NCBI GenBank assembly: GCA_965262415.1
Contig: OZ253533.1
Coordinates: 1,131,222 to 1,195,221 of the forward strand
DNA: 64,000 nt
Direction: 5' to 3'
Source of the DNA: Rhodospirillales bacterium
GTDB lineage: Bacteria > Pseudomonadota > Alphaproteobacteria > Rhodospirillales > Casp-alpha2
Part shown: piece after piece, positions 1-64,000 of the stretch
How positions within the stretch are numbered: the first letter of the stretch is position 1
Layout: every line of letters begins with the position of its first letter
Notes under the pieces: generated by a model
What the model was told of the DNA's origin: nothing
The model's database searches: none
The model's input: only the letters and a program-made list of their open reading frames with translations
Made by a program: the position numbers and the translations under genes

Positions 1-293
1 CAGCGACCGCATAGGGCAGGCAACCTTTGACCTGGTGAAGCTCGTTGTTAGGACCTCGCCTTGGCAAGAAGAGCCATGGCTATCTCTCGGACAACATCTC
101 GTTCGTCAGTTAGGGGAAATCCGTCAGGAGGAACCAGACGACGATACACGATGACACCCGCCTCGATGATCTCGGGGGTGATCTCAATCTCCGGCGACTC
201 AACTTGTTCAGTCATCTATATAATCACCGGACTATCTACTAGTAGACAACAAAAGGCGTAATGCGGAAGAGGGCGCGGGGGCCAGAACCGGGC

Positions 294-1139
294 TCAGTCC
301 GTTGCCTTGGCCTTGACCCACATCGCCTCGAGGCCGTCGATGTCGTAGTCCTTCATCGACTTGCCGTCCTTTGCGGCCATGTCCTCGACGGCACGGAAGC
401 GGCGTTCGAACTTGAAGATCGTGCGCCTTAGCGCCGTTTCCGGATCCGTGCCCAGCTTGCGGGCGAGATTGACGCAGGTGAACAGCAAGTCGCCCAGTTC
501 GTCCTCAAGCCGGTCGGCGACCGCGGCCGGATCGCCGCCATCGGCGAGCACGTCGCGAACCTCGTCCAGTTCCTCGCGCACCTTGTCGAACACGGGTGCC
601 GGCGTCGGCCAGTCGAAGCCGACCCGCGCCGCACGCTTCTGCAGTTTCTCGGCCCGCATCAGGGCAGGGAGGCCACGGGCCACGTCATCGAGCACAGAGG
701 GCGTGCGTCCCTCGGCCTCGGCCTTGCGGGCCCGCTCGGCCGCTTTCTGGTCTTCCCAGGCGCGGGTCTGCGCATCCGCATCCGCGACGGAACCGTCACC
801 GAACACGTGCGGGTGGCGGATCACCATCTTTTCCGAGATCCCGTGCACCACGTCGGCGTAATCGAAATGACCGGCCTCGGACGCCATCTGGGCATGAAAG
901 ACGACCTGTAACAGAAGGTCGCCAAGCTCACCCTTGAGGCTTTCCATGTCACCTTGCTCGATCGCGTCGGCGACCTCGTAGGCTTCCTCGATCGTGTACG
1001 GCGCGATGGTCGCGAAGTTCTGTTCGACGTCCCACGGGCAGCCGCCATCGGGGTCGCGCAGCTTCGCCATGATGCGCAGCAGATCGTCCGTCGTTGCGGT
1101 GGGCCAGGCGTCGTTCGGGGTCGGCTTGGTGTCGTCCAT
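294..1139 (-). CDS. mazG: Nucleoside triphosphate pyrophosphohydrolase MazG
   Basis: ORF 294..1181(-). Two MazG-type halves are visible (CPWDVEQNFATIAPYTIEEAYEVADAIE and ELGDLLFTCVNLARKLG). Start moved to the ATG at 1139 (MDDTKP), which has GGAAG about 6 nt upstream. Confidence 0.85.
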   Translation of the reverse strand: MDDTKPTPNDAWPTATTDDLLRIMAKLRDPDGGCPWDVEQNFATIAPYTIEEAYEVADAIEQGDMESLKGELGDLLLQVVFHAQMASEAGHFDYADVVHGISEKMVIRHPHVFGDGSVADADAQTRAWEDQKAAERARKAEAEGRTPSVLDDVARGLPALMRAEKLQKRAARVGFDWPTPAPVFDKVREELDEVRDVLADGGDPAAVADRLEDELGDLLFTCVNLARKLGTDPETALRRTIFKFERRFRAVEDMAAKDGKSMKDYDIDGLEAMWVKAKATD

Positions 1140-1313
1140 GGCGCTTCCAATCGCTTCATTTTCCGGGGGGAGCCCCCGCATTCGTACCTACAAAAGTCGC
1201 ATAATGTATATTATGGAAAATTATATACTTTATAATAAAAACAATAACTTATGATCATTCGACTTAACGTCATATAGCGCAGGCAAAAAATAAAAAGCGG
1301 CCGCCAGCGCACG

Positions 1314-2147
1314 TCAGCCGGAAATGGAAATCTCTCCCCCGCGAGATGCAATCTCGACCGTCATACCGTCGAAAGCCGGCACGACATCATCGGGCAAAAA
1401 TGCCATCAGTTCATCGTAATCGATATCGGGCGACATGTGCGTCAGGATCGCCCTTTTCGGTTTCACCCGATCGATCCACTCGAGCGCGAGATCGACATGG
1501 GCATGCGTCCAGTGTTCTTCCCACCGAAACACGCCGATGATCCATACGTCCAAATGCGCATCCGAAAGACGCGTCAGGACATCATCCGTCAGCACCTTCA
1601 CGTCGGTCGAATAGACGCACGATCCGAACTCGAAACCGACCGTTTCCGAATATCCATGATCCTGCAAAAACGAGCCGACACGCACACCGAGGACGTCCAG
1701 AACGTCGCCGGGCTCGAATTCGGTCATGTCGAGCACGGGACGCACGTATACGCCGTTGAAGTCGTCCGGCAGCGGTTTCAGGGTATACGCAAAACATTGC
1801 CGGATATGTGCATGGGTCGCCCGGTTGGCGAACACCGGCAAAGGCCGTTTGATCGCCTTGTTGACGCCCCTGAGGTCGTCGATGCCGTTCATGTGGTCGG
1901 CATGGGCGTGCGTAAAGAGCACCGCATCAACGTCCTCGACACCTGCCCGCAGCAGTTGCTGGCGCAAATCCGGCGACGTGTCGACGAGCAGGCGTTTGCC
2001 GCCCATTTCCACCAGGATCGACTGCCTGAGACGCGTGTTCTTCGGATTGTCAGGATTGCAGCGGCCCCAGCCGATGCCGATCCCGGGCACACCGCTGGAC
2101 GATCCGGTGCCGAGAAACGTAATTTTCGCCCGGGTATCCGCGCTCAT
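1314..2147 (-). CDS. MBL-fold metallo-hydrolase (PhnP/GPMA-like)
   Basis: ITFLGTGSSSGVPG near the N-terminus and the HAHADH metal motif. The start overlaps the upstream stop as ATGA. Confidence 0.85.
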   Translation of the reverse strand: MSADTRAKITFLGTGSSSGVPGIGIGWGRCNPDNPKNTRLRQSILVEMGGKRLLVDTSPDLRQQLLRAGVEDVDAVLFTHAHADHMNGIDDLRGVNKAIKRPLPVFANRATHAHIRQCFAYTLKPLPDDFNGVYVRPVLDMTEFEPGDVLDVLGVRVGSFLQDHGYSETVGFEFGSCVYSTDVKVLTDDVLTRLSDAHLDVWIIGVFRWEEHWTHAHVDLALEWIDRVKPKRAILTHMSPDIDYDELMAFLPDDVVPAFDGMTVEIASRGGEISISG

Positions 2148-2977
2148 GCGGCGTCCGCATCGATGGCGGCGCCGGCCTTGGCGAACAGGCGTTTGAAGTT
2201 GGCTGTCGTGGTCCGCGCGATCTCAGCCGCCGATACGCCACGCACCTCGGCGATCCTGGCCGCGGTAAAGGCCGTGAACGCGGGCTCGTTCCGCTTGCCG
2301 CGGCGCGGCACGGGCGCCAGATAGGGGCTGTCGGTTTCCACCAGAATGCGGTCTTCGGGCAGGATCCTGGCGACATCGCGCAGTTCATCGGCCTTCTTGA
2401 AGGTCACGATGCCGGAAAACGAGATATAGAGGCCGATCCCGACCATCCGTTCGGCCAGTTCCCGCGATGCGCTGAAACAGTGGATCAGGCCTGGGAAAGC
2501 GCCCTTCCCGTGCTCCTCCTCGAGAATTCGGATGGTATCGGTGTCGGCATCGCGGGTATGCACGATCAGCGGCAGACCGGTACGGCGCGCCGCCTCGATA
2601 TGCGTGCGGAACTGGCGTTCCTGCACGTCGCGCGGGCTGTGCTCGTAATAGAAATCGAGCCCCGTCTCGCCGATGCCGACGACTTTCGGGTGATTGGTCA
2701 ATTCGACCAGCTCGTCGGCGGAGACTTCCTTTTCGGTGCCGGCCTCGTGCGGATGGATGCCGACGGTGCAGAACACGTTCGGAAAACGCTCGGCGACGGC
2801 GCGTACGCCCTCGAACCGGCTCAGATGCGTCGAGATCGTTACCATGTGCGATATTCCGGCGCGACCGGCGCGCGCCACGACCTCGTCCAGTTCCTCGCCG
2901 AAATCCGGGAAATCCAGATGGCAGTGGCTGTCGATCAGCGGCGTCTCGAACACGGGCGGTTGTTTGCTGTCTGTCAT
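2144..2977 (-). CDS. TatD-family metal-dependent hydrolase
   Basis: LIDSHCHLDFPDF start motif, then GIHPHEA and VETDSPYLAP. Start taken at MTDSKQ (2977); the ORF extends to 3004. Confidence 0.85.
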   Translation of the reverse strand: MTDSKQPPVFETPLIDSHCHLDFPDFGEELDEVVARAGRAGISHMVTISTHLSRFEGVRAVAERFPNVFCTVGIHPHEAGTEKEVSADELVELTNHPKVVGIGETGLDFYYEHSPRDVQERQFRTHIEAARRTGLPLIVHTRDADTDTIRILEEEHGKGAFPGLIHCFSASRELAERMVGIGLYISFSGIVTFKKADELRDVARILPEDRILVETDSPYLAPVPRRGKRNEPAFTAFTAARIAEVRGVSAAEIARTTTANFKRLFAKAGAAIDADAA

Positions 2978-3085
2978 GTGGGCCATGTTGGCCAAGCAGG
3001 TCATGGAGTCAAGGAAACCGGCGTCACCCCGGCGCAGGCCGGGGTCCAGGAAAGCCTAAACGACGCCATTCAACATTCTTGCGCG

Positions 3086-3114
3086 CTGGATTCCGGCCTT
3101 CGCCGGAATGGCGG
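3086..3114. repeat. Half-copy of repeat family C: perfect 8-bp hairpin attccggc-cttc-gccggaat
   Basis: ctggattccggccttcgccggaatggcgg resembles the 3' half of the elements at 37274 and 39471. It lies just downstream of the metG stop. Confidence 0.5.
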
Positions 3115-3134
3115 GCAAGCAACGACGTCGGGGT

Positions 3135-4688
3135 TTAGGACTGTTCTTCCTCAACGAAGCGGGGGAAAACCCCTTCCGGTTTGGGCAGCTCGGCGCCGGG
3201 CTTGAGTGCGCCCGAGTCGCCGAGCGCCTCGAAACCGCGCGCATCAGCCGGCACACCAAGCTGATCCAGCATCTTCGACATCGTATCCGGCATCACCGGC
3301 TGGCACAGGACCGCCAGATGGCGGATGGTCTCGGCCAGCACGTAAAGCACTGTTTCCATGCGCGCCGGGTCTTCCTTGCGCAGTTTCCACGGCGCCTGAT
3401 GATCAACATAGGCGTTGGCGGCGCGGATCACGGTCCAGATCGCCTCCAGGGCATGGTTGAAGGCCTGCCGGTCCATATGCTCGCGGACGGCAGCCAGCAG
3501 GGCCTGTGCCTGGCCCAGCAGCGCATTGTCGTCGTCGACCAGTTCGCCCGGCGTCGGCACTTTCCCGTCGCAGTTCTTGGTGATCATCGACAACACGCGC
3601 TGCGCCAGGTTGCCGAAGTCGTTGGCCAGCTCGCCGTTCATGCGGTTGACCATAGCGGTGTGCGAGAAATCGCCGTCATTGCCGAACGGCACCTCGCGCA
3701 GCAGGAAGTAGCGCACCTGATCGAGGCCGTACTTGCCCGCAAGCTCGATCGGATCGATGACGTTGCCCAGCGACTTGGATATCTTCTGGCCCTCATTCGT
3801 CCACCAGCCGTGCGCGAACACGCGTTTCGGCGGCTCCAGCCCGGCCGCCATCAGGAACGCCGGCCAGTAGACGGCATGAAAGCGCAGGATGTCCTTGCCG
3901 ACCATGTGCAGATCGGCTGGCCAGTATTTGGCGTAATTGCCGCTTTCCGTTTCCGGATAGCCGACAGCGGTGATGTAGTTGGTCAGCGCGTCCAACCACA
4001 CATACATGATATGTGCGTCGTCGCCCGGCACCTTGACGCCCCAGTTGAAGGTGGTGCGCGAGATCGAAAGATCGTTGAGGCCGCCCTTCACGAAGCTCGT
4101 CACCTCGTTCCTGCGGCTTTCCGGCAGAATGAAGTCCGGGTTGGCGTCGTAGTGCGCCAGAAGCCGGTCGCCCCATTCGGACAGCTTGAAGAAGTAGCTC
4201 GGCTCCTCGACCCATTCCACTTCGGCGCCCGACGGCGCGATGCGCTTGCCGTCCGGCGTCTTGGTCAGCTCGTCCTCGCCATAGAATGCTTCGTCGCGGA
4301 CCGCGTACCAGCCGCCGTAGTTGTCGAGGTAGATATCGCCCGCCTCCTCCAGCTTCTTCCAGATCGCCTGACACGCCTTGATGTGCCGGTCCTCGGTCGT
4401 GCGAATGAAGTCGTCGTGGCTGAAGTTCATGAAATCCGCCAGGTCGCGGAAGTTCTGCGACACCTCGTCGGTGAAGGTCTGCGGGTCCTTGCCCGCCGCC
4501 TGCGCCGATTTCTCCACCTTCTGGCCGTGCTCGTCGGTGCCGGTCAGGAAACGCACGTCGAAGCCGTCGAGGCGCTTGAAACGCGCCAACACGTCGCACG
4601 CCAGCGTCGTGTACGCATGGCCGATATGCGGCGCATCGTTGACGTAGTAGATCGGCGTCGTGACGTAGTAGGTCGGCTTGTCGGACAT
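3135..4688 (-). CDS. metG: Methionyl-tRNA synthetase
   Basis: YYVTTPIYYVNDAPHIGHAYTT (HIGH motif) and KISKSLGN (KMSKS motif). Start at MSDKPTYY. Confidence 0.93.
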   Translation of the reverse strand: MSDKPTYYVTTPIYYVNDAPHIGHAYTTLACDVLARFKRLDGFDVRFLTGTDEHGQKVEKSAQAAGKDPQTFTDEVSQNFRDLADFMNFSHDDFIRTTEDRHIKACQAIWKKLEEAGDIYLDNYGGWYAVRDEAFYGEDELTKTPDGKRIAPSGAEVEWVEEPSYFFKLSEWGDRLLAHYDANPDFILPESRRNEVTSFVKGGLNDLSISRTTFNWGVKVPGDDAHIMYVWLDALTNYITAVGYPETESGNYAKYWPADLHMVGKDILRFHAVYWPAFLMAAGLEPPKRVFAHGWWTNEGQKISKSLGNVIDPIELAGKYGLDQVRYFLLREVPFGNDGDFSHTAMVNRMNGELANDFGNLAQRVLSMITKNCDGKVPTPGELVDDDNALLGQAQALLAAVREHMDRQAFNHALEAIWTVIRAANAYVDHQAPWKLRKEDPARMETVLYVLAETIRHLAVLCQPVMPDTMSKMLDQLGVPADARGFEALGDSGALKPGAELPKPEGVFPRFVEEEQS

Positions 4689-4770
4689 CGGTGTTCCCTG
4701 GGAAATTTCCATGCGAAAATCGCGCCTTTAGGTACGGTGCAAGGGGCTTGCGGTCAAGCTTCGCCTCATT

Positions 4771-4910
4771 CGTCATCCCGGACGCGAAGGCGCTCCAAAT
4801 CATTGATTTGGATAGCGACGTCCGCGATCCGGGACCCAATTCTGATCACCGTCGGCTCGAAACATGGGCCCCGGGTCTCGGCGGCAATGCCGCCATCGCC
4901 CGGGATGACG
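4771..4910. repeat. Intergenic palindromic repeat, family A, copy 1 (MITE-like, about 140 bp)
   Basis: Terminal inverted repeats cgtcatcccggacg ... cgcccgggatgacg. Internal blocks gatccgggaccca and gggccccgggtctcggcggcaatgccg are shared with 21395..21537. Confidence 0.75.
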
Positions 4911-4923
4911 ATATAGTTTGAGT

Positions 4924-6045
4924 TTAAGCCAGCGACAGGAACAGCGACAGGATGACCTGTTTGCGATCCAGGTTCAGCGGATCGGCGCTGCGGATCATGC
5001 TTTCCGCCTGATCGAGACGTGCCAGCCAGATCGGCAGGATCGCCGTCGCCGCGGCACGCTGGGCAATCCCCTGCTCTTCTGCGCTCAGGCTCGCATCCCC
5101 CTCGGCACCTCGCGAGGCTGCTAGGACGACCCGCGACAGCCACCAGCGATAAAGCTCGATCCCGGAGTAATAGGCGTCGTCGGCACCCGCCTTAGAAAGC
5201 TTGGTCCCCAGTGCCTGCACCGCCGCGCCGTCCAGATTTGGCAGCGACGCAAAGATATTAACCACATCCCGGTAAATTTCGAGTCCGCCGCCTGCCGCCA
5301 GCGACATTGCGCGGCCGATGCTGCCTTCCGAAAGCCGCGCCAGCTCGTGTGCCTCACCGGCGGCGACCTCGGGCATGTGCCGGGTCATCAGGTCCGTCAC
5401 CTGCTCGATCGAAAGCGGCTTCAGCGACAGCGTGCGGCAGCGCGACCGGGTCGTCGGCAACAGCCGGCCCGGGTTGTGGCTGACCATGATGATGACGCAA
5501 TGCGCGGGCGGCTCTTCAAGAATTTTCAGAAACGCGTTCTCCGACGAGCGGTTCATCAGTTCCGCACCGTCGACGATGATGACCTTGTAGCCGCCCTCGC
5601 TCGATGTCAGGTGCGCGAAGTCGATGGCGGCACGCACATCCTCGACGCGGATCTGCGTCGACAGCTTGCCGCGGTCGTTGAGCTTGCGTTCCACGGTCAT
5701 AAGATCGCCGTGACCACCGGACGCGACGCGGTGGAACACCGGGCGTTCCGGATCGACGTAGAGGCTATCGGGAAGCTCGGCCGGGATATCGTCATCGGCG
5801 AACAGGCCGCCTGCCGCCGAGGTCCCGGCACCCGGTGCATGTGTGAACAGATAACGCGCGAAACGGAACGCCAGCGTCGCCTTGCCGATGCCCTTGGGCC
5901 CCGTGAACAGCCACGCGTGCGGCAGCCGGCCACCGGCGACGGCATTCAGAAGCGTGTGTTCTGCATCCGCATGACCGATCAGGTCGGCGGTATGGCGCGG
6001 GCCGGAGTCTTCGTCATCGAGGACCTGCGCCGTCTCCGCGTTCAT
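4924..6045 (-). CDS. holB: DNA polymerase III delta-prime subunit
   Basis: LPHAWLFTGPKGIGKATLA Walker-like motif and SRCR zinc-module remnant (TTRSRCRTLSL). Start overlaps the tmk stop (ATGA). Confidence 0.85.
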   Translation of the reverse strand: MNAETAQVLDDEDSGPRHTADLIGHADAEHTLLNAVAGGRLPHAWLFTGPKGIGKATLAFRFARYLFTHAPGAGTSAAGGLFADDDIPAELPDSLYVDPERPVFHRVASGGHGDLMTVERKLNDRGKLSTQIRVEDVRAAIDFAHLTSSEGGYKVIIVDGAELMNRSSENAFLKILEEPPAHCVIIMVSHNPGRLLPTTRSRCRTLSLKPLSIEQVTDLMTRHMPEVAAGEAHELARLSEGSIGRAMSLAAGGGLEIYRDVVNIFASLPNLDGAAVQALGTKLSKAGADDAYYSGIELYRWWLSRVVLAASRGAEGDASLSAEEQGIAQRAAATAILPIWLARLDQAESMIRSADPLNLDRKQVILSLFLSLA

Positions 6046-6713
6046 GAGAGCGATACTCCCAGCATTTCGGAAACGGTTCTGCGTACATTTTCCGCCACGG
6101 CCTCGATATCTCCGGATGCATCGATCACGCGGCAGCGTACTGGTTCCAGCTTCGCGATTTCAAGAAACCCGTCGCGCAGACGATGATGGAAATCCCTTTC
6201 CATGCGCTCAAACCGGTCCTCCGCGCTCCCCGCCTCCACCAGCCGTTTCCCGGCACGGGCCAGGCCATCAGTTACATCCAGGTCCAGAATCAGTGTCAGG
6301 TCTGGCTTGAAGTCTCCGAGTACGGCTTGATGAATGCCTGTGATGCGCGCCGGTTCGACACCGCCGCCGTAACCCTGATAGGCCATGGTGGAATCGGAAA
6401 ACCGGTCGGAGATCACCCAGTCGCCGCGTTCAAGCGCGGGACGGACAGTCTGGCGGACATGCATGTCCCGCGCCGCGTAGTTAAGCAGCACCTCGGCCAT
6501 CGGCGACCAGCGGTCAACAGCCCCCGAAACCAGTAGCTCACGGATGACTTCGGCTTCAGGCGCACCACCGGGCTCGCGGGTGACGACGACGGTCTGCCCG
6601 GCGCGTTCCAGTGCCGCCGCGAGCATTTTCACCTGGGTCGATTTGCCACCACCCTCGCCGCCTTCGAAGGTTATGAACTTTCCTTGTTCTGGTCTGCCTC
6701 CCGGACCGCTCAT
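6042..6713 (-). CDS. tmk: Thymidylate kinase
   Basis: FITFEGGEGGGKSTQ P-loop and DRFSDSTMAYQG motif. Confidence 0.92.
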   Translation of the reverse strand: MSGPGGRPEQGKFITFEGGEGGGKSTQVKMLAAALERAGQTVVVTREPGGAPEAEVIRELLVSGAVDRWSPMAEVLLNYAARDMHVRQTVRPALERGDWVISDRFSDSTMAYQGYGGGVEPARITGIHQAVLGDFKPDLTLILDLDVTDGLARAGKRLVEAGSAEDRFERMERDFHHRLRDGFLEIAKLEPVRCRVIDASGDIEAVAENVRRTVSEMLGVSLS

Positions 6714-6725
6714 TTCAGGCGCGCC

Positions 6726-7901
6726 TCAACCGCTCTCGCCCCAGAGCAGGAACTCGAGCGCGGCGCCCAGCCGCCCGAACATCCCGAGTTGGCCGACGTC
6801 GGCCGCCGATGTCAGCGGCGTTTCGATGGTTTCGAAACCGGGCGCCTCGACGGTTAGCGTGCCGATCTGCTGGCCGGCCGCGAGCGGCGCCGGGATCGGC
6901 GATGCGTAACGCACCGTGACCTTCATGTTGCGCCGCGCCTTCCGGGTCATGGTGATGTGCACGTCGCGGGTGATCTTCATCTCCACGGTCGGTGCCGTGC
7001 CGAGCCAGACGGGCGCGATTTCCACGGTATCGCCGGCCTTGAAGAGTGCGTAGTTGCCGAACTCGCGGAATCCCCAATCCAGCAGCCGCGCCGACTCGGT
7101 CGAACGCGCCCTGTTGCTTTCGAGACCGTTGACCACGACGATCAATCTGCGATCGCCCTGCGTCGCGGTCCCGGTCAGACCGTAACCAGCTTCCTCGGTA
7201 TGGCCCGTCTTCATCCCGTCCGCGCCCGCATAGCCGTACAGCAGCGGGTTGCGATTGGCCTGCCGGATGTCGTTGAAGGTAAATTCGCGTTCCGAGTAGT
7301 AGTGAAAGTATTCGGGGAAATCGTTGATCGTGCGTTCCGCCAGTATGGCGAGATCAAGGGCGGAGGTGCGGTGCTCCGGATGCGGCCACCCGGTCGCGTT
7401 GGCAAACGTCGAATTCATCATGCCGAGTTCGCGCGCCTTGTCGGTCATGCGTTTGGCGAAGGCTTCCTCGGAGCCGGCGAGGTTTTCCGCGACGACGATG
7501 CAGGCATCGTTGCCGGACTGCACGATGATACCGCGGATCAGGTCCTCGACCTTTACCTCGGAATTCGGCGGCAGAAACATGGTCGAGGATCCGCTCTTGG
7601 CGCCACCCGTGCGCCAGGCGTTTTCCGACACCCGGAACTTGTCCTCGAGCGAAACGCGGCCGTCCTTGAGGCTCTCGAACAGCATGTACACCGTCATCAT
7701 CTTGCTCATGGATGCGGGCGGCATACTCGTAGCGCCGTCCTTGTTCAGAAGCACGGTGTTGGTCTGCGGGTCGAGGAGGATGGCCTCCCGGGCCTGTGTT
7801 TCAATCCCCTGCGCCGCGCCTTTCGCGGGGAGCACAAGGGCGCCGGCGAAGAGCGCGAAAATCGCAATCGCCGTTCCGGTGGTCGATTTTATGTTCTGCA
7901 T
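6726..7901 (-). CDS. D-alanyl-D-alanine carboxypeptidase (PBP5/6 class, S11)
   Basis: Signal peptide plus active-site motifs PASMSKMMT (SxxK), SGND (SxN) and KTGHT (KTG). Confidence 0.88.
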   Translation of the reverse strand: MQNIKSTTGTAIAIFALFAGALVLPAKGAAQGIETQAREAILLDPQTNTVLLNKDGATSMPPASMSKMMTVYMLFESLKDGRVSLEDKFRVSENAWRTGGAKSGSSTMFLPPNSEVKVEDLIRGIIVQSGNDACIVVAENLAGSEEAFAKRMTDKARELGMMNSTFANATGWPHPEHRTSALDLAILAERTINDFPEYFHYYSEREFTFNDIRQANRNPLLYGYAGADGMKTGHTEEAGYGLTGTATQGDRRLIVVVNGLESNRARSTESARLLDWGFREFGNYALFKAGDTVEIAPVWLGTAPTVEMKITRDVHITMTRKARRNMKVTVRYASPIPAPLAAGQQIGTLTVEAPGFETIETPLTSAADVGQLGMFGRLGAALEFLLWGESG

Positions 7902-7943
7902 AACTCCATACTAGGCCATGAACTTTGTCGATTTCGTGACGCG

Positions 7944-8960
7944 TCAGTCGACGATGATACGGGCATCGGGAAAACCGGTACCGATGACCTGCGCCAGCAC
8001 ATCATCTGCGTTTTGCACATCCGCGATCGGCCCGACGCGGACGCGGTAAAGGTCCTTGCCGTTGATCAGCACCTGATCGAGAAACACGCTGCCGAGCGGC
8101 GACAGCCGCGCCCGCACCTTGTTGGCATTCTCGTATATGCCGAAGGCACCCGCCTGAACGTATATCGATGTCGGTTTGACCGGTTCCTGGCGGACGGCGG
8201 CCTCCGGGTTCGAATTCAGCGCCACGGTCTCGGACGGCGCGGTGGTGTTCGGGATTGTGCCGGTCGGGCTGAGCGGATCGGCCGACGCGGTCTCGATCGT
8301 CTGCGACGGCGGCGTCCCGCTTACCGAGGGCGACGCTTCGGCACCGCCGGGAGCCGGCAGGGATTCCGCGCTCACACTCGCTTTCGGCAATTTGTCTACG
8401 GTGATCGGCGATCCGACGCGCGCCAGATCCTCGCGGTTCTGCAGCCGGGCCGCCACGGCGCGCGACTGATCGGCGAGAATCTGCACACGGACGCGTGCCG
8501 TTCCCTGCTGCTGGAAGCCCAGCAGTTGCGAGCCGCGCCGAGAGATATCGATGATCCGGCCTTTCGCGAAGGGGCCGCGGTCGTTGACCTTGAGCACCAG
8601 CGAGCGGCCGTTCTCGAGGTTCGTCACACGCACGAAACTGGGCATCGGCAACGTACGGTGCGCCGCCGTCAGCGCGTTCATGTCGTACTCTTCGCCGTTC
8701 GCCGTGAGCTTGCCGTGGAAGGCGGCACCGTACCACGACGCGATGCCCGTTTCGTCGTATTCGTAGTCTTCCTCGGGGTGATACCAGATGCCGTCGATCT
8801 GGTAGGGCTTGCCGACCTTGTAATAGCCGTCGGCGGGCGCTTCGTCGCTGCGCGAGACCCGTTTCGCGGTATGGATCAGAAACTGGGTTTCCGCGCAACC
8901 GGCCAGGAGCAGCAGGACGGCACTCATCGCGCCGATGATCCGAAGTCGCGGTGCCCTCAT
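7944..8960 (-). CDS. rlpA: Septal-ring lytic transglycosylase RlpA-family lipoprotein with C-terminal SPOR domain
   Basis: Lipobox LLLAGC. DPBB core GIASWYGAAFHGKLTANGEEYD ... VRVTNLENGRSLVLKVNDRGPF. SPOR-like C-terminus IYVQAGAFGIYENANKV. Start at MRAPRL. Confidence 0.85.
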   Translation of the reverse strand: MRAPRLRIIGAMSAVLLLLAGCAETQFLIHTAKRVSRSDEAPADGYYKVGKPYQIDGIWYHPEEDYEYDETGIASWYGAAFHGKLTANGEEYDMNALTAAHRTLPMPSFVRVTNLENGRSLVLKVNDRGPFAKGRIIDISRRGSQLLGFQQQGTARVRVQILADQSRAVAARLQNREDLARVGSPITVDKLPKASVSAESLPAPGGAEASPSVSGTPPSQTIETASADPLSPTGTIPNTTAPSETVALNSNPEAAVRQEPVKPTSIYVQAGAFGIYENANKVRARLSPLGSVFLDQVLINGKDLYRVRVGPIADVQNADDVLAQVIGTGFPDARIIVD

Positions 8961-9079
8961 TTCCGTGCTGTCCCCACGTCCTGCTCCCCTTTCAACATGC
9001 ACCGTATCTTGCCATAGCGTGCATTTGAATCACATCATCTTGTGTCACAAAACGAACCGAACCTCAACGTCCGCTTTGC

Positions 9080-10282
9080 CTAATTCGCCGCCGCCCGCAA
9101 CCGTTCCAGAAGGCCGAACGTCGGGTGTGCGTCGGCCGGAAGATTGACGCTTTTCTGGAACGCGCGAATGGCGTCCCGCGTCATCGGGCCGGCACGGCCG
9201 TCGATACCGCCTGTATTGAAGCCGATCCGCGTCAGCAGGCGCTGCATCTCCTCGATATCCGCAAAGCGCAGCATCTGCGCGTCGGCCGGTTTTTTCACAC
9301 TCAGCGGCGGCAGCCCGATAAACCGGTCGGCAAGGTGGCCGACGGCAATCGCATACAGCTGCGACGTGTTCCAGCGCATGATGGTACGGAAGTTCTTGTA
9401 GACCAGGAACGCCGGTCCGGCGGCACCGGCGGGCAGCAGCAGCGACGCTTCGATGTCCGCACCGGGCAAGTTACCGCCACCGACCTTGCGAATACCGAGC
9501 GCCTGCCACTCGGCCATCTTTTTCCTAGTGTGCAATCCGGCCAGCGATAGATCGAAACCCGCCGGCATAGTGACTTCCCTGCCCCAGGTATACTCCGGCT
9601 GCCAGCCGACCCGGCTCAGGTAGTTGGAAGCGGACGCGAAGGCGTCCGGCAGGCTGTTCCACAGATCGCGCTTGCCGTCGCCGTCATGATCGACGGCATA
9701 GGCTTCGAACGTGGTCGGGATGAACTGCATGTTGCCCATGGCGCCGGCCCAGGATGACTTTACGTCGACCGGCACGTCGCCCATGCCGACAAGCCGGATC
9801 GCCGACATGAACTGTGTCTTGAAGAAATCCGCACGCCTGGCGTCGTGGGCCAGCGTGGCCACCGCGCTCAGCATGTGAAAGGCGCCGAAGTTACGCCCGA
9901 AGTCCGTTTCCACTCCCCAGAAGGCGACCAGGAATCGGGGCGGCACGCCATATTTCTTCTCGATCTCGGCCAGCAGCTTGGCGTGCGTCTTCAGCAGTTC
10001 CTTGCCCTGCGCGATACGTTTGTCCGGTACATAGAGTTCCATGTAGCGCCATAACGTCAGCATGAATTCCGGTTGCCGCCGGTCGAGTTCCAGAACCCGC
10101 GGGATTGGCGTCACCGTCCCGAGTGCCTTGTCCAGAACGTCGTTCTTGATCCCGGCGCGCGCCGCTTCGCCCCGGAAACCCTTGAGCCAATCCGCAAAGG
10201 GTTCCGCCGCATCGGCCACGGCAGGCGTCATGAGCGAAGTCACGACAGCCGTTGCCGCCAGTACGTTTCGTAAAATGGTCAT
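9080..10282 (-). CDS. Lytic murein transglycosylase (MltB/Slt35-like) with C-terminal peptidoglycan-binding domain
   Basis: FWGVETDFG and GAMGNMQFIPTTF motifs. PG_binding_1-like tail (LQRLLTRIGFNTGGIDGRAGPMTRDAIRAFQ). Start at MTILRN overlaps the upstream stop (ATGA). Confidence 0.85.
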   Translation of the reverse strand: MTILRNVLAATAVVTSLMTPAVADAAEPFADWLKGFRGEAARAGIKNDVLDKALGTVTPIPRVLELDRRQPEFMLTLWRYMELYVPDKRIAQGKELLKTHAKLLAEIEKKYGVPPRFLVAFWGVETDFGRNFGAFHMLSAVATLAHDARRADFFKTQFMSAIRLVGMGDVPVDVKSSWAGAMGNMQFIPTTFEAYAVDHDGDGKRDLWNSLPDAFASASNYLSRVGWQPEYTWGREVTMPAGFDLSLAGLHTRKKMAEWQALGIRKVGGGNLPGADIEASLLLPAGAAGPAFLVYKNFRTIMRWNTSQLYAIAVGHLADRFIGLPPLSVKKPADAQMLRFADIEEMQRLLTRIGFNTGGIDGRAGPMTRDAIRAFQKSVNLPADAHPTFGLLERLRAAAN

Positions 10283-11088
10283 TGCGCCTCCGACGCCCTG
10301 GGTTTTGGAAAAGCGGCGCTGTTCTTGCCGGTGAGCCAGTACGCGATCAGGCCGATCCATTCGTGCCCCGCGTTTGCCATGCCGCCCAGGCCGGCGCCGA
10401 AATCGAGCGGTCCCGGGAACGACGGCGATTTGGCGATCTTATAATCAACCGGATACGGGATCATTTCCCAGCCGACACGGCGGAACACGCCGACGGCGCG
10501 CGGCATATGAAAAGCGGACGTGACGAGAATCCATGTCTCCTCCGGTTTCGGCGCCATCATCTCCATCGTGTACTTTGCGTTTTCCCACGTATTTCGGGCT
10601 TCGCGCTCAAGGATGACGCGGCTCCGATCAATCCCCAGCGCCTCGTAGAGTTCGATGACGTAATCCGCTTCCTTGACGTCCTGACGGGTCAGAGATCCGG
10701 AACCGCCCGAGTAAACGAGCTTGGCGTCCGGATAGCGTTTCGCCAATGCAGCGGACTCGGTGATCCGCTCGACGGCACCGTTGATCGCCACCCGGTCGCG
10801 TTCCTCGGTATTGACCGGATCTATGACGCCGCCAAGCACCACAATACCGTCGATACGGTCCGGCAAATCATGCGGCGCGGCGAACCTGTCCTCGAGCAGC
10901 TTCAGCATATAAGGGCCGACCGGCACGAATGTCGCCACCAGCGCGAAGATCACCGCCAGCCAGACCAACGACTTGCCGATGCGCTTGAACCTCGTCGACG
11001 CCAGGAACAGCCCCGAAAGCAAGGCGATCAGAAACGCATTGCCGGGACTGGCGACGAACCAGAAGATTTTAGACAGATAAAAGAACAT
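10279..11088 (-). CDS. YdcF/ElyC-family (DUF218) membrane protein
   Basis: N-terminal TM helices followed by a DUF218-like core (IVVLGGV ... NTWENA ... LVTSAFHMPRA). Confidence 0.8.
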   Translation of the reverse strand: MFFYLSKIFWFVASPGNAFLIALLSGLFLASTRFKRIGKSLVWLAVIFALVATFVPVGPYMLKLLEDRFAAPHDLPDRIDGIVVLGGVIDPVNTEERDRVAINGAVERITESAALAKRYPDAKLVYSGGSGSLTRQDVKEADYVIELYEALGIDRSRVILEREARNTWENAKYTMEMMAPKPEETWILVTSAFHMPRAVGVFRRVGWEMIPYPVDYKIAKSPSFPGPLDFGAGLGGMANAGHEWIGLIAYWLTGKNSAAFPKPRASEAQ

Positions 11089-11333
11089 CGCGCCTACCTG
11101 AAAACTGCTTAACCCGCACCGGGTTCGTCGGCAACGATGTCCCGCACGCGCGCCAATACAGCGCTCACCTTTGATATGAGATCAATGAGGCAAGATTATG
11201 ATTATATTGATTTAATTTCTCTTACCGGTTCGGCAGGGAGCGCGCCGCCGAAAGCTGCCGGCGACAAGATACTTGCGGCACGCCGTGGCGGCTACCAAGG
11301 GAAGCGCATCGATTCGATACCGTCCTGGACGGA

Positions 11334-12119
11334 TTACTGCGGATTGGTCGCGAGCGTCGGTCCCTGATCATCCGCCAGCGTCGGGAAACTCTGCTCCTCG
11401 ACGGCACCGTTGCTCACCTGATATTCCCGGTTCTGCTCGTAAGCTTCACGCTCCGCCACGTACGGATCAAGCGAGTTGCGCTCAAGAGCCTGAATATCGT
11501 CCTGATAGGTAGAGTAACGCACACCACCGTCCGCAGCATGAACCACCAGCGGCAGCGGACTGGCCAAACCCGTCAGGATATCCCCGGTGGCGTCACGCAG
11601 GTTGCTCGGACCGAGGATCGGCAGCACGATATGCGGCCCCGTCGACATGCCGTTGACGGCCATTGCCTGCCCGAGATCCTCGCGGCGTTGCATCATACCC
11701 ATATCCGTCGCGGGATCGCTCAGACCGCCTATGCCGATCGTCGAATTGACAAAGAACCGGCCAGTCGCGTTCTGCGCGTTGTCCGTATCGCCCTGGATAA
11801 GCGAACTCACCGCGGTCACGGGTTCCGACAGATTGGAGAAGAAATTCGAAACCGAGTCCTGCACCGGTTCCGGTGTCACGTACTGGTAGCCGTCGACCAG
11901 CGGGTCGATAAGCGCGCCGCGGACAGCTCTGTTGAACCCGGACGTGAAGCGGTTGACGTGCTCCAGCGGATCGTCGGTTTGTTGCGCCTGACTGGCCGGC
12001 GTGGTCTCGTCGGCAGCCGCTTGTGGCGCCGCCCCACCCGCGGACAGCAATCCGGCGAGCGCAAACACAGCGCCGGCAGATCGAAAAACCTTATTAGAAA
12101 TCAAAGGGTTATGTGTCAT
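11334..12119 (-). CDS. mlaA: MlaA/VacJ-family lipoprotein
   Basis: DPLEHVNRFTSGFNRAVRGALIDPL ... NFFSNLSEP ... NSTIGIGGL, typical of VacJ. Start taken at MTHNPL (12119); the ORF extends to 12242. Confidence 0.8.
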   Translation of the reverse strand: MTHNPLISNKVFRSAGAVFALAGLLSAGGAAPQAAADETTPASQAQQTDDPLEHVNRFTSGFNRAVRGALIDPLVDGYQYVTPEPVQDSVSNFFSNLSEPVTAVSSLIQGDTDNAQNATGRFFVNSTIGIGGLSDPATDMGMMQRREDLGQAMAVNGMSTGPHIVLPILGPSNLRDATGDILTGLASPLPLVVHAADGGVRYSTYQDDIQALERNSLDPYVAEREAYEQNREYQVSNGAVEEQSFPTLADDQGPTLATNPQ

Positions 12120-12260
12120 TTCATCCAGCCCCAGCCACCCACATATACGGCCCGGCCTTTCGGCTTCACCGTCATTTTCATTAAATTTTAGGCAATTTAC
12201 CACAGGGCTCGCCATTCCGCAGCAAAAACAAGGTTCTGGCATGGACCCGGATTCCGCCGC

Positions 12261-12683
12261 TCATGCCAGCGTCGCCCGCTCGAACCAGTAGTGGCATAGG
12301 TCCTTGACCATATCAGATACGGCGTTCAAGCCCATCGGCTTGGTGACGAAGCTGTTCGCGCCACGTTCGTAGGATCGCTGAATGTCGCGCGGCTGGTCGG
12401 AGGTGGTCCAAACGATGACGGGAATGTGTCTCAGGACGGGAGAACTCTTGAAGTGCCTGAGGCAACTCAATCCGTCTGCGCCCGGCAAATTCAGGTCCAT
12501 CAGCACGATCTGTTTATGATTGGACGTGCGTTTGGCGTTCTTCTCGCAGTACTCGATTGCAAGCTCCGCCGTTTCCAGATGCACGACGGATATTGTCGGA
12601 TCGCCGAGTTTATTGATCGCACGGGTCACGACCCGTGCATCCGCGGCGCTGTCTTCGACCAGTATGATCACGTTTTGCTTCAT
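12261..12683 (-). CDS. Single-domain response regulator (receiver only)
   Basis: ILVEDSAADA ... VLMDLNLPGADG ... VIVWTTS ... FVTKP receiver signature. Sits 5 nt downstream of the kinase. Confidence 0.87.
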   Translation of the reverse strand: MKQNVIILVEDSAADARVVTRAINKLGDPTISVVHLETAELAIEYCEKNAKRTSNHKQIVLMDLNLPGADGLSCLRHFKSSPVLRHIPVIVWTTSDQPRDIQRSYERGANSFVTKPMGLNAVSDMVKDLCHYWFERATLA

Positions 12684-12688
12684 CGTGC

Positions 12689-13945
12689 TTACACGGCCCT
12701 CAGCATCAGCTCGAACGAAGCGCCGCCTTGCGAGGACGGATACAGTCTGATCGTCCCGTTGTAGCGCTCGACAATTCTTTTGACGATGGCCAGCCCCATA
12801 CCCGTCGTGTGCACCGCGGTGCCCCCGGATTCCTTGTTATCTTCGCCCCTGCGGGGGTCGGCCGCACGCTTGAACATCTTGAAGATGTCCTCGTGCAGCC
12901 CATCGGGGATGCCCGGACCGTTGTCACTGACGACGATCCGGACCGCACCGTCGCCGTCGTCACTGGCCTCGATCACCACGTGCGGACTCTCGTTCGAATG
13001 CGTGGCTGCGTTTGAAATCAGGTTCTGCATCATCGCCAGCGCGTGCGCGCGTGCGCAACGGATGACCGGCAGCTTGTGCGGCACATCGATCCGGAGGCCG
13101 GAATCGTCGATAAGCGACTGCAGGTTGTCGACGGTCTCGGCCAGCACGCCGTTCAGGTCCACATCCTCGACGGTTTCATCGGCATTGCCGGCACGGCTGT
13201 AGTCGCGCAGCGAATTGATCAGGTCCGTCAGCCGGTCGGCGAGACGGATAATCGCGTTCAAGTCCTTTTTGCCCTGCGCGCTTATGGCGTCCGCGTGATC
13301 GTCGGCGACGATTTCCGCATAGTGCCGGATCCCGCGCAACGGCTCCTTGAGATCGTGCGACGCGACGTGGACGAAGGTCGACAGGTCCTCGTTCACCTGC
13401 TCCAGGTCGCGGTAGGCGACATTGAGTTCGCGCGTACGTTCCTCGACCCGCACCTCAAGCTCGCGGCGCATGGCGCGCAGTTCGGCGAGGGTGACCTCAT
13501 GCTCGGCGATTTCGTGCTTCAGTTCCGCGTTGACCTTTTCCAGGTCCCTGTTCAGCACCTGAAGGGCTTTGGGACTCGGGACCTTCAAGAGCTTGGGCAA
13601 TAGCGGCCAGATGGCGATCGCCGTCAAAAGGGAGATGATCGCCGTCGCCGCCTTGATCAGTCCCTGCAGGCCATACGCCGGCTGCCAAAGCGTCACCATC
13701 CCCACCAGATGCGTGAGCCCGCAGGCCAAAATAAACATCGCAAACAGGACGATCGTGGTCCGGTGTTCGATCTCCGGACGTTTCCGGACGAACACCACCA
13801 GTGCCGCCGGGATCGACGCATAGGCGAGGAATATCAGCGCATCGGAAACGGCGTGCAGTGCCACCAAGTCGGGGCGCCACAACAAACAGTAACCGTGCGG
13901 CATGAACGACGCCGCCCCGAAAAGGTACTCGATGATGCTCTGCAT
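12689..13945 (-). CDS. Sensor histidine kinase with N-terminal ethylene-binding-domain-like membrane module
   Basis: H-box VASHDLKEPLRGI, N/G boxes (NLISNAATHS, DNGPGIP, GMGLAIVKRIV) and a 3-TM N-terminus matching the ETR1 EBD (see findings). Confidence 0.88.
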   Translation of the reverse strand: MQSIIEYLFGAASFMPHGYCLLWRPDLVALHAVSDALIFLAYASIPAALVVFVRKRPEIEHRTTIVLFAMFILACGLTHLVGMVTLWQPAYGLQGLIKAATAIISLLTAIAIWPLLPKLLKVPSPKALQVLNRDLEKVNAELKHEIAEHEVTLAELRAMRRELEVRVEERTRELNVAYRDLEQVNEDLSTFVHVASHDLKEPLRGIRHYAEIVADDHADAISAQGKKDLNAIIRLADRLTDLINSLRDYSRAGNADETVEDVDLNGVLAETVDNLQSLIDDSGLRIDVPHKLPVIRCARAHALAMMQNLISNAATHSNESPHVVIEASDDGDGAVRIVVSDNGPGIPDGLHEDIFKMFKRAADPRRGEDNKESGGTAVHTTGMGLAIVKRIVERYNGTIRLYPSSQGGASFELMLRAV

Positions 13946-14142
13946 TTGAGCTCTCCCAAGCTTTCGCAGCCCTGTTATCCTAGGGACGGCGGGTTTTCAG
14001 GCATATGAGGGTTTTCCGATGATACACGGCGCGCCGAACGGCGTGAAGCGAACCGTCTTCTAGGCCCTTGCAGCCCGGCACGGCCGGGGGCTAAAGTCCG
14101 CCGCCCGGGCAACCGGCAGCAAACGTTTCGTACCCGGCAACC

Positions 14143-14232
14143 GGTGGGGTGGCAGAGTGGTCGAATGCGGCGGTCTTGAAAACCGTTGTGCGTGAGAGCG
14201 TACCGTGGGTTCGAATCCCACCCCCACCGCCA
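14143..14232 (+). tRNA. tRNA-Ser (anticodon UGA)
   Basis: Hand-folded cloverleaf. Acceptor GGTGGGG/CCCCACC, anticodon stem GCGGT/ACCGT with loop CTTGAAA, long variable arm, T-arm GTGGG-TTCGAAT-CCCAC, discriminator G and encoded CCA. Confidence 0.9.
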
Positions 14233-14413
14233 TACACCAAGGGCCTCAGATCGGGGCTCTTGGTGTATGGAGGCGTGGCGTGCGGTGAACGGAGCCAATC
14301 GTGCGCAAATCACCGCAGATGCCGAAGCGGGCAGCACGGCCACCACGCCCGCGTCCGCCGCATACGTGTTGGTCCTGATTTCGGTCGACACACGGCTCTG
14401 CTATTTCCAGAAT

Positions 14414-14956
14414 ATGCGCCTGGAGTGCATTGCAAGGACCGTTACTTTGAGCCGCCTGGACGTCATCGAGAGCATTACAACCGATCCCCGGTTCATCGAA
14501 TTTTCGAAGCACGTTCTCGCGTCCGGACCAAGCGAAGACCGCCCTAACATGGCGAATATCGATCTCATGTCGATGCCCGGACTGGTGCCGAACATCTACA
14601 TTCTTGATTTCAGGAAAGGCATCGACGACGGGCTGCTGATGAAGTTCGCGGGCTCGGAGGTGGAACGGAACTACCCCAAGCCGCTGCAAGGCAATTACCT
14701 CGACAAGCTCTATACGGGGCATGACCACAAGGAATTATTTATGAACGTGTACCGGCGGGCCTACCAGCACGGGGAGTCATTCTACACGCGCCGTGTCGTC
14801 CGCTACGAAGAAAACGGCGACGACCAGAAGTACCGCCTGGCAACCGCCTTGTTCTTTACCTGCTTTTCTGCGACCGGTGCGGTGGACTACGGTATCGGCC
14901 TCGCCTATTACGACTTCGCGCGCGAAAGGACCGAGCCCGTCTTCAGCAACGTCTGA
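14414..14956 (+). CDS. PAS_5 (DUF1457)-like PAS-domain protein
   Basis: ORF 14186..14956 trimmed to ATG 14414, because the longer form overlaps the tRNA. The pattern DLMSMPGLVPNIYILD ... KFAGSEVERNY resembles the alphaproteobacterial PAS_5 family. Confidence 0.6.
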   Translation: MRLECIARTVTLSRLDVIESITTDPRFIEFSKHVLASGPSEDRPNMANIDLMSMPGLVPNIYILDFRKGIDDGLLMKFAGSEVERNYPKPLQGNYLDKLYTGHDHKELFMNVYRRAYQHGESFYTRRVVRYEENGDDQKYRLATALFFTCFSATGAVDYGIGLAYYDFARERTEPVFSNV

Positions 14957-14973
14957 GCCTGTCCGTACCGATT

Positions 14974-15180
14974 TTATTGCTGCAGAAACTTATGGTGCAG
15001 TTCGTAAGCCTCGTTCACCTCGGGCATTTCCTTGCGCTTGTCGGCAAGCGAACCGCCGATTGATGTCAGCTGCATTTCCAGCGCATCGAACAAAAGCCGG
15101 GCGACTTCGACAGCCCCCTCTTCGCAGGCTTGTTTGTGGGCATGAATGATCTTGTCGCTCAGGCGTCGGTCGTACGTCAC
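14974..15180 (-). CDS. Hypothetical 68-aa protein
   Basis: Isolated ORF with host-like codon bias. No recognisable motif. Confidence 0.4.
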   Translation of the reverse strand: MTYDRRLSDKIIHAHKQACEEGAVEVARLLFDALEMQLTSIGGSLADKRKEMPEVNEAYELHHKFLQQ

Positions 15181-15320
15181 GCAAGCCTCCCAATTCGTCC
15201 CGTTTCAGATCGGATTTCAACCTCACTATAGCCGGATTGGCCGACGCACCGGAGAAAATAAATGTGCAACGCTGTCCCGGTTATGCTTACAAGGATTGAA
15301 ACAGGGGGAAGCAATCAACG

Positions 15321-16223
15321 ATGACGATACTGAAAACGGCCGCCTTCATCGGCCTGGGTGTCATGGGCGAGCCCATGTGCCGCAACCTGACAAGCAAACG
15401 GGCCAGCGCTGGTCTCGACGAGGTCCGCGCCTTTGACGTCCGCGCCGAACCGCTGGCACGTCTCGCTGGGCAAGGCGCGGTCGCCGCAGCCTCTGCCGCC
15501 GAAGCGGCAACGGCCGCCGATGTGGTGTTCGTCTCGTTACCGGGCGGCAATGAGGTCGAGGATATCCTGCTCGGCGCAGGCGGACTGCTGGATGCAATGA
15601 CGCCGGACGCCGTGTTCGTCGATCTTTCGACCTCGCCGGTGACGCTTTCGCGCGAGCTTGCCGCGAAGGTGGAAGCAAAAGGCATCCGGTACGCCGACGC
15701 ACCGGTGGCACGCACCCGTCAGGCCGCCGAACAGGGCACGCTCGCCATCATGGTCGGCGGCACCGACGACGTCTTCCAGCGCATCGAGCCCCTGCTCGGC
15801 TGTTTCGCGTCGGACGTGATGCATTGCGGCGGCGTCGGCTGCGGGCAGATGGTCAAGATCCTCAACAACATGGTGCTGTTCCAGAACGTGGTTGCGCTTT
15901 CCGAAGCGCTCACCGTCGCGCGCCACGCGGGCATGGACGGTGACGTGCTGTTCAATGCGCTGACACAGGGCTCGGGCGACAGCTTCGCGCTTAGGAACCA
16001 CGGTATGAAGGCGCTGCTGCCGGGCGAATTTCCGCTGCAGGCGTTCTCCACCATCTACGCGCAGAAGGACCTCTCATACGCTCTCGAACTCGCCGACGAT
16101 ATCGGCCGCACGCTGCCGGGCGCGGAAAACGTGAAGACGCTGTTCGAGCAGACCATCGAGAGCGGCTTCGGCGACAATTACTGGCCCGCCGTCGTCAACG
16201 TCATCGACAAGCCGAAGGACTGA
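15321..16223 (+). CDS. NAD(P)-dependent 3-hydroxyisobutyrate/6-phosphogluconate-type dehydrogenase
   Basis: AFIGLGVMGEPM dinucleotide fold and DAPVARTRQAAEQGTLAIMVGG motif. Confidence 0.88.
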   Translation: MTILKTAAFIGLGVMGEPMCRNLTSKRASAGLDEVRAFDVRAEPLARLAGQGAVAAASAAEAATAADVVFVSLPGGNEVEDILLGAGGLLDAMTPDAVFVDLSTSPVTLSRELAAKVEAKGIRYADAPVARTRQAAEQGTLAIMVGGTDDVFQRIEPLLGCFASDVMHCGGVGCGQMVKILNNMVLFQNVVALSEALTVARHAGMDGDVLFNALTQGSGDSFALRNHGMKALLPGEFPLQAFSTIYAQKDLSYALELADDIGRTLPGAENVKTLFEQTIESGFGDNYWPAVVNVIDKPKD

Positions 16224-16228
16224 CGCAG

Positions 16229-17011
16229 ATGCTCAAGGGAAAGACGGCACTGATCACCGGCTCCTCGCTCGGCATCGGCTACGCGGTGGCGGACAAGCTG
16301 GCGTCCATCGGCTGCAACCTGGTGATGAACGGAATCGAGGACACATCCGTGGTCGGCCCGAAGGCAGATGCGCTCGCCGAAGCGCATGGTATCACCGCCG
16401 TGTACGAGGCATGCGACGTCGGCGACGGCGACGCGCTGGATGCACTCTGCGCCGGCGCGATCGAACGTTTCGGCGGCATCGACATCGTCGTCAACAACGC
16501 CGTGACGCGGGTCTTCGGCGCCGTCGAAGACACCAACCCCGGCGACTGGGAACACGCCATCGACGTCAATCTCAATTCGGCGTTCCGTACCATCCATCAC
16601 GCCATGCCGGGCATGAAGGAAAGAGGCTGGGGCCGCATCGTCAACATGTCCTCGATCTACGGCTCCATCGGCGCCGTCGACCGGGCCAGCTACGTCACAT
16701 CAAAGCACGCGCTGATCGGGCTGACCCGTGCCGTCGCGCTCGAAGTCGCCAAGCTGTCAATCACATGCAATGCCGTCGCCCCCGGCGCCGTGCGTGCGAC
16801 CAACGCGGACAATGCCATCAACGCGATCATGCAAGCGGACGGCATCGACGAGGCCGCCGCCACGGCGAAGTTCCTCGACGGCAAGAACCCGTCCGGCCGC
16901 TTCGCGGCGGCGGAAAGCGTCGCCAACCTGGTCGCCTTCCTGTGCAGCGACGCGGGACGCGACATCAACGGTGCGGTGCTGCCGGTCGATCAGGGCTGGT
17001 CGGCGGCCTGA
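16229..17011 (+). CDS. Short-chain dehydrogenase/reductase (3-hydroxybutyrate dehydrogenase-like)
   Basis: TGSSLGIG, NNAV, and catalytic S...YVTSKHA motifs. Confidence 0.88.
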   Translation: MLKGKTALITGSSLGIGYAVADKLASIGCNLVMNGIEDTSVVGPKADALAEAHGITAVYEACDVGDGDALDALCAGAIERFGGIDIVVNNAVTRVFGAVEDTNPGDWEHAIDVNLNSAFRTIHHAMPGMKERGWGRIVNMSSIYGSIGAVDRASYVTSKHALIGLTRAVALEVAKLSITCNAVAPGAVRATNADNAINAIMQADGIDEAAATAKFLDGKNPSGRFAAAESVANLVAFLCSDAGRDINGAVLPVDQGWSAA

Positions 17012-17017
17012 GACTAT

Positions 17018-18079
17018 CTAAACGAACGGGACGTGGTCGGGATCGAGCGATAGCAGCTCATGCAGCGCCTGGTTCTTGACGTGCGAGACGCAGTGATGGC
17101 GGCAGCGCTTGGAAGGGTCGAGCTCATAGACGCGCTTGCGGAGCGCGTCCGACGCCCATAGCGCGCGGAAGCTCTGTTTGGCGATGGAGCCCAGCTTGCC
17201 GCTTTCCGTGTAGGCCTTGTCCTGACAGGTGTAGACGTTGCAGTCGGCGCCGATCACGGTCAGGAACTGAAGGTACGGACAGCTGCCGTAGGATTTCTCG
17301 AAGCGATCTTCCATCTCGTGGTAGTGATCAACGATCCGGAAGTTTCCATCTTCGAGCACTCTCGCCTGCTCGATCTCGGCGGCAACGACACTGGCCAGCT
17401 TGCGATGGTAGACATTGTTGTCATGCACGTCGTTGGAGACAACCGCTGCCGACAGTTTGACGTGGCCGACGCCAGCGTCACGCAGTTGGCGGCAGACGTC
17501 GGCAATGTGTCCGCAGTTGGTTTCGTCAACGATGAAGCTGACGCCCAATACACAGGAACTGCCGCGCTTCGCGAAATCGCGCAGGTTCTGCATCAGGGAG
17601 GTGTAGGCCCCTTCCTTGATCGCGCGGCTCTTGGCGTAGCTTCGGTCATCCCAAGCATCCAGGGAGACACGGATCCAGGTGCCGTATTCGGCAAACACGT
17701 CCGCCATGCGGCCTTTCAGGTTGGACCCGTTGGTCAGGCTGGCGACGCGCACGCCGCCTTCGGCCAGGTCGCGGATGCGCTCCGGCAGCGATTTGTAGAG
17801 CAGCGGCTCCCCGCCGCCCGAGAACGTCACCGCCTTGACCCCCATGTCGACCAGGTCACCGACGATCTCCTTCATCTTGGCGTCGGGAATGCGGTCACCA
17901 AGATCCATGTCCTCGCCAAGCGCCAGATGATCGGCACGGTAGGCACAGTACCAGCAGGCATGATTGCAGCGGTTGATCGGCTTGATGCGCACATGCACCG
18001 GCGCGATGACGCGGCCTTCGCGCAACGCGGTGATGTGATCCGGGAAATGCACGAACTTGGACGGACTGTACACCTGCAT
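17018..18079 (-). CDS. Radical SAM protein with Cys-rich C-terminal (SPASM/twitch-like) region
   Basis: CNHACWYC (CX3CX2C), GGGEPLL, and C-terminal cysteines (SCPYL, DCNVYTC, CRHHC). Start taken at ATG 18079; the ORF opens with TTG at 18127. Confidence 0.8.
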   Translation of the reverse strand: MQVYSPSKFVHFPDHITALREGRVIAPVHVRIKPINRCNHACWYCAYRADHLALGEDMDLGDRIPDAKMKEIVGDLVDMGVKAVTFSGGGEPLLYKSLPERIRDLAEGGVRVASLTNGSNLKGRMADVFAEYGTWIRVSLDAWDDRSYAKSRAIKEGAYTSLMQNLRDFAKRGSSCVLGVSFIVDETNCGHIADVCRQLRDAGVGHVKLSAAVVSNDVHDNNVYHRKLASVVAAEIEQARVLEDGNFRIVDHYHEMEDRFEKSYGSCPYLQFLTVIGADCNVYTCQDKAYTESGKLGSIAKQSFRALWASDALRKRVYELDPSKRCRHHCVSHVKNQALHELLSLDPDHVPFV

Positions 18080-18243
18080 GACGCCGTTAGAACACGCACG
18101 CCGGCTAGGCGGAATGATCTGGATCAATCGCCGGAAATTGCGGGAATTACGTATTCATCAGACGGCACTGTTTCCGTCAAAATAACGGTCAGATCAAAAG
18201 ATCATGAAGAAGAGCGGCTGAGCCGCCGGTCTCCCCCAGTGCG

Positions 18244-19614
18244 TTATTGCGCGGCCTTCACGGGCCGCGCTTTTTTCATGACCGTGCCCACATCGTCGAC
18301 CTGATCGAGCGACCACACCGCGTCGACCAGCGCCGGTGCGTGTTTGCAGTCCGGGGCATAGTCGGCAGCAAGGGTCAGGAACTTGGTCTCGATCTCTTCG
18401 TCGGTGAGCGGCCGGGCGTCCGTGCCGCGCGCGCCGTCGACGACGATCTCCCGCGTTTCGCCCGATATCAGTTCGACGGCCATGCGCACACCGGCAACGT
18501 CGATACCGTCTTCGTCCGCCATGAAGACCTTTTCCCGGAAAGCCAGGTTGCCCGGATCGGCAACGGCCGCATCGGTAAACTGCCTAAGTCCCGCCTCGCC
18601 GGAGCGCAGTACCGCACTCACTGCGTGCTGTGCCGACACCTGTGCCTCGCGGCCCGTCGTCACGTACGGCCGGTCGGCGCGCTGGCGCAGCAGCGGATTC
18701 CCGAAAAGCGTGATCTTCGCAATCACGTCCACGGGAACACCCTGTTCCAGCAGGTCCATGCAGGCATCGATCACCGGGAACAGTACGACCCCGCCCGGAT
18801 AGGGCTTGTGGATGTTGTTCAGCACTTCCCAGCGGCCGCCGAGATCACCCGTGACCTCGTCGAAATCCGGATTGTCGCCGGTCACGCGCAGGAATCCGCG
18901 CGGCCCTTCCAGCGGGCGTTGGGGGCCGTCGAGGCCCCGTTCCGCCAGCAGTGCCGCCAGCAAACCGCCACGCGCAGCACCGCCGACACCGATGCTTTTC
19001 GCCATGAAACCGAGCGTCTCGACAAGGCCCGACGACTGTGCCGATGCCGCGCCGAGCGCATTGTTCATTTTCGCCGCATCTAGACCCAGCACCTTTCCCA
19101 CCGCCAGTGCTGCGCCGAACACGCCGCATGTCGCGGTGATGTGCCAGCCGCGTGCGTAGTGCCCGGGCGAGACGGCGTTGCCGATGCGGCATGCGGCCTC
19201 GGTCCCGAGCGCAAGCGCCAGAAGGAAACCTTCGCCGCTCACCTTCTGACGTTCCGCCAGCGCGAGGATCGCCGGCGCGACCGGTGCCGTCGGATGGATC
19301 ACGGTGCGGATATGCGTGTCGTCGTAGTCGTGCACGTTGCCGGCGGCGCCGTTGATGAACGCGGCGGTCATCGGGTCCGCCGTCGCTGCGCGTCCAATCA
19401 GGGTCGCGTCCCCTGCCCCCCTGAATTCATCCAGTACCGCCGCCGCCGTATCGAGCGCAATATCATGCGCACCGGCAAACGCGGTACCGAAGAAATTGAG
19501 CAAAGAGCGTTTCGTATTGTGCCGCACATCGTCGGGCAGGTCGGTCCACCTGAGATCGGCGGAGAACTCGGCCAGTGTTTGCGAGACGGGCGGCAGGTCG
19601 GTATTGGCAGGCAT
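18244..19614 (-). CDS. MmgE/PrpD-family protein
   Basis: Length and motifs (NGAAGNVHDYDDTH, HPTAPV) fit the 2-methylcitrate dehydratase superfamily. Start at MPANTD. Confidence 0.85.
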   Translation of the reverse strand: MPANTDLPPVSQTLAEFSADLRWTDLPDDVRHNTKRSLLNFFGTAFAGAHDIALDTAAAVLDEFRGAGDATLIGRAATADPMTAAFINGAAGNVHDYDDTHIRTVIHPTAPVAPAILALAERQKVSGEGFLLALALGTEAACRIGNAVSPGHYARGWHITATCGVFGAALAVGKVLGLDAAKMNNALGAASAQSSGLVETLGFMAKSIGVGGAARGGLLAALLAERGLDGPQRPLEGPRGFLRVTGDNPDFDEVTGDLGGRWEVLNNIHKPYPGGVVLFPVIDACMDLLEQGVPVDVIAKITLFGNPLLRQRADRPYVTTGREAQVSAQHAVSAVLRSGEAGLRQFTDAAVADPGNLAFREKVFMADEDGIDVAGVRMAVELISGETREIVVDGARGTDARPLTDEEIETKFLTLAADYAPDCKHAPALVDAVWSLDQVDDVGTVMKKARPVKAAQ

Positions 19615-19678
19615 GATGCGGCTTTCGTGCAGTGAACGGGAAGCGTATGAAGCTCTCGCCCACAATGCAATTAATCAC

Positions 19679-19765
19679 CGTCGCCCTGAACTCGATTCAG
19701 GGCCCATGAATTTTTCTGCTCACATGCCGAACCGTATGGGTCCCAAATCAAGTTTGGGACGACGG
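19679..19765. repeat. Intergenic palindromic repeat, family B, copy 1
   Basis: cgtcgccctgaactcgattcagggcc ... gggtcccaaatcaagtttgggacgacgg. Both end modules recur at 32928..33069. Confidence 0.7.
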
Positions 19766-19770
19766 CGTGA

Positions 19771-20448
19771 TCAGTCCGGGTCCTTGTCGAAATACGCCAG
19801 ATGCCCGGCGACGAACACGGCGAAGGCCGCCCCCAGAAACTGGAAAAGGATGAAGAACGGCGCGTCCGCGGGCTGGATGCCGGAAAACGTGTCCGTCAGA
19901 GAACGCGCGACGGTGACGGCCGGGTTGGCGAAACTGGTCGATGCCGTGAACCAGTAGGCTGCCGTGATATAGAGACCGACCATCCACGCCACCGCGTCCG
20001 GGCGATGGCGAACGGCGCCAAAGATCGTCAGCACGAGACCGAACGTCGCCACCGCCTCGGAGAACATCTGCGCCGGGCCCGAGCGAACCTTGGTCGACAG
20101 TTGGAATATCTGCTCCTCGAACATGGCGTGGGCGACGATCATGCCGGTCACCGCGCCTGCCACCTGAACGACGATGTAGACGAGCGCGTGGTTCTTTTCG
20201 ATTTCCTTGCGCAGCATGAACGCGAACGTCACGGCCGGATTGAAATGCGCCCCCGAGAGCGGACCGAAAACGGTGATCAGCACGACCAGCATGGCACCGG
20301 TGGCGATGGTGTTGCCGAGAAGCGCAATGGCGACGTTCCCGTCGGCCAGGCGCTCGGCCATGATGCCCGAGCCTATGACGGTCGCCAGAAGGCCCGCCGT
20401 GCCGACGAATTCCGACAGCAGGCGGCGTTGAAACGGATGCATGGTCAT
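19771..20448 (-). CDS. MIP-family aquaglyceroporin (AqpS-like, arsenite channel context)
   Basis: Two NPA boxes (HFNPAV, FANPAV) and six predicted TM helices. Last gene of the arsR-arsC operon. Confidence 0.88.
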   Translation of the reverse strand: MTMHPFQRRLLSEFVGTAGLLATVIGSGIMAERLADGNVAIALLGNTIATGAMLVVLITVFGPLSGAHFNPAVTFAFMLRKEIEKNHALVYIVVQVAGAVTGMIVAHAMFEEQIFQLSTKVRSGPAQMFSEAVATFGLVLTIFGAVRHRPDAVAWMVGLYITAAYWFTASTSFANPAVTVARSLTDTFSGIQPADAPFFILFQFLGAAFAVFVAGHLAYFDKDPD

Positions 20449-20464
20449 TCAGGTCACTCTCTGC

Positions 20465-20986
20465 TCAGGCACTGTCGGGAAGAGTCTGCCCGATTTCGTT
20501 GAGACGCGCCTGCAGGCTCATCTTGTCGAGCGAGCGCAACGGCAGGTTCACGAAGATCGAAATCCGGTTCGTCATGAAACGGTAGGTATCTGCAAAAGCC
20601 AGCCGCTTTTCGGCTTCCGTACCCTCGGCTGCTGCCGGATCCGGCACGCCCCAGTGCGCCGTCATCGGTTGTCCCGGCCAGATCGGGCAGACTTCGCCGG
20701 CGGCGTTGTCACAGACCGTGAACACGAAATCGAGCTCGGGGGCGCCGTCCGCCTCGAATTCGTCCCAGTTTTTCGAGCGCAATTCGTCGACCGGGTGATT
20801 GTTCGCTTTCAGGAGGTCGAGCGCATAGGGATGCACCTTGCCTGTCGGGTTCGAACCTGCCGAAAAGGCACGGAACCGGCCCATCCCTTCGCGGTTCAGG
20901 ATCGCCTCGGCAAGGATCGAGCGCGCCGAGTTGCCGGTACACAGAAACAGAACATTCTTCAGCTTGTTGTCGTTGCCGTTATTCAT
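20465..20986 (-). CDS. arsC: Arsenate reductase, LMW-PTPase type
   Basis: VLFLCTGNSARSILAEA P-loop and downstream Cys pair (VCDNAAGEVCP). Confidence 0.9.
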   Translation of the reverse strand: MNNGNDNKLKNVLFLCTGNSARSILAEAILNREGMGRFRAFSAGSNPTGKVHPYALDLLKANNHPVDELRSKNWDEFEADGAPELDFVFTVCDNAAGEVCPIWPGQPMTAHWGVPDPAAAEGTEAEKRLAFADTYRFMTNRISIFVNLPLRSLDKMSLQARLNEIGQTLPDSA

Positions 20987-21333
20987 GACGAAATTTCCTC
21001 CAACTCTCGGGCCGTTTTACCGCCGTTCAGTTCCGCGCAGATTTCCGGGTGACCGGCACAGCATTCCTCGGTCAGGAAACCGAGCAGATCACGCATCAGG
21101 TCAAGATTGACGGCGTAGCGGACATGCCGTCCATCGCGCCGGGAATAAAGCACACCCGCGCGTTCCAGCGTGCTCAGATGGAACGACATGCGGGTCGGCT
21201 GCACGCCGAGTTCCTCGGCGATATGCCCTGACGCCATGCCCGCCTTGCCAGCGCCGAGCACCAGCCGGAACGCCGCCAGCCGGTCGCTTTGGGCAAGCGC
21301 GCCGAGCGCCGCTATTGCATTGTCGCTTTCCAT
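20983..21333 (-). CDS. arsR: ArsR/SmtB-family metalloregulator
   Basis: wHTH MASGHIAEELGVQPTRMSFHLSTLERAGV and C-terminal Cys cluster EECCAGHPEIC. Overlaps the arsC start. Confidence 0.85.
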   Translation of the reverse strand: MESDNAIAALGALAQSDRLAAFRLVLGAGKAGMASGHIAEELGVQPTRMSFHLSTLERAGVLYSRRDGRHVRYAVNLDLMRDLLGFLTEECCAGHPEICAELNGGKTARELEEISS

Positions 21334-21394
21334 ACAACACTACAAGAATATTTGTAGTGTTTTCTCAAGTGAAAAGTTTGTGACGTCAATCAAT

Positions 21395-21537
21395 CGTCAT
21401 CCCGGACGTTAGTCGAGCCGAAAGCGATTAGCTTTCGAATGCGAGACTTGCCGATCCGGGACCCATGGAACGGCTTGCAGCATGCTTTGCAATGGGTCCC
21501 GGGTCTCGCCGGCAATCGCCGACTCGCCCGGGATGAC
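21395..21537. repeat. Intergenic palindromic repeat, family A, copy 2
   Basis: cgtcatcccggacg ... gatccgggaccca ... gggtcccgggtctcgccggcaatcgccg ... cgcccgggatgac. Same architecture as 4771..4910. Confidence 0.75.
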
Positions 21538-21548
21538 AAAAGTGATAT

Positions 21549-22337
21549 TTACTCCGGTACCGGACCGTCCGGGATAACACCGCCGGTCAGGTCCTCACCG
21601 GGAACGGAGAGCCTGCCGGTTGGAATTTCGAGGGCCCAGCCGTGGGTGACGGGGACGGACTCGACCCGGTACCCGCGGGCGCGTGTCACCTCGCCCAGTA
21701 CCCGGGCACCGGCATACTTGCGGAGGATGGCAGCGAACAGCTCGGCGTCGGCGTCCACGTCGCCGTCGACCCAGACTTCGACCGGCGTACGGCCGAGGTT
21801 GAGCATCGGTTTCGGCACGGTCCAGTCGACGGCGCGGCCGGTCGAATGTCTGAGTTGGAAGGCACGCTCGCGCTCGCCGATGAACAACGACGCGACGCGG
21901 CGCATGTTGTCGAGGTTGCCGTCGCCATTCATGCGCCTGAGATCGAGGATGATCCTACTGACCTTCGTTTCGTCCTCCCTGCCCGCGCCGAGCACCGCGT
22001 TGGCGACGGCACGGGTGTTGAACCGGCGCAAAACGATGATCAGCCGCCCGTCCGCGCCGAGCGTCACGATGTCGATCGGCGGCTTACGTGTCCAACCTTC
22101 AGGTTTGTCGGCATCCGGCTCAGCCGGCACGATCGCCGCGCCGTCACCGATACGGTCTTTCAGGAAACGGGCGACGCAGAGCGCATCGCGATCGCAGGCG
22201 CGCCGCAGCACATCCGGCGCGGGCACGTCGTGACCGGCGGCGGCAACCGCGCTACTCAGCTCCCGGATGTCATCCGACGCCGCGGCGGGCGCGGCCAGAA
22301 CGGCAAGTATCAGTGCGACGGCAGGTCTCGAGTTCAT
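21549..22337 (-). CDS. Secreted S41 (C-terminal processing peptidase)-like protein, probably catalytically inactive
   Basis: Signal peptide MNSRPAVALILAVLAAPAAA. S41-like blocks IILDLRRMNGDGN, GARVLGEVTRARG and GVIPD. The 477-aa ORF was trimmed because its 5' part overlaps cbiX on the opposite strand and has no signal peptide. Confidence 0.6.
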   Translation of the reverse strand: MNSRPAVALILAVLAAPAAASDDIRELSSAVAAAGHDVPAPDVLRRACDRDALCVARFLKDRIGDGAAIVPAEPDADKPEGWTRKPPIDIVTLGADGRLIIVLRRFNTRAVANAVLGAGREDETKVSRIILDLRRMNGDGNLDNMRRVASLFIGERERAFQLRHSTGRAVDWTVPKPMLNLGRTPVEVWVDGDVDADAELFAAILRKYAGARVLGEVTRARGYRVESVPVTHGWALEIPTGRLSVPGEDLTGGVIPDGPVPE

Positions 22338-22508
22338 GGCGTGAAACATACGCTTCCGGTCGTTAAGATTGGGTATGCACGGTGGATTGCAGAGGTGACC
22401 TGCGAAGCCCATGATACACGTGAATGGTAGCCGATTAATCCGCCCGGGCGGTGATCCGAAGAACGCCGCCGGACGGATAATACCTGAACCGCAGGAAAGC
22501 AGAACCGC

Positions 22509-23255
22509 ATGTCCCTTGTCGATACGCAAACCCGGAACGTCTGCGTCGTGCTCGCCGCACACGGGTCGGCGCGCCGTCCCGACGCCAATGCGACAGTCGC
22601 GGCTCACGCCGCGCGGATGTCCGACGAAGGCCCGTTCCGCCAGGTCGTGACGGCCTTCCTGTTGGGCGACACGGCCCCCGCCGACATCGCCGGGGATATC
22701 GACGCGGAGACGGTCGTGATCGTGCCGTTCATGATGTCGGACGGCTATCTGGCGGACGCGATATCGGCGAAACTCCAGTGCGCGCTTAAAGAACGGCCCG
22801 GCAGCCCTCATATCGCCGTCACGCCCCCCGTCGGCACGCATGAAGCCGTTGCCGACATCGCCCGTGAAAAGGCGCGGCGGGCACTGAAAAGTGCCGGTCT
22901 CGATCCGGCGCGGGCAACCGTTGTTCTGGTTGCGCACGGCTCCGGCGGCCGCCCTGAATCGAAAGCAGCCGGCGAGGTGCACGTGAACCGTCTGGCCCAG
23001 GCGGGCGATTTCGGCGCGGTCCGACTGGCCACCCTCGAAGAAGCCCCCTTCCTGGACGACGTGCTAGCCGACATCGACGGCCCCGCCGCCGTCGTCGGCC
23101 TGTTCGCAGCCCCCGGCGGCCACGCGATCGACGATATCAGGGCTGCCATCGCCCGGCTGGACCGGAAAGATATCATCGATGCCGGTCCGGTCGGCACCGA
23201 CCCGGCGATGACGGCCATCGCCGTCATGCGTGCAACGGCGGCGCTGGAAAGCTAG
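22509..23255 (+). CDS. CbiX/SirB-type chelatase (two-half long form)
   Basis: Duplicated V(V/L)(L/V)AAHGS modules (VCVVLAAHGSARRP and VVLVAHGSGGRP). Confidence 0.75.
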   Translation: MSLVDTQTRNVCVVLAAHGSARRPDANATVAAHAARMSDEGPFRQVVTAFLLGDTAPADIAGDIDAETVVIVPFMMSDGYLADAISAKLQCALKERPGSPHIAVTPPVGTHEAVADIAREKARRALKSAGLDPARATVVLVAHGSGGRPESKAAGEVHVNRLAQAGDFGAVRLATLEEAPFLDDVLADIDGPAAVVGLFAAPGGHAIDDIRAAIARLDRKDIIDAGPVGTDPAMTAIAVMRATAALES

Positions 23256-23358
23256 GCCAGTCGTCCCGGACAGCCGTGCAACGAGGCGGTTTTACCCTGC
23301 CCGGATCAGCGGTGTAGAGTGTCCCCGGGGATTGAACATTCAGGCAAAGTTCCGCGAC

Positions 23359-25309
23359 ATGACACGTATCGAGTTTCCGGGCCGCTTTCTGTTTTTGTCG
23401 GACGACCCGGCGAAGCTGGCAGCGCAATTTGCGGGCGCCGACCTGACGCCGGACGAGGCGCACCCGTTCAGAAGCGACGTTTCCACCGACGAGATCACGC
23501 CGATCCCGACGCTCGTTCACTACGATGAGAAGATTGCCCGCTTCGCACACACTGGGTTCGAAACGCAGGGACAGACACCGATCGGCGAGGCCGCTATTCT
23601 TGATGGCGGTTTTTCCGTGATCGTCGGCGGCATGCGTTACGGCAAGGGATCGTCGCGCGAACACAGCCCGCTTTCCGAGATCCGCGCCGGTATCAAGCTG
23701 ATCATCGCCGAAAGCTTCGAACGGCTTTACCGGCAGAATGCGGACAACCTCGGGCTTTTCACATCGACGGATTTCGGCCTGATCGACCGTATCCGCTCCG
23801 GCGAAGCGATCCAAATCGAAGATCTGCTGGAAGGACGCGACGAGCAGGCCAAGGACATCCTTCGTGCGGGCGGCCTGCTTGGGTACGGCCAGAAGATTGC
23901 GCCGACGGCAAAGGCGATATCCGCGCGGCAGAGCACTCAGGACGGCCCCAAAACCCTCGTCGAGAAGATCATTGCCCGCCATGCGGTCGAGATCGACGGC
24001 AAGCCCTGGGACCTGACGACCGGATCTGCGGGCTTCGTGCGCCCGGCGTGGCGTTATTTCCACGACATCTACACGGCGATGTGCGGCCATATGCTGGAAG
24101 CCTTCTTCGGCGACGGCCTCACATTCCACGATCCCGCCACCGTGGTCTCGTTCGAGGATCATTACTCGTATGCGCACCGGCCCGAAGTGAACGCGAAGGC
24201 GGACCGGACGCCCGGAATCCGGCGCATGTCCGACGGTCACCGCGCCTTCGTCGGCAAGTACGGCCTGCATGATCACGGCTATCTGCAGGGTGAGGAAGGG
24301 TCCGAAGGCATTTCCCACGCCATGATGACCGAGCACTATGTCCTGCCGGGTCAACTGGCGGCGGGCACGGATTCTCACACGCCGCATTGCGGTGCGCTGG
24401 GCGCACTGGCCTACGGGGATCGGCAGCACCGAGATGTCGAATGCGCTGATGACCGGTCTGACCCGCATCAAGGTGCCGGAGACGGTTCGCGTCAATCTGA
24501 ACGGCACGATCCCCGCCGGTGTCATGGCCAAGGACATCGTGCTGCACCTGCTGGCCGATCCGTTCGTCCATGAAGGCGGCGGCATCGGCTGTGTGTTCGA
24601 ATTCGGGGGGCCGGCAGCGGCCGAACTATCGACGGACGAACGCGCGACATTCACCAACATGACGGCCGAGATGGGCGGTCTTAGCGGCATTTTCGCCCCT
24701 GATGCCGAAACCTGCCGGTTCCTGAGGGAACGGCGCGGCATCGATTTCAATGTTGAACCCTGGATGAAAAGCGATCCCGGCGCCCGGTACGCGCAGGTGA
24801 TTGACATCGACTGCGCCGGGCTCTCGCCCATGCTGGCGTCGCCCGGCGATCCCGGCAACGGCCTCAGGGTGCTGGATCTCGCCGACACAATTTCGGTGGA
24901 TATCGCCTATGGCGGGTCATGCACCGCCGGAAAGCGGGAAGATTTCGACGGCTACCATGAAGTTCTGAAATGGGCCGCAGACAGCGGATACAAGGTGCCG
25001 GACAACGTGAATCTCTATCTGCAGTTCGGCACCACGGCGGTCCGGGACTACTGCGAGGAACGCGGCTATCTGGCTGCTTTCGAAGCCGTCGGCGCCGAAA
25101 TCCTGCAACCAGCCTGCGGTGCATGCGCCGGATGCGGCCCCGGCCTGTCATTGAACCCGGATCAGGTGACGGTCAGCGCGATAAACAGGAATTTTCCCGG
25201 GCGATCGGGGCCCGGCAAGGTCTGGCTGGCAAGTCCCAAAACCGTGGCTGCCAGCGCCATCGCGGGCCGAATCGTCTCGTTCGACGATCTGAAAAAGTCG
25301 TCCGTCTGA
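23359..25309 (+). pseudogene. Fused aconitase-family dehydratase (LeuD-like swivel domain N-terminal to LeuC-like catalytic domain), interrupted by a +1 frameshift
   Basis: ORFs 23230..24573 and 24338..25309 together make one protein. GTDSHTPHCGALGALAYG (frame 1) continues as IGSTEMSNALMTG (frame 2) across the G4 run at 24415..24418. Also GSSREHS, GGSCTAGKREDF and ACGACAGCGPG motifs. Confidence 0.75.
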
Positions 25310-25325
25310 GCCCCGAAACGACAAA

Positions 25326-25346
25326 GGCCCCGACGATGCCGGGGCC
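25326..25346. terminator. Hairpin between convergent genes (ggccccg-acgatgc-cggggcc)
   Basis: Perfect 7-bp GC stem. On the minus strand it is followed by TTTGTCGTTTCGG. Confidence 0.55.
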
Positions 25347-25375
25347 CTGTCATACAAGATTGCTCTTGCGCTGAA

Positions 25376-25546
25376 TTACGCTGCAGCACCTTCGCGCCAC
25401 GCCGCCGTACCCTTGCAAGACGGGCACACCCGCTCACCGTAGTGGTGAGACTGGAAGTTTTCGCTGCACATCAAGCACTTGCGCTTTTTGTGCTGCTCGG
25501 GGCGATCGGACGTCGGTTTCTTGTTATCAGAGCTTCGAGAAGCCAT
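25376..25546 (-). CDS. 56-aa basic C4 zinc-ribbon protein (below the ORF-track length cutoff)
   Basis: Hand translation gives MASRSSDNKKPTSDRPEQHKKRKCLMCSENFQSHHYGERVCPSCKGTAAWREGAAA. AGGAGG lies 7 nt upstream. Its ATG overlaps the stop of the preceding ORF (TAATG). Confidence 0.55.
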   Translation of the reverse strand: MASRSSDNKKPTSDRPEQHKKRKCLMCSENFQSHHYGERVCPSCKGTAAWREGAAA

Positions 25547-25737
25547 TAGGCAGCCTCCTGGTGGATTAAGTCCTTTCCAACCATCGGCGAGGTGCGGGCC
25601 ATGATACGATTGCTCAGATTCAGGAGTTCTGCAGCTTCATCCAGACAGGCAGAATCAACGTCGCCGCCCTGCATTTCGCGGGCGAGCAGTGCGGACGCTT
25701 CGTCCGCGAGAAATTTTACCAAGTCCAAGCGTTGCAT
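25546..25737 (-). CDS. Hypothetical 63-aa acidic helical protein
   Basis: ORF with host-like codon bias, apparently translationally coupled to the zinc-ribbon ORF. Confidence 0.5.
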   Translation of the reverse strand: MQRLDLVKFLADEASALLAREMQGGDVDSACLDEAAELLNLSNRIMARTSPMVGKDLIHQEAA

Positions 25738-26134
25738 CTTCGTTACTCCTTAAGCGATCCTCATAAGTCATGCCCCGCCTTGTAATACCATTGTAATCGC
25801 GGCGCAACAAAAAATGCTGCACTGCAGCAAAATTCTTCAAACTCGAATTTTACTAACGATTACCTTGGCTTAGGCGTCTGGACGACCTCACTTGCTGGTT
25901 AGATCCTCAAGATGAAGACGTATAATTTCACAAATCCTGAAAAAAGTCCACAATTTCAGGCGAAAATTTGGGTCCCTGCCCCTGACGTCTCCGCCGAAGG
26001 CCTCTTCAAAGAGGTCAAAATATCGCCATCTGATTAATAAATATGCATTTAAAAGTGCCCGATTTCCTCGCACCTAACTGAGAAAAAGCCCCTAACCCCT
26101 TATAAATAAAGGAAGGTGCCTTTCGGGTAAAAAT

Positions 26135-26150
26135 TGGCACGATCCGTGCT
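26135..26150 (+). promoter_or_regulatory. Sigma-54 (-24/-12) promoter upstream of glnB
   Basis: TTGGCACGATCCGTGCTG against the consensus YTGGCACGrNNNTTGCW. GG and GC are at the canonical 12-nt register, about 85 nt upstream of the glnB ATG. Confidence 0.7.
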
Positions 26151-26229
26151 GTTTAGCGCGTGAAACTATTGGTTTTCATATTTCAAGTCAGGCGAACCGC
26201 CGCCGACCGCGTTTGACCGAGGGGTTTAA

Positions 26230-26574
<345 letters not shown>

Positions 26575-26647
26575 CGGCGTCGCCGCATCGTTCCCGCTCA
26601 ACGGATAATCAACTAAACCACACCGAGTTAGGAAGGAAGGACTAGAA

Positions 26648-28069
26648 ATGGGATTGGATATTAAGTCTCCGAGCGATGTTCTTAAGTACGTTAAGGACAA
26701 CGAAATCGGTTATGTCGACCTGCGCTTTACGGACCCGCGCGGCAAGTGGCAGCACCTGACGATGGTGTCCGACTTCATCGAAGAAGAAACCTTCGAAGAC
26801 GGCATCATGTTCGACGGCTCGTCGATCGCCGGCTGGAAGGCCATCAATGAATCGGATATGGCGCTCATTCCGGACGCCTCGACCGCGGTCATGGACCCGT
26901 TCTCCGCACAGCCGATGCTGATCCTGAACTGCGACATCGTCGAGCCGACCAACGGTCAGCCGTACGAACGCGATCCGCGCTCCGTCGCCAAGAAGGCCGA
27001 AGCCTACCTCGGCTCCACCGGCATCGGCGACACTGCCTACTTCGGTGCCGAGCCGGAATTCTTCGTGTTCGACGACGTCCGCTACAAGGTCGACATGAAC
27101 GAGTGCTACTACGGTTTCACCTCCGAAGAAGGCCCGTATGTCACCGGCACCGTGTTCGATGACGGCAACCTGGGCCACCGCCCGGGCGTCAAGGGCGGCT
27201 ACTTCCCGGTACCGCCGGTCGATCAGGCGCACGACATCCGCGCCGAAATGGTCTCGGTGTGCATGGAAATGGGCCTGGTCATGGACAAGCACCACCACGA
27301 AGTGGCGCCGTCGCAGCACGAGCTGGGCATGGCGTTCTCGACGCTGGTGCGCGCTGCCGACAACGTGCAGATCTACAAGTACTGCGTGCATATGGTTGCT
27401 GCCACCTACGGCAAGACCGCGACCTTCATGCCGAAGCCGGTTGCCGGCGACAACGGTACGGGCATGCACACCCACCAGTCGATCTGGAAAGACGGCAAGC
27501 CGAACTTCGCCGGTTCGGGTTACGCCGATCTCTCCGACGAGGCGCTCTACTACATCGGCGGTATCATCAAGCACGCGAAGGCCATTAACGCCTTCACCAA
27601 CCCGTCGACCAACTCCTACAAGCGTCTTATCCCGGGCTTCGAAGCGCCGGTGCTGCTGGCCTACTCGGCCCGCAACCGTTCTGCTTCGTGCCGGATCCCG
27701 TTCTCGGGTTCGCCGAAAGGCAAGCGCGTCGAAATCCGCTTCCCGGATGCGACCGCCAACCCGTATCTCGCCTTCTCGGCGATGATGATGGCCGGCCTCG
27801 ACGGCATCCAGAACAAGATCCACCCGGGCGATGCCATGGACAAGGACCTGTACGACCTGCCGCCGGAAGAACTGGCCGACGTGCCGACGGTTTGCGGCTC
27901 GCTGCGTGAAGCCATCGAAAGCCTCGATGCGGACCGCGGGTTCCTGACCAAGGGCGATGTGTTCACCGACGATCAGATCGATGGCTACATGGATCTGAAG
28001 TGGGAAGAAATCTACAACTTCGAACACACGCCGCACCCGGTCGAGTTCATGATGTACTACTCTTCCTAA
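26648..28069 (+). CDS. glnA: Glutamine synthetase type I
   Basis: GS-I length and motifs ([25 protein letters not shown], adenylylation-site context [10 protein letters not shown]). Confidence 0.96.
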
Positions 28070-28100
28070 CGCGGACCCGGGGCGTAAGCCCTGCCGTGGG

Positions 28101-28135
28101 GACCCCCGCCAGCGATGGCGGGGGTCTTTTCGTTT
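28101..28135 (+). terminator. Rho-independent terminator of glnBA
   Basis: gacccccgcc-agcgat-ggcgggggtc (10-bp perfect stem) followed by ttttcgttt. Confidence 0.8.
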
Positions 28136-28338
28136 GTGTTTCGGATCAAAGGAACGGTGCCAGCTGTCGAAACCGTATCTCCTCCTTGCGACAGAGCGTC
28201 GAGCTATCGAAAAGGGCGGCCGGAGAAATCCGCCGTCCTTTCACTATGGTCCTAGATCGAACGCTAGGAGGCCCGGTAGACCCGCAGAGCCGACGGGTTT
28301 CGGGAATCGAGCGGGTGGCCGCTGATGACCCTGAGCGG

Positions 28339-28590
28339 TCATGAGGCCGTCATTCCGGCAAGCATGGCGCCTAGTGCCACGATATGGATCAACATGATCG
28401 CCTTGTCATTCCAAAGCACGCCGACTGCGAACCAACCAACCACGCCAACCACAAACAGATAAAGGTTCCATGGCGTCATTCCGAACGCAGTCGCCGCATA
28501 TCCCATGATCTGGATAATGGACGCGATCCACTTGATAACGAGTACTACTCTGGTTCCGTTAAAGGTCGAAACGGCCACGTCAGACGGCAC
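28339..28590 (-). CDS. Hypothetical 83-aa membrane protein (about 3 TM)
   Basis: Hydrophobic ORF in the AT-richer islet. Overlaps the SDR stop by 11 nt. Confidence 0.5.
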   Translation of the reverse strand: MPSDVAVSTFNGTRVVLVIKWIASIIQIMGYAATAFGMTPWNLYLFVVGVVGWFAVGVLWNDKAIMLIHIVALGAMLAGMTAS

Positions 28591-29287
28591 GGGTTATTCC
28601 CCCATCGACCCGAATGTTCTGTCCGGTGATATATCCACCTCCATCCGATGCAAGAAACGCCACCACTGAAGCGATTTCATTCAGCGAACTCCCGTATCGC
28701 CCCATCGGTATACGTGAACGGAACTCCTCTTTCTCGGGCAGGCTATCTATGAACCCGGGCAGCACGTTGTTCATTCGTACATTGTCGGCTGCATACTTGT
28801 CAGCGAACAGCTTGGTGAATGCGGCCAAACCCGCTCTAAATACTCCTGAGGTCGGAAACACTGGATCAGGTTCAAACGCTGCGAACGTTGAAATATTGAT
28901 GATCGCGCCTGCCTTTTGATCCTGCATGATCGGTGTGACAAGGCGAGTCGGACGGACCACGTTCAAGAAATAAACGTCCATGCCTGTATGCCATTCTTCA
29001 TCGCTCAATTCCAGCACAGGAGCGCGGGGGCCATGTCCTGCGCTGTTCACCAGAACGTCGATGCGGCCCCACTTATCCATCGCCAGATCGACCAGTTTCT
29101 TTAGGTCGCCATTCGATTGGTTGGACCCGGTGACCCCAACACCACCCAACTCATTTGCCAGTGCCTCGCCCTTTCCGGACGACGACAAGATAGCGACCTT
29201 GAATCCGTCATCAGCCAACCTGCGCGCTGAGTCCGCGCCCATGCCGCTTCCGCCTGCTGTGATGACTGCAACTTTATTGATGCTCAT
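28580..29287 (-). CDS. Short-chain dehydrogenase/reductase
   Basis: VAVITAGGSGMG, NSAG, and YAADNVRMNNVLPG motifs. Confidence 0.85.
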   Translation of the reverse strand: MSINKVAVITAGGSGMGADSARRLADDGFKVAILSSSGKGEALANELGGVGVTGSNQSNGDLKKLVDLAMDKWGRIDVLVNSAGHGPRAPVLELSDEEWHTGMDVYFLNVVRPTRLVTPIMQDQKAGAIINISTFAAFEPDPVFPTSGVFRAGLAAFTKLFADKYAADNVRMNNVLPGFIDSLPEKEEFRSRIPMGRYGSSLNEIASVVAFLASDGGGYITGQNIRVDGGITRAV

Positions 29288-29394
29288 TGGAACCTCCAAT
29301 TCTCTGAGAGAGCGGGAAAATATACCTCTCTAGGCTCAGCGACTAATCATTTGTCATTGCATATCCAGTAGTTTTTCTACAGCCTTTGATCATT

Positions 29395-30267
29395 ATGGTG
29401 CGAAATCCGAAACTTAACGCGCTTAGGGTGTTCGATGTGGCGGCTCGTCATTTAAACTTTGGATCCGCCGCTGATGAATTGAATGTGACTCAAGGCGCGG
29501 TTGCTCAATCGATAAGGGGACTCGAGGCCGACCTTGGGATCCTTCTGTTCAAACGGCTACCACGGGGCGTCACGCTTACTGACGTTGGCCTCCGTTACCA
29601 TAATGGTATCGCAAGAGGATTGGCCGTCCTTGATCAGGCCACAGAGGAATTAAGAACGGGCACCAATTCAATATCAGTCAGCGTGCCACCGTCATTCGCA
29701 TCCAAATGGCTCGTTCGCAAACTGCCCTACTTTTTAGAGCGCAATCCCGACATCGAGGTGCGGACTATCGCGACGGAGGCTGTAACAGACTTCCATACAC
29801 AGAATGCCGATGTTGCCGTTCGACAGGGATCAAAACCCACGAGCGATGAACTTATTGCCAATATGCTAGCACCTATCGAGCTTGTTATTGTTTGTGGTCA
29901 ATCCGTCGCATCGCCGCCGGATGCGGACGTTTCCATAGAGTGGTTCGTGGATCAACCGCTAATCCAAGATAGTCACAGACACTGGAACTCCTTGCTTGGG
30001 GAACACTGTTTTAAACCACAACACAAGCTTCTGAGTTTTAACCAAACCGCCTTGGCGATTGATACAGCGATAAGTGGTCAAGGTTATGCTGTTGTTCCGA
30101 GCTTTATTGCGGCAGACGATTTGGCGTCCGGGCGATTGACCGCGATCAAATCCATCATGCACAAAGATGATGATGGCTTCTGGGTCGTTCACCTCGACAA
30201 TGATCCACCCAACAGCCAGACACGCTCGCTATTCGTTGAATGGCTACTGGAGGAAGCAAACAACTGA
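29395..30267 (+). CDS. LysR-family transcriptional regulator (GcvA-like)
   Basis: LNALRVFDVAARHLNFGSAADELNVTQGAVAQSIRGLE wHTH. Divergent from the SDR. ATG 29395 preferred over TTG 29386. Confidence 0.88.
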   Translation: MVRNPKLNALRVFDVAARHLNFGSAADELNVTQGAVAQSIRGLEADLGILLFKRLPRGVTLTDVGLRYHNGIARGLAVLDQATEELRTGTNSISVSVPPSFASKWLVRKLPYFLERNPDIEVRTIATEAVTDFHTQNADVAVRQGSKPTSDELIANMLAPIELVIVCGQSVASPPDADVSIEWFVDQPLIQDSHRHWNSLLGEHCFKPQHKLLSFNQTALAIDTAISGQGYAVVPSFIAADDLASGRLTAIKSIMHKDDDGFWVVHLDNDPPNSQTRSLFVEWLLEEANN

Positions 30268-30409
30268 TCGACCGCTTCTGGCTATTAACGGCCGTCGTCG
30301 TCCCCAGGATACCGCGTCCGGTATGCGCAGGGGAACCGGACGCGCTTAAAGTTTCTCATTAATGTGAGAAATTTCTCACTTTCTATGAGAACCGACACCA
30401 GCGGGCCGC

Positions 30410-31972
30410 TCAGCTCGCTTCCGCGATCTCGTCGGCCGGGCGAAGCTTGGTCACGAACGATTGCACTTCGCGAGCGAGGTTCTCCGATTCGCCCTGCAGC
30501 GCGTTGGAGGCGTCCAGCAGATCCTGTGCCTGGCTGGCGCTCTTGGCGACACCGTCCGTCACATTGCCGACCAGCGACGAGAACGTCGACACGTCGCCTG
30601 CCGTCTGCGTCGCGTTGTCGGCGATGCTCTGCGTCGACGCGCCCTGCTCCTCGATCGCAGCGGCGATGATGGAAGCGGCCTCGCGCAGGCTCTCGATCGA
30701 CGTGCCGATGGCCTCGATGTCGGCGGAGGTCTGCTCCGTCGACGACACGACGTCGTTGATCTGCTGCTCGATCTGTTCCGCGGCCTTGGCCGACTGGCTC
30801 GCCAGATTGCCGACCTCGCTGGCGACGACGGCAAAGCCCTTGCCGGCTTCCCCGGCGCGCGCCGCCTCGATCGTGGCATTCAAGGCGAGAAGATTGATCT
30901 GTTCGGTGATACCGCTGATGACCTCGACGAAGTTGTGAATCTCGCCGACCTTGTCGGTCAGGCTGCGCACGTTCTCGGATGCACGCGTGCTCAGTTCCAC
31001 CGTGTGCGACGTCGTCTCGTTCGATTTGCCGATCTGCGCCGAGATTTCGCGCACCGATGCCGCCAGTTCCTTCGACGCCTCGGCCACCGCATCGACGTTG
31101 CCGGAAATGTTCAACGTCGTCTGGCTCGCGTCCTGGGCGCTGCCCTGCACCTCTTCCGACGCGCTCGTCATCGCCAGCGCCAGCGATTTCAGCGACGCGG
31201 ATGCATTGTTCACCGATTTAACGATCCCGCCGACCTGCACTTCGAAGTCGGCCGCGATCAGTTCCAGTTCACGCTCGCGCTCGGCCTTGCTCTCGGCTTC
31301 GGCCTCGACCTGGCGTCGCGATGCTTCCGCGGCCTCGCGTCCGGCGGCTTCGGCTTCGCCCTGTGCCACTTCGGCCTGCCCCAACGCGGCTTCGGCATCG
31401 CGTTGTGCGATCTCCGCCTTTCTCGATGCTTCCTCGGCGTCGCGGACGGCAACGGTGGCTTCGTCCAGTGCGGCGACCAGCTTGAGCGTACCGATGGCCA
31501 GCACCGCGGTTTCGACGACGACGATCACGGCATGCAGCACGACACGGAAGAAGTCCGCGCCCTGCGGGAAGACCCAGAAAGGCACGGTGAAGTTCAGCGC
31601 CAGGTGATGCACCGCGACAACGCCGGTGGCCACCGCGTAGACCCGCCAGTCGGCGAAGCCCAGCAGCATCGCCAGACCGGCGAAGAAATACATATGAATG
31701 TCGAGCTGCCAGGGATGCGAGCGGAACGCATAGACGAGGACGGCGACGATCAACATGAACGACGCCGCGGTCAGGTAGCGCGTCAGCGGCCCGGTGCCGG
31801 TCAGCCGCCACGAAACCGCGGGCGCCGCTGCGAACACGGCGGCCAGCGCCGTCGGCATCAGCGCATCGTTGCCCGTGATCATGCCGGTCAGCCAGACCAC
31901 CGGCACATGTACGAAAAGATACGGGATCAGGTACTTGGCGGTCGTCTGCCGCAGTGCGTCGGTTGCCGTCAT
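30410..31972 (-). CDS. Methyl-accepting chemotaxis protein (multi-TM N-terminus, no obvious periplasmic domain)
   Basis: Highly conserved signalling hairpin [27 protein letters not shown]. Confidence 0.9.
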
Positions 31973-31983
31973 TGTCTTTGTTC

Positions 31984-32352
31984 CTACTGTTCGATACCGA
32001 GAGAGAGGCAGGCGCCGGGCGCCAGCGGGTTCATGGCCGCTAGCGCGCCCGTCCTCTCGAGAATCCGGTCGGCCTCAAGGCCCGTGAAATTCGCGATCAC
32101 CACATTGCCGGCAGCGCCGAAGCGCGCGATGCGCCCGTCCGCCCGCGCCACCGCCTCGAGCGTCTGGTCGCCACTGAAAGACGGCGGGAATACCAGCGCG
32201 ACATTCTCCATGTCCGGCGTCACCCGAAGCGACAGCCACGTAATCGCAGCAATACCGAGCACCCCGAACAACAGGGATACCGCCATGGCCTGATGCCGTT
32301 CCTGGGCCGTTTCAACGTGCATTTGCGGTTCACTCCGAACCAACGTGGTCAA
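31984..32352 (-). CDS. Hypothetical membrane-anchored protein
   Basis: ORF 11 nt upstream of the MCP. One TM helix ([19 protein letters not shown]). No known motif. Confidence 0.45.
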
Positions 32353-32554
32353 ATCCGTTCAATGTTTAGACCAATCGCCGCACCGATTCATATCGGGGCT
32401 AACCGAGGGGCCCTTGCGCATCCCCCTTCGATTACGGGGATAATCCGGCATTGGACCAGCCGCGCGCGAGTTAAATTAGGACGACAACTGGTCCTAACCC
32501 GGCTATTATGACGGCACGCATATGCGCGTCGGCGTCAACGCTCTATAAGGAATC

Positions 32555-32914
32555 ATGGCAAAACCCGCATCATCCCAGCCGATGACCGTTCGCGACGATA
32601 ACCTCAGATTGATCTTCGCGCCGGTCGAACAACAGCTTATCGAGGAGCGCGCCCTCGATCTGCGCGCGGGCGCCATGCTTCTGGTGATTTTCTGTGTCGC
32701 GACATGGCTTTTCACCTTGGGCGCCGCCGCAGACGGCTTTTTCCTGTCCGAGGTAACAATTCTGGGTCTGACATTTGTGTCTGTCTGGATGCTCGCGATC
32801 GGCGTCAGCCTGCTTTCGCCGCTGATCGCCGTCGTTCTCGCGGTCGAATACGCGAAAGTCCGCCGCCGCCAACGTGAACACGACGCCCTGATGCGCCGCT
32901 ACGGGCGGGGGTAA
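32555..32914 (+). CDS. Hypothetical membrane protein
   Basis: Two or three hydrophobic helices. No known motif. Confidence 0.45.
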   Translation: MAKPASSQPMTVRDDNLRLIFAPVEQQLIEERALDLRAGAMLLVIFCVATWLFTLGAAADGFFLSEVTILGLTFVSVWMLAIGVSLLSPLIAVVLAVEYAKVRRRQREHDALMRRYGRG

Positions 32915-32927
32915 AGCTCAAAAAGTT

Positions 32928-33069
32928 CGTCATCCTGAACTTGGTTCAGGATCCATCCTTCGAGACGGCCTTTCAGGCCTCCTCAGGATGAGGACCAGAC
33001 CTCCTCATGCTGAGGAGCGAAGCGTCTCGAAGCATGAGAATTGGCCCCAAATCAAGTTTGGGATGACAG
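32928..33069. repeat. Intergenic palindromic repeat, family B, copy 2
   Basis: cgtcatcctgaacttggttcaggatcc ... ggccccaaatcaagtttgggatgacag. End modules match 19679..19765. Confidence 0.7.
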
Positions 33070-33086
33070 CGTATTTGAAAGCGCCG

Positions 33087-33470
33087 TCACTTTCTCGGCG
33101 GCAATGTCACCGTAAACGTCCTGGCGCCGGGGCCGGTGGTGTTGCAGAAGGCCCGTATCGTCACCTCGGTGACGCCGATCGGGATCTCGACCCGGCCGAG
33201 GCTGCGCGTGAACGGCTGCTCGTCCACGTGCGGATGATAGAGGGTCCGCGTTCCCAGCACCCTGTTGTCCGGTCCGCCCAGGACTTCCCACTTGTCCGCA
33301 TAGTGCGACCAGCCCTCGTCGCGGTGCGAGACGGTGACGTTGAAAGCATACGTGCCGTCCGCATTGGCCCGGACCGTGGCGTCGAGCACCGCCGGTTCGT
33401 CCGCCGCGAGCGATGCCGGGATCAGCAGAGAGAGCGCGGCAAGCGCTGCCGGCATGACATGTGACCGCAT
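33087..33470 (-). CDS. Hypothetical secreted protein
   Basis: Signal peptide MRSHVMPAALAALSLLIPASLAA. No known motif. Confidence 0.5.
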   Translation of the reverse strand: MRSHVMPAALAALSLLIPASLAADEPAVLDATVRANADGTYAFNVTVSHRDEGWSHYADKWEVLGGPDNRVLGTRTLYHPHVDEQPFTRSLGRVEIPIGVTEVTIRAFCNTTGPGARTFTVTLPPRK

Positions 33471-33646
33471 TGGACACCCTCCTCAACTAACGTTTCCCAA
33501 GCGTGAGCATACGCGCGTTTGAGATCAAGTCTGGAGTTGAAAAACGCTTGAAATTCCATATTTGTTCTTATAATGTTCTTTTAATGTTCCTGCTTTGGCA
33601 GAAAACCAAGCCCGCAGGTCGGGCGTATCGGACGGAGGAGAAAATC

Positions 33647-33742
33647 ATGAACAAGTGGCACAACGCAGGCCGTTTCCTGAGCGAGTTTCTGGCCCTCGGC
33701 ACGCTGTTCGTTTCCGCCTACATCTCGATGATGCTGATCTGA
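33647..33742 (+). CDS. 31-aa hydrophobic peptide
   Basis: GGAGGAG lies 6 nt upstream of the ATG. Translation is MNKWHNAGRFLSEFLALGTLFVSAYISMMLI (one TM helix), followed by the imperfect hairpin acccgggg-ccgc-cccctgggt. Confidence 0.4.
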   Translation: MNKWHNAGRFLSEFLALGTLFVSAYISMMLI

Positions 33743-33771
33743 CAGTGAAACCCGGGGCCGCCCCCCTGGGT

Positions 33772-34197
33772 CTAGTGCGGAAGGGACTCCAGCGGCGGCA
33801 CCTCGCGCTTGTTCCCGTCGGCGTCGATGGCGACGAACGTAAAGGTCCCTTCCGTCACCTTGATCCGCTGGTCGGGCCGGCGCCCGCGCAGCACCCAGGC
33901 CGACACCAGCACGGTGATCGACGTGCGGCCGGTCCTGACAACCTCCGAGTAACAGCACACCACGTCGCCGACGAAGATCGGCCGGTGGAACGTGAAGCCG
34001 TCGACGGCGACCGTTGCGACGCGGCCGTCGGCCCGGTTCCACGCCGTGATGCCGCCGGCGATATCCATCTGCGCCATCACCCAGCCGCCGAAAATGTCGC
34101 CGGATGGGTTGGTGTCCGCGGGCATGGCAAGGGTGCGCAGCGCAAGCTCGCCGCGCGGCTGTTCCTGGGGCGGATTGGAGGCGCCGTTATCGCTCAT
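33772..34197 (-). CDS. Acyl-CoA thioesterase (YciA-like hotdog fold)
   Basis: MPADTNPSGDIFGGWVMAQMDIAGG motif. Confidence 0.85.
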   Translation of the reverse strand: MSDNGASNPPQEQPRGELALRTLAMPADTNPSGDIFGGWVMAQMDIAGGITAWNRADGRVATVAVDGFTFHRPIFVGDVVCCYSEVVRTGRTSITVLVSAWVLRGRRPDQRIKVTEGTFTFVAIDADGNKREVPPLESLPH

Positions 34198-34248
34198 GTC
34201 TGGCCGTTCCTTAGGTCGATGATTGCGTTGGGAGCCGATTCAACCAGA

Positions 34249-34755
34249 TCAGCCGCCGGATGCAACGCCAAACGCGTCATGAAACCGGACCTCGCCCGAC
34301 GGAACCCCGTCCGCGAACGGCAGGATCATGAAATACCCGGCTGGCGCGTTTTCCAGCGTCATCCCGCTGTCCGGATTGAAGCCGAAGCGGCGGTAATAGG
34401 CCGGGTCGCCGAACACGACGCAGCCTCCGTATCCGCCGCTTTTCAGCCGTGCGAGCCCGTCGCGCACCAGCGCTGTGCCGATGCCCGTGCGCTGCCGGGC
34501 GGGATCGACCGCGAGAGGTCCGAGGCCGAGCCAGTTCCCCGGACTGCCCGCCACCGTTACCGGCGAAAACGCGATATGCCCCGCGATCTCGCCGTCGATC
34601 TCGGCGACCAGCGACAGCGTCAGCGCGCCTGCGTCGCGAAGCCCGGCAACGATCGCGGACTCCGTGCCGTCGCTGTAAACGGTTTCGGCAAAGGCCTTGG
34701 CGACAAGCGCCGAGATCGCCGCCGCATCGTCCGCGGATTCGTCTCTGATCAGCAT
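34249..34755 (-). CDS. GNAT-family N-acetyltransferase (YhbS-like)
   Basis: MLIRDES start, typical of YhbS-like proteins. RQRTGIGTALV acetyl-CoA motif. Confidence 0.85.
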   Translation of the reverse strand: MLIRDESADDAAAISALVAKAFAETVYSDGTESAIVAGLRDAGALTLSLVAEIDGEIAGHIAFSPVTVAGSPGNWLGLGPLAVDPARQRTGIGTALVRDGLARLKSGGYGGCVVFGDPAYYRRFGFNPDSGMTLENAPAGYFMILPFADGVPSGEVRFHDAFGVASGG

Positions 34756-34945
34756 GTTTTCGCAGTTTTTCGCCAATGACGGTTAACGGAATATATACAA
34801 GATATGGGTGCGAAGATAGCACCGATATACCTTATCATCCTTGATGCAGGTTACCTGTCCGCGTAAAGTGGGCGCAGTTTAACAGGGGTTTCGGGGCTCA
34901 CGCGGGCTCGTCGTTTACTGACGGTACACTGGGGATTACACACAC

Positions 34946-37102
34946 ATGGAACGTAGTGGTGATATGGGGGATCTGTTCGGCAATGGCGACACCGAGGCCG
35001 GCACCACAACCAGCGCCCGTAACGCCAAAGGCAAGGGCAAAAAGAAGGCCAGTGACCCCGTGAGCAAGAAGCCGACCAAGTCCGCCGCCAAGAAGGCCAC
35101 CACGAAATCGTCTACAAAGGCCGACGGCAGCAACAGCGGCCGCACCAAGGACAGCTACTCCGCCAAGGATATCGAGGTCCTCGAGGGCCTGGAGCCGGTC
35201 CGCCACCGCCCCGGCATGTACATCGGCGGCACCGACGAGCGTGCGCTGCACCACCTGGCGGCGGAAATCCTCGATAACTCCATGGACGAGGCGGTCGCCG
35301 GCCATGCGACGCGGATCGAGATCGAGCTGGACGCCGAGTACCGGCTGACCATCCGCGATAACGGGCGCGGTATCCCTGTCGATCCGCACCCGAAATTCAA
35401 GGACAAGTCGGCACTGGAAGTCATCCTGACGACGCTGCATTCCGGCGGCAAGTTCGGCGGCGACGCCTATGCGACGTCGGGCGGCCTGCACGGCGTCGGC
35501 CTATCAGTCGTCAACGCGCTCGCCGAGACCCTCTCGGTCGAGGTCTGCAAGGACAAGAAGCTGTGGACGCAGATCTATGAACGCGGCAAGCCGAAAACCA
35601 AACTGACGGATGGTGGCGCCGTTTCCAACCGCCGTGGCACGACCATCACCTTCCTGCCAGATCCGCAGATTTTCGGCACCGGCGCGCGTTTCAAGCCACA
35701 GACCCTGTTCCGCATGGCGCGCTCGAAAGCCTACCTGTTCCGGGGCGTGGAGATCCGCTGGTCGGTCGACCCCAAGATTCTCAAGTCCGACGACGACACA
35801 CCGGAAACCGCGACCCTGCACTTCCCGGGCGGTCTCGGCGACTTTCTGGAAAGCCTGCTCAAGGGCCGGAAGACCATGACGCACACGCCGTTCGCCGGCG
35901 ACGCAACGTTCCCGAACGACGCCGGGCGCGTCGAATGGGCAGTCGCCTGGCCGGTCGACGAGGACGCGTTCTTCAATTCCTACTGCAACACCGTGCCGAC
36001 GCCGCTCGGCGGCACCCATGAACTGGGCCTGCGCGGTGCGCTGACCAAGGGCCTCAGGGCCTATGGCGAGCTCACCAAGAACAAGCAGGCGGCGAAGCTG
36101 CAGGCCGAGGACGTGGTGGGCGGCGCCGATATCATGCTGTCGGTGTTCATCCGCGACCCGCAGTTCCAGGGCCAGACCAAGGAAAAGCTCTCCACCACCG
36201 ACGCGCAAAAGCTGGTCGAGACATCGGTGCGCGATCACTTCGATCACTGGCTGTCGGCGTCCCCGGAAATGGCGACGGCACTGCTGGAGCACGCCATCGA
36301 ACGCGCCGAGATACGGCTCAAGAAGCGCGACGACAAACAGACGAAGCGCCAGTCGGCAACGCGCCGCCTCCGTCTGCCCGGCAAGCTCGCCGACTGCGCC
36401 AACAATACGCGCGAGGGGACCGAGCTTTTCATCGTCGAGGGCGACAGCGCCGGCGGCTCCGCCAAGCAGGCCCGAGACCGCAAGTTCCAGGCGATCCTGC
36501 CGCTCCGCGGCAAGATCCTGAACGTCGCCAGCGCCACCGTCGACAAGATGCGCGCCAACCAGGAACTAACCGACATGATCGAGGCCCTGGGCTGCGGCAT
36601 CGGCGAGCGGTTCATGATCGACGACCTGCGCTACGAAAAGATTATCATCATGACCGATGCCGATGTCGATGGTGCGCACATCGCCTCGCTGCTGATGACG
36701 TTCTTCTATCAGCAGATGCCGGGCCTGATCGAGGAAGGCGCGCTCTATCTCGCGATGCCGCCGCTCTATCGCCTGACGCAGGGCGGCAAGACCATGTACG
36801 CGCGCGACGACGTGCACCGCGAAAAGCTGATGGAGACCGAGTTCAAGGGCCGCGGCAAGGTCGAGGTCAGCCGCTTCAAGGGTCTCGGTGAAATGCCGCC
36901 GGCGCAGCTCAAGGAAACCACCATGGCGCCCGCCAACCGGACGCTGATCCGCGTCACCGTGCCGGGCACGCACACCGACGACGAGAAACTGGAAGCCAAG
37001 CAGACCGCACGTCTGGTCGAGCAGCTCATGGGCAAGAAGCCGGAACTGCGCTTCAACTACATCCAGGAACACGCCCGGTTCGTCGAGGATATCGATATCT
37101 AG
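34946..37102 (+). CDS. parE: DNA topoisomerase IV subunit B with Lys/Ser/Thr-rich N-terminal extension
   Basis: IEVLEGLEPVRHRPGMYIGGTD, GGLHGVG, EGDSAGGSAKQARDR (Toprim) and PLRGKILNV. About 70 aa of basic low-complexity sequence precede the ATPase core. The exact start is uncertain. Confidence 0.9.
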   Translation: MERSGDMGDLFGNGDTEAGTTTSARNAKGKGKKKASDPVSKKPTKSAAKKATTKSSTKADGSNSGRTKDSYSAKDIEVLEGLEPVRHRPGMYIGGTDERALHHLAAEILDNSMDEAVAGHATRIEIELDAEYRLTIRDNGRGIPVDPHPKFKDKSALEVILTTLHSGGKFGGDAYATSGGLHGVGLSVVNALAETLSVEVCKDKKLWTQIYERGKPKTKLTDGGAVSNRRGTTITFLPDPQIFGTGARFKPQTLFRMARSKAYLFRGVEIRWSVDPKILKSDDDTPETATLHFPGGLGDFLESLLKGRKTMTHTPFAGDATFPNDAGRVEWAVAWPVDEDAFFNSYCNTVPTPLGGTHELGLRGALTKGLRAYGELTKNKQAAKLQAEDVVGGADIMLSVFIRDPQFQGQTKEKLSTTDAQKLVETSVRDHFDHWLSASPEMATALLEHAIERAEIRLKKRDDKQTKRQSATRRLRLPGKLADCANNTREGTELFIVEGDSAGGSAKQARDRKFQAILPLRGKILNVASATVDKMRANQELTDMIEALGCGIGERFMIDDLRYEKIIIMTDADVDGAHIASLLMTFFYQQMPGLIEEGALYLAMPPLYRLTQGGKTMYARDDVHREKLMETEFKGRGKVEVSRFKGLGEMPPAQLKETTMAPANRTLIRVTVPGTHTDDEKLEAKQTARLVEQLMGKKPELRFNYIQEHARFVEDIDI

Positions 37103-37104
37103 GG

Positions 37105-37245
37105 CTCAAGACCCCTCACCCGGCGCTTCGCGCCACCCTCTCCCCAGGAGAGGGTAATATGCCCAATTCAAGCGAGAGTCCCTTCTCCGTCGCCAATCCA
37201 ATTGGCGCGAGCCAAAATGGGAGAAGGACAGGATGAGGGGCTGTT
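37105..37245. repeat. Composite nested-palindrome intergenic element
   Basis: Hairpins ggcgc-ttc-gcgcc and ccctctcc-cca-ggagaggg. Outer arms cccctca/tgagggg (37112/37234), inner arms gtcccttctcc/gggagaaggac, central gccaat-cc-aattggc. Confidence 0.65.
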
Positions 37246-37273
37246 CAAGGAACGCCGTGATTTACGAATATGC

Positions 37274-37349
37274 TGTGTCATCCCCGCGAAGGCGGGGATC
37301 CAAACTATCCGCCGAGCATTGGATTCCCGCCTACGCGGGAATGACGCAT
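37274..37349. repeat. Intergenic palindromic repeat, family C, copy 1 (about 75 bp double hairpin)
   Basis: gtgtcatccccgcgaaggcggggatcc ... ggattcccgcctacgcgggaatgacgc. Near-identical architecture at 39471..39542. Confidence 0.75.
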
Positions 37350-37354
37350 TAAGT

Positions 37355-37390
37355 GTGATGCTACTGGATGAAAATGTGACGCTACTGGAT
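37355..37390 (+). repeat. Tandem 15-bp direct repeat GTGA(T/C)GCTACTGGAT x2 with a 6-nt spacer
   Basis: gtgatgctactggat gaaaat gtgacgctactggat, about 110 nt upstream of the helicase start. Confidence 0.8.
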
Positions 37391-37501
37391 AACCCGTTGA
37401 ACACGGTGCTACAAAAAGTGCGCCGCAGACAGTAAACTGGTATTTTCGACCACTTGCGCCGGCGCGCCTGCTGCAAATCAACGAGAAAGACTTTCTGAAG
37501 T

Positions 37502-39340
37502 ATGGACCTCCGGCGCTGGCAGCAGACGATCATCGACGACTTTCCGTCCATCCTGGCGAGCTACAAACGGTTCATCCTGAAGGCCCCCACCGGCGCCGGT
37601 AAAACGGTTCTGGCCCGCGAGATCATCGATCGTTTTTATGACGGAAAGAAGGTCCTGGTGCTGTGTCACCGGCTGGTATTGCTGGACCAGCTGCAGTCGG
37701 CGCTGCTCAAGGGGCGTCGGGTCAGGACGCTGAAGGTCTCGGACAAGGGGGAAGCGTTCACGGACTACGACATCCTGCTGTCGACGAGCATGCGCGCGCG
37801 CGAGGTTCTCGAAGACGCAATTCCCAAGGCGGACCTGATCATCGTCGACGAGGCGCACCGGGTTTCGCCGAATGGCCGTGGGTACCGGCGCATCATCGAA
37901 ATGTTCCGCGACCAGGGGAAGCCGGATGCCCATTTCATGGGCTTGACGGCGTCCCCCGAACGGCGCACCGGTGATCAGCGCGACCAGCTGAACCTCGCGT
38001 TCGATGCCATTATCGACTGCGCCGATATTCAGGATCTGATCGACGAGGGCATCCTGGTCAGGCCGCGCTACCGGCCGCATTTCGTGCACGACCTTGACCT
38101 GGATGACATCGATGTCAGTTCGGGAGAATTCCCGGTATCCCAGTTGACCGACGAAATCATCAAGTCGTCGATGCTCGACTATGCCACCCATGCCTATCTG
38201 GAGGAGCGCGCGGCGCTTGACGCAGCGCCGATATCGGCATGGTTCTGTCCCGACATACGGGTCGCGGAAATCACCGAGGAACGGCTTCGCGAGATCGGCA
38301 TCAGCGCGGCGATCATCACGGCCGGCACCCCGCTCCGCGAACGCCGGCGCATCCTTGCCGCGCATGACAAGGGAGATATCGAGGCACTCGTCTCGGTCGG
38401 CGTCCTGACCGAAGGATGGGACAACCCCGAGTGCAACATCATCGTGCACATGCGCCCGACACTGTCGAAGGTGTTGTGGGGACAGTCCGTGGGCCGCGGG
38501 CTCCGTTCCTCGCCCGGGAAAAAGGAATGCGTCGTCATCGACGTCAGTTCCAACTGGGCCACGTTCGGCCCGGTGGAGAAATTGAAGTGGATGCTGTGGA
38601 GCCCGCCCCGCTCGTACCTCCAGTTTCAAAACCGCTTCAACTGGATCGGTCAGCAGCAGGATGATGAAGAGCACCCGGAGACCTACCTTCTCTGCAAGAA
38701 CGATATCTCCAAAGGGCGCCCGTGTTCCCATATTTACCGCAAGGGCGACGTCGACGGCGATGCCTGCCCCGTCTGCGGCACGTATTCGGCCATCGATATC
38801 TATAAGGAACGCCGGCTCGACCTTACGTTCAACGACAACAAACTGCATCGGATTTTCTTCTCGCGCGTGCCCGAGATTTACGACGGCCTGAACGTATCGG
38901 TGTGGAACAGCCTCGCCGACAGCGCCTGGCGGACCGCCAATGAAAAGGAGATCGCCTACCTGCTGTTCTGCGAGGCGTTCGTCCGTTCGTCCGCTGAAAG
39001 CGCAGAAAGCGAAAGCCAGTACTGGGAAGAGACACTCCGGACGGAGGCAGAGGTGCGCCGCGAGCTCATTTTGAACGGCCGCGACGTGGCGCGGCAGATG
39101 GAGTTCAATCTGGGCTGGATTGCCGATGGTCTGGATACGCGCCGCGAAGTGCGCACCCTGCAGGCGAACTACGGTGCCGCGATCGTCGGCCCCGTGCTGA
39201 ACGAACTGGACCGCGGCGACAGCGAAACCAAGTACCAGCGCGCGATCAAGATCACCGAGCGCATCGTGACGCTCGGGTGCTCGAAAGAGGATGACCTGCC
39301 CTACTTCAAGGGCAGCGACGTCGAGGATATCGGGATTTAA
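37502..39340 (+). CDS. SF2 DEAH-box helicase with internal zinc ribbon (RadD-like architecture)
   Basis: Motif I APTGAGKT, motif II DEAH, motif III TASP, motif VI QSVGRGLR. This is followed by C...C...CPVC and a roughly 170-aa C-terminal domain. Confidence 0.85.
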   Translation: MDLRRWQQTIIDDFPSILASYKRFILKAPTGAGKTVLAREIIDRFYDGKKVLVLCHRLVLLDQLQSALLKGRRVRTLKVSDKGEAFTDYDILLSTSMRAREVLEDAIPKADLIIVDEAHRVSPNGRGYRRIIEMFRDQGKPDAHFMGLTASPERRTGDQRDQLNLAFDAIIDCADIQDLIDEGILVRPRYRPHFVHDLDLDDIDVSSGEFPVSQLTDEIIKSSMLDYATHAYLEERAALDAAPISAWFCPDIRVAEITEERLREIGISAAIITAGTPLRERRRILAAHDKGDIEALVSVGVLTEGWDNPECNIIVHMRPTLSKVLWGQSVGRGLRSSPGKKECVVIDVSSNWATFGPVEKLKWMLWSPPRSYLQFQNRFNWIGQQQDDEEHPETYLLCKNDISKGRPCSHIYRKGDVDGDACPVCGTYSAIDIYKERRLDLTFNDNKLHRIFFSRVPEIYDGLNVSVWNSLADSAWRTANEKEIAYLLFCEAFVRSSAESAESESQYWEETLRTEAEVRRELILNGRDVARQMEFNLGWIADGLDTRREVRTLQANYGAAIVGPVLNELDRGDSETKYQRAIKITERIVTLGCSKEDDLPYFKGSDVEDIGI

Positions 39341-39470
39341 AAATGCTGCGCTATTGTTTCCCGGCCACGGCGCCGGGACCTATTCAGATGTGTCGGCTAA
39401 TCACGCCATGGGTCTCGGGTCGGACCTTCGGCCCTTCCGGGCATTAGAGATATTTAAGCACATTCGATTT

Positions 39471-39542
39471 CGTCATTCCCGCGCAGGCGGGAATCCACAG
39501 GCTCGAGGGATGGTTTGGATCCCCGCCTTCGCGAGGATGACG
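39471..39542. repeat. Intergenic palindromic repeat, family C, copy 2
   Basis: cgtcattcccgcgcaggcgggaatcc ... ggatccccgccttcgcgaggatgacg. Confidence 0.75.
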
Positions 39543-39551
39543 CGTTAAGCG

Positions 39552-40007
39552 TTACCCGCCGGCGCGGGACAGGTTCTCCGTCCACACATGCTCCAGCGAC
39601 TTGAGCGCCTCGCAGACCGTTTCCGTATCGGAAATGCCTGAGAGCGCGTCGCGGTACTGCGCCGCATGCGCCTCTTCACCCGCACGCACGGCGGCAACGG
39701 CCTTTTTCGCTTTCTCCGTCGGGATCACGGTGACCGAGCGCCGGTCGTGCTTGGTCGGCTTTTGCTTGAGGTAACCGAGTTCGGTCAGCTTGCGCAGGTT
39801 GTAGGACACGTTGGAGCCGAGATAGTAGCCGCGCTCGACCAGGTCGCGCACGGCAATCTCGCCCTCGCCGACGTTGGCCAGCAGCAAGGCCTGCACGCCG
39901 TTCAGATCATGGATGTCGGCGCGGGTCAGTTCGGCGCGCACCACGTCCAGAAGGCGGCGGTGAAGTCGTTCGACCAGATGGGTCAATTCACGGTATGCGA
40001 TGCTCAA
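39552..40007 (-). CDS. MarR-family transcriptional regulator
   Basis: wHTH GEIAVRDLVERGYYLGSNVSYNLRKLTELGYL ... HDRRSV. Start set at TTG 40007 (GAGGAG 9 nt upstream). The longer ORF to 40436 runs antisense into the FAH gene. Confidence 0.72.
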   Translation of the reverse strand: MSIAYRELTHLVERLHRRLLDVVRAELTRADIHDLNGVQALLLANVGEGEIAVRDLVERGYYLGSNVSYNLRKLTELGYLKQKPTKHDRRSVTVIPTEKAKKAVAAVRAGEEAHAAQYRDALSGISDTETVCEALKSLEHVWTENLSRAGG

Positions 40008-40187
40008 GGCACGTATCTCCTCACAGTTTTCCCGTGAGTACGTTGAAAACCTTGAAATGCATATGATTTTCATCACATTGAAGAAAAGTTTTATCGAACG
40101 CGACGCGCCCCTGCGCGCGATATACTGGACGCGCCCATTCGGGCGACCTACCCTGAAAAAAACAAGACCTCGGAGTGGTGAGACATC

Positions 40188-41030
40188 ATGAAATTCGTTC
40201 GTTTCGGCAACCCCGGCGCCGAGAAGCCGGGCATGATCGATAGTGCGGGACACATTCGCGACCTGTCGGATCAGGTCGATGACCTGGCGGGCGCATCGCT
40301 CGCCCCCGACCGGCTGGCCAGGCTGGCCAAGCTCGATCCGGAAAGCCTGCCGAAGGTCTCGAACGATGTCCGCATCGGTGCGCCGGTCGGCGATATCCGT
40401 CAGGTCGTCTGCATCGGCCTCAACTACACCGATCACGCCGCCGAGCTGAACATGCCGCTACCGTCCGAGCCGGTGATCTTCCTCAAATCGCCCTACGCCG
40501 TCACCGGGCCGTTCGACGATATCGCCATCCCGCCGGGTTCGACCAAGACCGACTGGGAGATCGAACTCACCATCGTCATCGGCAAGCAGGCCGAGAACGT
40601 GGCCCGTTCCGAGGCCATGAAGTACATCGCCGGCTTCACCATCATGAACGACGTCTCGGAACGCGCCTGGCAGCTCGAAGGCACCGGACAGTGGACCAAG
40701 GGCAAGAGTTACAAGGGCTTCGCCCCGCTGGGTCCGTGGCTGGTGACACCCGACGATATTTCCGACGTGCAGAACCTGCACATGTGGCTCGATGTCTCGG
40801 GCGAACGCATGCAGGACGGCAACACCAAGACCATGATCTTCGACGTCGGCCACATGGTGGCGTTCGTCTCCGAGCGCATCACCCTGATGCCGGGCGACAT
40901 CATCGCCACCGGCACGCCGCCCGGCGTCGGTTCCGGGCGCAAGCCGCAGCGTTACCTGAAACCGGGTGAAAGCCTGAATTTCGGTATCGAGGAACTGGGC
41001 GAGCAGCGCCATACGATGACGGGTGGCTGA
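40188..41030 (+). CDS. Fumarylacetoacetate hydrolase (FAH)-family protein
   Basis: VVCIGLNYTDHAAE ... DWEIELTIVIGK ... GDIIATGTPPGVG motifs. Confidence 0.88.
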   Translation: MKFVRFGNPGAEKPGMIDSAGHIRDLSDQVDDLAGASLAPDRLARLAKLDPESLPKVSNDVRIGAPVGDIRQVVCIGLNYTDHAAELNMPLPSEPVIFLKSPYAVTGPFDDIAIPPGSTKTDWEIELTIVIGKQAENVARSEAMKYIAGFTIMNDVSERAWQLEGTGQWTKGKSYKGFAPLGPWLVTPDDISDVQNLHMWLDVSGERMQDGNTKTMIFDVGHMVAFVSERITLMPGDIIATGTPPGVGSGRKPQRYLKPGESLNFGIEELGEQRHTMTGG

Positions 41031-41062
41031 CCAAAGGTCAGACGGTTGGCGGCTGACCTCGT

Positions 41063-41851
41063 CTAGCTGACGCCTATCCCGTAGCGGCTGGCCCACGATA
41101 GTCCCGCCTCGGTGCCGTCCGCGGGCGTGTATTCGCAGCCGATGGCGCCCGTGTAGCCCAGCATGTCGCAGAGCTCGATGAAGCCGCCCATGTCGTAGCA
41201 CCCGTCCGCGATGGGCTCGTGTCGTCCCGGAAAACCGGCGATCTGAATATGCCGGATCAGGTCAAGGTTGGCGCGAACGCCTTCCGCCGGGTCTTCGCCA
41301 TTCATCAGCGCATGATAGGCATCGTACTGCAGGCCCAGGTTAGCCTCGCCGACCATGGCGATGATGGCACGCGCCTGCGCTGTCCGCTGCAGCAGATAAC
41401 CCGGCAGATCGGTGCCGTTGATCGGCTCGATGACGATGCCGACGCCCGCCGCTTCCGCGAGGCGCGCGGCGACGCGCAAGTTTTCAGCGTAGACGTGGGT
41501 TGCGAAGTCCTGTTCGGCCTCGGGCACGATCCCGGCCATGACGTGGATCAGCGGGCAGCCGAGCTCCCGTGCATAAGAAAGCGCCAGCAGGAAACTGTCG
41601 CGAAACGCCTCTTCCCGGTCGGCCAGCGCGGCAAGCCCCCGTTCTCCTTTCTCAGTCTCCCCCGGTGGTGTGTTGATGAGCCGCATGCGGACCCCCGCTT
41701 CGTCCATCGCCCAGCGCAGGTCCGTCGCGTCCTCGCCATAGGGGAACTGATACTCGACCAGATCGAACCCGGCCCGCTTGGCCGCCGCAAAGCGCTGCAT
41801 CAGCGGCAGTTCGTTGTACAGGTACATCAGGTTGGCGCAGAGATCCGGCAT
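41063..41851 (-). CDS. Hydroxypyruvate isomerase-family TIM-barrel protein
   Basis: CANLMYLYNELPLMQRFAAAKRAGFDLVEYQFPY N-terminus, typical of Hyi/OtnI-like enzymes. Confidence 0.85.
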   Translation of the reverse strand: MPDLCANLMYLYNELPLMQRFAAAKRAGFDLVEYQFPYGEDATDLRWAMDEAGVRMRLINTPPGETEKGERGLAALADREEAFRDSFLLALSYARELGCPLIHVMAGIVPEAEQDFATHVYAENLRVAARLAEAAGVGIVIEPINGTDLPGYLLQRTAQARAIIAMVGEANLGLQYDAYHALMNGEDPAEGVRANLDLIRHIQIAGFPGRHEPIADGCYDMGGFIELCDMLGYTGAIGCEYTPADGTEAGLSWASRYGIGVS

Positions 41852-42819
41852 CAGACGAAACCGCGCGCGCGGATGGCATCCGCGATGTCCGCCGCGGTAT
41901 CGAGCAGCGCCGGCGTCCAGTCGAGCTGCACGCGGCCGTCGAACATGCGCGCATGTCCGCCCTGGCAGAGCGTTTCATGCAGCCGCGCATGCTTGGCCGA
42001 GATCAGTCCGGCGGGCGCCGCGATATACACTGGTTTTCCTGCCGCCACGGCTTCCGAACACATGGACACGCTCTCGCCCGTGACGATGACTGCGTCGGCC
42101 ATGCTGAGAAAGCCCGGATACGGGTTCTCGCCGCCCTGGTCCCAGTGATAGAGCCGGTGCGGTACCTTCAGTTCGTGCTGGATTGCATCCACCGCACCGC
42201 CCGTGCGGCGGCTGGTGGTGACCATCAGGCTGCCGCCGAGCGCCGCTGCAGCATCGCTCGCCGCCTGTGCCAGGGTATGGCCCATGGCGGGGGTGAACGT
42301 ATGCTTGCGGGTCGACCCGCCGATCAGCAGGGTGGTCCGGGGCTGCGGCAGATCGTCGACCTGCGCGTGCCAGTGATCGCGCGCCCGGGCAAGCGCATCC
42401 GCGCTCATGCGGTGCGGTGCGGCAGCGATTGTCATGATGTTGGGCGCCGTCTTGATGCCGCCGTCGTGCGCCGGGCGGCAGATCAGGTCGAACGCCGCAT
42501 CGCCGCTGCCGGGATCCATGATCTGCACGATTTTCGCGGCCTCGCCGCTTTGTTTTTTAATCCAGCGCGCGACGGGCGCCGTGCGTCGGCCCGCGGCGAT
42601 CACCAGCTTCGGCCACGGCGCGTGCAGCGATACTTTGGAAGACGCGTCGAGACTCGATACAGAGGCACCCAGCACCACGTTCGGCAGGCTCGCCATCATG
42701 GCGTAGCGGATTTCCATCTCGCGGAACGGCAGGCCGAGGCGCTCCGCCACACCCAGCGCCTGCGACCGGTTCCCGGCGCGGTCATCGAGCAGCACCCAGA
42801 TATCGCTGTTGTCCGTCAC
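41851..42819 (-). CDS. ELM1-family (DUF1022) protein
   Basis: IWVLLDDRAGNRSQALGVAERLGLPF, characteristic of bacterial ELM1 homologues. GTG start at 42819 overlaps the upstream stop (GTGA). The stop overlaps the hyi-like ATG. Confidence 0.75.
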   Translation of the reverse strand: MTDNSDIWVLLDDRAGNRSQALGVAERLGLPFREMEIRYAMMASLPNVVLGASVSSLDASSKVSLHAPWPKLVIAAGRRTAPVARWIKKQSGEAAKIVQIMDPGSGDAAFDLICRPAHDGGIKTAPNIMTIAAAPHRMSADALARARDHWHAQVDDLPQPRTTLLIGGSTRKHTFTPAMGHTLAQAASDAAAALGGSLMVTTSRRTGGAVDAIQHELKVPHRLYHWDQGGENPYPGFLSMADAVIVTGESVSMCSEAVAAGKPVYIAAPAGLISAKHARLHETLCQGGHARMFDGRVQLDWTPALLDTAADIADAIRARGFV

Positions 42820-44825
42820 CCGGCCGTCCCCAGCAGCTCCTTGTAATGCTGCCAGCGGCCGACGGACGTCTTGTAGACCGGTTTGCGTACCTGCCAGTTC
42901 GACGCCGTCAGCACCGTGCCTGCGGCCTCGTGCGGCCGCGTCACTGCGTCGTCCCACTCAAGACCGCAGAATTCCAGCAGTTTCCGGGCTTCGGCTTCGG
43001 GGTTTTCGACCATGTCCTCATACGCGACCTCGTGGATGCCGATCGCGAGAGCATCCTTCCAGTGTGTCATGATGCGTGCTTCCGCGGTGGCATAGCGGCG
43101 GATGTCGTCGAGCCGCGTCGTCCAGTCGAGCCCGCCCGCCTTGAAGTTCTGGAAGTAGTTGGAGAGCACCACGTCGTCGGGACCCCTGCGGCAGTGCACG
43201 ATCTTTGCCTTGGGGAACAGCACCTGGATCAGGCCGAGAAAGAACACGTTCTGCGGCGTCTTGTCAGTCACCCGGCGTCCGTCTCGGGGCGCCACCGGCA
43301 ATCGCGCGAGATAGGTATCGGCCAGCAAACGGGCCGCCGCCGCGTCCATATGCGGTACATCGCCCGGGTAGTCGTCCAGCAGGCCGCTCAGGATATCCAC
43401 CTCACCCGCACCCGTCACCGCAGGGTGCGCCGCCAGTGTCTGTTCGACCAGCGTCGTGCCGGACCGCGGCATGCCGCAGACGAAAATCATCTCGGCTTCG
43501 GCATCGCCGATCGATTCCAGCGCCGATAGAGATTCTCCGGACAAAACACTGATAACATTATTTATTTCGTCATCAAAGGCGTCAGCGTCAAAAGCGGTTT
43601 CGGCCTTCTCGGCTTGCTTGCGGCGGCGCTCGTTTCCCTGCCGGTAGGCATCCGCCGCAGCCGCGTAATCGCCCTTCGCATCCTCCGCGCCGCCAAGCGC
43701 GAACAGGAACGCGATGCGGTCCTCCTCGGCAAGCCGCGAGTCCCTGGCCCGTTCGCGCAGCACCTTGAGGTCGTCGTCGTCGATGTCCGTCCCCCTGGCG
43801 TCGGCGATGTTCATCCATGCCTCGCCCAGCGACGGGCGAATCTCGACGGCGCGGCGGAACCGTCGCTCGGCGTCGGCGACACGGCCCTGCGCCAGGAGCA
43901 CGACGCCGAGGCCCATTGCCGCCTCGGCGAACTCCGGGTGGCGCTCCAGCACGTCCTGATAGGCCGCCTCGGCCCCTTCGACATCGCCCGCCTTGAACTT
44001 CGCGCCTGCCAGGTTGGCACGCGCTTCCGGATAGGCATCCCGCCTGCGGACCGCATCCTCGAACGCCTTGACCGCCCCCGGTACGTCACCCAGTTGCAGC
44101 CGCACGTTGCCGAGCGCGTTATGTGCCTCGGCGTAACCCTGATCCAGGCTGATCGCCTCCAGGCACTGCTGCTCGGCGGCAGCCAGTTCACCCAGATGCC
44201 TGAGCGCCACGGCGAGGTTGGTCTTGGCCATCACGTTCTCGGGCCGCGCCTGCACGGCGGCGGCGAAGCTTTCCGCCGCGGACACGTAATCGCCGGCGCG
44301 GAACCAGAGATTGCCGAGCGAAATCAGCGCATCCGGGTAGCCGGGCCTGAGGTCAATCGCTTTGCTCAGCGCTTCCCGCGCATCCGCCACCTTGCCCTGT
44401 GCTTCCAGCGCGACGCCCAGGTTGCAGTGCGCCTCGGGCATGTCCGGCATCCGTTCCAGCACGAAACGTGCCGAAGCTTCAGCCTCCATCGGCCGCCCGC
44501 AAAGGTTCATGATCGCCGCGCAGTTGGCGTGAATATTGATGTCTTCCTCGTCGAGCAGCGAAGCCTTGAGAATCGCATCGCCGGCTTCGGTGATGCGCCC
44601 CGCGTTCAGGTCGATCATCGCCGTCAGAAACCATGCCCGCGTGTTCTTCGGGTCCAGCGCCTGCGCTTCCTTCAGAGACGACAGGGCGCCGGCGACATCG
44701 CCCGTGTCGAGCTTTTTCTCCGCCGCGCGAACACGCGCTTTGGCGGTGTTCACGGCCTTTGCGTCCGACGGCTCTGCGCCGCCGGTACCAAGGCTTTCCT
44801 GTCGGCGTCGTTCGTGACGGTTCAT
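42816..44825 (-). CDS. TPR-repeat protein with C-terminal sulfotransferase domain
   Basis: About 10 TPR units, then a PAPS-binding 5'-PSB motif FVCGMPRSGTTLVEQTL and RRGPDDVVLSNY. Confidence 0.85.
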   Translation of the reverse strand: MNRHERRRQESLGTGGAEPSDAKAVNTAKARVRAAEKKLDTGDVAGALSSLKEAQALDPKNTRAWFLTAMIDLNAGRITEAGDAILKASLLDEEDINIHANCAAIMNLCGRPMEAEASARFVLERMPDMPEAHCNLGVALEAQGKVADAREALSKAIDLRPGYPDALISLGNLWFRAGDYVSAAESFAAAVQARPENVMAKTNLAVALRHLGELAAAEQQCLEAISLDQGYAEAHNALGNVRLQLGDVPGAVKAFEDAVRRRDAYPEARANLAGAKFKAGDVEGAEAAYQDVLERHPEFAEAAMGLGVVLLAQGRVADAERRFRRAVEIRPSLGEAWMNIADARGTDIDDDDLKVLRERARDSRLAEEDRIAFLFALGGAEDAKGDYAAAADAYRQGNERRRKQAEKAETAFDADAFDDEINNVISVLSGESLSALESIGDAEAEMIFVCGMPRSGTTLVEQTLAAHPAVTGAGEVDILSGLLDDYPGDVPHMDAAAARLLADTYLARLPVAPRDGRRVTDKTPQNVFFLGLIQVLFPKAKIVHCRRGPDDVVLSNYFQNFKAGGLDWTTRLDDIRRYATAEARIMTHWKDALAIGIHEVAYEDMVENPEAEARKLLEFCGLEWDDAVTRPHEAAGTVLTASNWQVRKPVYKTSVGRWQHYKELLGTAG

Positions 44826-44952
44826 CGTTTACTCCCGGTCTGATAAGTGGGATGGCGTGACGCCACAGACAAGTCAACGCCAGATTGTCTTATCGGGCTG
44901 AAGCGCTTAAAACCGGTGCACCGACATCTCGACCCCAAGGAACGGAAAAAGC

Positions 44953-45639
44953 ATGTCTGACACAGCAATCAAAACCACCGCACGCGGCATGGAAACGGCG
45001 CGTCTTCTGCTCGATATCAAGGCCGTTAACTTCCGTCCGCAGGAACCCTACATGCTGACGGCGGGCTGGGCGAGCCCGGTCTACATCGATTGCCGCTGGG
45101 TGATCTCGTTCCTCGACGCACGCCGTCGCATCATCGAGATGGGCGCCGAGATGCTGTCCGATGGCATCGACATGTCCGCGGTCGATTTCATGGCCGGCGG
45201 CGAGACGGCGGGTATCCCCTATTCGTCGTGGCTGTCGGAAAGCCTCTCCAAGCCGATGCTCTATGTCCGCAAGAAACCCAAGGGCTTCGGCCGCGGCGCG
45301 CAGATCGAAGGCTCCATGCCCGAGGGTGCGAAGGTGATCCTGGTCGAAGACCTGGCGACCGACGGCGGCTCCAAGGTGAACTTCGTCAATGCCCTTCGCG
45401 ACGCGGGCGCCACGGTCGAGGATATCTTCGTGGTCTTTTTCTATGGTGCTTTCCCGGGTGCCGAGGAAACCTTCGACAATATGGGCGTCAGGCTGCACTA
45501 CCTGGCGACGTGGCAGGACGTACTGGCGGAAGCCACCAACGGCGGCGATTTCCCGCAGGAGACCTTGGACGGCGTGCGCGCATTCCTTGAAGACCCGATC
45601 AAGTGGTCGGCCGACCACGGCGGGCGGGATACGCTTTAA
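44953..45639 (+). CDS. pyrE: Orotate phosphoribosyltransferase
   Basis: PRPP motif VILVEDLATDGGSK and LLLDIKAVNFRPQEPYMLTAGWASPVYID. Confidence 0.92.
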   Translation: MSDTAIKTTARGMETARLLLDIKAVNFRPQEPYMLTAGWASPVYIDCRWVISFLDARRRIIEMGAEMLSDGIDMSAVDFMAGGETAGIPYSSWLSESLSKPMLYVRKKPKGFGRGAQIEGSMPEGAKVILVEDLATDGGSKVNFVNALRDAGATVEDIFVVFFYGAFPGAEETFDNMGVRLHYLATWQDVLAEATNGGDFPQETLDGVRAFLEDPIKWSADHGGRDTL

Positions 45640-45668
45640 ACTCCCCTCCCCCTCCAAAGGATGAGGGG

Positions 45669-46478
45669 TTATTCCAGACCCTCGATGAACGCGATCACAG
45701 CCTGACCGGCGCCGTGATCGAACAGATCGGTGTGGCCGCCGCCGTCGATCCAGAGCGCTTTCTTGGGCTCTTTCGCTTGGGCAAACAGGGCGCGGCCGTG
45801 CGGCTGGCCGATGACGCGGTCGGCGTCGCCATGGACGATGAACAGCGGCGCATCGATGGCGGCGATCTTGGCGATGTTTTCGTACTTGTCCTTCACAAGC
45901 AGCCGGGCCGGTACATAGAAATACCGGTCCTGGGCAGCAGCGCCCATGGATGAAAACGGCGCTTCGAGTGCCAACGCCTTCACCGACGTGCCGGCGCGCG
46001 CCAGTTCGAACGCCATCTGCGTGGCGATCCCCGATCCGAGGGATTCGCCGTAAAGAACGAGCCGCGCCGGTGCGATGCCCTCGCGGGTCAGCGCTGCGAT
46101 CACGGCACGGGCATCTTCGTAAAGCCCCTCTTCCGTCGGGCTTCCGCCATTGCCGCCGAAGCCGCGGTAACCGGCAAGCCAGACGCCGTATCCGGCGTCG
46201 TGCCAGGGGGCAGCCTTGAAATCGCGGTCCGCGATGGTACCGGCGTTGCCGTGAAAGAACACGATGACCGGCTTGCCGTCGCGAGGCGGCAGATACCAGG
46301 ACCTGACCTCGATCCCGGGCGCGCTTTCGACGAACCGTTCCTCGGCATGCGGCACCAGCGATTGCTGAACAGGCACGGGCGGCGAATGCGTGTGGTACAT
46401 CAGGTTGCGCTGAAACACGAACAGCGAGATCACCATCAGCACGTACACACCCACACCCGCCAGAATGACTTGAAGCAT
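45669..46478 (-). CDS. Alpha/beta hydrolase (membrane-anchored)
   Basis: N-terminal TM helix, HGNAG oxyanion motif, nucleophile elbow GESLGSG, and GDADRV/GGH. Start at MLQVIL. Confidence 0.82.
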   Translation of the reverse strand: MLQVILAGVGVYVLMVISLFVFQRNLMYHTHSPPVPVQQSLVPHAEERFVESAPGIEVRSWYLPPRDGKPVIVFFHGNAGTIADRDFKAAPWHDAGYGVWLAGYRGFGGNGGSPTEEGLYEDARAVIAALTREGIAPARLVLYGESLGSGIATQMAFELARAGTSVKALALEAPFSSMGAAAQDRYFYVPARLLVKDKYENIAKIAAIDAPLFIVHGDADRVIGQPHGRALFAQAKEPKKALWIDGGGHTDLFDHGAGQAVIAFIEGLE

Positions 46479-46504
46479 CTTGCGATCCGTCCGGCGTCGG
46501 GCCG

Positions 46505-47014
46505 TCAGCGTTGCGGCTGAGGACTGTTGAACAGGTAGGTCGGGTACGGCTGGCTTTTTGCCGTCGTCGATACGTCCGCCGCGCCGATCGTGCCAAAAGT
46601 CCGGCCGAGACCCGCTGGCTGCGGTGCTTCGAAAAGGGGTGCTGCGGAGGCTCCAGAGTCTGCCGAAGCCGGCCCCGTCGCCGGTCGCCTGTCGCCGGTT
46701 ACAGCGTCCGTACAGATGAAGATCGCCGCATTCGGCGTCATTAACGGGCAGGCACTGAGGGTCTGCTCCTTGAACGTCGCGTTCAGGTTGCCTCGGGCAC
46801 ACTCCTCGTATGCCAGCGCCCTGATCTCCGCGGGCGTCGCGCCCGACTTCTTGTAACAGACCGTCACCACCGTACCGGCAGTCACCGGCGGACCTTCGGG
46901 GAAGGTCGCGAGTTCCCGATTGATCTCGTACGGCCGGTCAACGTAAGGGGGTGCGTCGCTGCAGGCGGCGACGCCCAGAAGTACAAGACCCAGTAACGGC
47001 AGCTTGATGTCCAT
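46505..47014 (-). CDS. Hypothetical lipoprotein
   Basis: Lipobox LLGVAAC. No other motif. Confidence 0.6.
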   Translation of the reverse strand: MDIKLPLLGLVLLGVAACSDAPPYVDRPYEINRELATFPEGPPVTAGTVVTVCYKKSGATPAEIRALAYEECARGNLNATFKEQTLSACPLMTPNAAIFICTDAVTGDRRPATGPASADSGASAAPLFEAPQPAGLGRTFGTIGAADVSTTAKSQPYPTYLFNSPQPQR

Positions 47015-47146
47015 CCCCCTCTATACCGTGCGCACCCGGATCAGACAACAAATGCGCGCGTCCGGAAATTTGCATGCGCGGTGCTCCAAAACCGTGCGTT
47101 TCCCGTATCTTACCTTTAAAGTCCCCATCCCGGCAGGAGAACCAGA

Positions 47147-47725
47147 GTGTCCGACCCGATCCTCATCGCCATGACCGGCGCATCCGGTGCCATTTACGGC
47201 ATCGAGACCCTGCGCCTGCTCAAGGAAATTGGCCAACCCGCACACCTGATCCTGTCGGAGGTCGCGCGCCGCACCATCGAGATCGAAACCGACGTCAGCG
47301 TCGACGAGGTCAAGGCGCTGGCCGAGGTGGTTCATTCGAACAGGGACCAGGCAGCCTGCGTTTCCAGCGGTTCGTACCGGACGCGCGGTATGCTGATCGC
47401 GCCATGCTCCATCAAGACGCTGTCCGGGATCGCCAATTCCTACGCCGACAACCTGATCATCCGGGCCGCAGATGTGTGCCTCAAGGAACGCCGGCGCCTC
47501 GTTCTGATGGTCCGCGAAACGCCCTACCATGCCGGACATATCGAGCTGATGCGCCGGGCCACGGATGCAGGCGCGATCATTTTCCCGCCGATGCCCGCGT
47601 TCTATGCCAAACCGAAAAGCATCGAGGATCTGGTGCGACAGAGCGTCGGCCGCGCGCTCGACCTGTTCGAGATAGAGCACGAGGAAATCACCCGCTGGAT
47701 GGGACCGCCGACCCAAGAACGTTGA
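47147..47725 (+). CDS. ubiX: Flavin prenyltransferase UbiX
   Basis: IAMTGASGAIYGIETLRLL and LIAPCSIKTLSGIANSYADNLIIRAADV motifs. GTG start. Confidence 0.9.
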   Translation: MSDPILIAMTGASGAIYGIETLRLLKEIGQPAHLILSEVARRTIEIETDVSVDEVKALAEVVHSNRDQAACVSSGSYRTRGMLIAPCSIKTLSGIANSYADNLIIRAADVCLKERRRLVLMVRETPYHAGHIELMRRATDAGAIIFPPMPAFYAKPKSIEDLVRQSVGRALDLFEIEHEEITRWMGPPTQER

Positions 47726-47774
47726 GGGGATCGACGGCGGTAAACAACACCGGAATGACCGGCGCAGACCGATT

Positions 47775-47803
47775 TTTTTCGCAGTTGTCATGCGTGCTTC
47801 AGG
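47775..47803 (+). promoter_or_regulatory. Conserved upstream box, copy 1 (TTTTTCGC-N3/4-TTGTCATGCG-N3-TTCAG)
   Basis: tttttcgcagttgtcatgcgtgcttcagg lies 50 nt before the 47853 gene. A near-identical box is at 48425. Confidence 0.45.
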
Positions 47804-47852
47804 ATTATCAGGTATGGGTTGATCCAATAGCTCGTCGCTACCGACGCATGTA

Positions 47853-48404
47853 TTGACCCGGCCCCTCGTTATGACATCCAGCATCCGCTTTATCCTCGCT
47901 ACCACATTGATTGCGCTTGCTCTTTCGGTGCCATCGCTTCCGCTCGAAGCCAAAAAAGGCGGTGGTGGCGGTGGTGGCGGTGGTGGCGGCGGTGGCGGCG
48001 GTGGCGGCCCCGCCCCGGTAACGATCGACGTGCGCCGGGATCTCGATTTCGGCGATGCAGCTGGGGACGGCTCGCTCTCCGGCACGGTCACCCTGAACCC
48101 GATTACCGAAATAAAAACCGTATCTGGCGGCGTGATCGATTTCGGCGGCCGCGAGCATGTCGCGGAGTTCCGGATCAACGGCGACAAGAATGCCGATGTC
48201 TACGTGGTGCTGCCGGCTTCGGTCACCATCACCACACCGGGCGGCACGATGACAATAAACAGCTTCACGATGGATCAGGGCAACCCGGTCAATCTCGGCA
48301 GCAAGGGACGGGCTACGATCAAGGTCGGCGCCACACTGAACCTGTCGCCCGGACAAAGCGCCGGCAACTATACCGGCAGCTTCACGATCTCGGCGGATTA
48401 TTGA
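47853..48404 (+). CDS. Secreted DUF4402-type fibre subunit with an N-terminal Gly17 tract
   Basis: Signal peptide, KKG(17)PAP, then DLDFG ... INGDK ... VGATLNLSPGQSAGNYTGSFTISADY (C-terminal G-x-Y-x-G-x-F-x-V/I-x-x-x-Y signature). Confidence 0.75.
   Translation: MTRPLVMTSSIRFILATTLIALALSVPSLPLEAKKGGGGGGGGGGGGGGGGGPAPVTIDVRRDLDFGDAAGDGSLSGTVTLNPITEIKTVSGGVIDFGGREHVAEFRINGDKNADVYVVLPASVTITTPGGTMTINSFTMDQGNPVNLGSKGRATIKVGATLNLSPGQSAGNYTGSFTISADY
47958..48008 (+). repeat. In-frame (GGY)17 triplet/nonamer repeat
   Basis: ggc ggt ggt x3, then ggc ggc ggt x2, then ggc ggc. That is 51 nt of uninterrupted GGY codons. Confidence 0.95.
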
Positions 48405-48424
48405 CGCCGTCCAGAAGGCGCCAC

Positions 48425-48454
48425 TTTTTCGCGAACTTGTCATGCGGCGTTCAG
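48425..48454 (+). promoter_or_regulatory. Conserved upstream box, copy 2
   Basis: tttttcgcgaacttgtcatgcggcgttcag lies upstream of the 48593 gene. Confidence 0.45.
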
Positions 48455-48592
48455 CTTTCACGGCTAGTTACATGGCGTAAGGAATGCGTGATGGCGACGA
48501 CGCCGAATGGACGGCAAAACGGCGCCGGTTACTGGCGCAATCACGCATCCGAATGCTGCATTATGTGCCTGGACCAATCGAACTCCTGACTG

Positions 48593-49114
48593 GTGTTGCC
48601 CGCAATGAAAGTTTCTTCTCGGCTCACGGCGTCGTTGTTGAAGACAATTATTTGTCTCGCGCTCGTTCAGACGGTATCGGGCAGCCCCGCTAGCGCGCAG
48701 ACACCGGCGCCGCTGCAACTCATTCAAAAAAGAGACATAAAATTCGGTACGTACGCGAGCGACATCGCCGCGCCCGGCACCGTCATTCTGAGTCCGAACA
48801 GCGACACCACATCCACCACGGGTGCGGTCTTCGACTTCGGCGGCGTCGTCAAGCGGGCAAGGTTTCAGATACTCGGCGAACCGAAAAGCTATGTCATCGT
48901 GACGCTGCCGACATCGATCACCATTCGCAAGGGAACCTCGTCGCATACTATGGTGGTCGACACGTTCACCATGGACAACACGAACCCTATCCGCCTGAAC
49001 AAGAACGGCAAGAGAACGATCAACATCGGCGCGACACTGCACGTCGGTATCAATCAGCGGAAAGGCAATTACAAGCGGGACAACGAATTCGTCGTCTACG
49101 TCGACTATCAATAG
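48593..49114 (+). CDS. Secreted DUF4402-type fibre subunit (paralogue of 47853)
   Basis: Signal peptide, DIKFG, FDFGG, ILGEPKS, and C-terminal IGATLHVGINQRKGNYKRDNEFVVYVDYQ. Confidence 0.75.
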   Translation: MLPAMKVSSRLTASLLKTIICLALVQTVSGSPASAQTPAPLQLIQKRDIKFGTYASDIAAPGTVILSPNSDTTSTTGAVFDFGGVVKRARFQILGEPKSYVIVTLPTSITIRKGTSSHTMVVDTFTMDNTNPIRLNKNGKRTINIGATLHVGINQRKGNYKRDNEFVVYVDYQ

Positions 49115-49130
49115 AAACCGGCAAAAACGC

Positions 49131-50003
49131 CTATGGCGCGGTTGCGGTCGCTTCCGCCATCAGCTCGGCACCCTCGTCGGCAATCGTCCGGTAAGCGACG
49201 TGCAACTGGTTGCCGGACAGAGTGACACCGTCCGGCACGCGCAACGTCATCTCAACGGTGCGGCTGTCATTCGGGGTATAGACGGCAAGCCGCATGACCC
49301 GTGCCACGACCACATCCTTGCCACCGGCCTTGAGCGTTGCCGTCAAATCGCCGAACGCGGAACGGTCACCGCTGCGGTCGAGATTGAAACGAATGCGCGG
49401 CAGATCGCCCTGCTGTGCCGCCGGAAGGAACTGCATGTCGCTAATGGTCACCGATTGCTTCAAGTCGCCGTGACGGACGATCACCGGAATGGCGATCCCG
49501 AAAACCGGGATCAGCCGTACAGCAGCACCGGTCGCCGGCGCCTCGACACTCTGTGATTCGACGTCGGGAACGGCGCGCATCATCAGGTGCGAACGGTATT
49601 CGCCCGGCGCCAGGTCTTTCGGCTTGCGCAGGAGAATCCGGATCGCCTGAGACGCCCCGGGCGCCAGCGAGACTTGTCGCGGCGAATAACGGAACAGCCG
49701 ATCGGCGAAATTCTGGCCTTCTTCCGGTTGCGCGATCTCGACCATGTTGCCGTTCTGCTCCATACGCATGTTGACGACGGAAATTCGGTAGGTCGCCGTT
49801 GCAGAACCCTTGTTCACCAAACCCAGCTGCGCCGAGCGGGTACGTCCCTCGAAGACGACACGGGTCGGCGCAACGACCAGATCGCCGGCGCTTTGCGCCG
49901 CCACCGTTGCCCCCTCGCCAAGCAGTGCAGCAAGCACCAGCATGGCGATGCCGGCAATTCGTGTGGCGGCGGCCGGGCCGCGATCTTTCGAAGTTCGGGT
50001 CAT
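49131..50003 (-). CDS. PapD-like periplasmic pilus chaperone
   Basis: Signal peptide, then LVVAPTRVVFEGRTRSAQLGLVNKGSATATYRISV (PapD_N pattern with the conserved Arg), and a second Ig-like domain. Confidence 0.72.
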   Translation of the reverse strand: MTRTSKDRGPAAATRIAGIAMLVLAALLGEGATVAAQSAGDLVVAPTRVVFEGRTRSAQLGLVNKGSATATYRISVVNMRMEQNGNMVEIAQPEEGQNFADRLFRYSPRQVSLAPGASQAIRILLRKPKDLAPGEYRSHLMMRAVPDVESQSVEAPATGAAVRLIPVFGIAIPVIVRHGDLKQSVTISDMQFLPAAQQGDLPRIRFNLDRSGDRSAFGDLTATLKAGGKDVVVARVMRLAVYTPNDSRTVEMTLRVPDGVTLSGNQLHVAYRTIADEGAELMAEATATAP

Positions 50004-50058
50004 GGGTAAGGCCTTCCTCTCAAAAGGTCCGGGCTGTCTTTATGTTTCGGAAATCTGT

Positions 50059-50829
50059 TCAGTTGTAGGAAACGACGATGCTGACGAACGGCGCGCTGGG
50101 CGAAAATGCCTGCGCGAGAACCGTTTCCCGCTCGCCCGCACCGGCACCGTCCGCTCCGGCGGAGGTCTGCTGCGAGCCGGCCGGCTGGTCACCGCCGGAT
50201 TGCTGCTGGCCGGATTGCCCGCCCTGTGCCTGCCTAGCGGCGGTCACGGCACCGACACTGAAAACATCGGCGCCGGATGCATCAAGCGACGGGGTCAGCC
50301 CGGCGCTGTGTTCGAATCCGCTGTAGCTGACAAGGCTGGCACCGTTCGAAAATACCGTCTGCTGCGGCAGGATCACGGCATAGGCCTGATTCGGCGCACC
50401 GGCAACGGCGATTGCCGCACTCGGACCGACCGGCACCACCGCCAATCCGGAACGCTGGAAACGAGGCGCCGCGGCGGTTCGCGTGCCGCTGCCGCCAGAG
50501 GCCGCCGGGGCTGGCGTCGGCGCCGGCGCATCGAAACCGATGTTGGTCGTCGTCGAAACGAGGATTGCCGGAATGCTGTTCGATCCGGTGAACGTCTGCC
50601 GTACTACGGTCGTCTGCTGCACCACCGTGGTCTCGGTCGTCACAGTGCCGATGCTGCCGGCGCCGTAGATGGTCGCGCCGACGGACGCGGTCGCCTGTGC
50701 CGCCTGTGCGCTCACATCAAGGAGCACCGCGCCGCTGCCGACGATGCCGAATGCGATGGCAAGTGCCCCGAATTGCCGAGCCGAAGTCATCAATGGTGCG
50801 CCCTGTAAATGATACGAATCGTACGTCAT
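50059..50829 (-). CDS. Two-module secreted subunit: T/V/Q-rich N-module, Pro/Ala linker, DUF4402-like C-module ending VSIVVSYN
   Basis: Signal peptide (starts possible at 50829 or 50790), TVTTETTVVQQTTVVRQTFTG, APAPTPAPAASGG, and a Q/G/S-rich insert before the terminal strand. Confidence 0.6.
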   Translation of the reverse strand: MTYDSYHLQGAPLMTSARQFGALAIAFGIVGSGAVLLDVSAQAAQATASVGATIYGAGSIGTVTTETTVVQQTTVVRQTFTGSNSIPAILVSTTTNIGFDAPAPTPAPAASGGSGTRTAAAPRFQRSGLAVVPVGPSAAIAVAGAPNQAYAVILPQQTVFSNGASLVSYSGFEHSAGLTPSLDASGADVFSVGAVTAARQAQGGQSGQQQSGGDQPAGSQQTSAGADGAGAGERETVLAQAFSPSAPFVSIVVSYN

Positions 50830-50900
50830 ATTCTGCCCTTGTTTGATCTCAATATCAAATGTTTAGCGGCAATCGCCGTCCTGTCGCGCTCAATACCGTC

Positions 50901-50933
50901 AAACAGAAAGGCCGCCGGGATGAACCGGCGGCC
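50901..50933 (-). terminator. Rho-independent terminator immediately after the major subunit gene
   Basis: Minus-strand read: ggccgccgg-ttcatc-ccggcggcc, followed by TTTCTGTTT. Confidence 0.75.
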
Positions 50934-50980
50934 CTTCTGTCGTTAGTTTCTCGCCAGCCTCGACTGAGGCGCGTTCGTCA

Positions 50981-51490
50981 TCAGTTGTACGACACCGTCA
51001 CCGTGAAGCTGCCCGAATAGCTGTCGGCAGCCTGGTTGGCGCCGACCGCCAGGGCGGCACCGACGTTCACGGAAGAGGCGCCAGAACCGTCCAGCGTCGG
51101 CGTCGCGCCAGCGTCGTCGGACAGGGTCGCCGTCATGTCTGCGCCGCCGGAACCGCCAGTCGCGGACAGCGTGGCCGAAGCCGGAACCACGAGCGAAAAG
51201 GTCTGGTTTGCTTCACCGGAAACAGCGAAAGACGCGGCGGTCGGCGCGTCACCCGACAGCAGGTCGACGTTGGCGTCGCCCGTCCGGGTGCCCGTCGTGC
51301 TGACGGTCACGGTACCGGCGGAGGTGGTCGGCGCGATCAAGCCGAATTCGAGGTCGGAAGTCTTGGAGATGGCAATCGGCGCCGTAATCGTGGCCGCTGC
51401 GGAGGCAGTGGCGTCGGCTGCTTTGGCGGCACCCGGAATGGCAATCATGGCAATGAGCGCGACCGCTCCGAGGACGTTGTTCTTCTTCAT
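50981..51490 (-). CDS. DUF4402-type putative major fibre subunit
   Basis: MKKNNVLGAVALIAMIAIPGAAKA signal, DLEFG, and C-terminal VGANQAADSYSGSFTVTVSYN. Ala/Thr/Ser/Gly-rich like structural pilins. First gene of its operon, followed by a terminator. Confidence 0.8.
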   Translation of the reverse strand: MKKNNVLGAVALIAMIAIPGAAKAADATASAAATITAPIAISKTSDLEFGLIAPTTSAGTVTVSTTGTRTGDANVDLLSGDAPTAASFAVSGEANQTFSLVVPASATLSATGGSGGADMTATLSDDAGATPTLDGSGASSVNVGAALAVGANQAADSYSGSFTVTVSYN

Positions 51491-51838
51491 GGTCTTTACC
51501 CTTTTGTCGAAACCCAATCGCTTGGGAAGTGAAAGTCTAAACTCGGCCGGTCGCTGACCATCCGATACCGCCATTTCGTAAGGCCGTTACCTGACAGAAA
51601 CATGACGAATTAAAAAATAATCGAATTATTTCAGAAGCTTACAGAAAGCTGACATAATCGGACAAATACCTTACAGCGCCTTACAATTTTGGTGGCGCCG
51701 GCCCCACGGGGTGGCACTTCCGGGCCGTTATGCTTAAGCCGTCTTTAACCATGATCGCCGCACTATGACCGGCGAGAGTCTGTGCGGCGCACTGGGCGCG
51801 CCGGGCCGGCTTTCGGGTAACTGGGACGAAGCGGTCGG

Positions 51839-54800
51839 TTGAAAACGAACACGCCAACTGGGAAAGGGCGCGGCATCCGCTGCACGATTCTTGCCGCCTT
51901 GCTGGCACTGGCGGCGCTGACCGGCAAGGCACAGGGCGATGTCGTCGACATGCCGCCTGCAGAGGAGGTCAAGTCGGTCTCCATGGACATGCCGCCGCCG
52001 GCACCTGAAACGGCACAGGCTCCCCCGCCGACACCGTCCCTCCCTGCCGCGCCTGCGTCCGGGCAGGCACCGCCGCCAGCACCGGCGACCCCGTATACGC
52101 AGCCGGAGCGCTCGGAAGAAGAACTGCTGATCCTGAAAATGACCCTCGGCAGTCTCGACCTCAGCGATGCGATCCTCGGTTACCCCAACCAGGGCAGCCT
52201 GCTCTTGCCACTGAGCGACGTGGTCGGGCTCTTCGATTTCCCCATCGAGGTCGATCCCGAGAACGGTCGAGCGGAGGGATGGTTCATTGAGGAGAATCGC
52301 CTGTTCTCGCTGGACCTTTCGGCCCGGCAGGTCGTCATCGCCGGCGAGAGCCGGACCGTGAACCCGGCTTACATGGAGCAGTTGCCCGACGACATCTACG
52401 TCGACGTGCGCGAGCTTGCGGTCTGGTTCCCCGTCGACATCGAGTTCGACCTGCCAAATCTGATCGTCGATGTGACATCGCGCGAGCCCCTGCCGATCGA
52501 GGCGCGCCTGCTACGTGATCAGCGCCGCGAAAAGGCACTCTCGCAGCGCCGGACCGACAAGCGTGATCTCAAGGAGGTCGAGGTACCATACGAATGGATC
52601 ACTTGGCCGGTCTCCGACACGACCGTGAACTTCACCGTCACCTCGGGCGACGACGGGCCCGAACTTACACGATCTTTCACGACCCTCGCCACGGCCGACC
52701 TGGCCAAGCTCAACGCCGACATATTCCTCTCCGGCGATGACACCGAGCGACTGAGCATCGCGCGCCTGAAACTGGGGCGGCAAAGCACCCGCGGCGATCT
52801 TCTCGGGGATATTGAGGCAACACAGTTCGCGGTCGGCGATATCTTCGCACCACAGGTGACGCACGTCTCGCGTACCGCGCTCGGCCGTGGCGCCTTCGTA
52901 TCGAATGAACCCATCGGCCAGCAGGTGGAGTTCGACCGTATCACGCTGCAGGGCGACCTGCAGCTAGGCTGGGAGGTCGAACTTTACCGGAACGAGGTTC
53001 TGCTCGATTTCCGCCAATCCCAGACCGACGGGCGCTATCTGTTCGAGGACGTGCCGCTCCTGTTCGGCGTCAATGTGCTCAAGCTGGTTTTCTACGGTCC
53101 TCAGGGACAGCGCCGCGAGGAGATCCAGCAGCTTCGCATCGGTTCGGAGCAGATCAAGCCGGGCGAGCACCTGTACGCGGTGTCCGCCAACCAGCAGGAC
53201 AGTCTGCTGCTGCTGGGTGACAAGGACAGCCTCAACACGGACGGCTTCCAGGGAAAATCACGGATGACCGCGGAGTACAAGTACGGCCTCAGCAAGGAGC
53301 TCTCGGTCGGTGCGAACTTCGCCAGCATCCCGTTCGAGGGCGGACACCGGTCCTACGGTGGCGCAAGTATGGTCGCGTCGCTCGGCCCGGTCTATACGCG
53401 CGCCGACGTGACCAAGGACATCGGCGCCGGCTGGGCCGGCACGCTGTCGGCCCAGACCAATATATTCGGCGTCACAGTGCTCGGCGAGCACACGTATCTC
53501 AACGATTTCCTGAGCGAGGAGTTCAGCGACGAGGCCGATCCGCTGGAATCGGAATCGCGTCTGCGCCTCGACGGCGTCCTGCGCGGCGGCTTTTTGCCGC
53601 ATATCCCCTATGCACTGACCGTCAACCACAGCGTCAACAAGTCACGCGACCGCTCGACCGAACTTCAGAACAGGCTATCGACGGCGATTGGTCCGGCATC
53701 CGTGACCAACACCCTGAACCTGGCCCTCACGGACCCGGCCGAATCCGCCGACAGTACCAGCGTCAGCGGCTCCCTTCAGATCGGCGGCAGGATCGGCGCG
53801 GTCCGGACACGTGGTCAGATCAGCTATGCGATCGACCCCGAAGCAACGATCAATTCCGCGGCGCTTTCCGGCGACTGGCGGCTCTCGCCGACGCTCAACG
53901 CGCGCGCCGGCATCAACAAGGAGCTGACCGGGTCACAGAAAGCGACCTACTCGATGGGCGTCAGTGCCGATGTCGATTACGTCGCGCTCGGTGTCGACGG
54001 ACAGTACGACGACCTCGGCGATTACGCGCTCAAACTGCAGTTCACCTATTCCTGGGGCAAGGATGCCGCGGACGGCGGCCTGCGCGTGAGCTCCAAGCCG
54101 ACCGCCGAGCGCGGTACCATGACCGTCAAGGTGTTCCGCGATCTGGACGGCGATGGCGCCTTCACCGACGGCGTCGACGAGCCCCTCGAGGGTGTCGGGT
54201 TCCGTTCCGGACGGGCGCAGCTGCCGCAAAAGACCAATGCCGAAGGCCTCGCTTTCGTCACCGGGCTCGACACCTACAGCCCGGTCCCGTTCGAGGTCGA
54301 TATCGGCTCCCTGGAAGATCCCTTCTGGATCGCCGCGCCCGAGGCGGTCAAGGTATCGCTTCGGCCCGGCGTGCCCGGCGAAATGGCGTTCGCCGTAATT
54401 TCGACCGGCGAGATCGACGGCGTCGTATATCGCCGGGACGGCGACTGGTCGGAACCGGTCTCCGATGTGCACGTGCAGCTCGTGGACATGTCGGGCGACG
54501 TCGTCAAGGAGGTCCGCTCGCAGTATGACGGCTTCTATCTTCTCGATTTCCTGCGCCCGGGTCGCTACACGCTACGTATCGACCCCGAGCAACTGACGCG
54601 CCTGAAGCTGCCTGACGTCCCGGCACGCAACGTGGAAATCGGTAACGACGGCACCATCCTCGGTGGCGAGGATTTCGTTATCGGCGGAGCCCTCGAAACG
54701 GAAGCCGCGTTCCGGGCACGGCTCGCCGCATTCGAGACGCAAGCCGCCGCCGAGGCGGCGTGGGCGGAGATCGGCGACCTCATCCGCAAGGGCCACGACG

Positions 54801-54970
54801 GGATCCGGCCGACCTACCAGGACACGCCAGCCGCGGACGGCACCGGCACGGTCGTGCACCTGTTCGCCGGTCCGTTCACCAGCCGCACCGCTGCCGGGGA
54901 CGCATGCACCCAGTTGCGCGCCGAATTCGGGAATACGTGGTGCAACCCGCAAGACATCCAGGCCCAATAG
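51839..54970 (+). CDS. 1043-aa secreted usher-like outer-membrane protein with Pro-rich N-terminus and C-terminal regulatory-like and SPOR-like modules
   Basis: TTG start and signal peptide. Pro-rich 60 aa. An N-domain reminiscent of usher NTDs (EELLILKMTLGSLDLSD ... LLLPLSDVVGLFDFPIEV). A long region of alternating beta-strand-like sequence. DLDGDGAFTDG, then GVVYRRDG ... YDGFYLLDFLRPGRYTLRI (CarboxypepD_reg-like), and a final roughly 85 aa that are SPOR-like. Confidence 0.7.
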   Translation: MKTNTPTGKGRGIRCTILAALLALAALTGKAQGDVVDMPPAEEVKSVSMDMPPPAPETAQAPPPTPSLPAAPASGQAPPPAPATPYTQPERSEEELLILKMTLGSLDLSDAILGYPNQGSLLLPLSDVVGLFDFPIEVDPENGRAEGWFIEENRLFSLDLSARQVVIAGESRTVNPAYMEQLPDDIYVDVRELAVWFPVDIEFDLPNLIVDVTSREPLPIEARLLRDQRREKALSQRRTDKRDLKEVEVPYEWITWPVSDTTVNFTVTSGDDGPELTRSFTTLATADLAKLNADIFLSGDDTERLSIARLKLGRQSTRGDLLGDIEATQFAVGDIFAPQVTHVSRTALGRGAFVSNEPIGQQVEFDRITLQGDLQLGWEVELYRNEVLLDFRQSQTDGRYLFEDVPLLFGVNVLKLVFYGPQGQRREEIQQLRIGSEQIKPGEHLYAVSANQQDSLLLLGDKDSLNTDGFQGKSRMTAEYKYGLSKELSVGANFASIPFEGGHRSYGGASMVASLGPVYTRADVTKDIGAGWAGTLSAQTNIFGVTVLGEHTYLNDFLSEEFSDEADPLESESRLRLDGVLRGGFLPHIPYALTVNHSVNKSRDRSTELQNRLSTAIGPASVTNTLNLALTDPAESADSTSVSGSLQIGGRIGAVRTRGQISYAIDPEATINSAALSGDWRLSPTLNARAGINKELTGSQKATYSMGVSADVDYVALGVDGQYDDLGDYALKLQFTYSWGKDAADGGLRVSSKPTAERGTMTVKVFRDLDGDGAFTDGVDEPLEGVGFRSGRAQLPQKTNAEGLAFVTGLDTYSPVPFEVDIGSLEDPFWIAAPEAVKVSLRPGVPGEMAFAVISTGEIDGVVYRRDGDWSEPVSDVHVQLVDMSGDVVKEVRSQYDGFYLLDFLRPGRYTLRIDPEQLTRLKLPDVPARNVEIGNDGTILGGEDFVIGGALETEAAFRARLAAFETQAAAEAAWAEIGDLIRKGHDGIRPTYQDTPAADGTGTVVHLFAGPFTSRTAAGDACTQLRAEFGNTWCNPQDIQAQ

Positions 54971-55036
54971 CGCCGCACGTGGATTTCCTGTCGAATGGGC
55001 GCGGGCGGCACATCATCCGGCATCCGGACGAAGCCC

Positions 55037-56167
55037 CTAGATGGCGACAAGCAGCGCCGCCAGCACGCCGAGCCAGTAGTGCAGTACCGTTACCCCGATC
55101 AGGTTCTTCTGGCGTAGATAGACGTAGCCAAAGACGATGCTGGCGAAAAAGGTGATCACCACGGCATCGATGCCGAACGTGATATGCAGCGAGGCAAAGA
55201 CGACGCTCGTCATGAAAATCGCGCGGTGGCCCTTGGTATCGTTCAGGAACTTCTGGAACAGCCCCTGCAACAGGCCGCGCGATCCGACCTCCTGAAACAG
55301 GGAATGTGCGAGGTACTGGACGAGAAAAAGTCCGTCGACCGTCACCCCTGTGCTGCCGCCTGCCGGCGTTTCCCTGAAGCCGAACATGTAAACGGCAGCC
55401 GGTATCGTGATGACGATGCAGATGATGATCGATTCAACAAGCGCGCGCCAAAATCCCTCCCGCTTGATGCCAAGATCCGCCAGCGGAATCTTCATCAACT
55501 TGATAATCAGAAGGCACGGCACCGCCAGGAAAAAGACCGTCTGCCACGAGAACCCGGGATCGTAGACATCCTGCACGTAATCTTCGGCGACGAGATAGAA
55601 CAGCATCGTCGAAATCAGGAAAATCGAGATCGTAAACAGCAGGAAGTGCCCGAACTGCTGCTGCGTCTTGGCGTCTTCCAGCTGACGCTTGAGGGCGGCA
55701 ATCTGTTTCTCGGTACTGACCCGCATCCGCTCAACGACGGTAATGCCGATGCTGGCCCGCAGATTGTCGTAGAAATGGTCGCCATTCTCGAGCGCCAGAA
55801 GATCGAAAGGATGAACCTTCAGAAGCGTGCCGTCCGTGTCCGCGCGCACGCTGATCTGCCGTGGTCCACCGTCGAGAAACGATACCTCGCCCAGAACGTC
55901 ACCCGGGCCCAGCCGCGCCACCTGCCATTCAACCTCGTCCCCGTGACCGGCACGAAAGCCGATGACGTGCCCCTCTTCGATCAGATAGAAATCGTTGGTT
56001 TGATCCCCTTCCGCGAAAATAAGATCGCCCGCCTTGAAGGAAACCTTCTCGGCGATAGACAGCATGGCGTCCCGGGTATCCGGCGCCAGCATACGCAGGC
56101 CTTTCTTCTGCCCGCGTTTCACCGCGGCCTCTTCGCCGGCTTGTTGCGTGGATGCTTCGTCCGCCAT
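55037..56167 (-). CDS. Cyclic-nucleotide-binding domain fused to a CPBP (CAAX/Abi) intramembrane protease domain
   Basis: cNMP motif GEVSFLDGGPRQISVRA. CPBP motifs QEVGSRG, FASLH and VLHYWLG. Start at MADEAS (GGGAGGA upstream). Confidence 0.8.
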   Translation of the reverse strand: MADEASTQQAGEEAAVKRGQKKGLRMLAPDTRDAMLSIAEKVSFKAGDLIFAEGDQTNDFYLIEEGHVIGFRAGHGDEVEWQVARLGPGDVLGEVSFLDGGPRQISVRADTDGTLLKVHPFDLLALENGDHFYDNLRASIGITVVERMRVSTEKQIAALKRQLEDAKTQQQFGHFLLFTISIFLISTMLFYLVAEDYVQDVYDPGFSWQTVFFLAVPCLLIIKLMKIPLADLGIKREGFWRALVESIIICIVITIPAAVYMFGFRETPAGGSTGVTVDGLFLVQYLAHSLFQEVGSRGLLQGLFQKFLNDTKGHRAIFMTSVVFASLHITFGIDAVVITFFASIVFGYVYLRQKNLIGVTVLHYWLGVLAALLVAI

Positions 56168-56374
56168 TGATCCTCCCGCCGTCATTCTGGCCTTTGGGGC
56201 AGGAAGTTTCCACACCCCCGTTGCGGCATCGACCAGCCGAAGATTCCAATGCCACACCTCACCGGTCCGGGACAGGTCCTTGATGGCCCCTCCCGTTGGA
56301 CGGGTGCGGTCTGCGAAGGTATTCTGGCGGCGAACGTCAACGACGACGCATGCAGACAGCAATCGGACACGGCA

Positions 56375-57901
56375 TTGAGCCAGAACCGCAACGTCTTAAT
56401 CATTAACGCCTACTTCAATCCGTGGCGCAAATCGACGCCGACTCGGTGGTTCATTCCGCGCGCGATGGCGCCCATTTACCTGGCCGGTCACTTCAACCGC
56501 GATAACGTCCAGGTCCGGGTATGGGACGAGGTATTCGACGGCACCCTGCTCGACCCGAAGCTGTTCGAATGGCCGGACCTGGTCGTGTTCACCGGACTGA
56601 CATCGGCATTCGACCGGACGCATCAGCTGTCCGCGTATTTCCGCCACGCCAATCCCACCGTCGTGACGGCGATCGGCGGCCCCATCGCACGTGCGCTGCC
56701 GGGCCTCTGTGCCGAGGTCTTCGACCATGTCAGTCAGGGCGATGTCGAGGACGTCTGCGACATCATTCGTGACGTGTTCGGTGCGGACTGCGTTTCCGAA
56801 ACCGGCGCGCCGCGGTTCGATCTTGCCCGGCCGTCGATGGGCGTGGGGTATCTGGAGACTACGAAGAACTGTAACTTCGCCTGTTCGTTCTGTTCGCTGA
56901 CCGGAGAGCAACGGGCGTACGTGCCGCACAGCGACCAGTCCATCCATCGGCAACTTGACGCCATGAAGAACGTGCTCGGCGTAATGGTGCTGGATAACAA
57001 TTTTTACGGCAGCAGCCGGGAAAGCTTTCACCACCGCGTCGAAATGATAGGCGAACGCTGGCGCCAGGGGCAGTTCCGCGGCTGGGGCGCGCTGGTGACG
57101 GGCGATTTCTTCCGGCATCCGGAAAACGTCGAGCTGATGGCGCGGAACGGATGCAAGGCGGTGTTCTCAGGTGTCGAGTCCCTTGACCCTGCCGTCCTGA
57201 AGACGTTCAACAAGAAGCAAAGCATCCTGTCCGATCCGCGCACGCTGACCCGCATCTGCGCCGAGCATGGCATGTTTTTCGACTACGGCATGATTGCGGA
57301 TTTTTCGCAGCAGACGGTGTCCGAGGTGGGTGGCCAGCTGGATGCCGCGCTGCACGACCACACGATTCCGCTGCCGAGCCTGCTGACCCTGACCATCCCG
57401 ATCGTCGGCACCCCCTACTTTGACGCCGCCGCCGGCGCCGGGCGGCTGATGCCCGATCTCTGCCTGAGCGATCTGGACGGTCAGAAGGTCGTCGAGTGGC
57501 CGAAGGAGCCGCTCGAAAAAGTGGTGCCGTTCGTCGCCGATCTTCTGCGGTTTCGCGGACGCAAGGCGGCCCTTGCGCGCCACGCATTCAAGCATGCTTG
57601 GCACTGGCGCCGGCACTTCGACTGGGACCAGACGGCGCTGGCACTGGTGCGGCCGCTGCACCGCTTCGGCGGCAGCATCAATATCAACGTCGGCAGTGTC
57701 CGCCAGATGCGTCAGGGCTTGCTGGAACCGCCGCTGACCTATTGCGCCATGACAGACGAACTGCGCTCGGCCTATACGCCACGGGTACGGCTGCCGTCGA
57801 AATTCGAGAAATGCTTTAATCCGCTCCGGGTCACCGATGCCGACGGCGCGCTCACGGATGCGCTCCTCAAGGCCCGTTCAATGCCGCCGGCCGCCGCCTG
57901 A
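56375..57901 (+). CDS. Radical SAM protein with N-terminal B12-binding-like Rossmann module
   Basis: NVLIINAYFNPW ... LVVFTGLTS, then TKNCNFACSFCS (CX3CX2C). The ORF opens at 56249. The TTG at 56375 is my preferred start, but it is uncertain. Confidence 0.72.
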   Translation: MSQNRNVLIINAYFNPWRKSTPTRWFIPRAMAPIYLAGHFNRDNVQVRVWDEVFDGTLLDPKLFEWPDLVVFTGLTSAFDRTHQLSAYFRHANPTVVTAIGGPIARALPGLCAEVFDHVSQGDVEDVCDIIRDVFGADCVSETGAPRFDLARPSMGVGYLETTKNCNFACSFCSLTGEQRAYVPHSDQSIHRQLDAMKNVLGVMVLDNNFYGSSRESFHHRVEMIGERWRQGQFRGWGALVTGDFFRHPENVELMARNGCKAVFSGVESLDPAVLKTFNKKQSILSDPRTLTRICAEHGMFFDYGMIADFSQQTVSEVGGQLDAALHDHTIPLPSLLTLTIPIVGTPYFDAAAGAGRLMPDLCLSDLDGQKVVEWPKEPLEKVVPFVADLLRFRGRKAALARHAFKHAWHWRRHFDWDQTALALVRPLHRFGGSININVGSVRQMRQGLLEPPLTYCAMTDELRSAYTPRVRLPSKFEKCFNPLRVTDADGALTDALLKARSMPPAAA

Positions 57902-58933
57902 CCCGTCCTGTGCGCGCCGGTATGTCGCTTCCGCTTCGATGGCGTTGTCGAGGAACTGCCGTGCGCACGCTTCCCAACTGTAGCGCTCGGCCCATGCCCG
58001 GCAGCGTTCGCGCGGAATATCGAGCGCATCCAGCGCGGCCTGGCGCAGATCGCCGGACAGAACCCCTGCATTGCCGTCGCCCAGCACATCACGCGGCCCC
58101 ATGACCGGAAACGCGGCAACAGGCACGCCGCACGCCAGCGCCTCAAGAACGACGAGCCCGAATGTATCAGTCAGGGACGGAAAAACGAAGGCATCGGCGC
58201 TGCAGAAATGCCGGACCAAGTCATCGCCGGTCTTCGCGCCGGTGAAAAGGACGCCAGGGTATTCCCGCCGCAGGCTCGCAAGCTGCGGACCGTCGCCGAC
58301 GACGACTTTCGAACCGGGTAGATCCAGATCGAGAAACGCCTTCAGGTTCTTCTCGATCGCGATACGCCCGACGTTCATGAAAACCGGCCGTGGCAGATCC
58401 GGCGGCAGCACCGACCCTTCCACCGGGCGAAACAGATCGGCGTCGACACCGCGCGACCAGATCTTGAGATTGCGGAAGCCCCGGGCGGCGAGGTCACGCT
58501 TGAGAGTCTCGGTCGCCACCATGCAGCCGTTGCCGGAATTGTGGAAGCGCCGGAACCAGGCGTAGAACCAGCTTATCGGCAACGGACAGCGGGCGACGGC
58601 ATACTCCGGAAACCGCGAGTGATAGCCCGTCGTGAAGGGCATGCCGATGCGCCGGGCCGCGGCGCCGGCGAGCAGGCCGAGCGGCCCTTCGGTGGCGATA
58701 TGAAGGTGCTCGCACCCATGATCGAGAATGTGTTTCATAACGGTGCCGCGACGCGTCAGCGAAAGACGGATTTCCGGATATGTCGGACACGGCACGGTCA
58801 TAAACGCGTCAGGCGACAGGATCTCGACCCGGACCCCCATTTTTTCAAGTTCGTTGACGGTGCTTTCCAAGGAGCGGACAACGCCGTTGATCTGCGGCCG
58901 CCAGGCGTCCGTGACGATCAGCATCGAGGTCAT
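57878..58933 (-). CDS. GT4-family glycosyltransferase (Agt-like glycolipid synthase context)
   Basis: LIVTDAWRPQINGVVRS N-terminus and the EX7E region FPSLTDTFGLVVLEALACGVPV. Sits 15 nt downstream of the PlcP-like gene. Confidence 0.85.
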   Translation of the reverse strand: MTSMLIVTDAWRPQINGVVRSLESTVNELEKMGVRVEILSPDAFMTVPCPTYPEIRLSLTRRGTVMKHILDHGCEHLHIATEGPLGLLAGAAARRIGMPFTTGYHSRFPEYAVARCPLPISWFYAWFRRFHNSGNGCMVATETLKRDLAARGFRNLKIWSRGVDADLFRPVEGSVLPPDLPRPVFMNVGRIAIEKNLKAFLDLDLPGSKVVVGDGPQLASLRREYPGVLFTGAKTGDDLVRHFCSADAFVFPSLTDTFGLVVLEALACGVPVAAFPVMGPRDVLGDGNAGVLSGDLRQAALDALDIPRERCRAWAERYSWEACARQFLDNAIEAEATYRRAQDGSGGGRRH

Positions 58934-58948
58934 ATCTTCCCCGGTTGC

Positions 58949-59767
58949 CTAGCGTGTGCGTTCATCGAAAGCCGGCGCCGCCCGAATTGCCGCATGGCGG
59001 GTGCGCGCGTGCGTCAGTTCGGTCCAGAAGAGCACTTCCAGCGTACCGTCGTAATGCTCGACCACGGCCGAGCAGCTTTCCACCCAATCACCCGAGTTCA
59101 CATAGTGAATACCGTTCATGTCGCGGCTTTCCGCATGATGGATGTGGCCGCAGATGACGCCGTGAACATCCCGGCGCTGGACTTCGTCTGCGACAACGAT
59201 CTCATAGCGCCCGATGATGTTAATGAAGCTTTTGACGTGCCGCTTCGCAAACGCGCCGAGCGACCAGTACCCCAGACCCAAACTCTTGCGTACGAGGTTC
59301 AGCCAGGTATTGGAGGTCAGGCAGATCTCGTAGAACCAGTCGCCGAGATACGCCATCCATTTCGCGTTCTGCAAAACCACATCGAACTGATCGCCATGAA
59401 TGACGAGGTACCTGCGGCCGGCCGCCGTTTCATGAACGACTTCTTCGGACACGTGGATGTTTTCGGCGACCTGACCGGCAAAATCGTGGGCGAATTCATC
59501 GTGGTTACCGGGAATGTAGAAGACTTCAGTGCCGGTGCGGCTTTTCCCGAGCACGGCATCGACGACGCTTTCGTGTGCATCGGGCCAGTACCAGGTCCGC
59601 TCGAGACGCCAGCCATCGATGATATCGCCGATCAGGTACATCCGTTCGCAGTCGTGCGCGTCCAGAAAATCGACAAGCAGTTCGGCCTGGCAGTGCCGCG
59701 TCCCGAGATGGATGTCGGAAAGAAAGACGGACCTGACTTTCCTCTTTGCGGGCCGCGGCATGTTCAT
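58949..59767 (-). CDS. LpxH/PlcP-like metallophosphoesterase
   Basis: SDIHLG, GDIIDGW, GNHDEF, HGD and GHIH metal motifs. WYWPDAHESVVDAV block. Confidence 0.82.
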   Translation of the reverse strand: MNMPRPAKRKVRSVFLSDIHLGTRHCQAELLVDFLDAHDCERMYLIGDIIDGWRLERTWYWPDAHESVVDAVLGKSRTGTEVFYIPGNHDEFAHDFAGQVAENIHVSEEVVHETAAGRRYLVIHGDQFDVVLQNAKWMAYLGDWFYEICLTSNTWLNLVRKSLGLGYWSLGAFAKRHVKSFINIIGRYEIVVADEVQRRDVHGVICGHIHHAESRDMNGIHYVNSGDWVESCSAVVEHYDGTLEVLFWTELTHARTRHAAIRAAPAFDERTR

Positions 59768-59890
59768 CTGCTGGTGGGCCGGTCCATTGTTGAGGGAGGT
59801 TTTGAAGAGCCTGCCCTGCCCGACCGCAGGATGCCAGCTTAAAGTTGCAGAACAGGGGCGTCCACATCCGCAACGCGGCCACGGCGTGGA

Positions 59891-60145
59891 TCAGCGCAAA
59901 CTCGACAGGTTGGCGATCAGTGCCGTTTCCTTCCGCCGCAGTTCCTCGGCGATCTTGTGCGCCAGATCCTGATCGGCGCTGCAACAGATATTGACGGCTT
60001 CGATGCAGCGTTCGTTTGTGCTGCGGATGGACTGTTCAAGCGCCGCCTCGATAATTTGCGAGACGTCGGCCAACCGGTCCGTTCCGTGCCCCAGCTTCTC
60101 AAGAACGTCCCGTGCCGTATCGTCCGCCAGCTCGTGCAATGACAT
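59891..60145 (-). CDS. Hypothetical 84-aa protein
   Basis: Isolated ORF predicted to be helical. No known motif. Confidence 0.45.
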   Translation of the reverse strand: MSLHELADDTARDVLEKLGHGTDRLADVSQIIEAALEQSIRSTNERCIEAVNICCSADQDLAHKIAEELRRKETALIANLSSLR

Positions 60146-60350
60146 TGTCGATCTCCCTACATTTTGAATGGTTAATGTATGCTGGTTTTGGTAGAATTCA
60201 ACACCTCACGCCTGTAATATTCTGAAACCGGCGGCAGTTCTGCGGTCATCCCTCATTCTCATTAGAAGACTATTCTGTTAGCATCCGGGCCAGGTATTGG
60301 GGGACACGGGGAAAAAGACCGGTCTACTGGTTTGGACAATTGGAAGGTTC

Positions 60351-61640
60351 ATGTCGGACGAACACATCAACATCATCAATGATGCGCTTCCCGCTCACCC
60401 GGGAAGCATCCTTCAGCCTTGGAAAATCCTGATCGTCGACGACGACGAATCTGTCCATCAGGCAACCAGGTTCGCGCTCGAAGATTTCGACTTCGAAGGA
60501 AGACCGCTGAATATCCTGAGCGCACACTCTGCTGCCGAAGCGCAGAATGTTATCGCCCTTGAAGAGGATATCGCCGTCATTCTGCTGGATGTCGTGATGG
60601 AACAGGAAACCATTGGGCTGGATCTCGTCCATTGGATACGGAATGAACAGAAAGACGACATGATGCGTATCGTGCTGCGCACCGGCCAACCCGGGTTCGC
60701 CCCCGAACTGAACGTCGTTCGCGACTATGATATCAACGACTACAAGGAAAAGAGCCAGATGACCGCCGCCAAGCTGGCGACGACGGTCTATTCGGCCCTT
60801 CGGTCGTACCGCGACCTCCACCGGCTTGCAGATCAGGCCATACGATTGAAGGACGCGCTGATGTCAGCGGAGACCGCTAACCGGGCCAAGGACAAGTTCA
60901 TTACCCACATGAGCCACGAATTCAGGACCCCTTTGAATGGAATCATCGGGCTTTCCGAAATGATCGCGAACGAGACGCTTGGGCCGCTCGGCAACAGCAA
61001 ATACAAGGAATATGCGTGGGATATCGTTGATTCGGGCCGCCAGTTGCAAAGAATGGTGGAAAGCGTGCTGGAATTCTCTGAAGAAGGAGAATTCGAGACG
61101 CTGGACATCGCCGAGTTCGATCTTCGTGAGTTGATCGACGAGTTGCCGGACCTCAGAAACAACGCGGAAGAACCGGAAAGAAAGAGAAACCGCATCCGCA
61201 TCAAAGAAAACCCGGCCAGGGAAGACAAACGTCTCATGCTCAACGCGGACCGCAACGCTGTCACCGCAATGTTGACGAACCTGATCTCAAACGCGCTGAA
61301 GCACAATCCGCCCAATTGCAACGTCCGCGTGACGGCAAAGCAGCTGGAACGCGGCGGGTTGCTGCTCACGGTGGCTGACGATGGCCGCGGGATCAGTCCC
61401 GAAGTGGTGCAGAACCTAGGGAAGCCCTTCAACATAGACGGCGACCCGCTGCTGTCCGGGAAAGGCGGGCTCGGTCTCGGTCTGGTTGCGACCAAGGCAC
61501 TCATCGAAAAACACGGCGGCGCGATGACGATTGCGTCCAATGCAATGTCCGGGACCAAGGTTTACTTGCGCTTCCCGGAAGGGAGTGTTGCAGAACATGA
61601 CCCCAAACGAAGAAAACGTGACGTCGATCCACCGAATTGA
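60351..61640 (+). CDS. Hybrid receiver-histidine kinase (REC N-terminal, HisKA and HATPase C-terminal)
   Basis: ILIVDDDESVH ... ILLDVVME receiver. H-box HMSHEFRTPLNGIIG. N and G boxes LISNALKHN, DDGRGIS, GLGLGLV. Start at MSDEHI (GGAAGG upstream). Confidence 0.85.
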   Translation: MSDEHINIINDALPAHPGSILQPWKILIVDDDESVHQATRFALEDFDFEGRPLNILSAHSAAEAQNVIALEEDIAVILLDVVMEQETIGLDLVHWIRNEQKDDMMRIVLRTGQPGFAPELNVVRDYDINDYKEKSQMTAAKLATTVYSALRSYRDLHRLADQAIRLKDALMSAETANRAKDKFITHMSHEFRTPLNGIIGLSEMIANETLGPLGNSKYKEYAWDIVDSGRQLQRMVESVLEFSEEGEFETLDIAEFDLRELIDELPDLRNNAEEPERKRNRIRIKENPAREDKRLMLNADRNAVTAMLTNLISNALKHNPPNCNVRVTAKQLERGGLLLTVADDGRGISPEVVQNLGKPFNIDGDPLLSGKGGLGLGLVATKALIEKHGGAMTIASNAMSGTKVYLRFPEGSVAEHDPKRRKRDVDPPN

Positions 61641-62790
61641 CGTCGATCCGGCAAGAGGGCTTCTGCACCGTTTCAAGCCGGCTGCCCGTTGCCTTAGGTC
61701 TATTGCCCTTGTCCTGTTCACTCAGGCCTTTCTGGTCGCCTGTGACGACGCCACACCGGTCAAGATCGGTTTCATCGGCGGACTGAGTGGCCCATCCGCC
61801 GATATCGGCGAGGCCTCCAGGAACGCGGTGCAAATGGCCGTGGAAAACCTGAACAAAGCCGGCGGCTTTGATGGCCGGATGGTCGAAGTCCTGATCCGCG
61901 ACGACGAGAACAGTCCCCAGGTTGCCGCCGAGGCCGTGCGCAATCTTCACGCGGCCGGGGTTTCCGCGATCATCGGCCCAAACAACAGCTCCATTGCCGA
62001 AGGCATGTTGCCCGTCCTGAACGAACTGAAGGTGGTCACCGTTTCACCGACCGTGTCCTCGTTGGTGTTTGCCGATCTGGATGACTATTTTTTCCGTATC
62101 AACTGGACAACCAGACACAACGCGCGGATTTACGCGAAGCATTATGCGGACGCGGGCCTGCGCCGAGTTGCCGCGGCGGTCGACGCGAACAACAGGGTTT
62201 TTTCGGAAAGCTGGCTGAAAGAATTTTCCGACGCCTTCAAGGCGGAGGGAGGTGAAGTCGTCACCAGCGACAGTTTCGACAGGACTTCCGACCGGGGCTA
62301 TTCCGACACGGCACGATTACTTCTGGGGCGGGATGCCGAGGCGATTCTGATGGTCGCAAACGGCGTCGATACGGCACAGCTTTCTCAACAGATCCGGAAA
62401 CTGGACAAGGACATCCTTCTGATCGCTGCCGAATGGGCAGCGTCGGAAAAGTTGCTCAATCTCGGCGGCAGCGCGATTGAAGGTCTGGAAGTGGTGCAAT
62501 CCTATGACCGTAACGATCAATCCCCGGGCTATCTGAAGTTCCGAAAGGCCTATCTTGAACAATTTCAACAGGAGCCCGGATATTCCAGCATTGCCGCGTA
62601 CGACGCGGCGACAATGCTCTTTGCGGGCATGATGGCGACGAACGGTGAGGCTGAGGGTCTTCGTAAAGCCCTTCCCGCGCTCGATGAAATTGCCGGCCTT
62701 CAGCAACCGCTGAAATTCAACGCGTTTGGAGACGCGAAGCGCCAGGCGTTCTTCGTCGTCGTCAAGGACGGGAAGTTCCAGCCTCTATGA
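61597..62790 (+). CDS. Periplasmic LivK/Amide-type (PBP type 1) solute-binding lipoprotein
   Basis: Lipobox FLVAC, then VKIGFIGGLSGPSADIGEASRNAVQMAVENLN. The start choice is uncertain and overlaps the upstream gene. Confidence 0.78.
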   Translation: MTPNEENVTSIHRIDVDPARGLLHRFKPAARCLRSIALVLFTQAFLVACDDATPVKIGFIGGLSGPSADIGEASRNAVQMAVENLNKAGGFDGRMVEVLIRDDENSPQVAAEAVRNLHAAGVSAIIGPNNSSIAEGMLPVLNELKVVTVSPTVSSLVFADLDDYFFRINWTTRHNARIYAKHYADAGLRRVAAAVDANNRVFSESWLKEFSDAFKAEGGEVVTSDSFDRTSDRGYSDTARLLLGRDAEAILMVANGVDTAQLSQQIRKLDKDILLIAAEWAASEKLLNLGGSAIEGLEVVQSYDRNDQSPGYLKFRKAYLEQFQQEPGYSSIAAYDAATMLFAGMMATNGEAEGLRKALPALDEIAGLQQPLKFNAFGDAKRQAFFVVVKDGKFQPL

Positions 62791-64000
62791 TCGGCTTGGG
62801 TGCCCTCAGACTCCGAACGTCCGTCGTCCTTCTCCTTGTTGGTACATTTCTTCTGACATTGCTTGTCGTCGGTTCGGCAATCATTGCAGCCATGTCCAAG
62901 AACATCAGCGATGAAAGCCAGGCGGATGTCGTTTTTGCGGCAACTGAAATCTCCACCCGTATCGAACGGCATCTGGACGAGATCGAGGCCCGGGTTCGCC
63001 TCGTGACGCGGATTCCCATCATGAGTGTTATAGACGACCTGAAGTTGGCACTCGAAAACGCGCGCGGCCCCAGTCTTGCTGCGGTTTACGTCATTGATGG
63101 CGAGGGAAAACTAGTTGCGGCCAGTATCAGGGATCTGAGCGATGAACGTCTGGACGAGCTGACCGGGATCGACCTTTCGACGTATCTGGCAAACAGTCTT
63201 TCGTTGGGCGAAGGCAAAATCCGGTGGAGTGACAAGCATATTTCCGCTGTTACCGGAACCGTCACGGTCGGCCTTGCCATACCGTTGGACGGGGCCGGCG
63301 CCGTCATTGCCGAGCTCCCGCTTGAAGAACTCATCGCAATCAGCAATCTCACGGGCCAGAGAGGCAGCCTCGACTACTGGATCGTCGACCGGAAAGGCGA
63401 AGTCGTCGCGGACACCGACCCGAGGCAGTTCGAGCAGATCAATTTATCCACGCTACCCATTATCAAGGCCGCGTTTACCGGCCAGGCTCTGCCGGAAACA
63501 ATGACGCTGGCCGGGAAGAAGTTCCACGTGTCGGCGGCCTATTCTGATACCGTGGGCTGGCTTTTCGTGAGCCGGATTCCGGCAGGACTGCAGAACCCGC
63601 GACTGCGACAGGTTGTCATCGTCGTCGTGCTGCTCCTTGTCGGGTCGGTCTTGACGGGTCTTTTACTATCCCCTTTTTGGTCCATGCGGATTGTCCGGCC
63701 ATTGAGGGAAGTCGCCTATAGTGCGCACAGAATTGCATCCGGCGATATTCCCCGGACCTGGCCCAGAAGCGATATCATCGAGCTGAATATTCTTTCCGAC
63801 GACCTAAGCGCCATGGCCGAGGCCATCGCACGGCGCGAAGACGATCTCAGAAAACTGAATGAAGACCTCGAGGGACGCGTCCTGGAACGTACGGCGGAGT
63901 TCAAGCGAGCCAATACGGAACTGCAGACTGCGCTGGATACACTGAATCAGGCCAAGGACGAATTGATCAGATCCGAGAAACTGGCGGCACTGGGCCGTCT
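62787..64000 (+). CDS. Sensor histidine kinase, Cache-like periplasmic domain plus HAMP (3' end outside the window)
   Basis: The open frame runs to the window edge, so it is absent from the ORF track. ATG overlaps the SBP stop (ATGA). TM, about 260 aa periplasmic, TM, HAMP (IVRPLREVAYSAHRIASGD), coiled coil, and SEKLAALGR at the start of the H-box. Confidence 0.8.
   Translation, partial: MIGLGALRLRTSVVLLLVGTFLLTLLVVGSAIIAAMSKNISDESQADVVFAATEISTRIERHLDEIEARVRLVTRIPIMSVIDDLKLALENARGPSLAAVYVIDGEGKLVAASIRDLSDERLDELTGIDLSTYLANSLSLGEGKIRWSDKHISAVTGTVTVGLAIPLDGAGAVIAELPLEELIAISNLTGQRGSLDYWIVDRKGEVVADTDPRQFEQINLSTLPIIKAAFTGQALPETMTLAGKKFHVSAAYSDTVGWLFVSRIPAGLQNPRLRQVVIVVVLLLVGSVLTGLLLSPFWSMRIVRPLREVAYSAHRIASGDIPRTWPRSDIIELNILSDDLSAMAEAIARREDDLRKLNEDLEGRVLERTAEFKRANTELQTALDTLNQAKDELIRSEKLAALGR

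Follow-up and report, generated by a model that had tools for sequence, protein, structure and literature searches.

Does a membrane histidine kinase of a Rhodospirillales bacterium respond to ethylene in the manner of the plant receptor ETR1? The question is raised by a 64,000-nt stretch of the genome of Rhodospirillales bacterium (Casp-alpha2; assembly GCA_965262415.1, contig OZ253533.1, 1,131,222 to 1,195,221), the window analysed here, in which the original prediction had recognised a 418-aa kinase and a stand-alone receiver; both reading frames lie where it placed them. The kinase gene (12689..13945, minus strand) encodes, by open reading frame and Pfam, an ethylene-binding transmembrane domain, a coiled-coil linker, HisKA and HATPase_c, and the position of its start codon is common to the orthologues P0002-P0006. 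A gap of 5 nt separates its stop codon from the start of the receiver gene on the same strand (12261..12683), which encodes 140 aa of the Rcp1/RcpA type where Pfam finds Response_reg only. The best match in the genome scan (84% identity) comes from an uncultured Rhodospirillales MAG, and the ParE marker matches, of which the best 120 were listed, belong to uncultured Rhodospirillales or Alphaproteobacteria only.

The original prediction also regarded a proteobacterial kinase with such a domain as new ground, and here it has been overtaken. For AzoEtr1 of the alphaproteobacterium Azospirillum brasilense, direct, high-affinity ethylene binding was demonstrated in 2025, together with control of biofilm formation and root colonisation (PMC11819568, PLoS Genet 2025).

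Results

Pfam ETR1_N (PF25487) matches residues 27-122 of the kinase (13580..13867, minus strand) at 124.6 bits (E=2e-36), where the cutoff is 27 bits, and the match covers profile positions 2-97 of 97; for AzoEtr1 this model gives 132 bits. In BLASTP against the plant receptor domain P0122, a database plant fragment that is 91% identical to the ETR1 N-terminus, 34% of residues are identical across 119 aa (E=3e-17). The plant references are all short database fragments no more than 91% identical to the ETR1 N-terminus, and the Arabidopsis entry is not among them. HHalign of a profile built from the kinase and 150 bacterial domains against 41 plant domains, from which the bacterial-type sequences P0181-P0184 had been left out, returns a probability of 99.74% and E=4.4e-27 over 105 columns. 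Judged by sequence, chance does not come near to accounting for the resemblance to ETR1, and these comparisons confirm the kinase as a bacterial relative of the plant ethylene receptor.

The proposed match of residues 30-125 or so to ETR1 helices I-III was made by eye, and formal alignment and HMM give the same register: helices I and II are ungapped at an offset of +10, and helix III follows after a 3-residue loop difference. MAFFT, BLASTP and HHalign agree in placing C75 and H79 on ETR1 C65 and H69; none of the three puts the pair outside the helix II register, the outcome that the original prediction had named as counting against it. Three transmembrane helices had been expected. Hydropathy shows three hydrophobic segments and none beyond residue 130, and the AF2 model has helices at 25-55, 62-87 and 91-112 in this region. 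From the positive-inside rule (basic loop 54-62, K118 and K121) we infer that the N-terminus would be periplasmic and the output cytoplasmic. No solved structure of an ethylene-binding domain is known: a PDB sequence search for relatives (E up to 10) found none, and the Foldseek structural matches span about 200-280 columns, consistent with the kinase part.

Seven residues of ETR1 are required for ethylene binding according to PMC11819568 (citing Wang et al. 2006), and four of the seven are named explicitly there and in PMC10266040; the residue list of the original prediction agrees with this literature. The predicted Cu(I) ligands are C75 (ETR1 Cys65; codon TGC, 13721..13723, minus strand), found in 259/259 bacterial homologues, and H79 (ETR1 His69; codon CAT, 13709..13711, minus strand), found in 258/259, and both codons had been located exactly. 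Equivalents of ETR1 D25, Y32, I35, P36 and I62 are present, as claimed, at D35, Y42, I45, P46 and I72. D35 (codon GAT, 13841..13843, minus strand) corresponds to Asp25, which is needed for copper binding and high-affinity ethylene binding and has Lys91 as its partner (PMC10266040), and is Asp in 94% of the bacterial homologues. K98 (codon AAG, 13652..13654, minus strand) corresponds to Lys91, which is involved in signal output and is coupled to Asp25 (PMC10266040). Helix II carries C75 and H79, separated by a single helical turn, helix I carries D35, and helix III carries K98, the predicted partner of D35. All eight positions (D35, Y42, I45, P46, I72, C75, H79 and K98) are invariant in alignment A2, which includes AzoEtr1 and the plant receptors, and the seven binding-residue equivalents and K98 are conserved at 94-100% (n=259 bacterial homologues). 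Within the family D35 and K98 co-vary (D/K 245, N/L 9, H/L 2), in parallel with the coupling reported for Asp25 and Lys91 (PMC10266040).

Upstream of the Pfam domain lies a motif, F14-x-P16-H17-G18-x-C20-x-x-W23-x-P25 (13871..13906, minus strand), that is predicted to be periplasmic. Its core, H17-x2-C20-x2-W23, falls outside the Pfam model and is as conserved as the copper ligands (H17 98%, C20 99.6%, W23 98% of 259 bacterial homologues), C20 being the single invariant cysteine that precedes helix I. W23 aligns with plant W11 in HHalign, and the alignment stops short of plant C4 and C6. A literature search with the motif as a sequence string gave no match; as figures are not indexed, this is weak evidence of novelty.

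Between sensor and kinase the Pfam scan finds neither a PAS nor a GAF domain. Residues 125-187 (13385..13573, minus strand) form a linker (signalling) helix continuous with DHp helix 1, and in the AF2 model one helix runs over 125-216, joining a point shortly after the third transmembrane helix directly to the phospho-accepting H197. Among 98 direct fusions of this kind, linker lengths fall into two heptad registers in 92, and the 74 residues from P123 to H197 place this kinase in the dominant one. A rigid linker with heptad periodicity points to conformational coupling to the kinase.

HisKA (DHp) occupies residues 188-253 (13187..13384, minus strand) and contains the predicted phospho-acceptor H197 (codon 13355..13357), which is invariant in alignment A1. 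HATPase_c occupies residues 304-416 (12698..13036, minus strand) with intact N, G1, F and G2 boxes, and N308, N312, D341, G343, G345, F355, F358, G382 and G384 are invariant in the same alignment. Slr1212 itself was not aligned directly, and the cyanobacterial homologues P0037, P0048 and P0100 stand in for it. The output had been described as phytochrome-style, and the structural database bears this out. The kinase is nearest to bacteriophytochromes (9ys3 and 8uph at E of about 1e-29, with 8upk and 8f71 also close; 8upk is the top Foldseek match), and the receiver is nearest to 6xvu, Rcp1 (1i3c), RcpA (1k68) and RcpB (1k66), with E from 1e-18 to 1e-20. The receiver has the catalytic residues E10, D11, D63, T93 and K115, of which D63 (codon 12495..12497) is the phospho-acceptor. 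To judge from these residues, kinase core and receiver are both intact and should be catalytically competent. Against five orthologues dN/dS is 0.05-0.25 along the kinase gene, with 0.05-0.11 in the sensor domain versus 0.15-0.25 in the kinase core; no other part of the protein is as tightly constrained as the sensor domain.

Of 21 loci with a kinase of this type, 16 have a related receiver directly 3' of it, among them 6/6 orthologous loci, where the distance is 7-59 nt (L001-L006), and the same gene order is found in the orthologues from five other genomes. Further 3', genes for MlaA, DUF218, an SLT_2 transglycosylase and an RlpA-like protein follow the pair in five orthologous loci. They were not found beside the distant loci L007-L012, where only kinase and receiver matched, and we read the arrangement as an order kept within one clade rather than as a sign of shared function. 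Neither a terminator nor a promoter was predicted between the receiver and mlaA. Ahead of the kinase, a sigma-70-like match (TTCACG-17-TATCAT, 9/12 matches; 14019..14047, minus strand) stands about 74 nt 5' of the start codon; as a consensus match only, it is weak evidence of a promoter. The window genes scanned include none for copper handling, ethylene metabolism, motility or biofilm formation, and the only Rfam match in the window is tRNA-Ser. At least 8,573 protein clusters contain the ethylene-binding domain; in very diverse bacteria it is joined to a wide variety of outputs, and many proteobacteria are reported to carry it with diverse outputs (PMC7700396).

Discussion

We suggest that kinase and receiver form a two-component system in which a Cu(I)-dependent ethylene receptor is the sensor and ethylene switches the kinase off; by analogy with the studied receptors, we put the probability of this at roughly three in four. 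By homology with ETR1, SynEtr1 and AzoEtr1, C75 and H79 would hold Cu(I), with D35 positioning H79, and ethylene would bind to the Cu(I) within the membrane. The resulting change would pass through the D35-K98 bridge to helix III and on to the dimeric coiled coil, altering autophosphorylation of H197 and with it phosphotransfer to D63 of the receiver. The likeliest direction is that of the inverse-agonist model of the three studied receptors, in which the kinase would be on without ethylene and off, or biased towards phosphatase activity, with it. Plants, Synechocystis and A. brasilense all show constitutive ethylene responses when the receptor is disrupted, and the autokinase activity of ETR1 is inhibited by ethylene (PMC11819568). 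Since the receiver has no output domain, it must work through protein-protein contact, presumably with a partner protein; the REC-HisKA-HATPase protein encoded at 60297..61640 is a candidate.

The domain may instead hold Cu(I) and serve a physiological signal other than ethylene, such as other alkenes, CO, isocyanide-like compounds, or copper or redox status. Ethylene receptors bind other olefins and CO weakly. In the copper or redox version, the difference between apo and Cu-loaded receptor, or oxidation of C20, could set kinase activity, and the invariant His-Cys-Trp motif is a feature that could respond to either. No evidence links the uncultured host lineage to plants, and the many outputs in very diverse bacteria would fit a general environmental cue. 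However, every residue needed specifically for ethylene binding is kept, with the high-affinity Asp and not Asn at its position (PMC10266040), ethylene binding has been found in both of the bacterial homologues tested so far (PMC11819568), and ethylene occurs in water and soil from abiotic and microbial sources (PMC6682694, PMC7700396). We therefore regard a signal other than ethylene as improbable.

Still less do we favour the idea that the transmembrane domain is mainly a Ca2+-permeable ion-conducting module with the kinase secondary, as has been proposed for plant ETR1 and ERS1. Two publications describe the plant receptors as permeable to Ca2+, a 2025 preprint (10.1101/2025.10.20.683334), which suggests testing bacterial homologues for it, and a 2026 paper (PMC13261662); this support comes from plant receptors and none of it from bacterial homologues. 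The intact, constrained kinase and its tightly coupled receiver point to a phosphotransfer output, and the heptad-periodic rigid linker indicates conformational coupling, so that we consider this idea very improbable. That the gene is a decayed, non-functional relic, or that its likeness to ETR1 is fortuitous, is refuted by the sequence evidence: the E-values run from 1e-17 to 1e-41, the catalytic and ligand residues are intact, purifying selection is strong, and orthologues in five genomes keep the same order. We found no point in its favour.

Returning to the ethylene receptor, the N-terminal motif could be a Cu(I) capture or loading site for C75 and H79, or a redox-sensitive dimer lock. Ethylene, for its part, might come from sunlit dissolved organic matter or from neighbouring microbes, and might then feed a pathway that is light-driven in relatives. 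Abiotic and microbial sources of ethylene are documented in aquatic and soil settings (PMC6682694, PMC7700396); as the host is uncultured and not known to be plant-associated, the ecological source is conjecture. The two ideas taken together, with H17-x2-C20-x2-W23 as a fourth functional element of bacterial ethylene-binding domains and ethylene feeding the pathway that light drives in relatives, make a speculative proposal that we think unlikely.

That receptors of this type are common among bacteria is established, and a related proteobacterium provides one proven case. The value of the locus is practical rather than conceptual. At 418 aa the protein is, by its sequence, the shortest form of the receptor that has a kinase; a single helix joins the sensor to that kinase, and PAS and GAF are both absent. 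These features recommend it, or its orthologues, for structural work and for testing in vitro how ethylene binding alters kinase activity. The step from ethylene binding to a change in kinase activity is one that, for bacterial receptors, has been reached by inference. The His-Cys-Trp motif, the joint change from Asp/Lys to Asn/Leu and the heptad linkers offer testable hypotheses on how copper is loaded and how the signal is transmitted. Coming from a lineage that is not known to associate with plants, the locus also bears on what ethylene means to free-living bacteria.

The nearest comparison is the AzoEtr1/AzoRR(etr1) pair of strain Sp7 (L051:3989-5566). AzoEtr1 is likewise a Rhodospirillales membrane kinase with an N-terminal ethylene-binding domain and a directly adjacent single-domain receiver that has no output domain. 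The sensor domains are 46% identical (E=1e-41), and the numbering of D35, C75, H79, K98, H17, C20 and W23 is the same in both. However, AzoEtr1 is longer (525 aa), a PAS domain separating its sensor from its kinase where the 418-aa kinase has a direct coiled-coil link, the kinase cores are 25% identical, and the receivers have no detectable similarity. AzoEtr1 is encoded on a 1.75-Mb plasmid of a root-associated species, whereas the gene described here belongs to a core region of the chromosome in an uncultured lineage. The sequences thus suggest that the kinase is like AzoEtr1 at the sensor end and is not its orthologue. With a kinase core only 25% identical and a receiver related by fold only, the output behaviour of AzoEtr1 does not carry over as a matter of course.

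SynEtr1 (Slr1212/UirS) of Synechocystis PCC 6803 also combines an ethylene-binding domain with a histidine kinase, whose signal reaches a response regulator by phosphotransfer (PMC11819568, PMC6682694); the kinase studied here differs in having no photosensory domain, and its receiver in having no output domain. AzoEtr1, SynEtr1 and ETR1 all place PAS or GAF between sensor and kinase, and this kinase has neither. ETR1 and the other plant receptors share with it the three-helix domain, the seven binding residues, the lysine corresponding to Lys91 of ETR1 and a histidine-kinase-type transmitter. Plant receptors have a GAF domain and often a fused receiver, reside in the ER membrane and dimerise through Cys4 and Cys6. 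They signal mainly via CTR1, independently of histidine kinase activity (PMC11819568). The bacterial protein has instead the H17-x2-C20-x2-W23 N-terminus, no GAF domain, and a canonical kinase with a separate receiver.

The output end has a different set of relatives. Bacteriophytochromes have PAS-GAF-PHY and a bilin site; by Pfam this kinase has neither, and its input is the membrane ethylene-binding domain. Lacking PAS-GAF-PHY, the kinase is not a phytochrome, and its output module alone is of that lineage. Pairs of the Cph1-Rcp1 type have the same order, kinase then small receiver, and in the alignment the receiver shares the C-terminal aromatic YWF motif with 6xvu.

Sensor domain

The sensor histidine kinase (418 aa, 12689..13945, minus strand) and the stand-alone receiver (140 aa, 12261..12683, minus strand) are co-oriented, with the receiver start lying 5 nt after the kinase stop codon. 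Pfam places ETR1_N (PF25487), the ethylene-binding domain (EBD), on kinase residues 27-122 (profile positions 2-97 of 97, E=2e-36, 124.6 bits against a score cutoff of 27 bits), followed by HisKA at residues 188-253 and HATPase_c at 304-416; it finds no PAS or GAF domain in the kinase. The original prediction had aligned this domain by eye with helices I-III of Arabidopsis ETR1. In a protein database search, an ETR1 N-terminus proved 85-91% identical to plant proteins named 'ethylene receptor' by their source, and the database plant sequences were therefore taken as references. In a MAFFT alignment of the kinase, the Azospirillum brasilense Sp7 receptor kinase AzoEtr1, the ETR1 N-terminus and five plant receptors, the columns of D35, Y42, I45, P46, I72, C75, H79 and K98 are invariant and correspond, in the same order, to D25, Y32, I35, P36, I62, C65, H69 and K91 of ETR1. 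Compared by BLASTP with the database plant receptor domain P0122, the kinase is 34% identical over 119 residues (E=3e-17), with no gap in helix I or II, and HHalign of a profile of the kinase and 150 bacterial domains against one of 41 plant domains leaves the register unchanged (99.74% probability, E=4.4e-27, 105 columns). Three independent methods thus establish the domain homology and bear out the by-eye alignment: the Cys/His pair claimed as the counterpart of C65/H69 sits inside the helix-II register, its codons (TGC at 13721..13723 for C75, CAT at 13709..13711 for H79) lie exactly where first reported, and the five further equivalents claimed are those in the MAFFT columns. The three transmembrane helices expected of such a domain are also seen, as hydrophobic segments centred at about residues 36-46, 71-78 and 102-113, with no further segment past residue 130 by hydropathy, and as helices 25-55, 62-87 and 91-112 of the AF2 model (mean pLDDT 83).

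In ETR1, Cys65 and His69 have been implicated in coordination of the Cu(I) cofactor, and Asp25 is required for copper and for high-affinity ethylene binding; this position is Asp in 93.55% of 1,221 domains, an Asn variant has lower affinity, and Lys91 co-evolves with Asp25 and passes the signal on to helix III (PMC10266040). Seven residues are needed for ethylene binding by ETR1, all of them conserved in AzoEtr1 (PMC11819568). Across our sample of 259 bacterial EBD homologues, C75 is conserved in 100%, H79 in 99.6%, Y42 in 99%, I45, P46 and I72 in 98% each, K98 in 95% and D35 in 94% (plus 4% Asn). Residues 35 and 98 vary together (Asp/Lys 245, Asn/Leu 9, His/Leu 2, Asn/Lys 2, Asp/Leu 1), and the kinase carries the standard Asp/Lys form (codons 13841..13843 and 13652..13654, minus strand). 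Among homologues P0053-P0106, the Asn/Leu form clusters mainly in a group to which the Legionella lansingensis protein P0064 belongs; the His/Leu form occurs in two related PAS-containing proteins, P0098 and P0058. Both sets may be receptors with low affinity or with a different coupling. In comparisons with five orthologues the sensor domain has a dN/dS of 0.05-0.11 and the kinase core one of 0.15-0.25, ratios that are approximate because dS (0.8-1.7) is near saturation.

Upstream of the Pfam model, residues 14-25 (13871..13906, minus strand) form a motif, F-x-P-H17-G-x-C20-x-x-W23-x-P, whose core, P16-H17-G18-x-C20-x-x-W23, matches the copper ligands in conservation (H17 98%, C20 99.6%, W23 98% of the 259 proteins) and is shared by AzoEtr1. 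The positive-inside rule would give it a periplasmic location. In the HHalign alignment, which stops short of the plant Cys4/Cys6 region, W23 falls opposite plant ETR1 W11. As a sequence string the motif is absent from the indexed literature, and the text of the AzoEtr1 paper makes no mention of disulfides, dimers or the H17, C20 and W23 residues (PMC11819568). A role in dimerisation or copper acquisition is plausible. Two stand-alone bacterial EBD proteins that have no output domain, P0183 (Exilibacterium tricleocarpae, 145 aa) and P0184 (143 aa), have the full PHGYCFLW motif plus the Cys and His ligands.

Linker and output module

In the AF2 model, a short helix (115-120) is followed by a single continuous helix (125-216) that runs into the DHp. 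We compared how many residues separate the conserved P123 from the phospho-His (residues 123-197 here, 13355..13579, minus strand) in 98 direct EBD-kinase fusions. The distance spans 28 to 113 residues, yet two heptad registers hold 92 of the 98 (mod 7 = 4 in 68, mod 7 = 0 in 24) and 16 of the 21 distinct lengths; the fusion counts are not independent, since the sequences are related. The distance of 74 in the kinase belongs to the dominant class (mod 7 = 4). Such periodicity is the pattern expected of a rigid coiled-coil transmitter and implies one.

The output had been described as a phytochrome-style HisKA/HATPase plus a stand-alone receiver, and both parts of this description hold. By sequence, residues 159-413 match the solved structures 9ys3 and 8uph (E ~1e-29), the nearest solved relatives being bacteriophytochrome kinases, and the top Foldseek match of the model is the Stigmatella bacteriophytochrome 8upk; all Foldseek matches cover about 200-280 alignment columns of the 418-residue model, consistent with the cytoplasmic kinase part. 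Response_reg is the only Pfam domain in the receiver, whose nearest relatives are 6xvu, Rcp1, RcpA and RcpB; 6xvu is annotated merely 'Response regulator' and we take it to be a Deinococcus phytochrome regulator. The catalytic sites are intact: 25 proteins of the same layout show no variation at H-box His197 or in the N, G1, F and G2 boxes, and the receiver has E10, D11, D63, T93 and K115. The two genes are tightly coupled: at 21 of 48 fetched loci carrying an EBD, one ORF encodes both the EBD and this type of kinase, and 16 of those 21, all six orthologous loci included (gaps 7-59 nt), have a related receiver directly downstream. A REC-HisKA-HATPase protein with its receiver N-terminal to the kinase (447 aa, 60297..61640, plus strand) lies 46 kb from the sensor pair, of which it is conceivably a downstream partner.

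Family and proposed mechanism

The kinase was correctly observed and interpreted; what does not stand is the novelty claimed for a proteobacterial EBD kinase, since AzoEtr1 has already been validated experimentally (PMC11819568) and the family is large and recognised. AzoEtr1, a 525-aa EBD-PAS-kinase, shows direct, high-affinity ethylene binding and controls both biofilm formation and the colonisation of roots; the gene just downstream encodes a 135-aa receiver lacking an output motif (PMC11819568). We recovered its sequence from Sp7 plasmid p1 (L051:3989-5566), with length and positions of D35, C75, H79 and K98 agreeing with that report. The sensor domains are 46% identical (E=1e-41), whereas the kinase halves are just 25% identical and the two receivers yield no alignment. 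Many proteobacteria and cyanobacteria encode EBDs with widely varied outputs (PMC7700396), in line with our own counts: a word-indexed search matches more than 2,226 proteins at E<=1e-10, nearly all matches listed carrying PF25487, and an exhaustive search of 1.84 billion representatives gives 8,573 clusters (50% identity) at E<=1e-3, of which 6,055 reach E<=1e-10. The fusion partners of EBDs in the fetched loci are HWE kinases (Roseibium, Amorphus), a directly joined GGDEF, PAS-GGDEF-EAL, PAS-HisKA kinases and a hybrid kinase; the PAS-less EBD-HisKA-HATPase layout is shared by proteins of Chlorogloeopsis, Nostocales, Legionella lansingensis and Hoeflea halophila. The kinase is thus a new compact member of this receptor family.

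By homology, C75 and H79 would hold Cu(I), D35 would position H79, and ethylene would bind at the copper. The change would travel from D35-K98 to helix III and on to the coiled coil, altering H197 autophosphorylation and phosphotransfer to D63. Disrupting the receptor has ethylene-like effects in plants, Synechocystis and A. brasilense, and the ETR1 autokinase is inhibited by ethylene (PMC11819568); on these grounds ethylene might switch the kinase off, a direction to which we give about even odds. Abiotic photochemical and microbial sources of ethylene are documented (PMC6682694, PMC7700396).

Genomic context

The pair is in a core chromosomal region. A divergent tRNA-Ser (14143..14232) lies upstream of the kinase, and the pair is followed on its own strand by mlaA, DUF218, an SLT_2 lytic transglycosylase and an RlpA-like gene (DPBB_1 and SPOR); five Rhodospirillales MAGs keep this order. 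The two bacterial receptors that have been studied both influence cell-surface properties. In the more distant loci examined, L007-L012, matches were found to the kinase and receiver only, so we do not infer a functional link between the downstream set and the sensor pair. Among the window genes that were scanned, none is a copper, ethylene, motility or biofilm gene. The host is an uncultured member of the Rhodospirillales. The best full-length relatives of the kinase are MAG proteins 72-84% identical to it, and the best ParE relatives among the matches listed are from Rhodospirillales or Alphaproteobacteria MAGs.

Past the tRNA-Ser, a 133-aa ORF (14555..14956, plus strand) has no Pfam or NCBIfam match and is conserved only in the closest relative, L001 (86% identity). 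A low-GC stretch (28000..30460, 0.537 against about 0.62 for the window), with no confident gene by codon-position GC, lies between glnA and a 610-aa ORF (30461..32293) that has no Pfam match. Tandem DUF4402 paralogues (47853..48404 and 48593..49114), followed on the opposite strand by a 290-aa ORF lacking a Pfam match, and a 1,043-aa protein (51839..54970) with SPOR at its C-terminus and a weak match to CarboxypepD_reg may make 47853..54970 a surface or fimbrial-type cluster. Radical-SAM proteins are encoded at 56249..57901 (plus strand) and 17018..18127 (minus strand); the latter has a SPASM domain, adjoins SDR and 3-hydroxyisobutyrate-dehydrogenase-like genes, and is kept near the sensor pair in three of the orthologous loci (L001, L003 and L004).

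Follow-up and report, generated by a model that had tools for sequence, protein, structure and literature searches.

A six-gene locus with DUF4402 subunits is probably a deeply divergent chaperone-usher system for assembling surface fibres

Introduction

The closest described systems to the locus that we discuss here are those of the chaperone-usher pathway, with outer-membrane ushers such as FimD and PapC and with both classical and non-classical (archaic or alternative) members. DUF4402, the Pfam family of the locus's subunits, overlaps with SCPU, the domain of archaic pilins and of spore coat protein U. In the open-access literature that we searched, we found no mention of DUF4402 and no study of this locus.

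We analyzed a 64,000-nucleotide stretch of DNA from a Rhodospirillales bacterium ("the window"). Positions 47853-54970 contain six adjacent genes, and all six open reading frames in an earlier note on this DNA were found where it had placed them. They encode three DUF4402 proteins, one degenerate DUF4402-like paralogue, a periplasmic chaperone of the PapD_N type, and a secreted protein of 1043 amino acids (signal peptides were called by eye only).

47853..48404, plus strand: subunit A, DUF4402 pilin-like (Pfam, E = 2.9e-26)
48593..49114, plus strand: subunit B, DUF4402 pilin-like (Pfam, E = 1.5e-24)
49131..50003, minus strand: C, periplasmic chaperone of 290 amino acids with a PapD_N-like N-domain (Pfam, hhalign)
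50059..50829, minus strand: subunit D, 256 amino acids, a degenerate DUF4402-like minor subunit (hhalign, termini)
50981..51490, minus strand: subunit E, 169 amino acids, the predicted major polymerising DUF4402 pilin (Pfam, AF2, Foldseek)
51839..54970, plus strand: F, 1043 amino acids, a predicted outer-membrane usher and structural homologue of FimD and PapC (AF2 and Foldseek)

The earlier note had taken this to be an uncharacterised locus for a chaperone-usher-like fibre with DUF4402 subunits, and our results support this. The six genes very probably build a surface fibre by the known chaperone-usher route, and we put the probability at about 80% that they form a complete, deeply divergent fibre assembly system of the non-classical (archaic- or alternative-like) type. 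The parts have diverged so far that the databases miss the outer-membrane pore.

Subunits and intergenic sequences

The DUF4402 assignment of three of the subunits is correct (Pfam E-values of 1e-24 to 1e-28). The family's C-terminus follows the pattern G-x-Y-x-G-x-F-x-V-T-V-x-Y-N, with the penultimate tyrosine present in 79 of 80 sequences, and the C-terminal strands that had been quoted for the four subunits are indeed in their sequences. A D(L/I)xFG motif was said to be common to all four; this holds for A, B, and E, but D reads NIGFD. A resemblance to SCPU/Csu archaic pilins had also been suggested. Of 80 DUF4402 homologues, 9 also match SCPU (PF05229).

The listed reading frame of E runs from 50981-51574 on the minus strand, and its true start is most likely at 51490. 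The resulting protein of 169 amino acids is identical (100%) to the public protein P0121, and it matches DUF4402 with E = 1.3e-28 (Pfam; 1.8e-28 for the listed frame). Profile comparisons with FimA and EcpA were not significant alone. By its predicted structure (AF2, pLDDT 90.5), E has a pilin-like fold: the best 47 Foldseek matches are almost all chaperone-usher pilins, including CfaB, Caf1, FimA/F/G, the PapG pilin domain, SafA, and CsuA/B, and the top match is weak (E = 6e-3, probability 0.99).

Mature E begins with a short extension:

51380..51418, minus strand: N-terminal extension of mature E, residues 25-37, ADATASAAATITA, a predicted donor strand (PSSM, consensus)

In the E-type family, the extension has an alternating consensus, xAxAxAxAxI, and in a leave-one-out PSSM, residues 25-37 of E score +16 bits. 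The median scores are +9.9 bits for E-type proteins (n=89), -22.5 bits for A-type proteins (n=26), and -18.0 bits for B-type proteins (n=23); since E-type sequences went into the PSSM itself, the scores inform us only through the contrast with A and B. The monomer model of E assigns no strand to the extension (AF2). We infer that it may serve as the donor strand.

The other subunits can be sorted by this extension. A, which probably starts at the ATG at 47871, has no positive PSSM match anywhere in the protein. Its signal peptide is followed by a run of 17 glycines, encoded by a short repeat:

47958..48009, plus strand: 9-nt tandem repeat (GGCGGTGGT)n, which codes for the poly-glycine tract of A (direct-repeat families D1-D3)

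B, which probably starts at the ATG at 48605, is similar to the E-type profile (hhalign, E = 2.9e-18) and lacks the extension, as its first core strand almost abuts the signal peptide (ASA, then QTPAPLQLIQKRDIKFG). None of 23 B-type homologues has an extension score above 8. D has no match in Pfam, but its core aligns to the DUF4402 profile (hhalign, E = 2.6e-6 over 61 columns) and its termini align by eye with those of DUF4402 subunits. Directly after its signal peptide is a weak extension-like motif, QATASVGATIYG; the best PSSM position in D is residue 45, at only +1.1 bits. In these sequences, then, the N-terminal extension divides the subunits into two classes: E and, weakly, D have it, while A and B do not.

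D had been described as a two-module adhesin-like subunit. We found no evidence for a second module: D looks like a single DUF4402-like core with two low-complexity insertions, one rich in Thr/Val and the other in Gln/Gly, the latter just before the C-terminal strand FVSIVVSYN. A is a candidate tip or cap subunit, and B a candidate for an alternative one. What counts against these roles is that A and B have one domain each, where two are usual in known tip adhesins.

A conserved box had been reported upstream of the two extra subunit genes. It is real, and it precedes A and B:

47773..47802, plus strand: conserved 30-nt box upstream of A, TTTTTTTCGCAGTTGTCATGCGTGCTTCAG (direct-repeat family D6)
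48425..48454, plus strand: second copy of the box, upstream of B (direct-repeat family D6)

The two boxes are 77% identical over 30 nt, and no other site in the window has the core TTGTCATGCGnnGTTCAG, even with one mismatch allowed. A and B may have their own promoters that share the box. A strong terminator had been placed after the gene for the major subunit, and there is one 3' of E, on the minus strand:

50903..50940, minus strand: hairpin resembling an intrinsic terminator, directly 3' of E, with a 17-bp stem and then UUUCUGUUUG
51491..51838, either strand: divergent intergenic region between E and F, with sigma-70-like matches

The hairpin corresponds to inverted repeat I20 (16-nt arms, 94% complementary). 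Its predicted RNA fold has an energy of -48.7 kcal/mol for 101 nt (z of -4.5), which none of 200 shuffles equalled. A GC-rich hairpin with a U-tract is kept at this position in 16 of 16 relatives, with differing sequences. The hairpin is probably an attenuator that sets the ratio of subunit to chaperone. Judging from its position, the region between E and F is probably the promoter region for both genes; on its plus strand, 51591-51687 contains three sigma-70-like sequences, which are consensus matches only.

These results bear on what the product looks like. Instead of an adhesin-tipped fibre, the same machinery could make a polymer coat, either amorphous or thin, much like the Caf1 capsule of Yersinia pestis or the spore coat that protein U forms in Myxococcus. 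Such a layer would be protective or anti-adhesive, or would serve as the matrix of a biofilm. In Foldseek, Caf1 chains rank among the closest structures to E, with the highest identity of the matches (18-20%); 3 of 80 DUF4402 homologues faintly match Antig_Caf1; the family overlaps with SCPU; and the locus encodes no two-domain adhesin. The mature N-terminus of E also resembles that of Caf1, ADLTASTTATATLVE. However, dedicated subunits without extensions and with their own putative promoters suggest a fibre with defined ends, and relatives have up to three paralogues of B, as is more typical of variable tip adhesins. Sequence alone does not separate a thin fibre from a capsule, and we consider a coat to be unlikely.

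Chaperone

C matches PapD_N at 25.8 bits (Pfam cut-off 23), as do 22 of 25 members of its family, and NCBI lists some of its homologues as 'fimbria/pilus periplasmic chaperone'. The motifs PTRVVFEG, PRQV, GEYRSH, and IPVIVRHG are invariant. C aligns to EcpB from E. coli (hhalign, E = 9.4e-5) and to FimC (E = 0.008, with R48 on R8 of FimC). In the EcpB alignment, R137, the invariant arginine of GEYR, falls on mature Arg89, which is the hallmark of non-classical chaperones. A PapD-like chaperone with two domains had been predicted. The first domain stands, but no PapD_C model matches the 110 C-terminal residues. From its sequence, C appears to be a pilus chaperone, with the N-domain as the part that the matches cover.

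Usher

F was noted earlier as a protein in the position of an usher that does not look like PF00577. Both parts hold: Pfam finds no Usher (PF00577) match, and by its predicted structure (AF2 with 55 sequences, pLDDT 84.4, pTM 0.65), F is a full-length usher. The expected outer-membrane barrel is predicted as well. When the model was searched against the PDB with Foldseek, 18 of the 20 best matches, including ranks 1-18, were ushers. The best were 9bog_D (2.2e-26), 3rfz_B (9.5e-26), and PapC (7lhg_C, 2.4e-25), with about 930 aligned columns. The order of domains is N-terminal domain, barrel with plug, CTD1, CTD2, and then an extra SPOR domain:

51839..52114, plus strand: signal peptide (residues 1-33, by eye) and disordered proline-rich linker (34-92) (sequence, pLDDT)
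52115..52483, plus strand: N-terminal periplasmic beta domain, residues 93-215, placed where ushers have their N-terminal domain (model, secondary structure)
52571..54091, plus strand: beta-barrel, residues 245-328 and 435-751, about 22-24 strands (strand list of the model)
52823-53140, plus strand: beta-sandwich inserted in the barrel, residues 329-434, placed where ushers have their plug (model)
54113..54682, plus strand: C-terminal periplasmic beta-sandwiches CTD1 (759-855) and CTD2 (857-948, CarboxypepD_reg-like) (Pfam, model)
54707..54967, plus strand: C-terminal SPOR domain, residues 957-1043 (Pfam, 28.8 bits; beta-alpha-beta-beta-alpha-beta in the model)

Residues 1-79 have pLDDT below 50. 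The full-length alignment to FimD and PapC covers the N-terminal beta domain, and the barrel matches the translocation domains of PapC and FimD (2vqi and 3ohn, E = 5e-17 and 1.5e-14). The most conserved motif of the family, ELYRNEVLLDF...FYGPQGQ, lies in the barrel/plug region (invariant columns 372-424), where one homologue also has a faint match to a TcfC usher domain. At the CTD position, 2 of 9 homologues faintly match PF00577 (E = 0.054). Residues 672-916 are colinear with EcpC (hhalign, E = 0.038) and residues 796-829 align with FimD 736-769 (E = 0.17), neither of which is significant alone. In Pfam, F matches SPOR above the cut-off of 21 bits and CarboxypepD_reg below threshold. The SPOR domain, which is absent from FimD and PapC, is carried by only part of the family (homologues from Massilia and Christiangramia lack it), and we predict that it tethers the usher to peptidoglycan.

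Conservation of the locus

The earlier note had suggested asking whether the components co-occur. The pilin, chaperone, and usher genes are all present in 62 of 80 related loci, from several phyla, and most of the other 18 are on short or truncated contigs. This recurrence and the Pfam E-values exclude chance. In 44 loci, the chaperone gene is directly upstream of the usher gene and co-directional, and in 26 relatives a D-type gene adjoins the chaperone gene. The triad is found in Christiangramia (Bacteroidota), Massilia, Novosphingobium, and Marinobacter; in the Bacteroidota locus, both the chaperone (hhalign, E = 1.4e-42) and the usher homologue (BLASTP, 2e-28) are the same as in the window. 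At 50% identity, the core usher family falls into about 1,500 clusters. We did not find conserved flanking genes around the related loci.

It is less likely still than a coat that nothing is assembled. In that case, F would be a general channel or transporter of the outer membrane with no more than the barrel fold in common with ushers, the DUF4402 proteins would be soluble monomers in the periplasm or outside the cell (such as binding proteins), and C would be an unrelated Ig-fold protein. None of the window's proteins reaches the PF00577, PapD_C, or SCPU models, the generic Ig-like families DUF4232, fn3_5, and FixG_C match C weakly, and F resembles LptD, porins, and TonB-dependent receptors at about 1e-5. 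However, the E-values of ushers are about 20 orders of magnitude better than those of any other barrel, and the N-terminal domain, the plug, and the CTDs are part of the match. C aligns to EcpB with the functional arginine in register, the three families co-occur across phyla in the canonical order of subunit, chaperone, and usher, and the presence or absence of an extension would have no obvious meaning for monomers. We give almost no credence to type V (Bacteroidia FimA/Mfa-like) or sortase-type pili, which use no usher and exchange strands after their lipoprotein precursors have been cleaved by proteolysis: DUF4402 genes do occur in Bacteroidota, and strand-exchange polymers do exist outside the pathway (Pam pili and archaeal cannulae), but A, B, D, and E lack a lipobox cysteine after their signal peptides, the Bacteroidota locus has both chaperone and usher, and the Pam pilin match is far under the cut-off (15.6 vs. 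55 bits, NCBIfam).

Proposed mechanism

If the locus is a chaperone-usher system, as we believe, then the four DUF4402-type subunits would be exported by Sec and captured in the periplasm by C, whose PapD_N-like domain would lend a strand to their incomplete Ig-like folds. The invariant Arg137 in GEYRSH would anchor the subunit's C-terminus (...VTVSYN). Chaperone-subunit complexes would dock on the N-terminal domain of F, and by donor-strand exchange the extension of an incoming E would displace the chaperone's strand from the previous subunit. With the plug displaced, a polymer of E would grow out through the roughly 24-strand barrel. Donor-strand complementation and exchange among E, C, and F, like fibre formation at this locus, the order of the subunits, and the fibre's morphology, are what we infer from the parts.

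A and B, which would be transcribed from their own box-sharing promoters, have no extension and so could only accept a strand, which makes them the best candidates for distal caps or adhesins, as alternatives to each other. D, with its weak extension motif and insertions, may be a minor subunit that acts as an adaptor or else as a terminator. The hairpin after E would damp read-through into D and C and so give an excess of the major subunit. SPOR, at the periplasmic C-terminus of F, would bind the usher to peptidoglycan.

Comparison with known systems

Neither Pfam nor NCBIfam assigns the genes to a characterised system. The locus represents a branch that is real, widespread, uncharacterised, and deeply divergent within the chaperone-usher pathway. 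It is nearer to the non-classical (archaic or alternative) systems than to the classical ones. Its divergence lies within a known pathway, and the mechanism is not itself new.

A probable divergent chaperone-usher locus

We propose that six genes at 47853-54970, referred to as A to F, encode a complete chaperone-usher system from a deeply divergent, non-classical branch of this pathway (we put the probability of this at about 0.8). An earlier note, made from the sequence, had described a chaperone-usher-like fibre locus with DUF4402 subunits. That reading is supported by the usher fold that is predicted for F, by the match of C to PapD_N and to EcpB, and by the assignments to DUF4402. The genes are:

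47853-48404, plus strand: A, a DUF4402 subunit of 183 amino acids (Pfam DUF4402, E = 2.9e-26, 93 bits)
48593-49114, plus strand: B, a DUF4402 subunit of 173 amino acids (Pfam DUF4402, E = 1.5e-24, 87.5 bits)
49131-50003, minus strand: C, the chaperone, 290 amino acids (Pfam PapD_N, 25.8 bits; gathering cut-off 23)
50059-50829, minus strand: D, a degenerate DUF4402-like subunit of 256 amino acids (no Pfam match)
50981-51574, minus strand (open reading frame; likely start at 51490, giving 169 amino acids): E, a DUF4402 subunit (DUF4402, E = 1.8e-28, 100 bits)
51839-54970, plus strand: F, the usher-like protein, 1043 amino acids (SPOR, 28.8 bits; CarboxypepD_reg below threshold; Usher absent)

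The Pfam gathering thresholds for DUF4402 (PF14352) and SPOR (PF05036) are 25.2 and 21 bits. A, B, and E score well above the former, in agreement with the DUF4402 signature that had been noticed in the subunits; D falls below it, and its partial match to DUF4402 was found by hhalign only. The sequence motifs that had been quoted for the four subunits are present, except that D has NIGFD instead of D(L/I)xFG near its N-terminus. We place the start of E at 51490 as most likely because the resulting product of 169 amino acids is identical to a public protein (P0121). None of the six proteins is covered by a model in NCBIfam (June 2026), and neither Pfam nor NCBIfam assigns them to an already characterised system.

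The layout is as it had been described, with a hairpin after the gene for E, then D and C on the minus strand, and F divergent from E. We consider the module to extend from A to F because the flanking genes are not conserved elsewhere. The ubiX-like, cNMP-binding/CPBP, B12 radical SAM, and glycosyltransferase genes, and others nearby, were rejected as members of the module, as they are not kept beside it.

The surroundings of the locus have a few features of their own. On the minus strand at 55037-56362, converging on F and not kept beside the module elsewhere, is a gene for a cyclic-nucleotide-binding domain that is fused to a CPBP/Rce1-like intramembrane protease. The start of this gene is overlapped by an open reading frame on the plus strand (56249-57901) whose product, 550 amino acids long, is a B12-binding radical SAM protein. 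The G+C content is 0.54-0.57 at 28001-30000 and at 60001-64000, as compared to about 0.62 in the rest of the window, and these stretches may be foreign or differently constrained DNA. At gathering thresholds, Rfam matches the window only once, at a tRNA gene (14143-14229, plus strand).

F is an usher by predicted fold

F stands where an usher would be expected, and it had been noted that it does not look like a PF00577 usher. At the level of sequence this is correct: neither PF00577 nor PapC_N or PapC_C matches F at E up to 1. Among nine homologues of F, two have faint matches to PF00577 (E = 0.054, 12.8 bits versus a cut-off of 27.1), and one has a faint match to the TcfC usher domain. By hhalign, F aligns with FimD at E = 0.17 and with EcpC at E = 0.038. 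Individually, these alignments are not significant, but they are located at the end of the barrel and in the C-terminal domains, where the structural model predicts them. When the PDB was searched by sequence, F and E had no significant match, and neither did profiles of F, of C, and of the subunits.

We predicted the structure of F (AF2) from an alignment with 54 homologues (pLDDT 84.4, pTM 0.65). The parts of the protein are:

Residues 1-92: signal peptide and proline-rich segment, disordered in the model
Residues 93-215: N-terminal domain, beta-rich in the model, with a linker helix next
Residues 245-751: barrel strands in the model, broken by a beta-sandwich insert at 329-434
Residues 759-855 and 857-948: two beta-sandwich C-terminal domains in the model
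Residues 957-1043: SPOR fold (Pfam match at 957-1031), with a beta-alpha-beta-beta-alpha-beta pattern in the model

The earlier note had proposed a beta-barrel prediction for this protein, and the model does contain a barrel of about 22-24 strands: 4-6 of them precede the insert and 18 follow it. In classical ushers, the barrel has 24 strands and the plug comes after strand 6, so the strand count and the position of the insert in F fit a 24-strand usher barrel with a plug. When the model was compared to the PDB with Foldseek, FimD and PapC accounted for 18 of the top 20 matches, including ranks 1-18, with a best E of 2.2e-26 and alignments of about 930 columns. This full-length match places F in the usher role by predicted structure. 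Isolated translocation domains were also matched (PapC at 5e-17 and FimD at 1.5e-14), while other outer-membrane barrels (LptD, porins, and TonB-dependent receptors) reached about 1e-5 only. On the evidence of the model, then, F is an usher by fold, with a predicted N-terminal domain, plugged barrel, and two C-terminal domains.

F also belongs to a sizeable family. A phmmer search with residues 90-760, the core of F, against 1.84 billion representatives of 50%-identity clusters found 1,489 with E up to 1e-30 and 2,902 with E up to 1e-3. This set does not reach the canonical ushers, so by sequence similarity the core of F defines a discrete family that is separate from them. The SPOR domain is carried by only part of the family. 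The homologues vary from about 850 to over 1,500 amino acids and can be extended at the N-terminus by as much as several hundred residues; in F itself, a disordered, proline-rich stretch of about 60 residues (residues 34-92, encoded at 51938-52114) lies between the signal peptide and the N-terminal domain.

C resembles non-classical chaperones

C had been described as a PapD-like chaperone with two domains. The N-terminal domain is well supported: Pfam's PapD_N is found in 22 of 25 homologues of C from related loci (best E = 2.8e-7), as well as in C itself. We found about 3,000 homologues of C, and some of these have been named "fimbria/pilus periplasmic chaperone" (NCBI) or "PapD" (JGI). The second domain has no such match, as PapD_C did not match the C-terminal 102-126 residues of four members of the family at E up to 10. 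The mature length of C (about 250 residues) is compatible with two domains.

We compared profiles for C, F, and the subunits to reference proteins from E. coli MG1655. With hhalign, the profile of C is closer to EcpB (E = 9.4e-5) than to FimC (E = 0.008). The alignment with EcpB, which ends at domain 1, places R137 of C (in GEYRSH; invariant in 25 of 25 homologues) on residue 109 of the EcpB pre-protein, which is Arg89 of the mature protein (alignment probability 59%). In the non-classical chaperones CsuC and EcpB, Arg89 lies in strand F of domain 1 and anchors the C-terminal carboxylate of the subunit (Pakharukova et al., PMC4654587). The sequence thus marks C as a chaperone of the non-classical type, with R137 as the putative equivalent of Arg89 by a moderate alignment. 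The carboxylate anchor of CsuC is completed by a pair in domain 2, Tyr196 and Arg174, and the invariant R210 of C and the conserved tyrosine of AVYTPN are candidates for this pair. Classical chaperones (PapD, FimC, and Caf1M) have a pair of basic residues in domain 1, Arg8 and Lys112 in PapD numbering. The invariant R177 of C, at the end of IPVIVRHG, is a candidate for the second of these. The alignment with FimC (E = 0.008) matches PTRVVFEG of C to ATRVIYPAG and places R48 on R8, and R48 is missing from Kiloniella-type members. The predicted G1 strand of C is …IPVFGIAIPVIVRHG.

Subunits and the putative donor strand

All 80 of the homologues of E that we considered match DUF4402. Nine of them also match SCPU (PF05229), and three match the Caf1 antigen family faintly; PF05229 does not match A, B, D, or E at E up to 1. 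JGI has named several of the homologues "spore coat protein U-like" or "Mat/Ecp fimbriae major subunit". A profile comparison with FimA (hhalign) was not significant. The predicted structure of E (pLDDT 90.5) appears to be pilin-like. Almost all of its matches in the PDB (Foldseek) are chaperone-usher pilins, namely CfaB (the top match), Caf1, FimA/F/G, the pilin domain of PapG, SafA, and CsuA/B, with a best E of only 6e-3 and a probability of 0.99. Hallmarks of classical pilins are a penultimate tyrosine and a glycine about 14 residues from the end. The C-terminus of the subunits, G-x-Y-x-G-x-F-x-V-T-V-x-Y-N, is conserved, with the penultimate tyrosine in 79 of 80 homologues. The mature forms of A, B, and E contain no cysteine, and neither does the mature region of 64 of the 80 homologues.

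The subunits differ at the other end. In subunits of the E type, the signal peptide is followed by 10-14 residues in which small and hydrophobic residues alternate (family consensus xAxAxAxAxI). In E from the window, this N-terminal extension is ADATASAAATITA, and the first strand of the core (PIAISK...DLEFG) comes next. In the B type, the cleavage site leads almost directly into the first core strand, and in the A type, the spacer is short or rich in glycine (A from the window has 17 glycines). When scored with a position-specific scoring matrix for the extension, the medians were +9.9 bits for the E type (n = 89), -22.5 for the A type (n = 26), and -18.0 for the B type (n = 23). With E from the window left out of the matrix, the long open reading frame of E still scored +16 bits (residues 54-65), and no position in A or B was positive. 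In D, the highest score was just +1.1 bits, at QATASVGATIYG, immediately past the signal peptide.

An extension that is present in E, weak in D, and missing from A and B is the pattern to be expected if E is a strand donor, D perhaps another, and A and B acceptors only. We infer that the extension of E acts as a donor strand. In known systems, the subunit that accepts a strand and donates none is the one at the distal tip, and a tip with one domain is known from Afa/Dr fibres, whose cap is AfaD/DraD. So A and B, as single-domain subunits without the extension, are probably caps.

The 17 glycines of A are encoded at 47958-48009 by a 9-nt tandem repeat, (GGCGGTGGT)n. The repeat unit is in frame, so slippage would alter the length of the linker and leave the frame intact. 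Glycine-rich spacers are also present in some homologues of the A type, such as those in L017 and L025 (related loci from other genomes).

Expression signals

Three elements were located:

50903-50940, minus strand: hairpin after E, with a 17-bp stem and a U-rich tail (z = -4.5)
47773-47802: 30-nt box before A
48425-48454: 30-nt box before B

In all 16 of the relatives that were examined, the position of the hairpin 3' of E is kept, and its sequence is not. This conservation of position fits attenuation between the gene for the major subunit and the genes for the minor subunit and the chaperone, so the hairpin may attenuate read-through from E into D and C. We also considered a terminator 3' of A, and rejected it because the fold there does not surpass that of shuffled sequences (z = -0.01).

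A conserved upstream box had also been described, and there is indeed one copy each before A and B. In the relatives L002-L010, the B-type genes have a related upstream motif, CGTCAGG-N5-GTCAT(G/C)C, whose GTCA repeats are 11 bp apart; we take it to be reminiscent of the direct repeats recognised by winged-helix response regulators (the Pho box is one example). Directly upstream of the B-type genes in L004 (at 3035-3784), and at the equivalent places in L003 and L005-L008, is a gene for a regulator of the Crp/Fnr family with an N-terminal cluster of cysteines (CAACEVRDHAVCG). In the window, this position is held by a gene for a ubiX-like flavoprotein instead (47147-47725).

Distribution and gene neighbourhood

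We scanned one genome per species for relatives of F and searched the open reading frames of the resulting 80 loci with the six proteins from the window. The loci are from Rhodospirillales, Kiloniellales, other Alpha- and Gammaproteobacteria, Acidobacteriota (Thermoanaerobaculia and Holophagales), and Nitrospinales, with a few in bins that are labelled Zixiibacteriota, Gemmatimonadota, or Flavobacteriales. The chaperone is present in 75 of the 80 loci, and subunit, chaperone, and usher occur together in 62. Of the 18 loci without the full set, most are on contigs that are short or truncated. The chaperone gene is directly upstream of the usher gene and in the same direction in 44 loci; this gives the canonical operon order of subunit(s), chaperone, and usher.

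Five more distant neighbourhoods have DUF4402 genes followed by a gene for about 280 amino acids and then by a gene for 860-1280 amino acids. These are from Christiangramia salexigens, Massilia sp. TS11, Novosphingobium, Marinobacter, and a metagenome contig. The Christiangramia locus has a homologue of C by hhalign (E = 1.4e-42) and one of F by BLASTP (2e-28), and the usher from Massilia matches F at 9e-118.

Some loci contain more subunit genes. Upstream of the chaperone gene in L034 (Nitrospinaceae, 2617-6900) and L058 (Acidobacteriota, 4024-6891) are 5-7 tandem DUF4402 paralogues, which suggests extensive diversification of subunits in some lineages. In L067, the same three subunit genes flank the usher gene on both sides (5238-7176 and 11963-13951), and their products are identical or nearly so; the inverted duplication is either real or an artefact of the assembly. 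The bin of L067 is labelled Flavobacteriales, and this label may be wrong because the sequence resembles the loci from Rhodospirillales.

Novelty and significance

Chaperone-usher pili are the best-understood adhesive fibres of bacteria. Surveys of these systems (Nuccio and Bäumler, 2007) reportedly rest on the PF00577 model for the usher, and to that model a whole branch of the pathway, with about 1,500 clusters of usher cores and about 3,000 homologues of the chaperone, would be invisible. This branch is common among bacteria from the sea and from soil, some of which belong to phyla that are not usually linked to such pili. In Pfam (2025 copy), DUF4402 is still a domain of unknown function and the barrel of F has no family. 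Open-access full text gave no paper for DUF4402, PF14352, or IPR025514, and nothing on this system for an usher with spore coat protein U, or for an usher with a SPOR domain and a pilus.

A more far-reaching proposal, to which we give roughly even odds, is that these loci form a distinct and ancient clade outside the six clades of PF00577 ushers, found in environmental Pseudomonadota, Bacteroidota, Acidobacteriota, and Nitrospinota. This clade would have its own DUF4402 pilins and an usher that is not covered by the HMM libraries; the usher would be tethered by SPOR in some lineages, and interchangeable single-domain caps (the A and B paralogues) would replace two-domain adhesins. By its fusion to SPOR, the usher would connect the assembly of the fibre to the cell wall in a new way. 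If SPOR does tether the usher to peptidoglycan, then it could site the assembly of the fibre at the septum or the new pole.

DUF4402 would gain a function, as would the unannotated proteins of about 900-1300 amino acids that are described as "SPOR/carboxypeptidase-regulatory domain" proteins. The locus would work like a known pathway, so we do not propose a new principle of assembly; the family does offer distantly related sequences with which to find out what is universal in donor-strand exchange. The locus is also carried by cultured bacteria, in which it can be tested, namely Kiloniella laminariae DSM 19542, Kiloniella majae, Denitrobaculum tricleocarpae, Christiangramia salexigens, and Massilia sp. 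TS11.

Comparison with known systems

The literature search gave one recently recognised type of donor-strand-exchange fibre, the Pam pili of CPR (Candidate Phyla Radiation) bacteria, whose Ig-like pilins and PapD-like chaperones were found by structure and not by sequence; these pili are reported to be specific to the CPR, with membrane-anchored chaperones in cells without an outer membrane (bioRxiv 10.64898/2026.03.03.709456). A has a faint match to the C-domain of the Pam pilin in NCBIfam (E = 0.013), but its 15.6 bits are far under the cut-off of 55 and Pam pili are CPR-specific, so we rejected this identity. Also, the locus has a chaperone of the soluble type and an outer-membrane usher.

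The classical Fim and Pap systems share several features with the locus. The overall architecture of the usher is the same, with FimD and PapC as the best structural matches of F; the penultimate tyrosine of the pilin is common to both; and E is followed by a terminator, as the major subunit genes fimA and papA are. Caf1, from the FGL capsule system, is a close structural match of E. However, FimC is a weaker match to C than EcpB is, the equivalent of R8 (R48) is not universal, C has no match to PapD_C, and the usher lies outside PF00577.

Archaic (sigma) pili, such as Csu of Acinetobacter baumannii and CupE of Pseudomonas aeruginosa, have the same gene layout of pilin, chaperone, and usher. 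Their pilin family (SCPU, PF05229) overlaps with that of the locus in the homologues that match both models, the structure of E matches CsuA/B chains, among others, and the strand-F arginine in domain 1 of the chaperone, typical of non-classical chaperones, is common to both. Both groups are also widespread beyond the enterobacteria. On the other hand, the subunits from the window fall short of PF05229, and the cysteines that are described as invariant in archaic pilin domains (PMC4654587) are missing from mature A, B, and E. Archaic subunits end with a phenylalanine, whereas those of the locus end with ...Y-N/Q. PF00577 detects the archaic usher CsuD and does not detect F, which is also set apart by its extra SPOR domain, and the locus encodes no counterpart of the two-domain tip adhesin CsuE.

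Among the three chaperone/usher pairs from E. coli that we used as references, the best profile matches are to the alternative (alpha) pili (the E. coli common pilus, EcpABCDE, and CFA/I). For Ecp, Arg89 of EcpB is in register with C, and EcpC is colinear with the end of the barrel and the C-terminal domains of F. For CFA/I, CfaB is the top structural match of E. One F homologue has its faint match to the usher domain of TcfC. Nevertheless, sequence identity between these systems and the locus is negligible. EcpA aligns with the pilins over 12 C-terminal residues only, and neither the large polymerising adhesin EcpD nor the second chaperone EcpE is matched in the locus.
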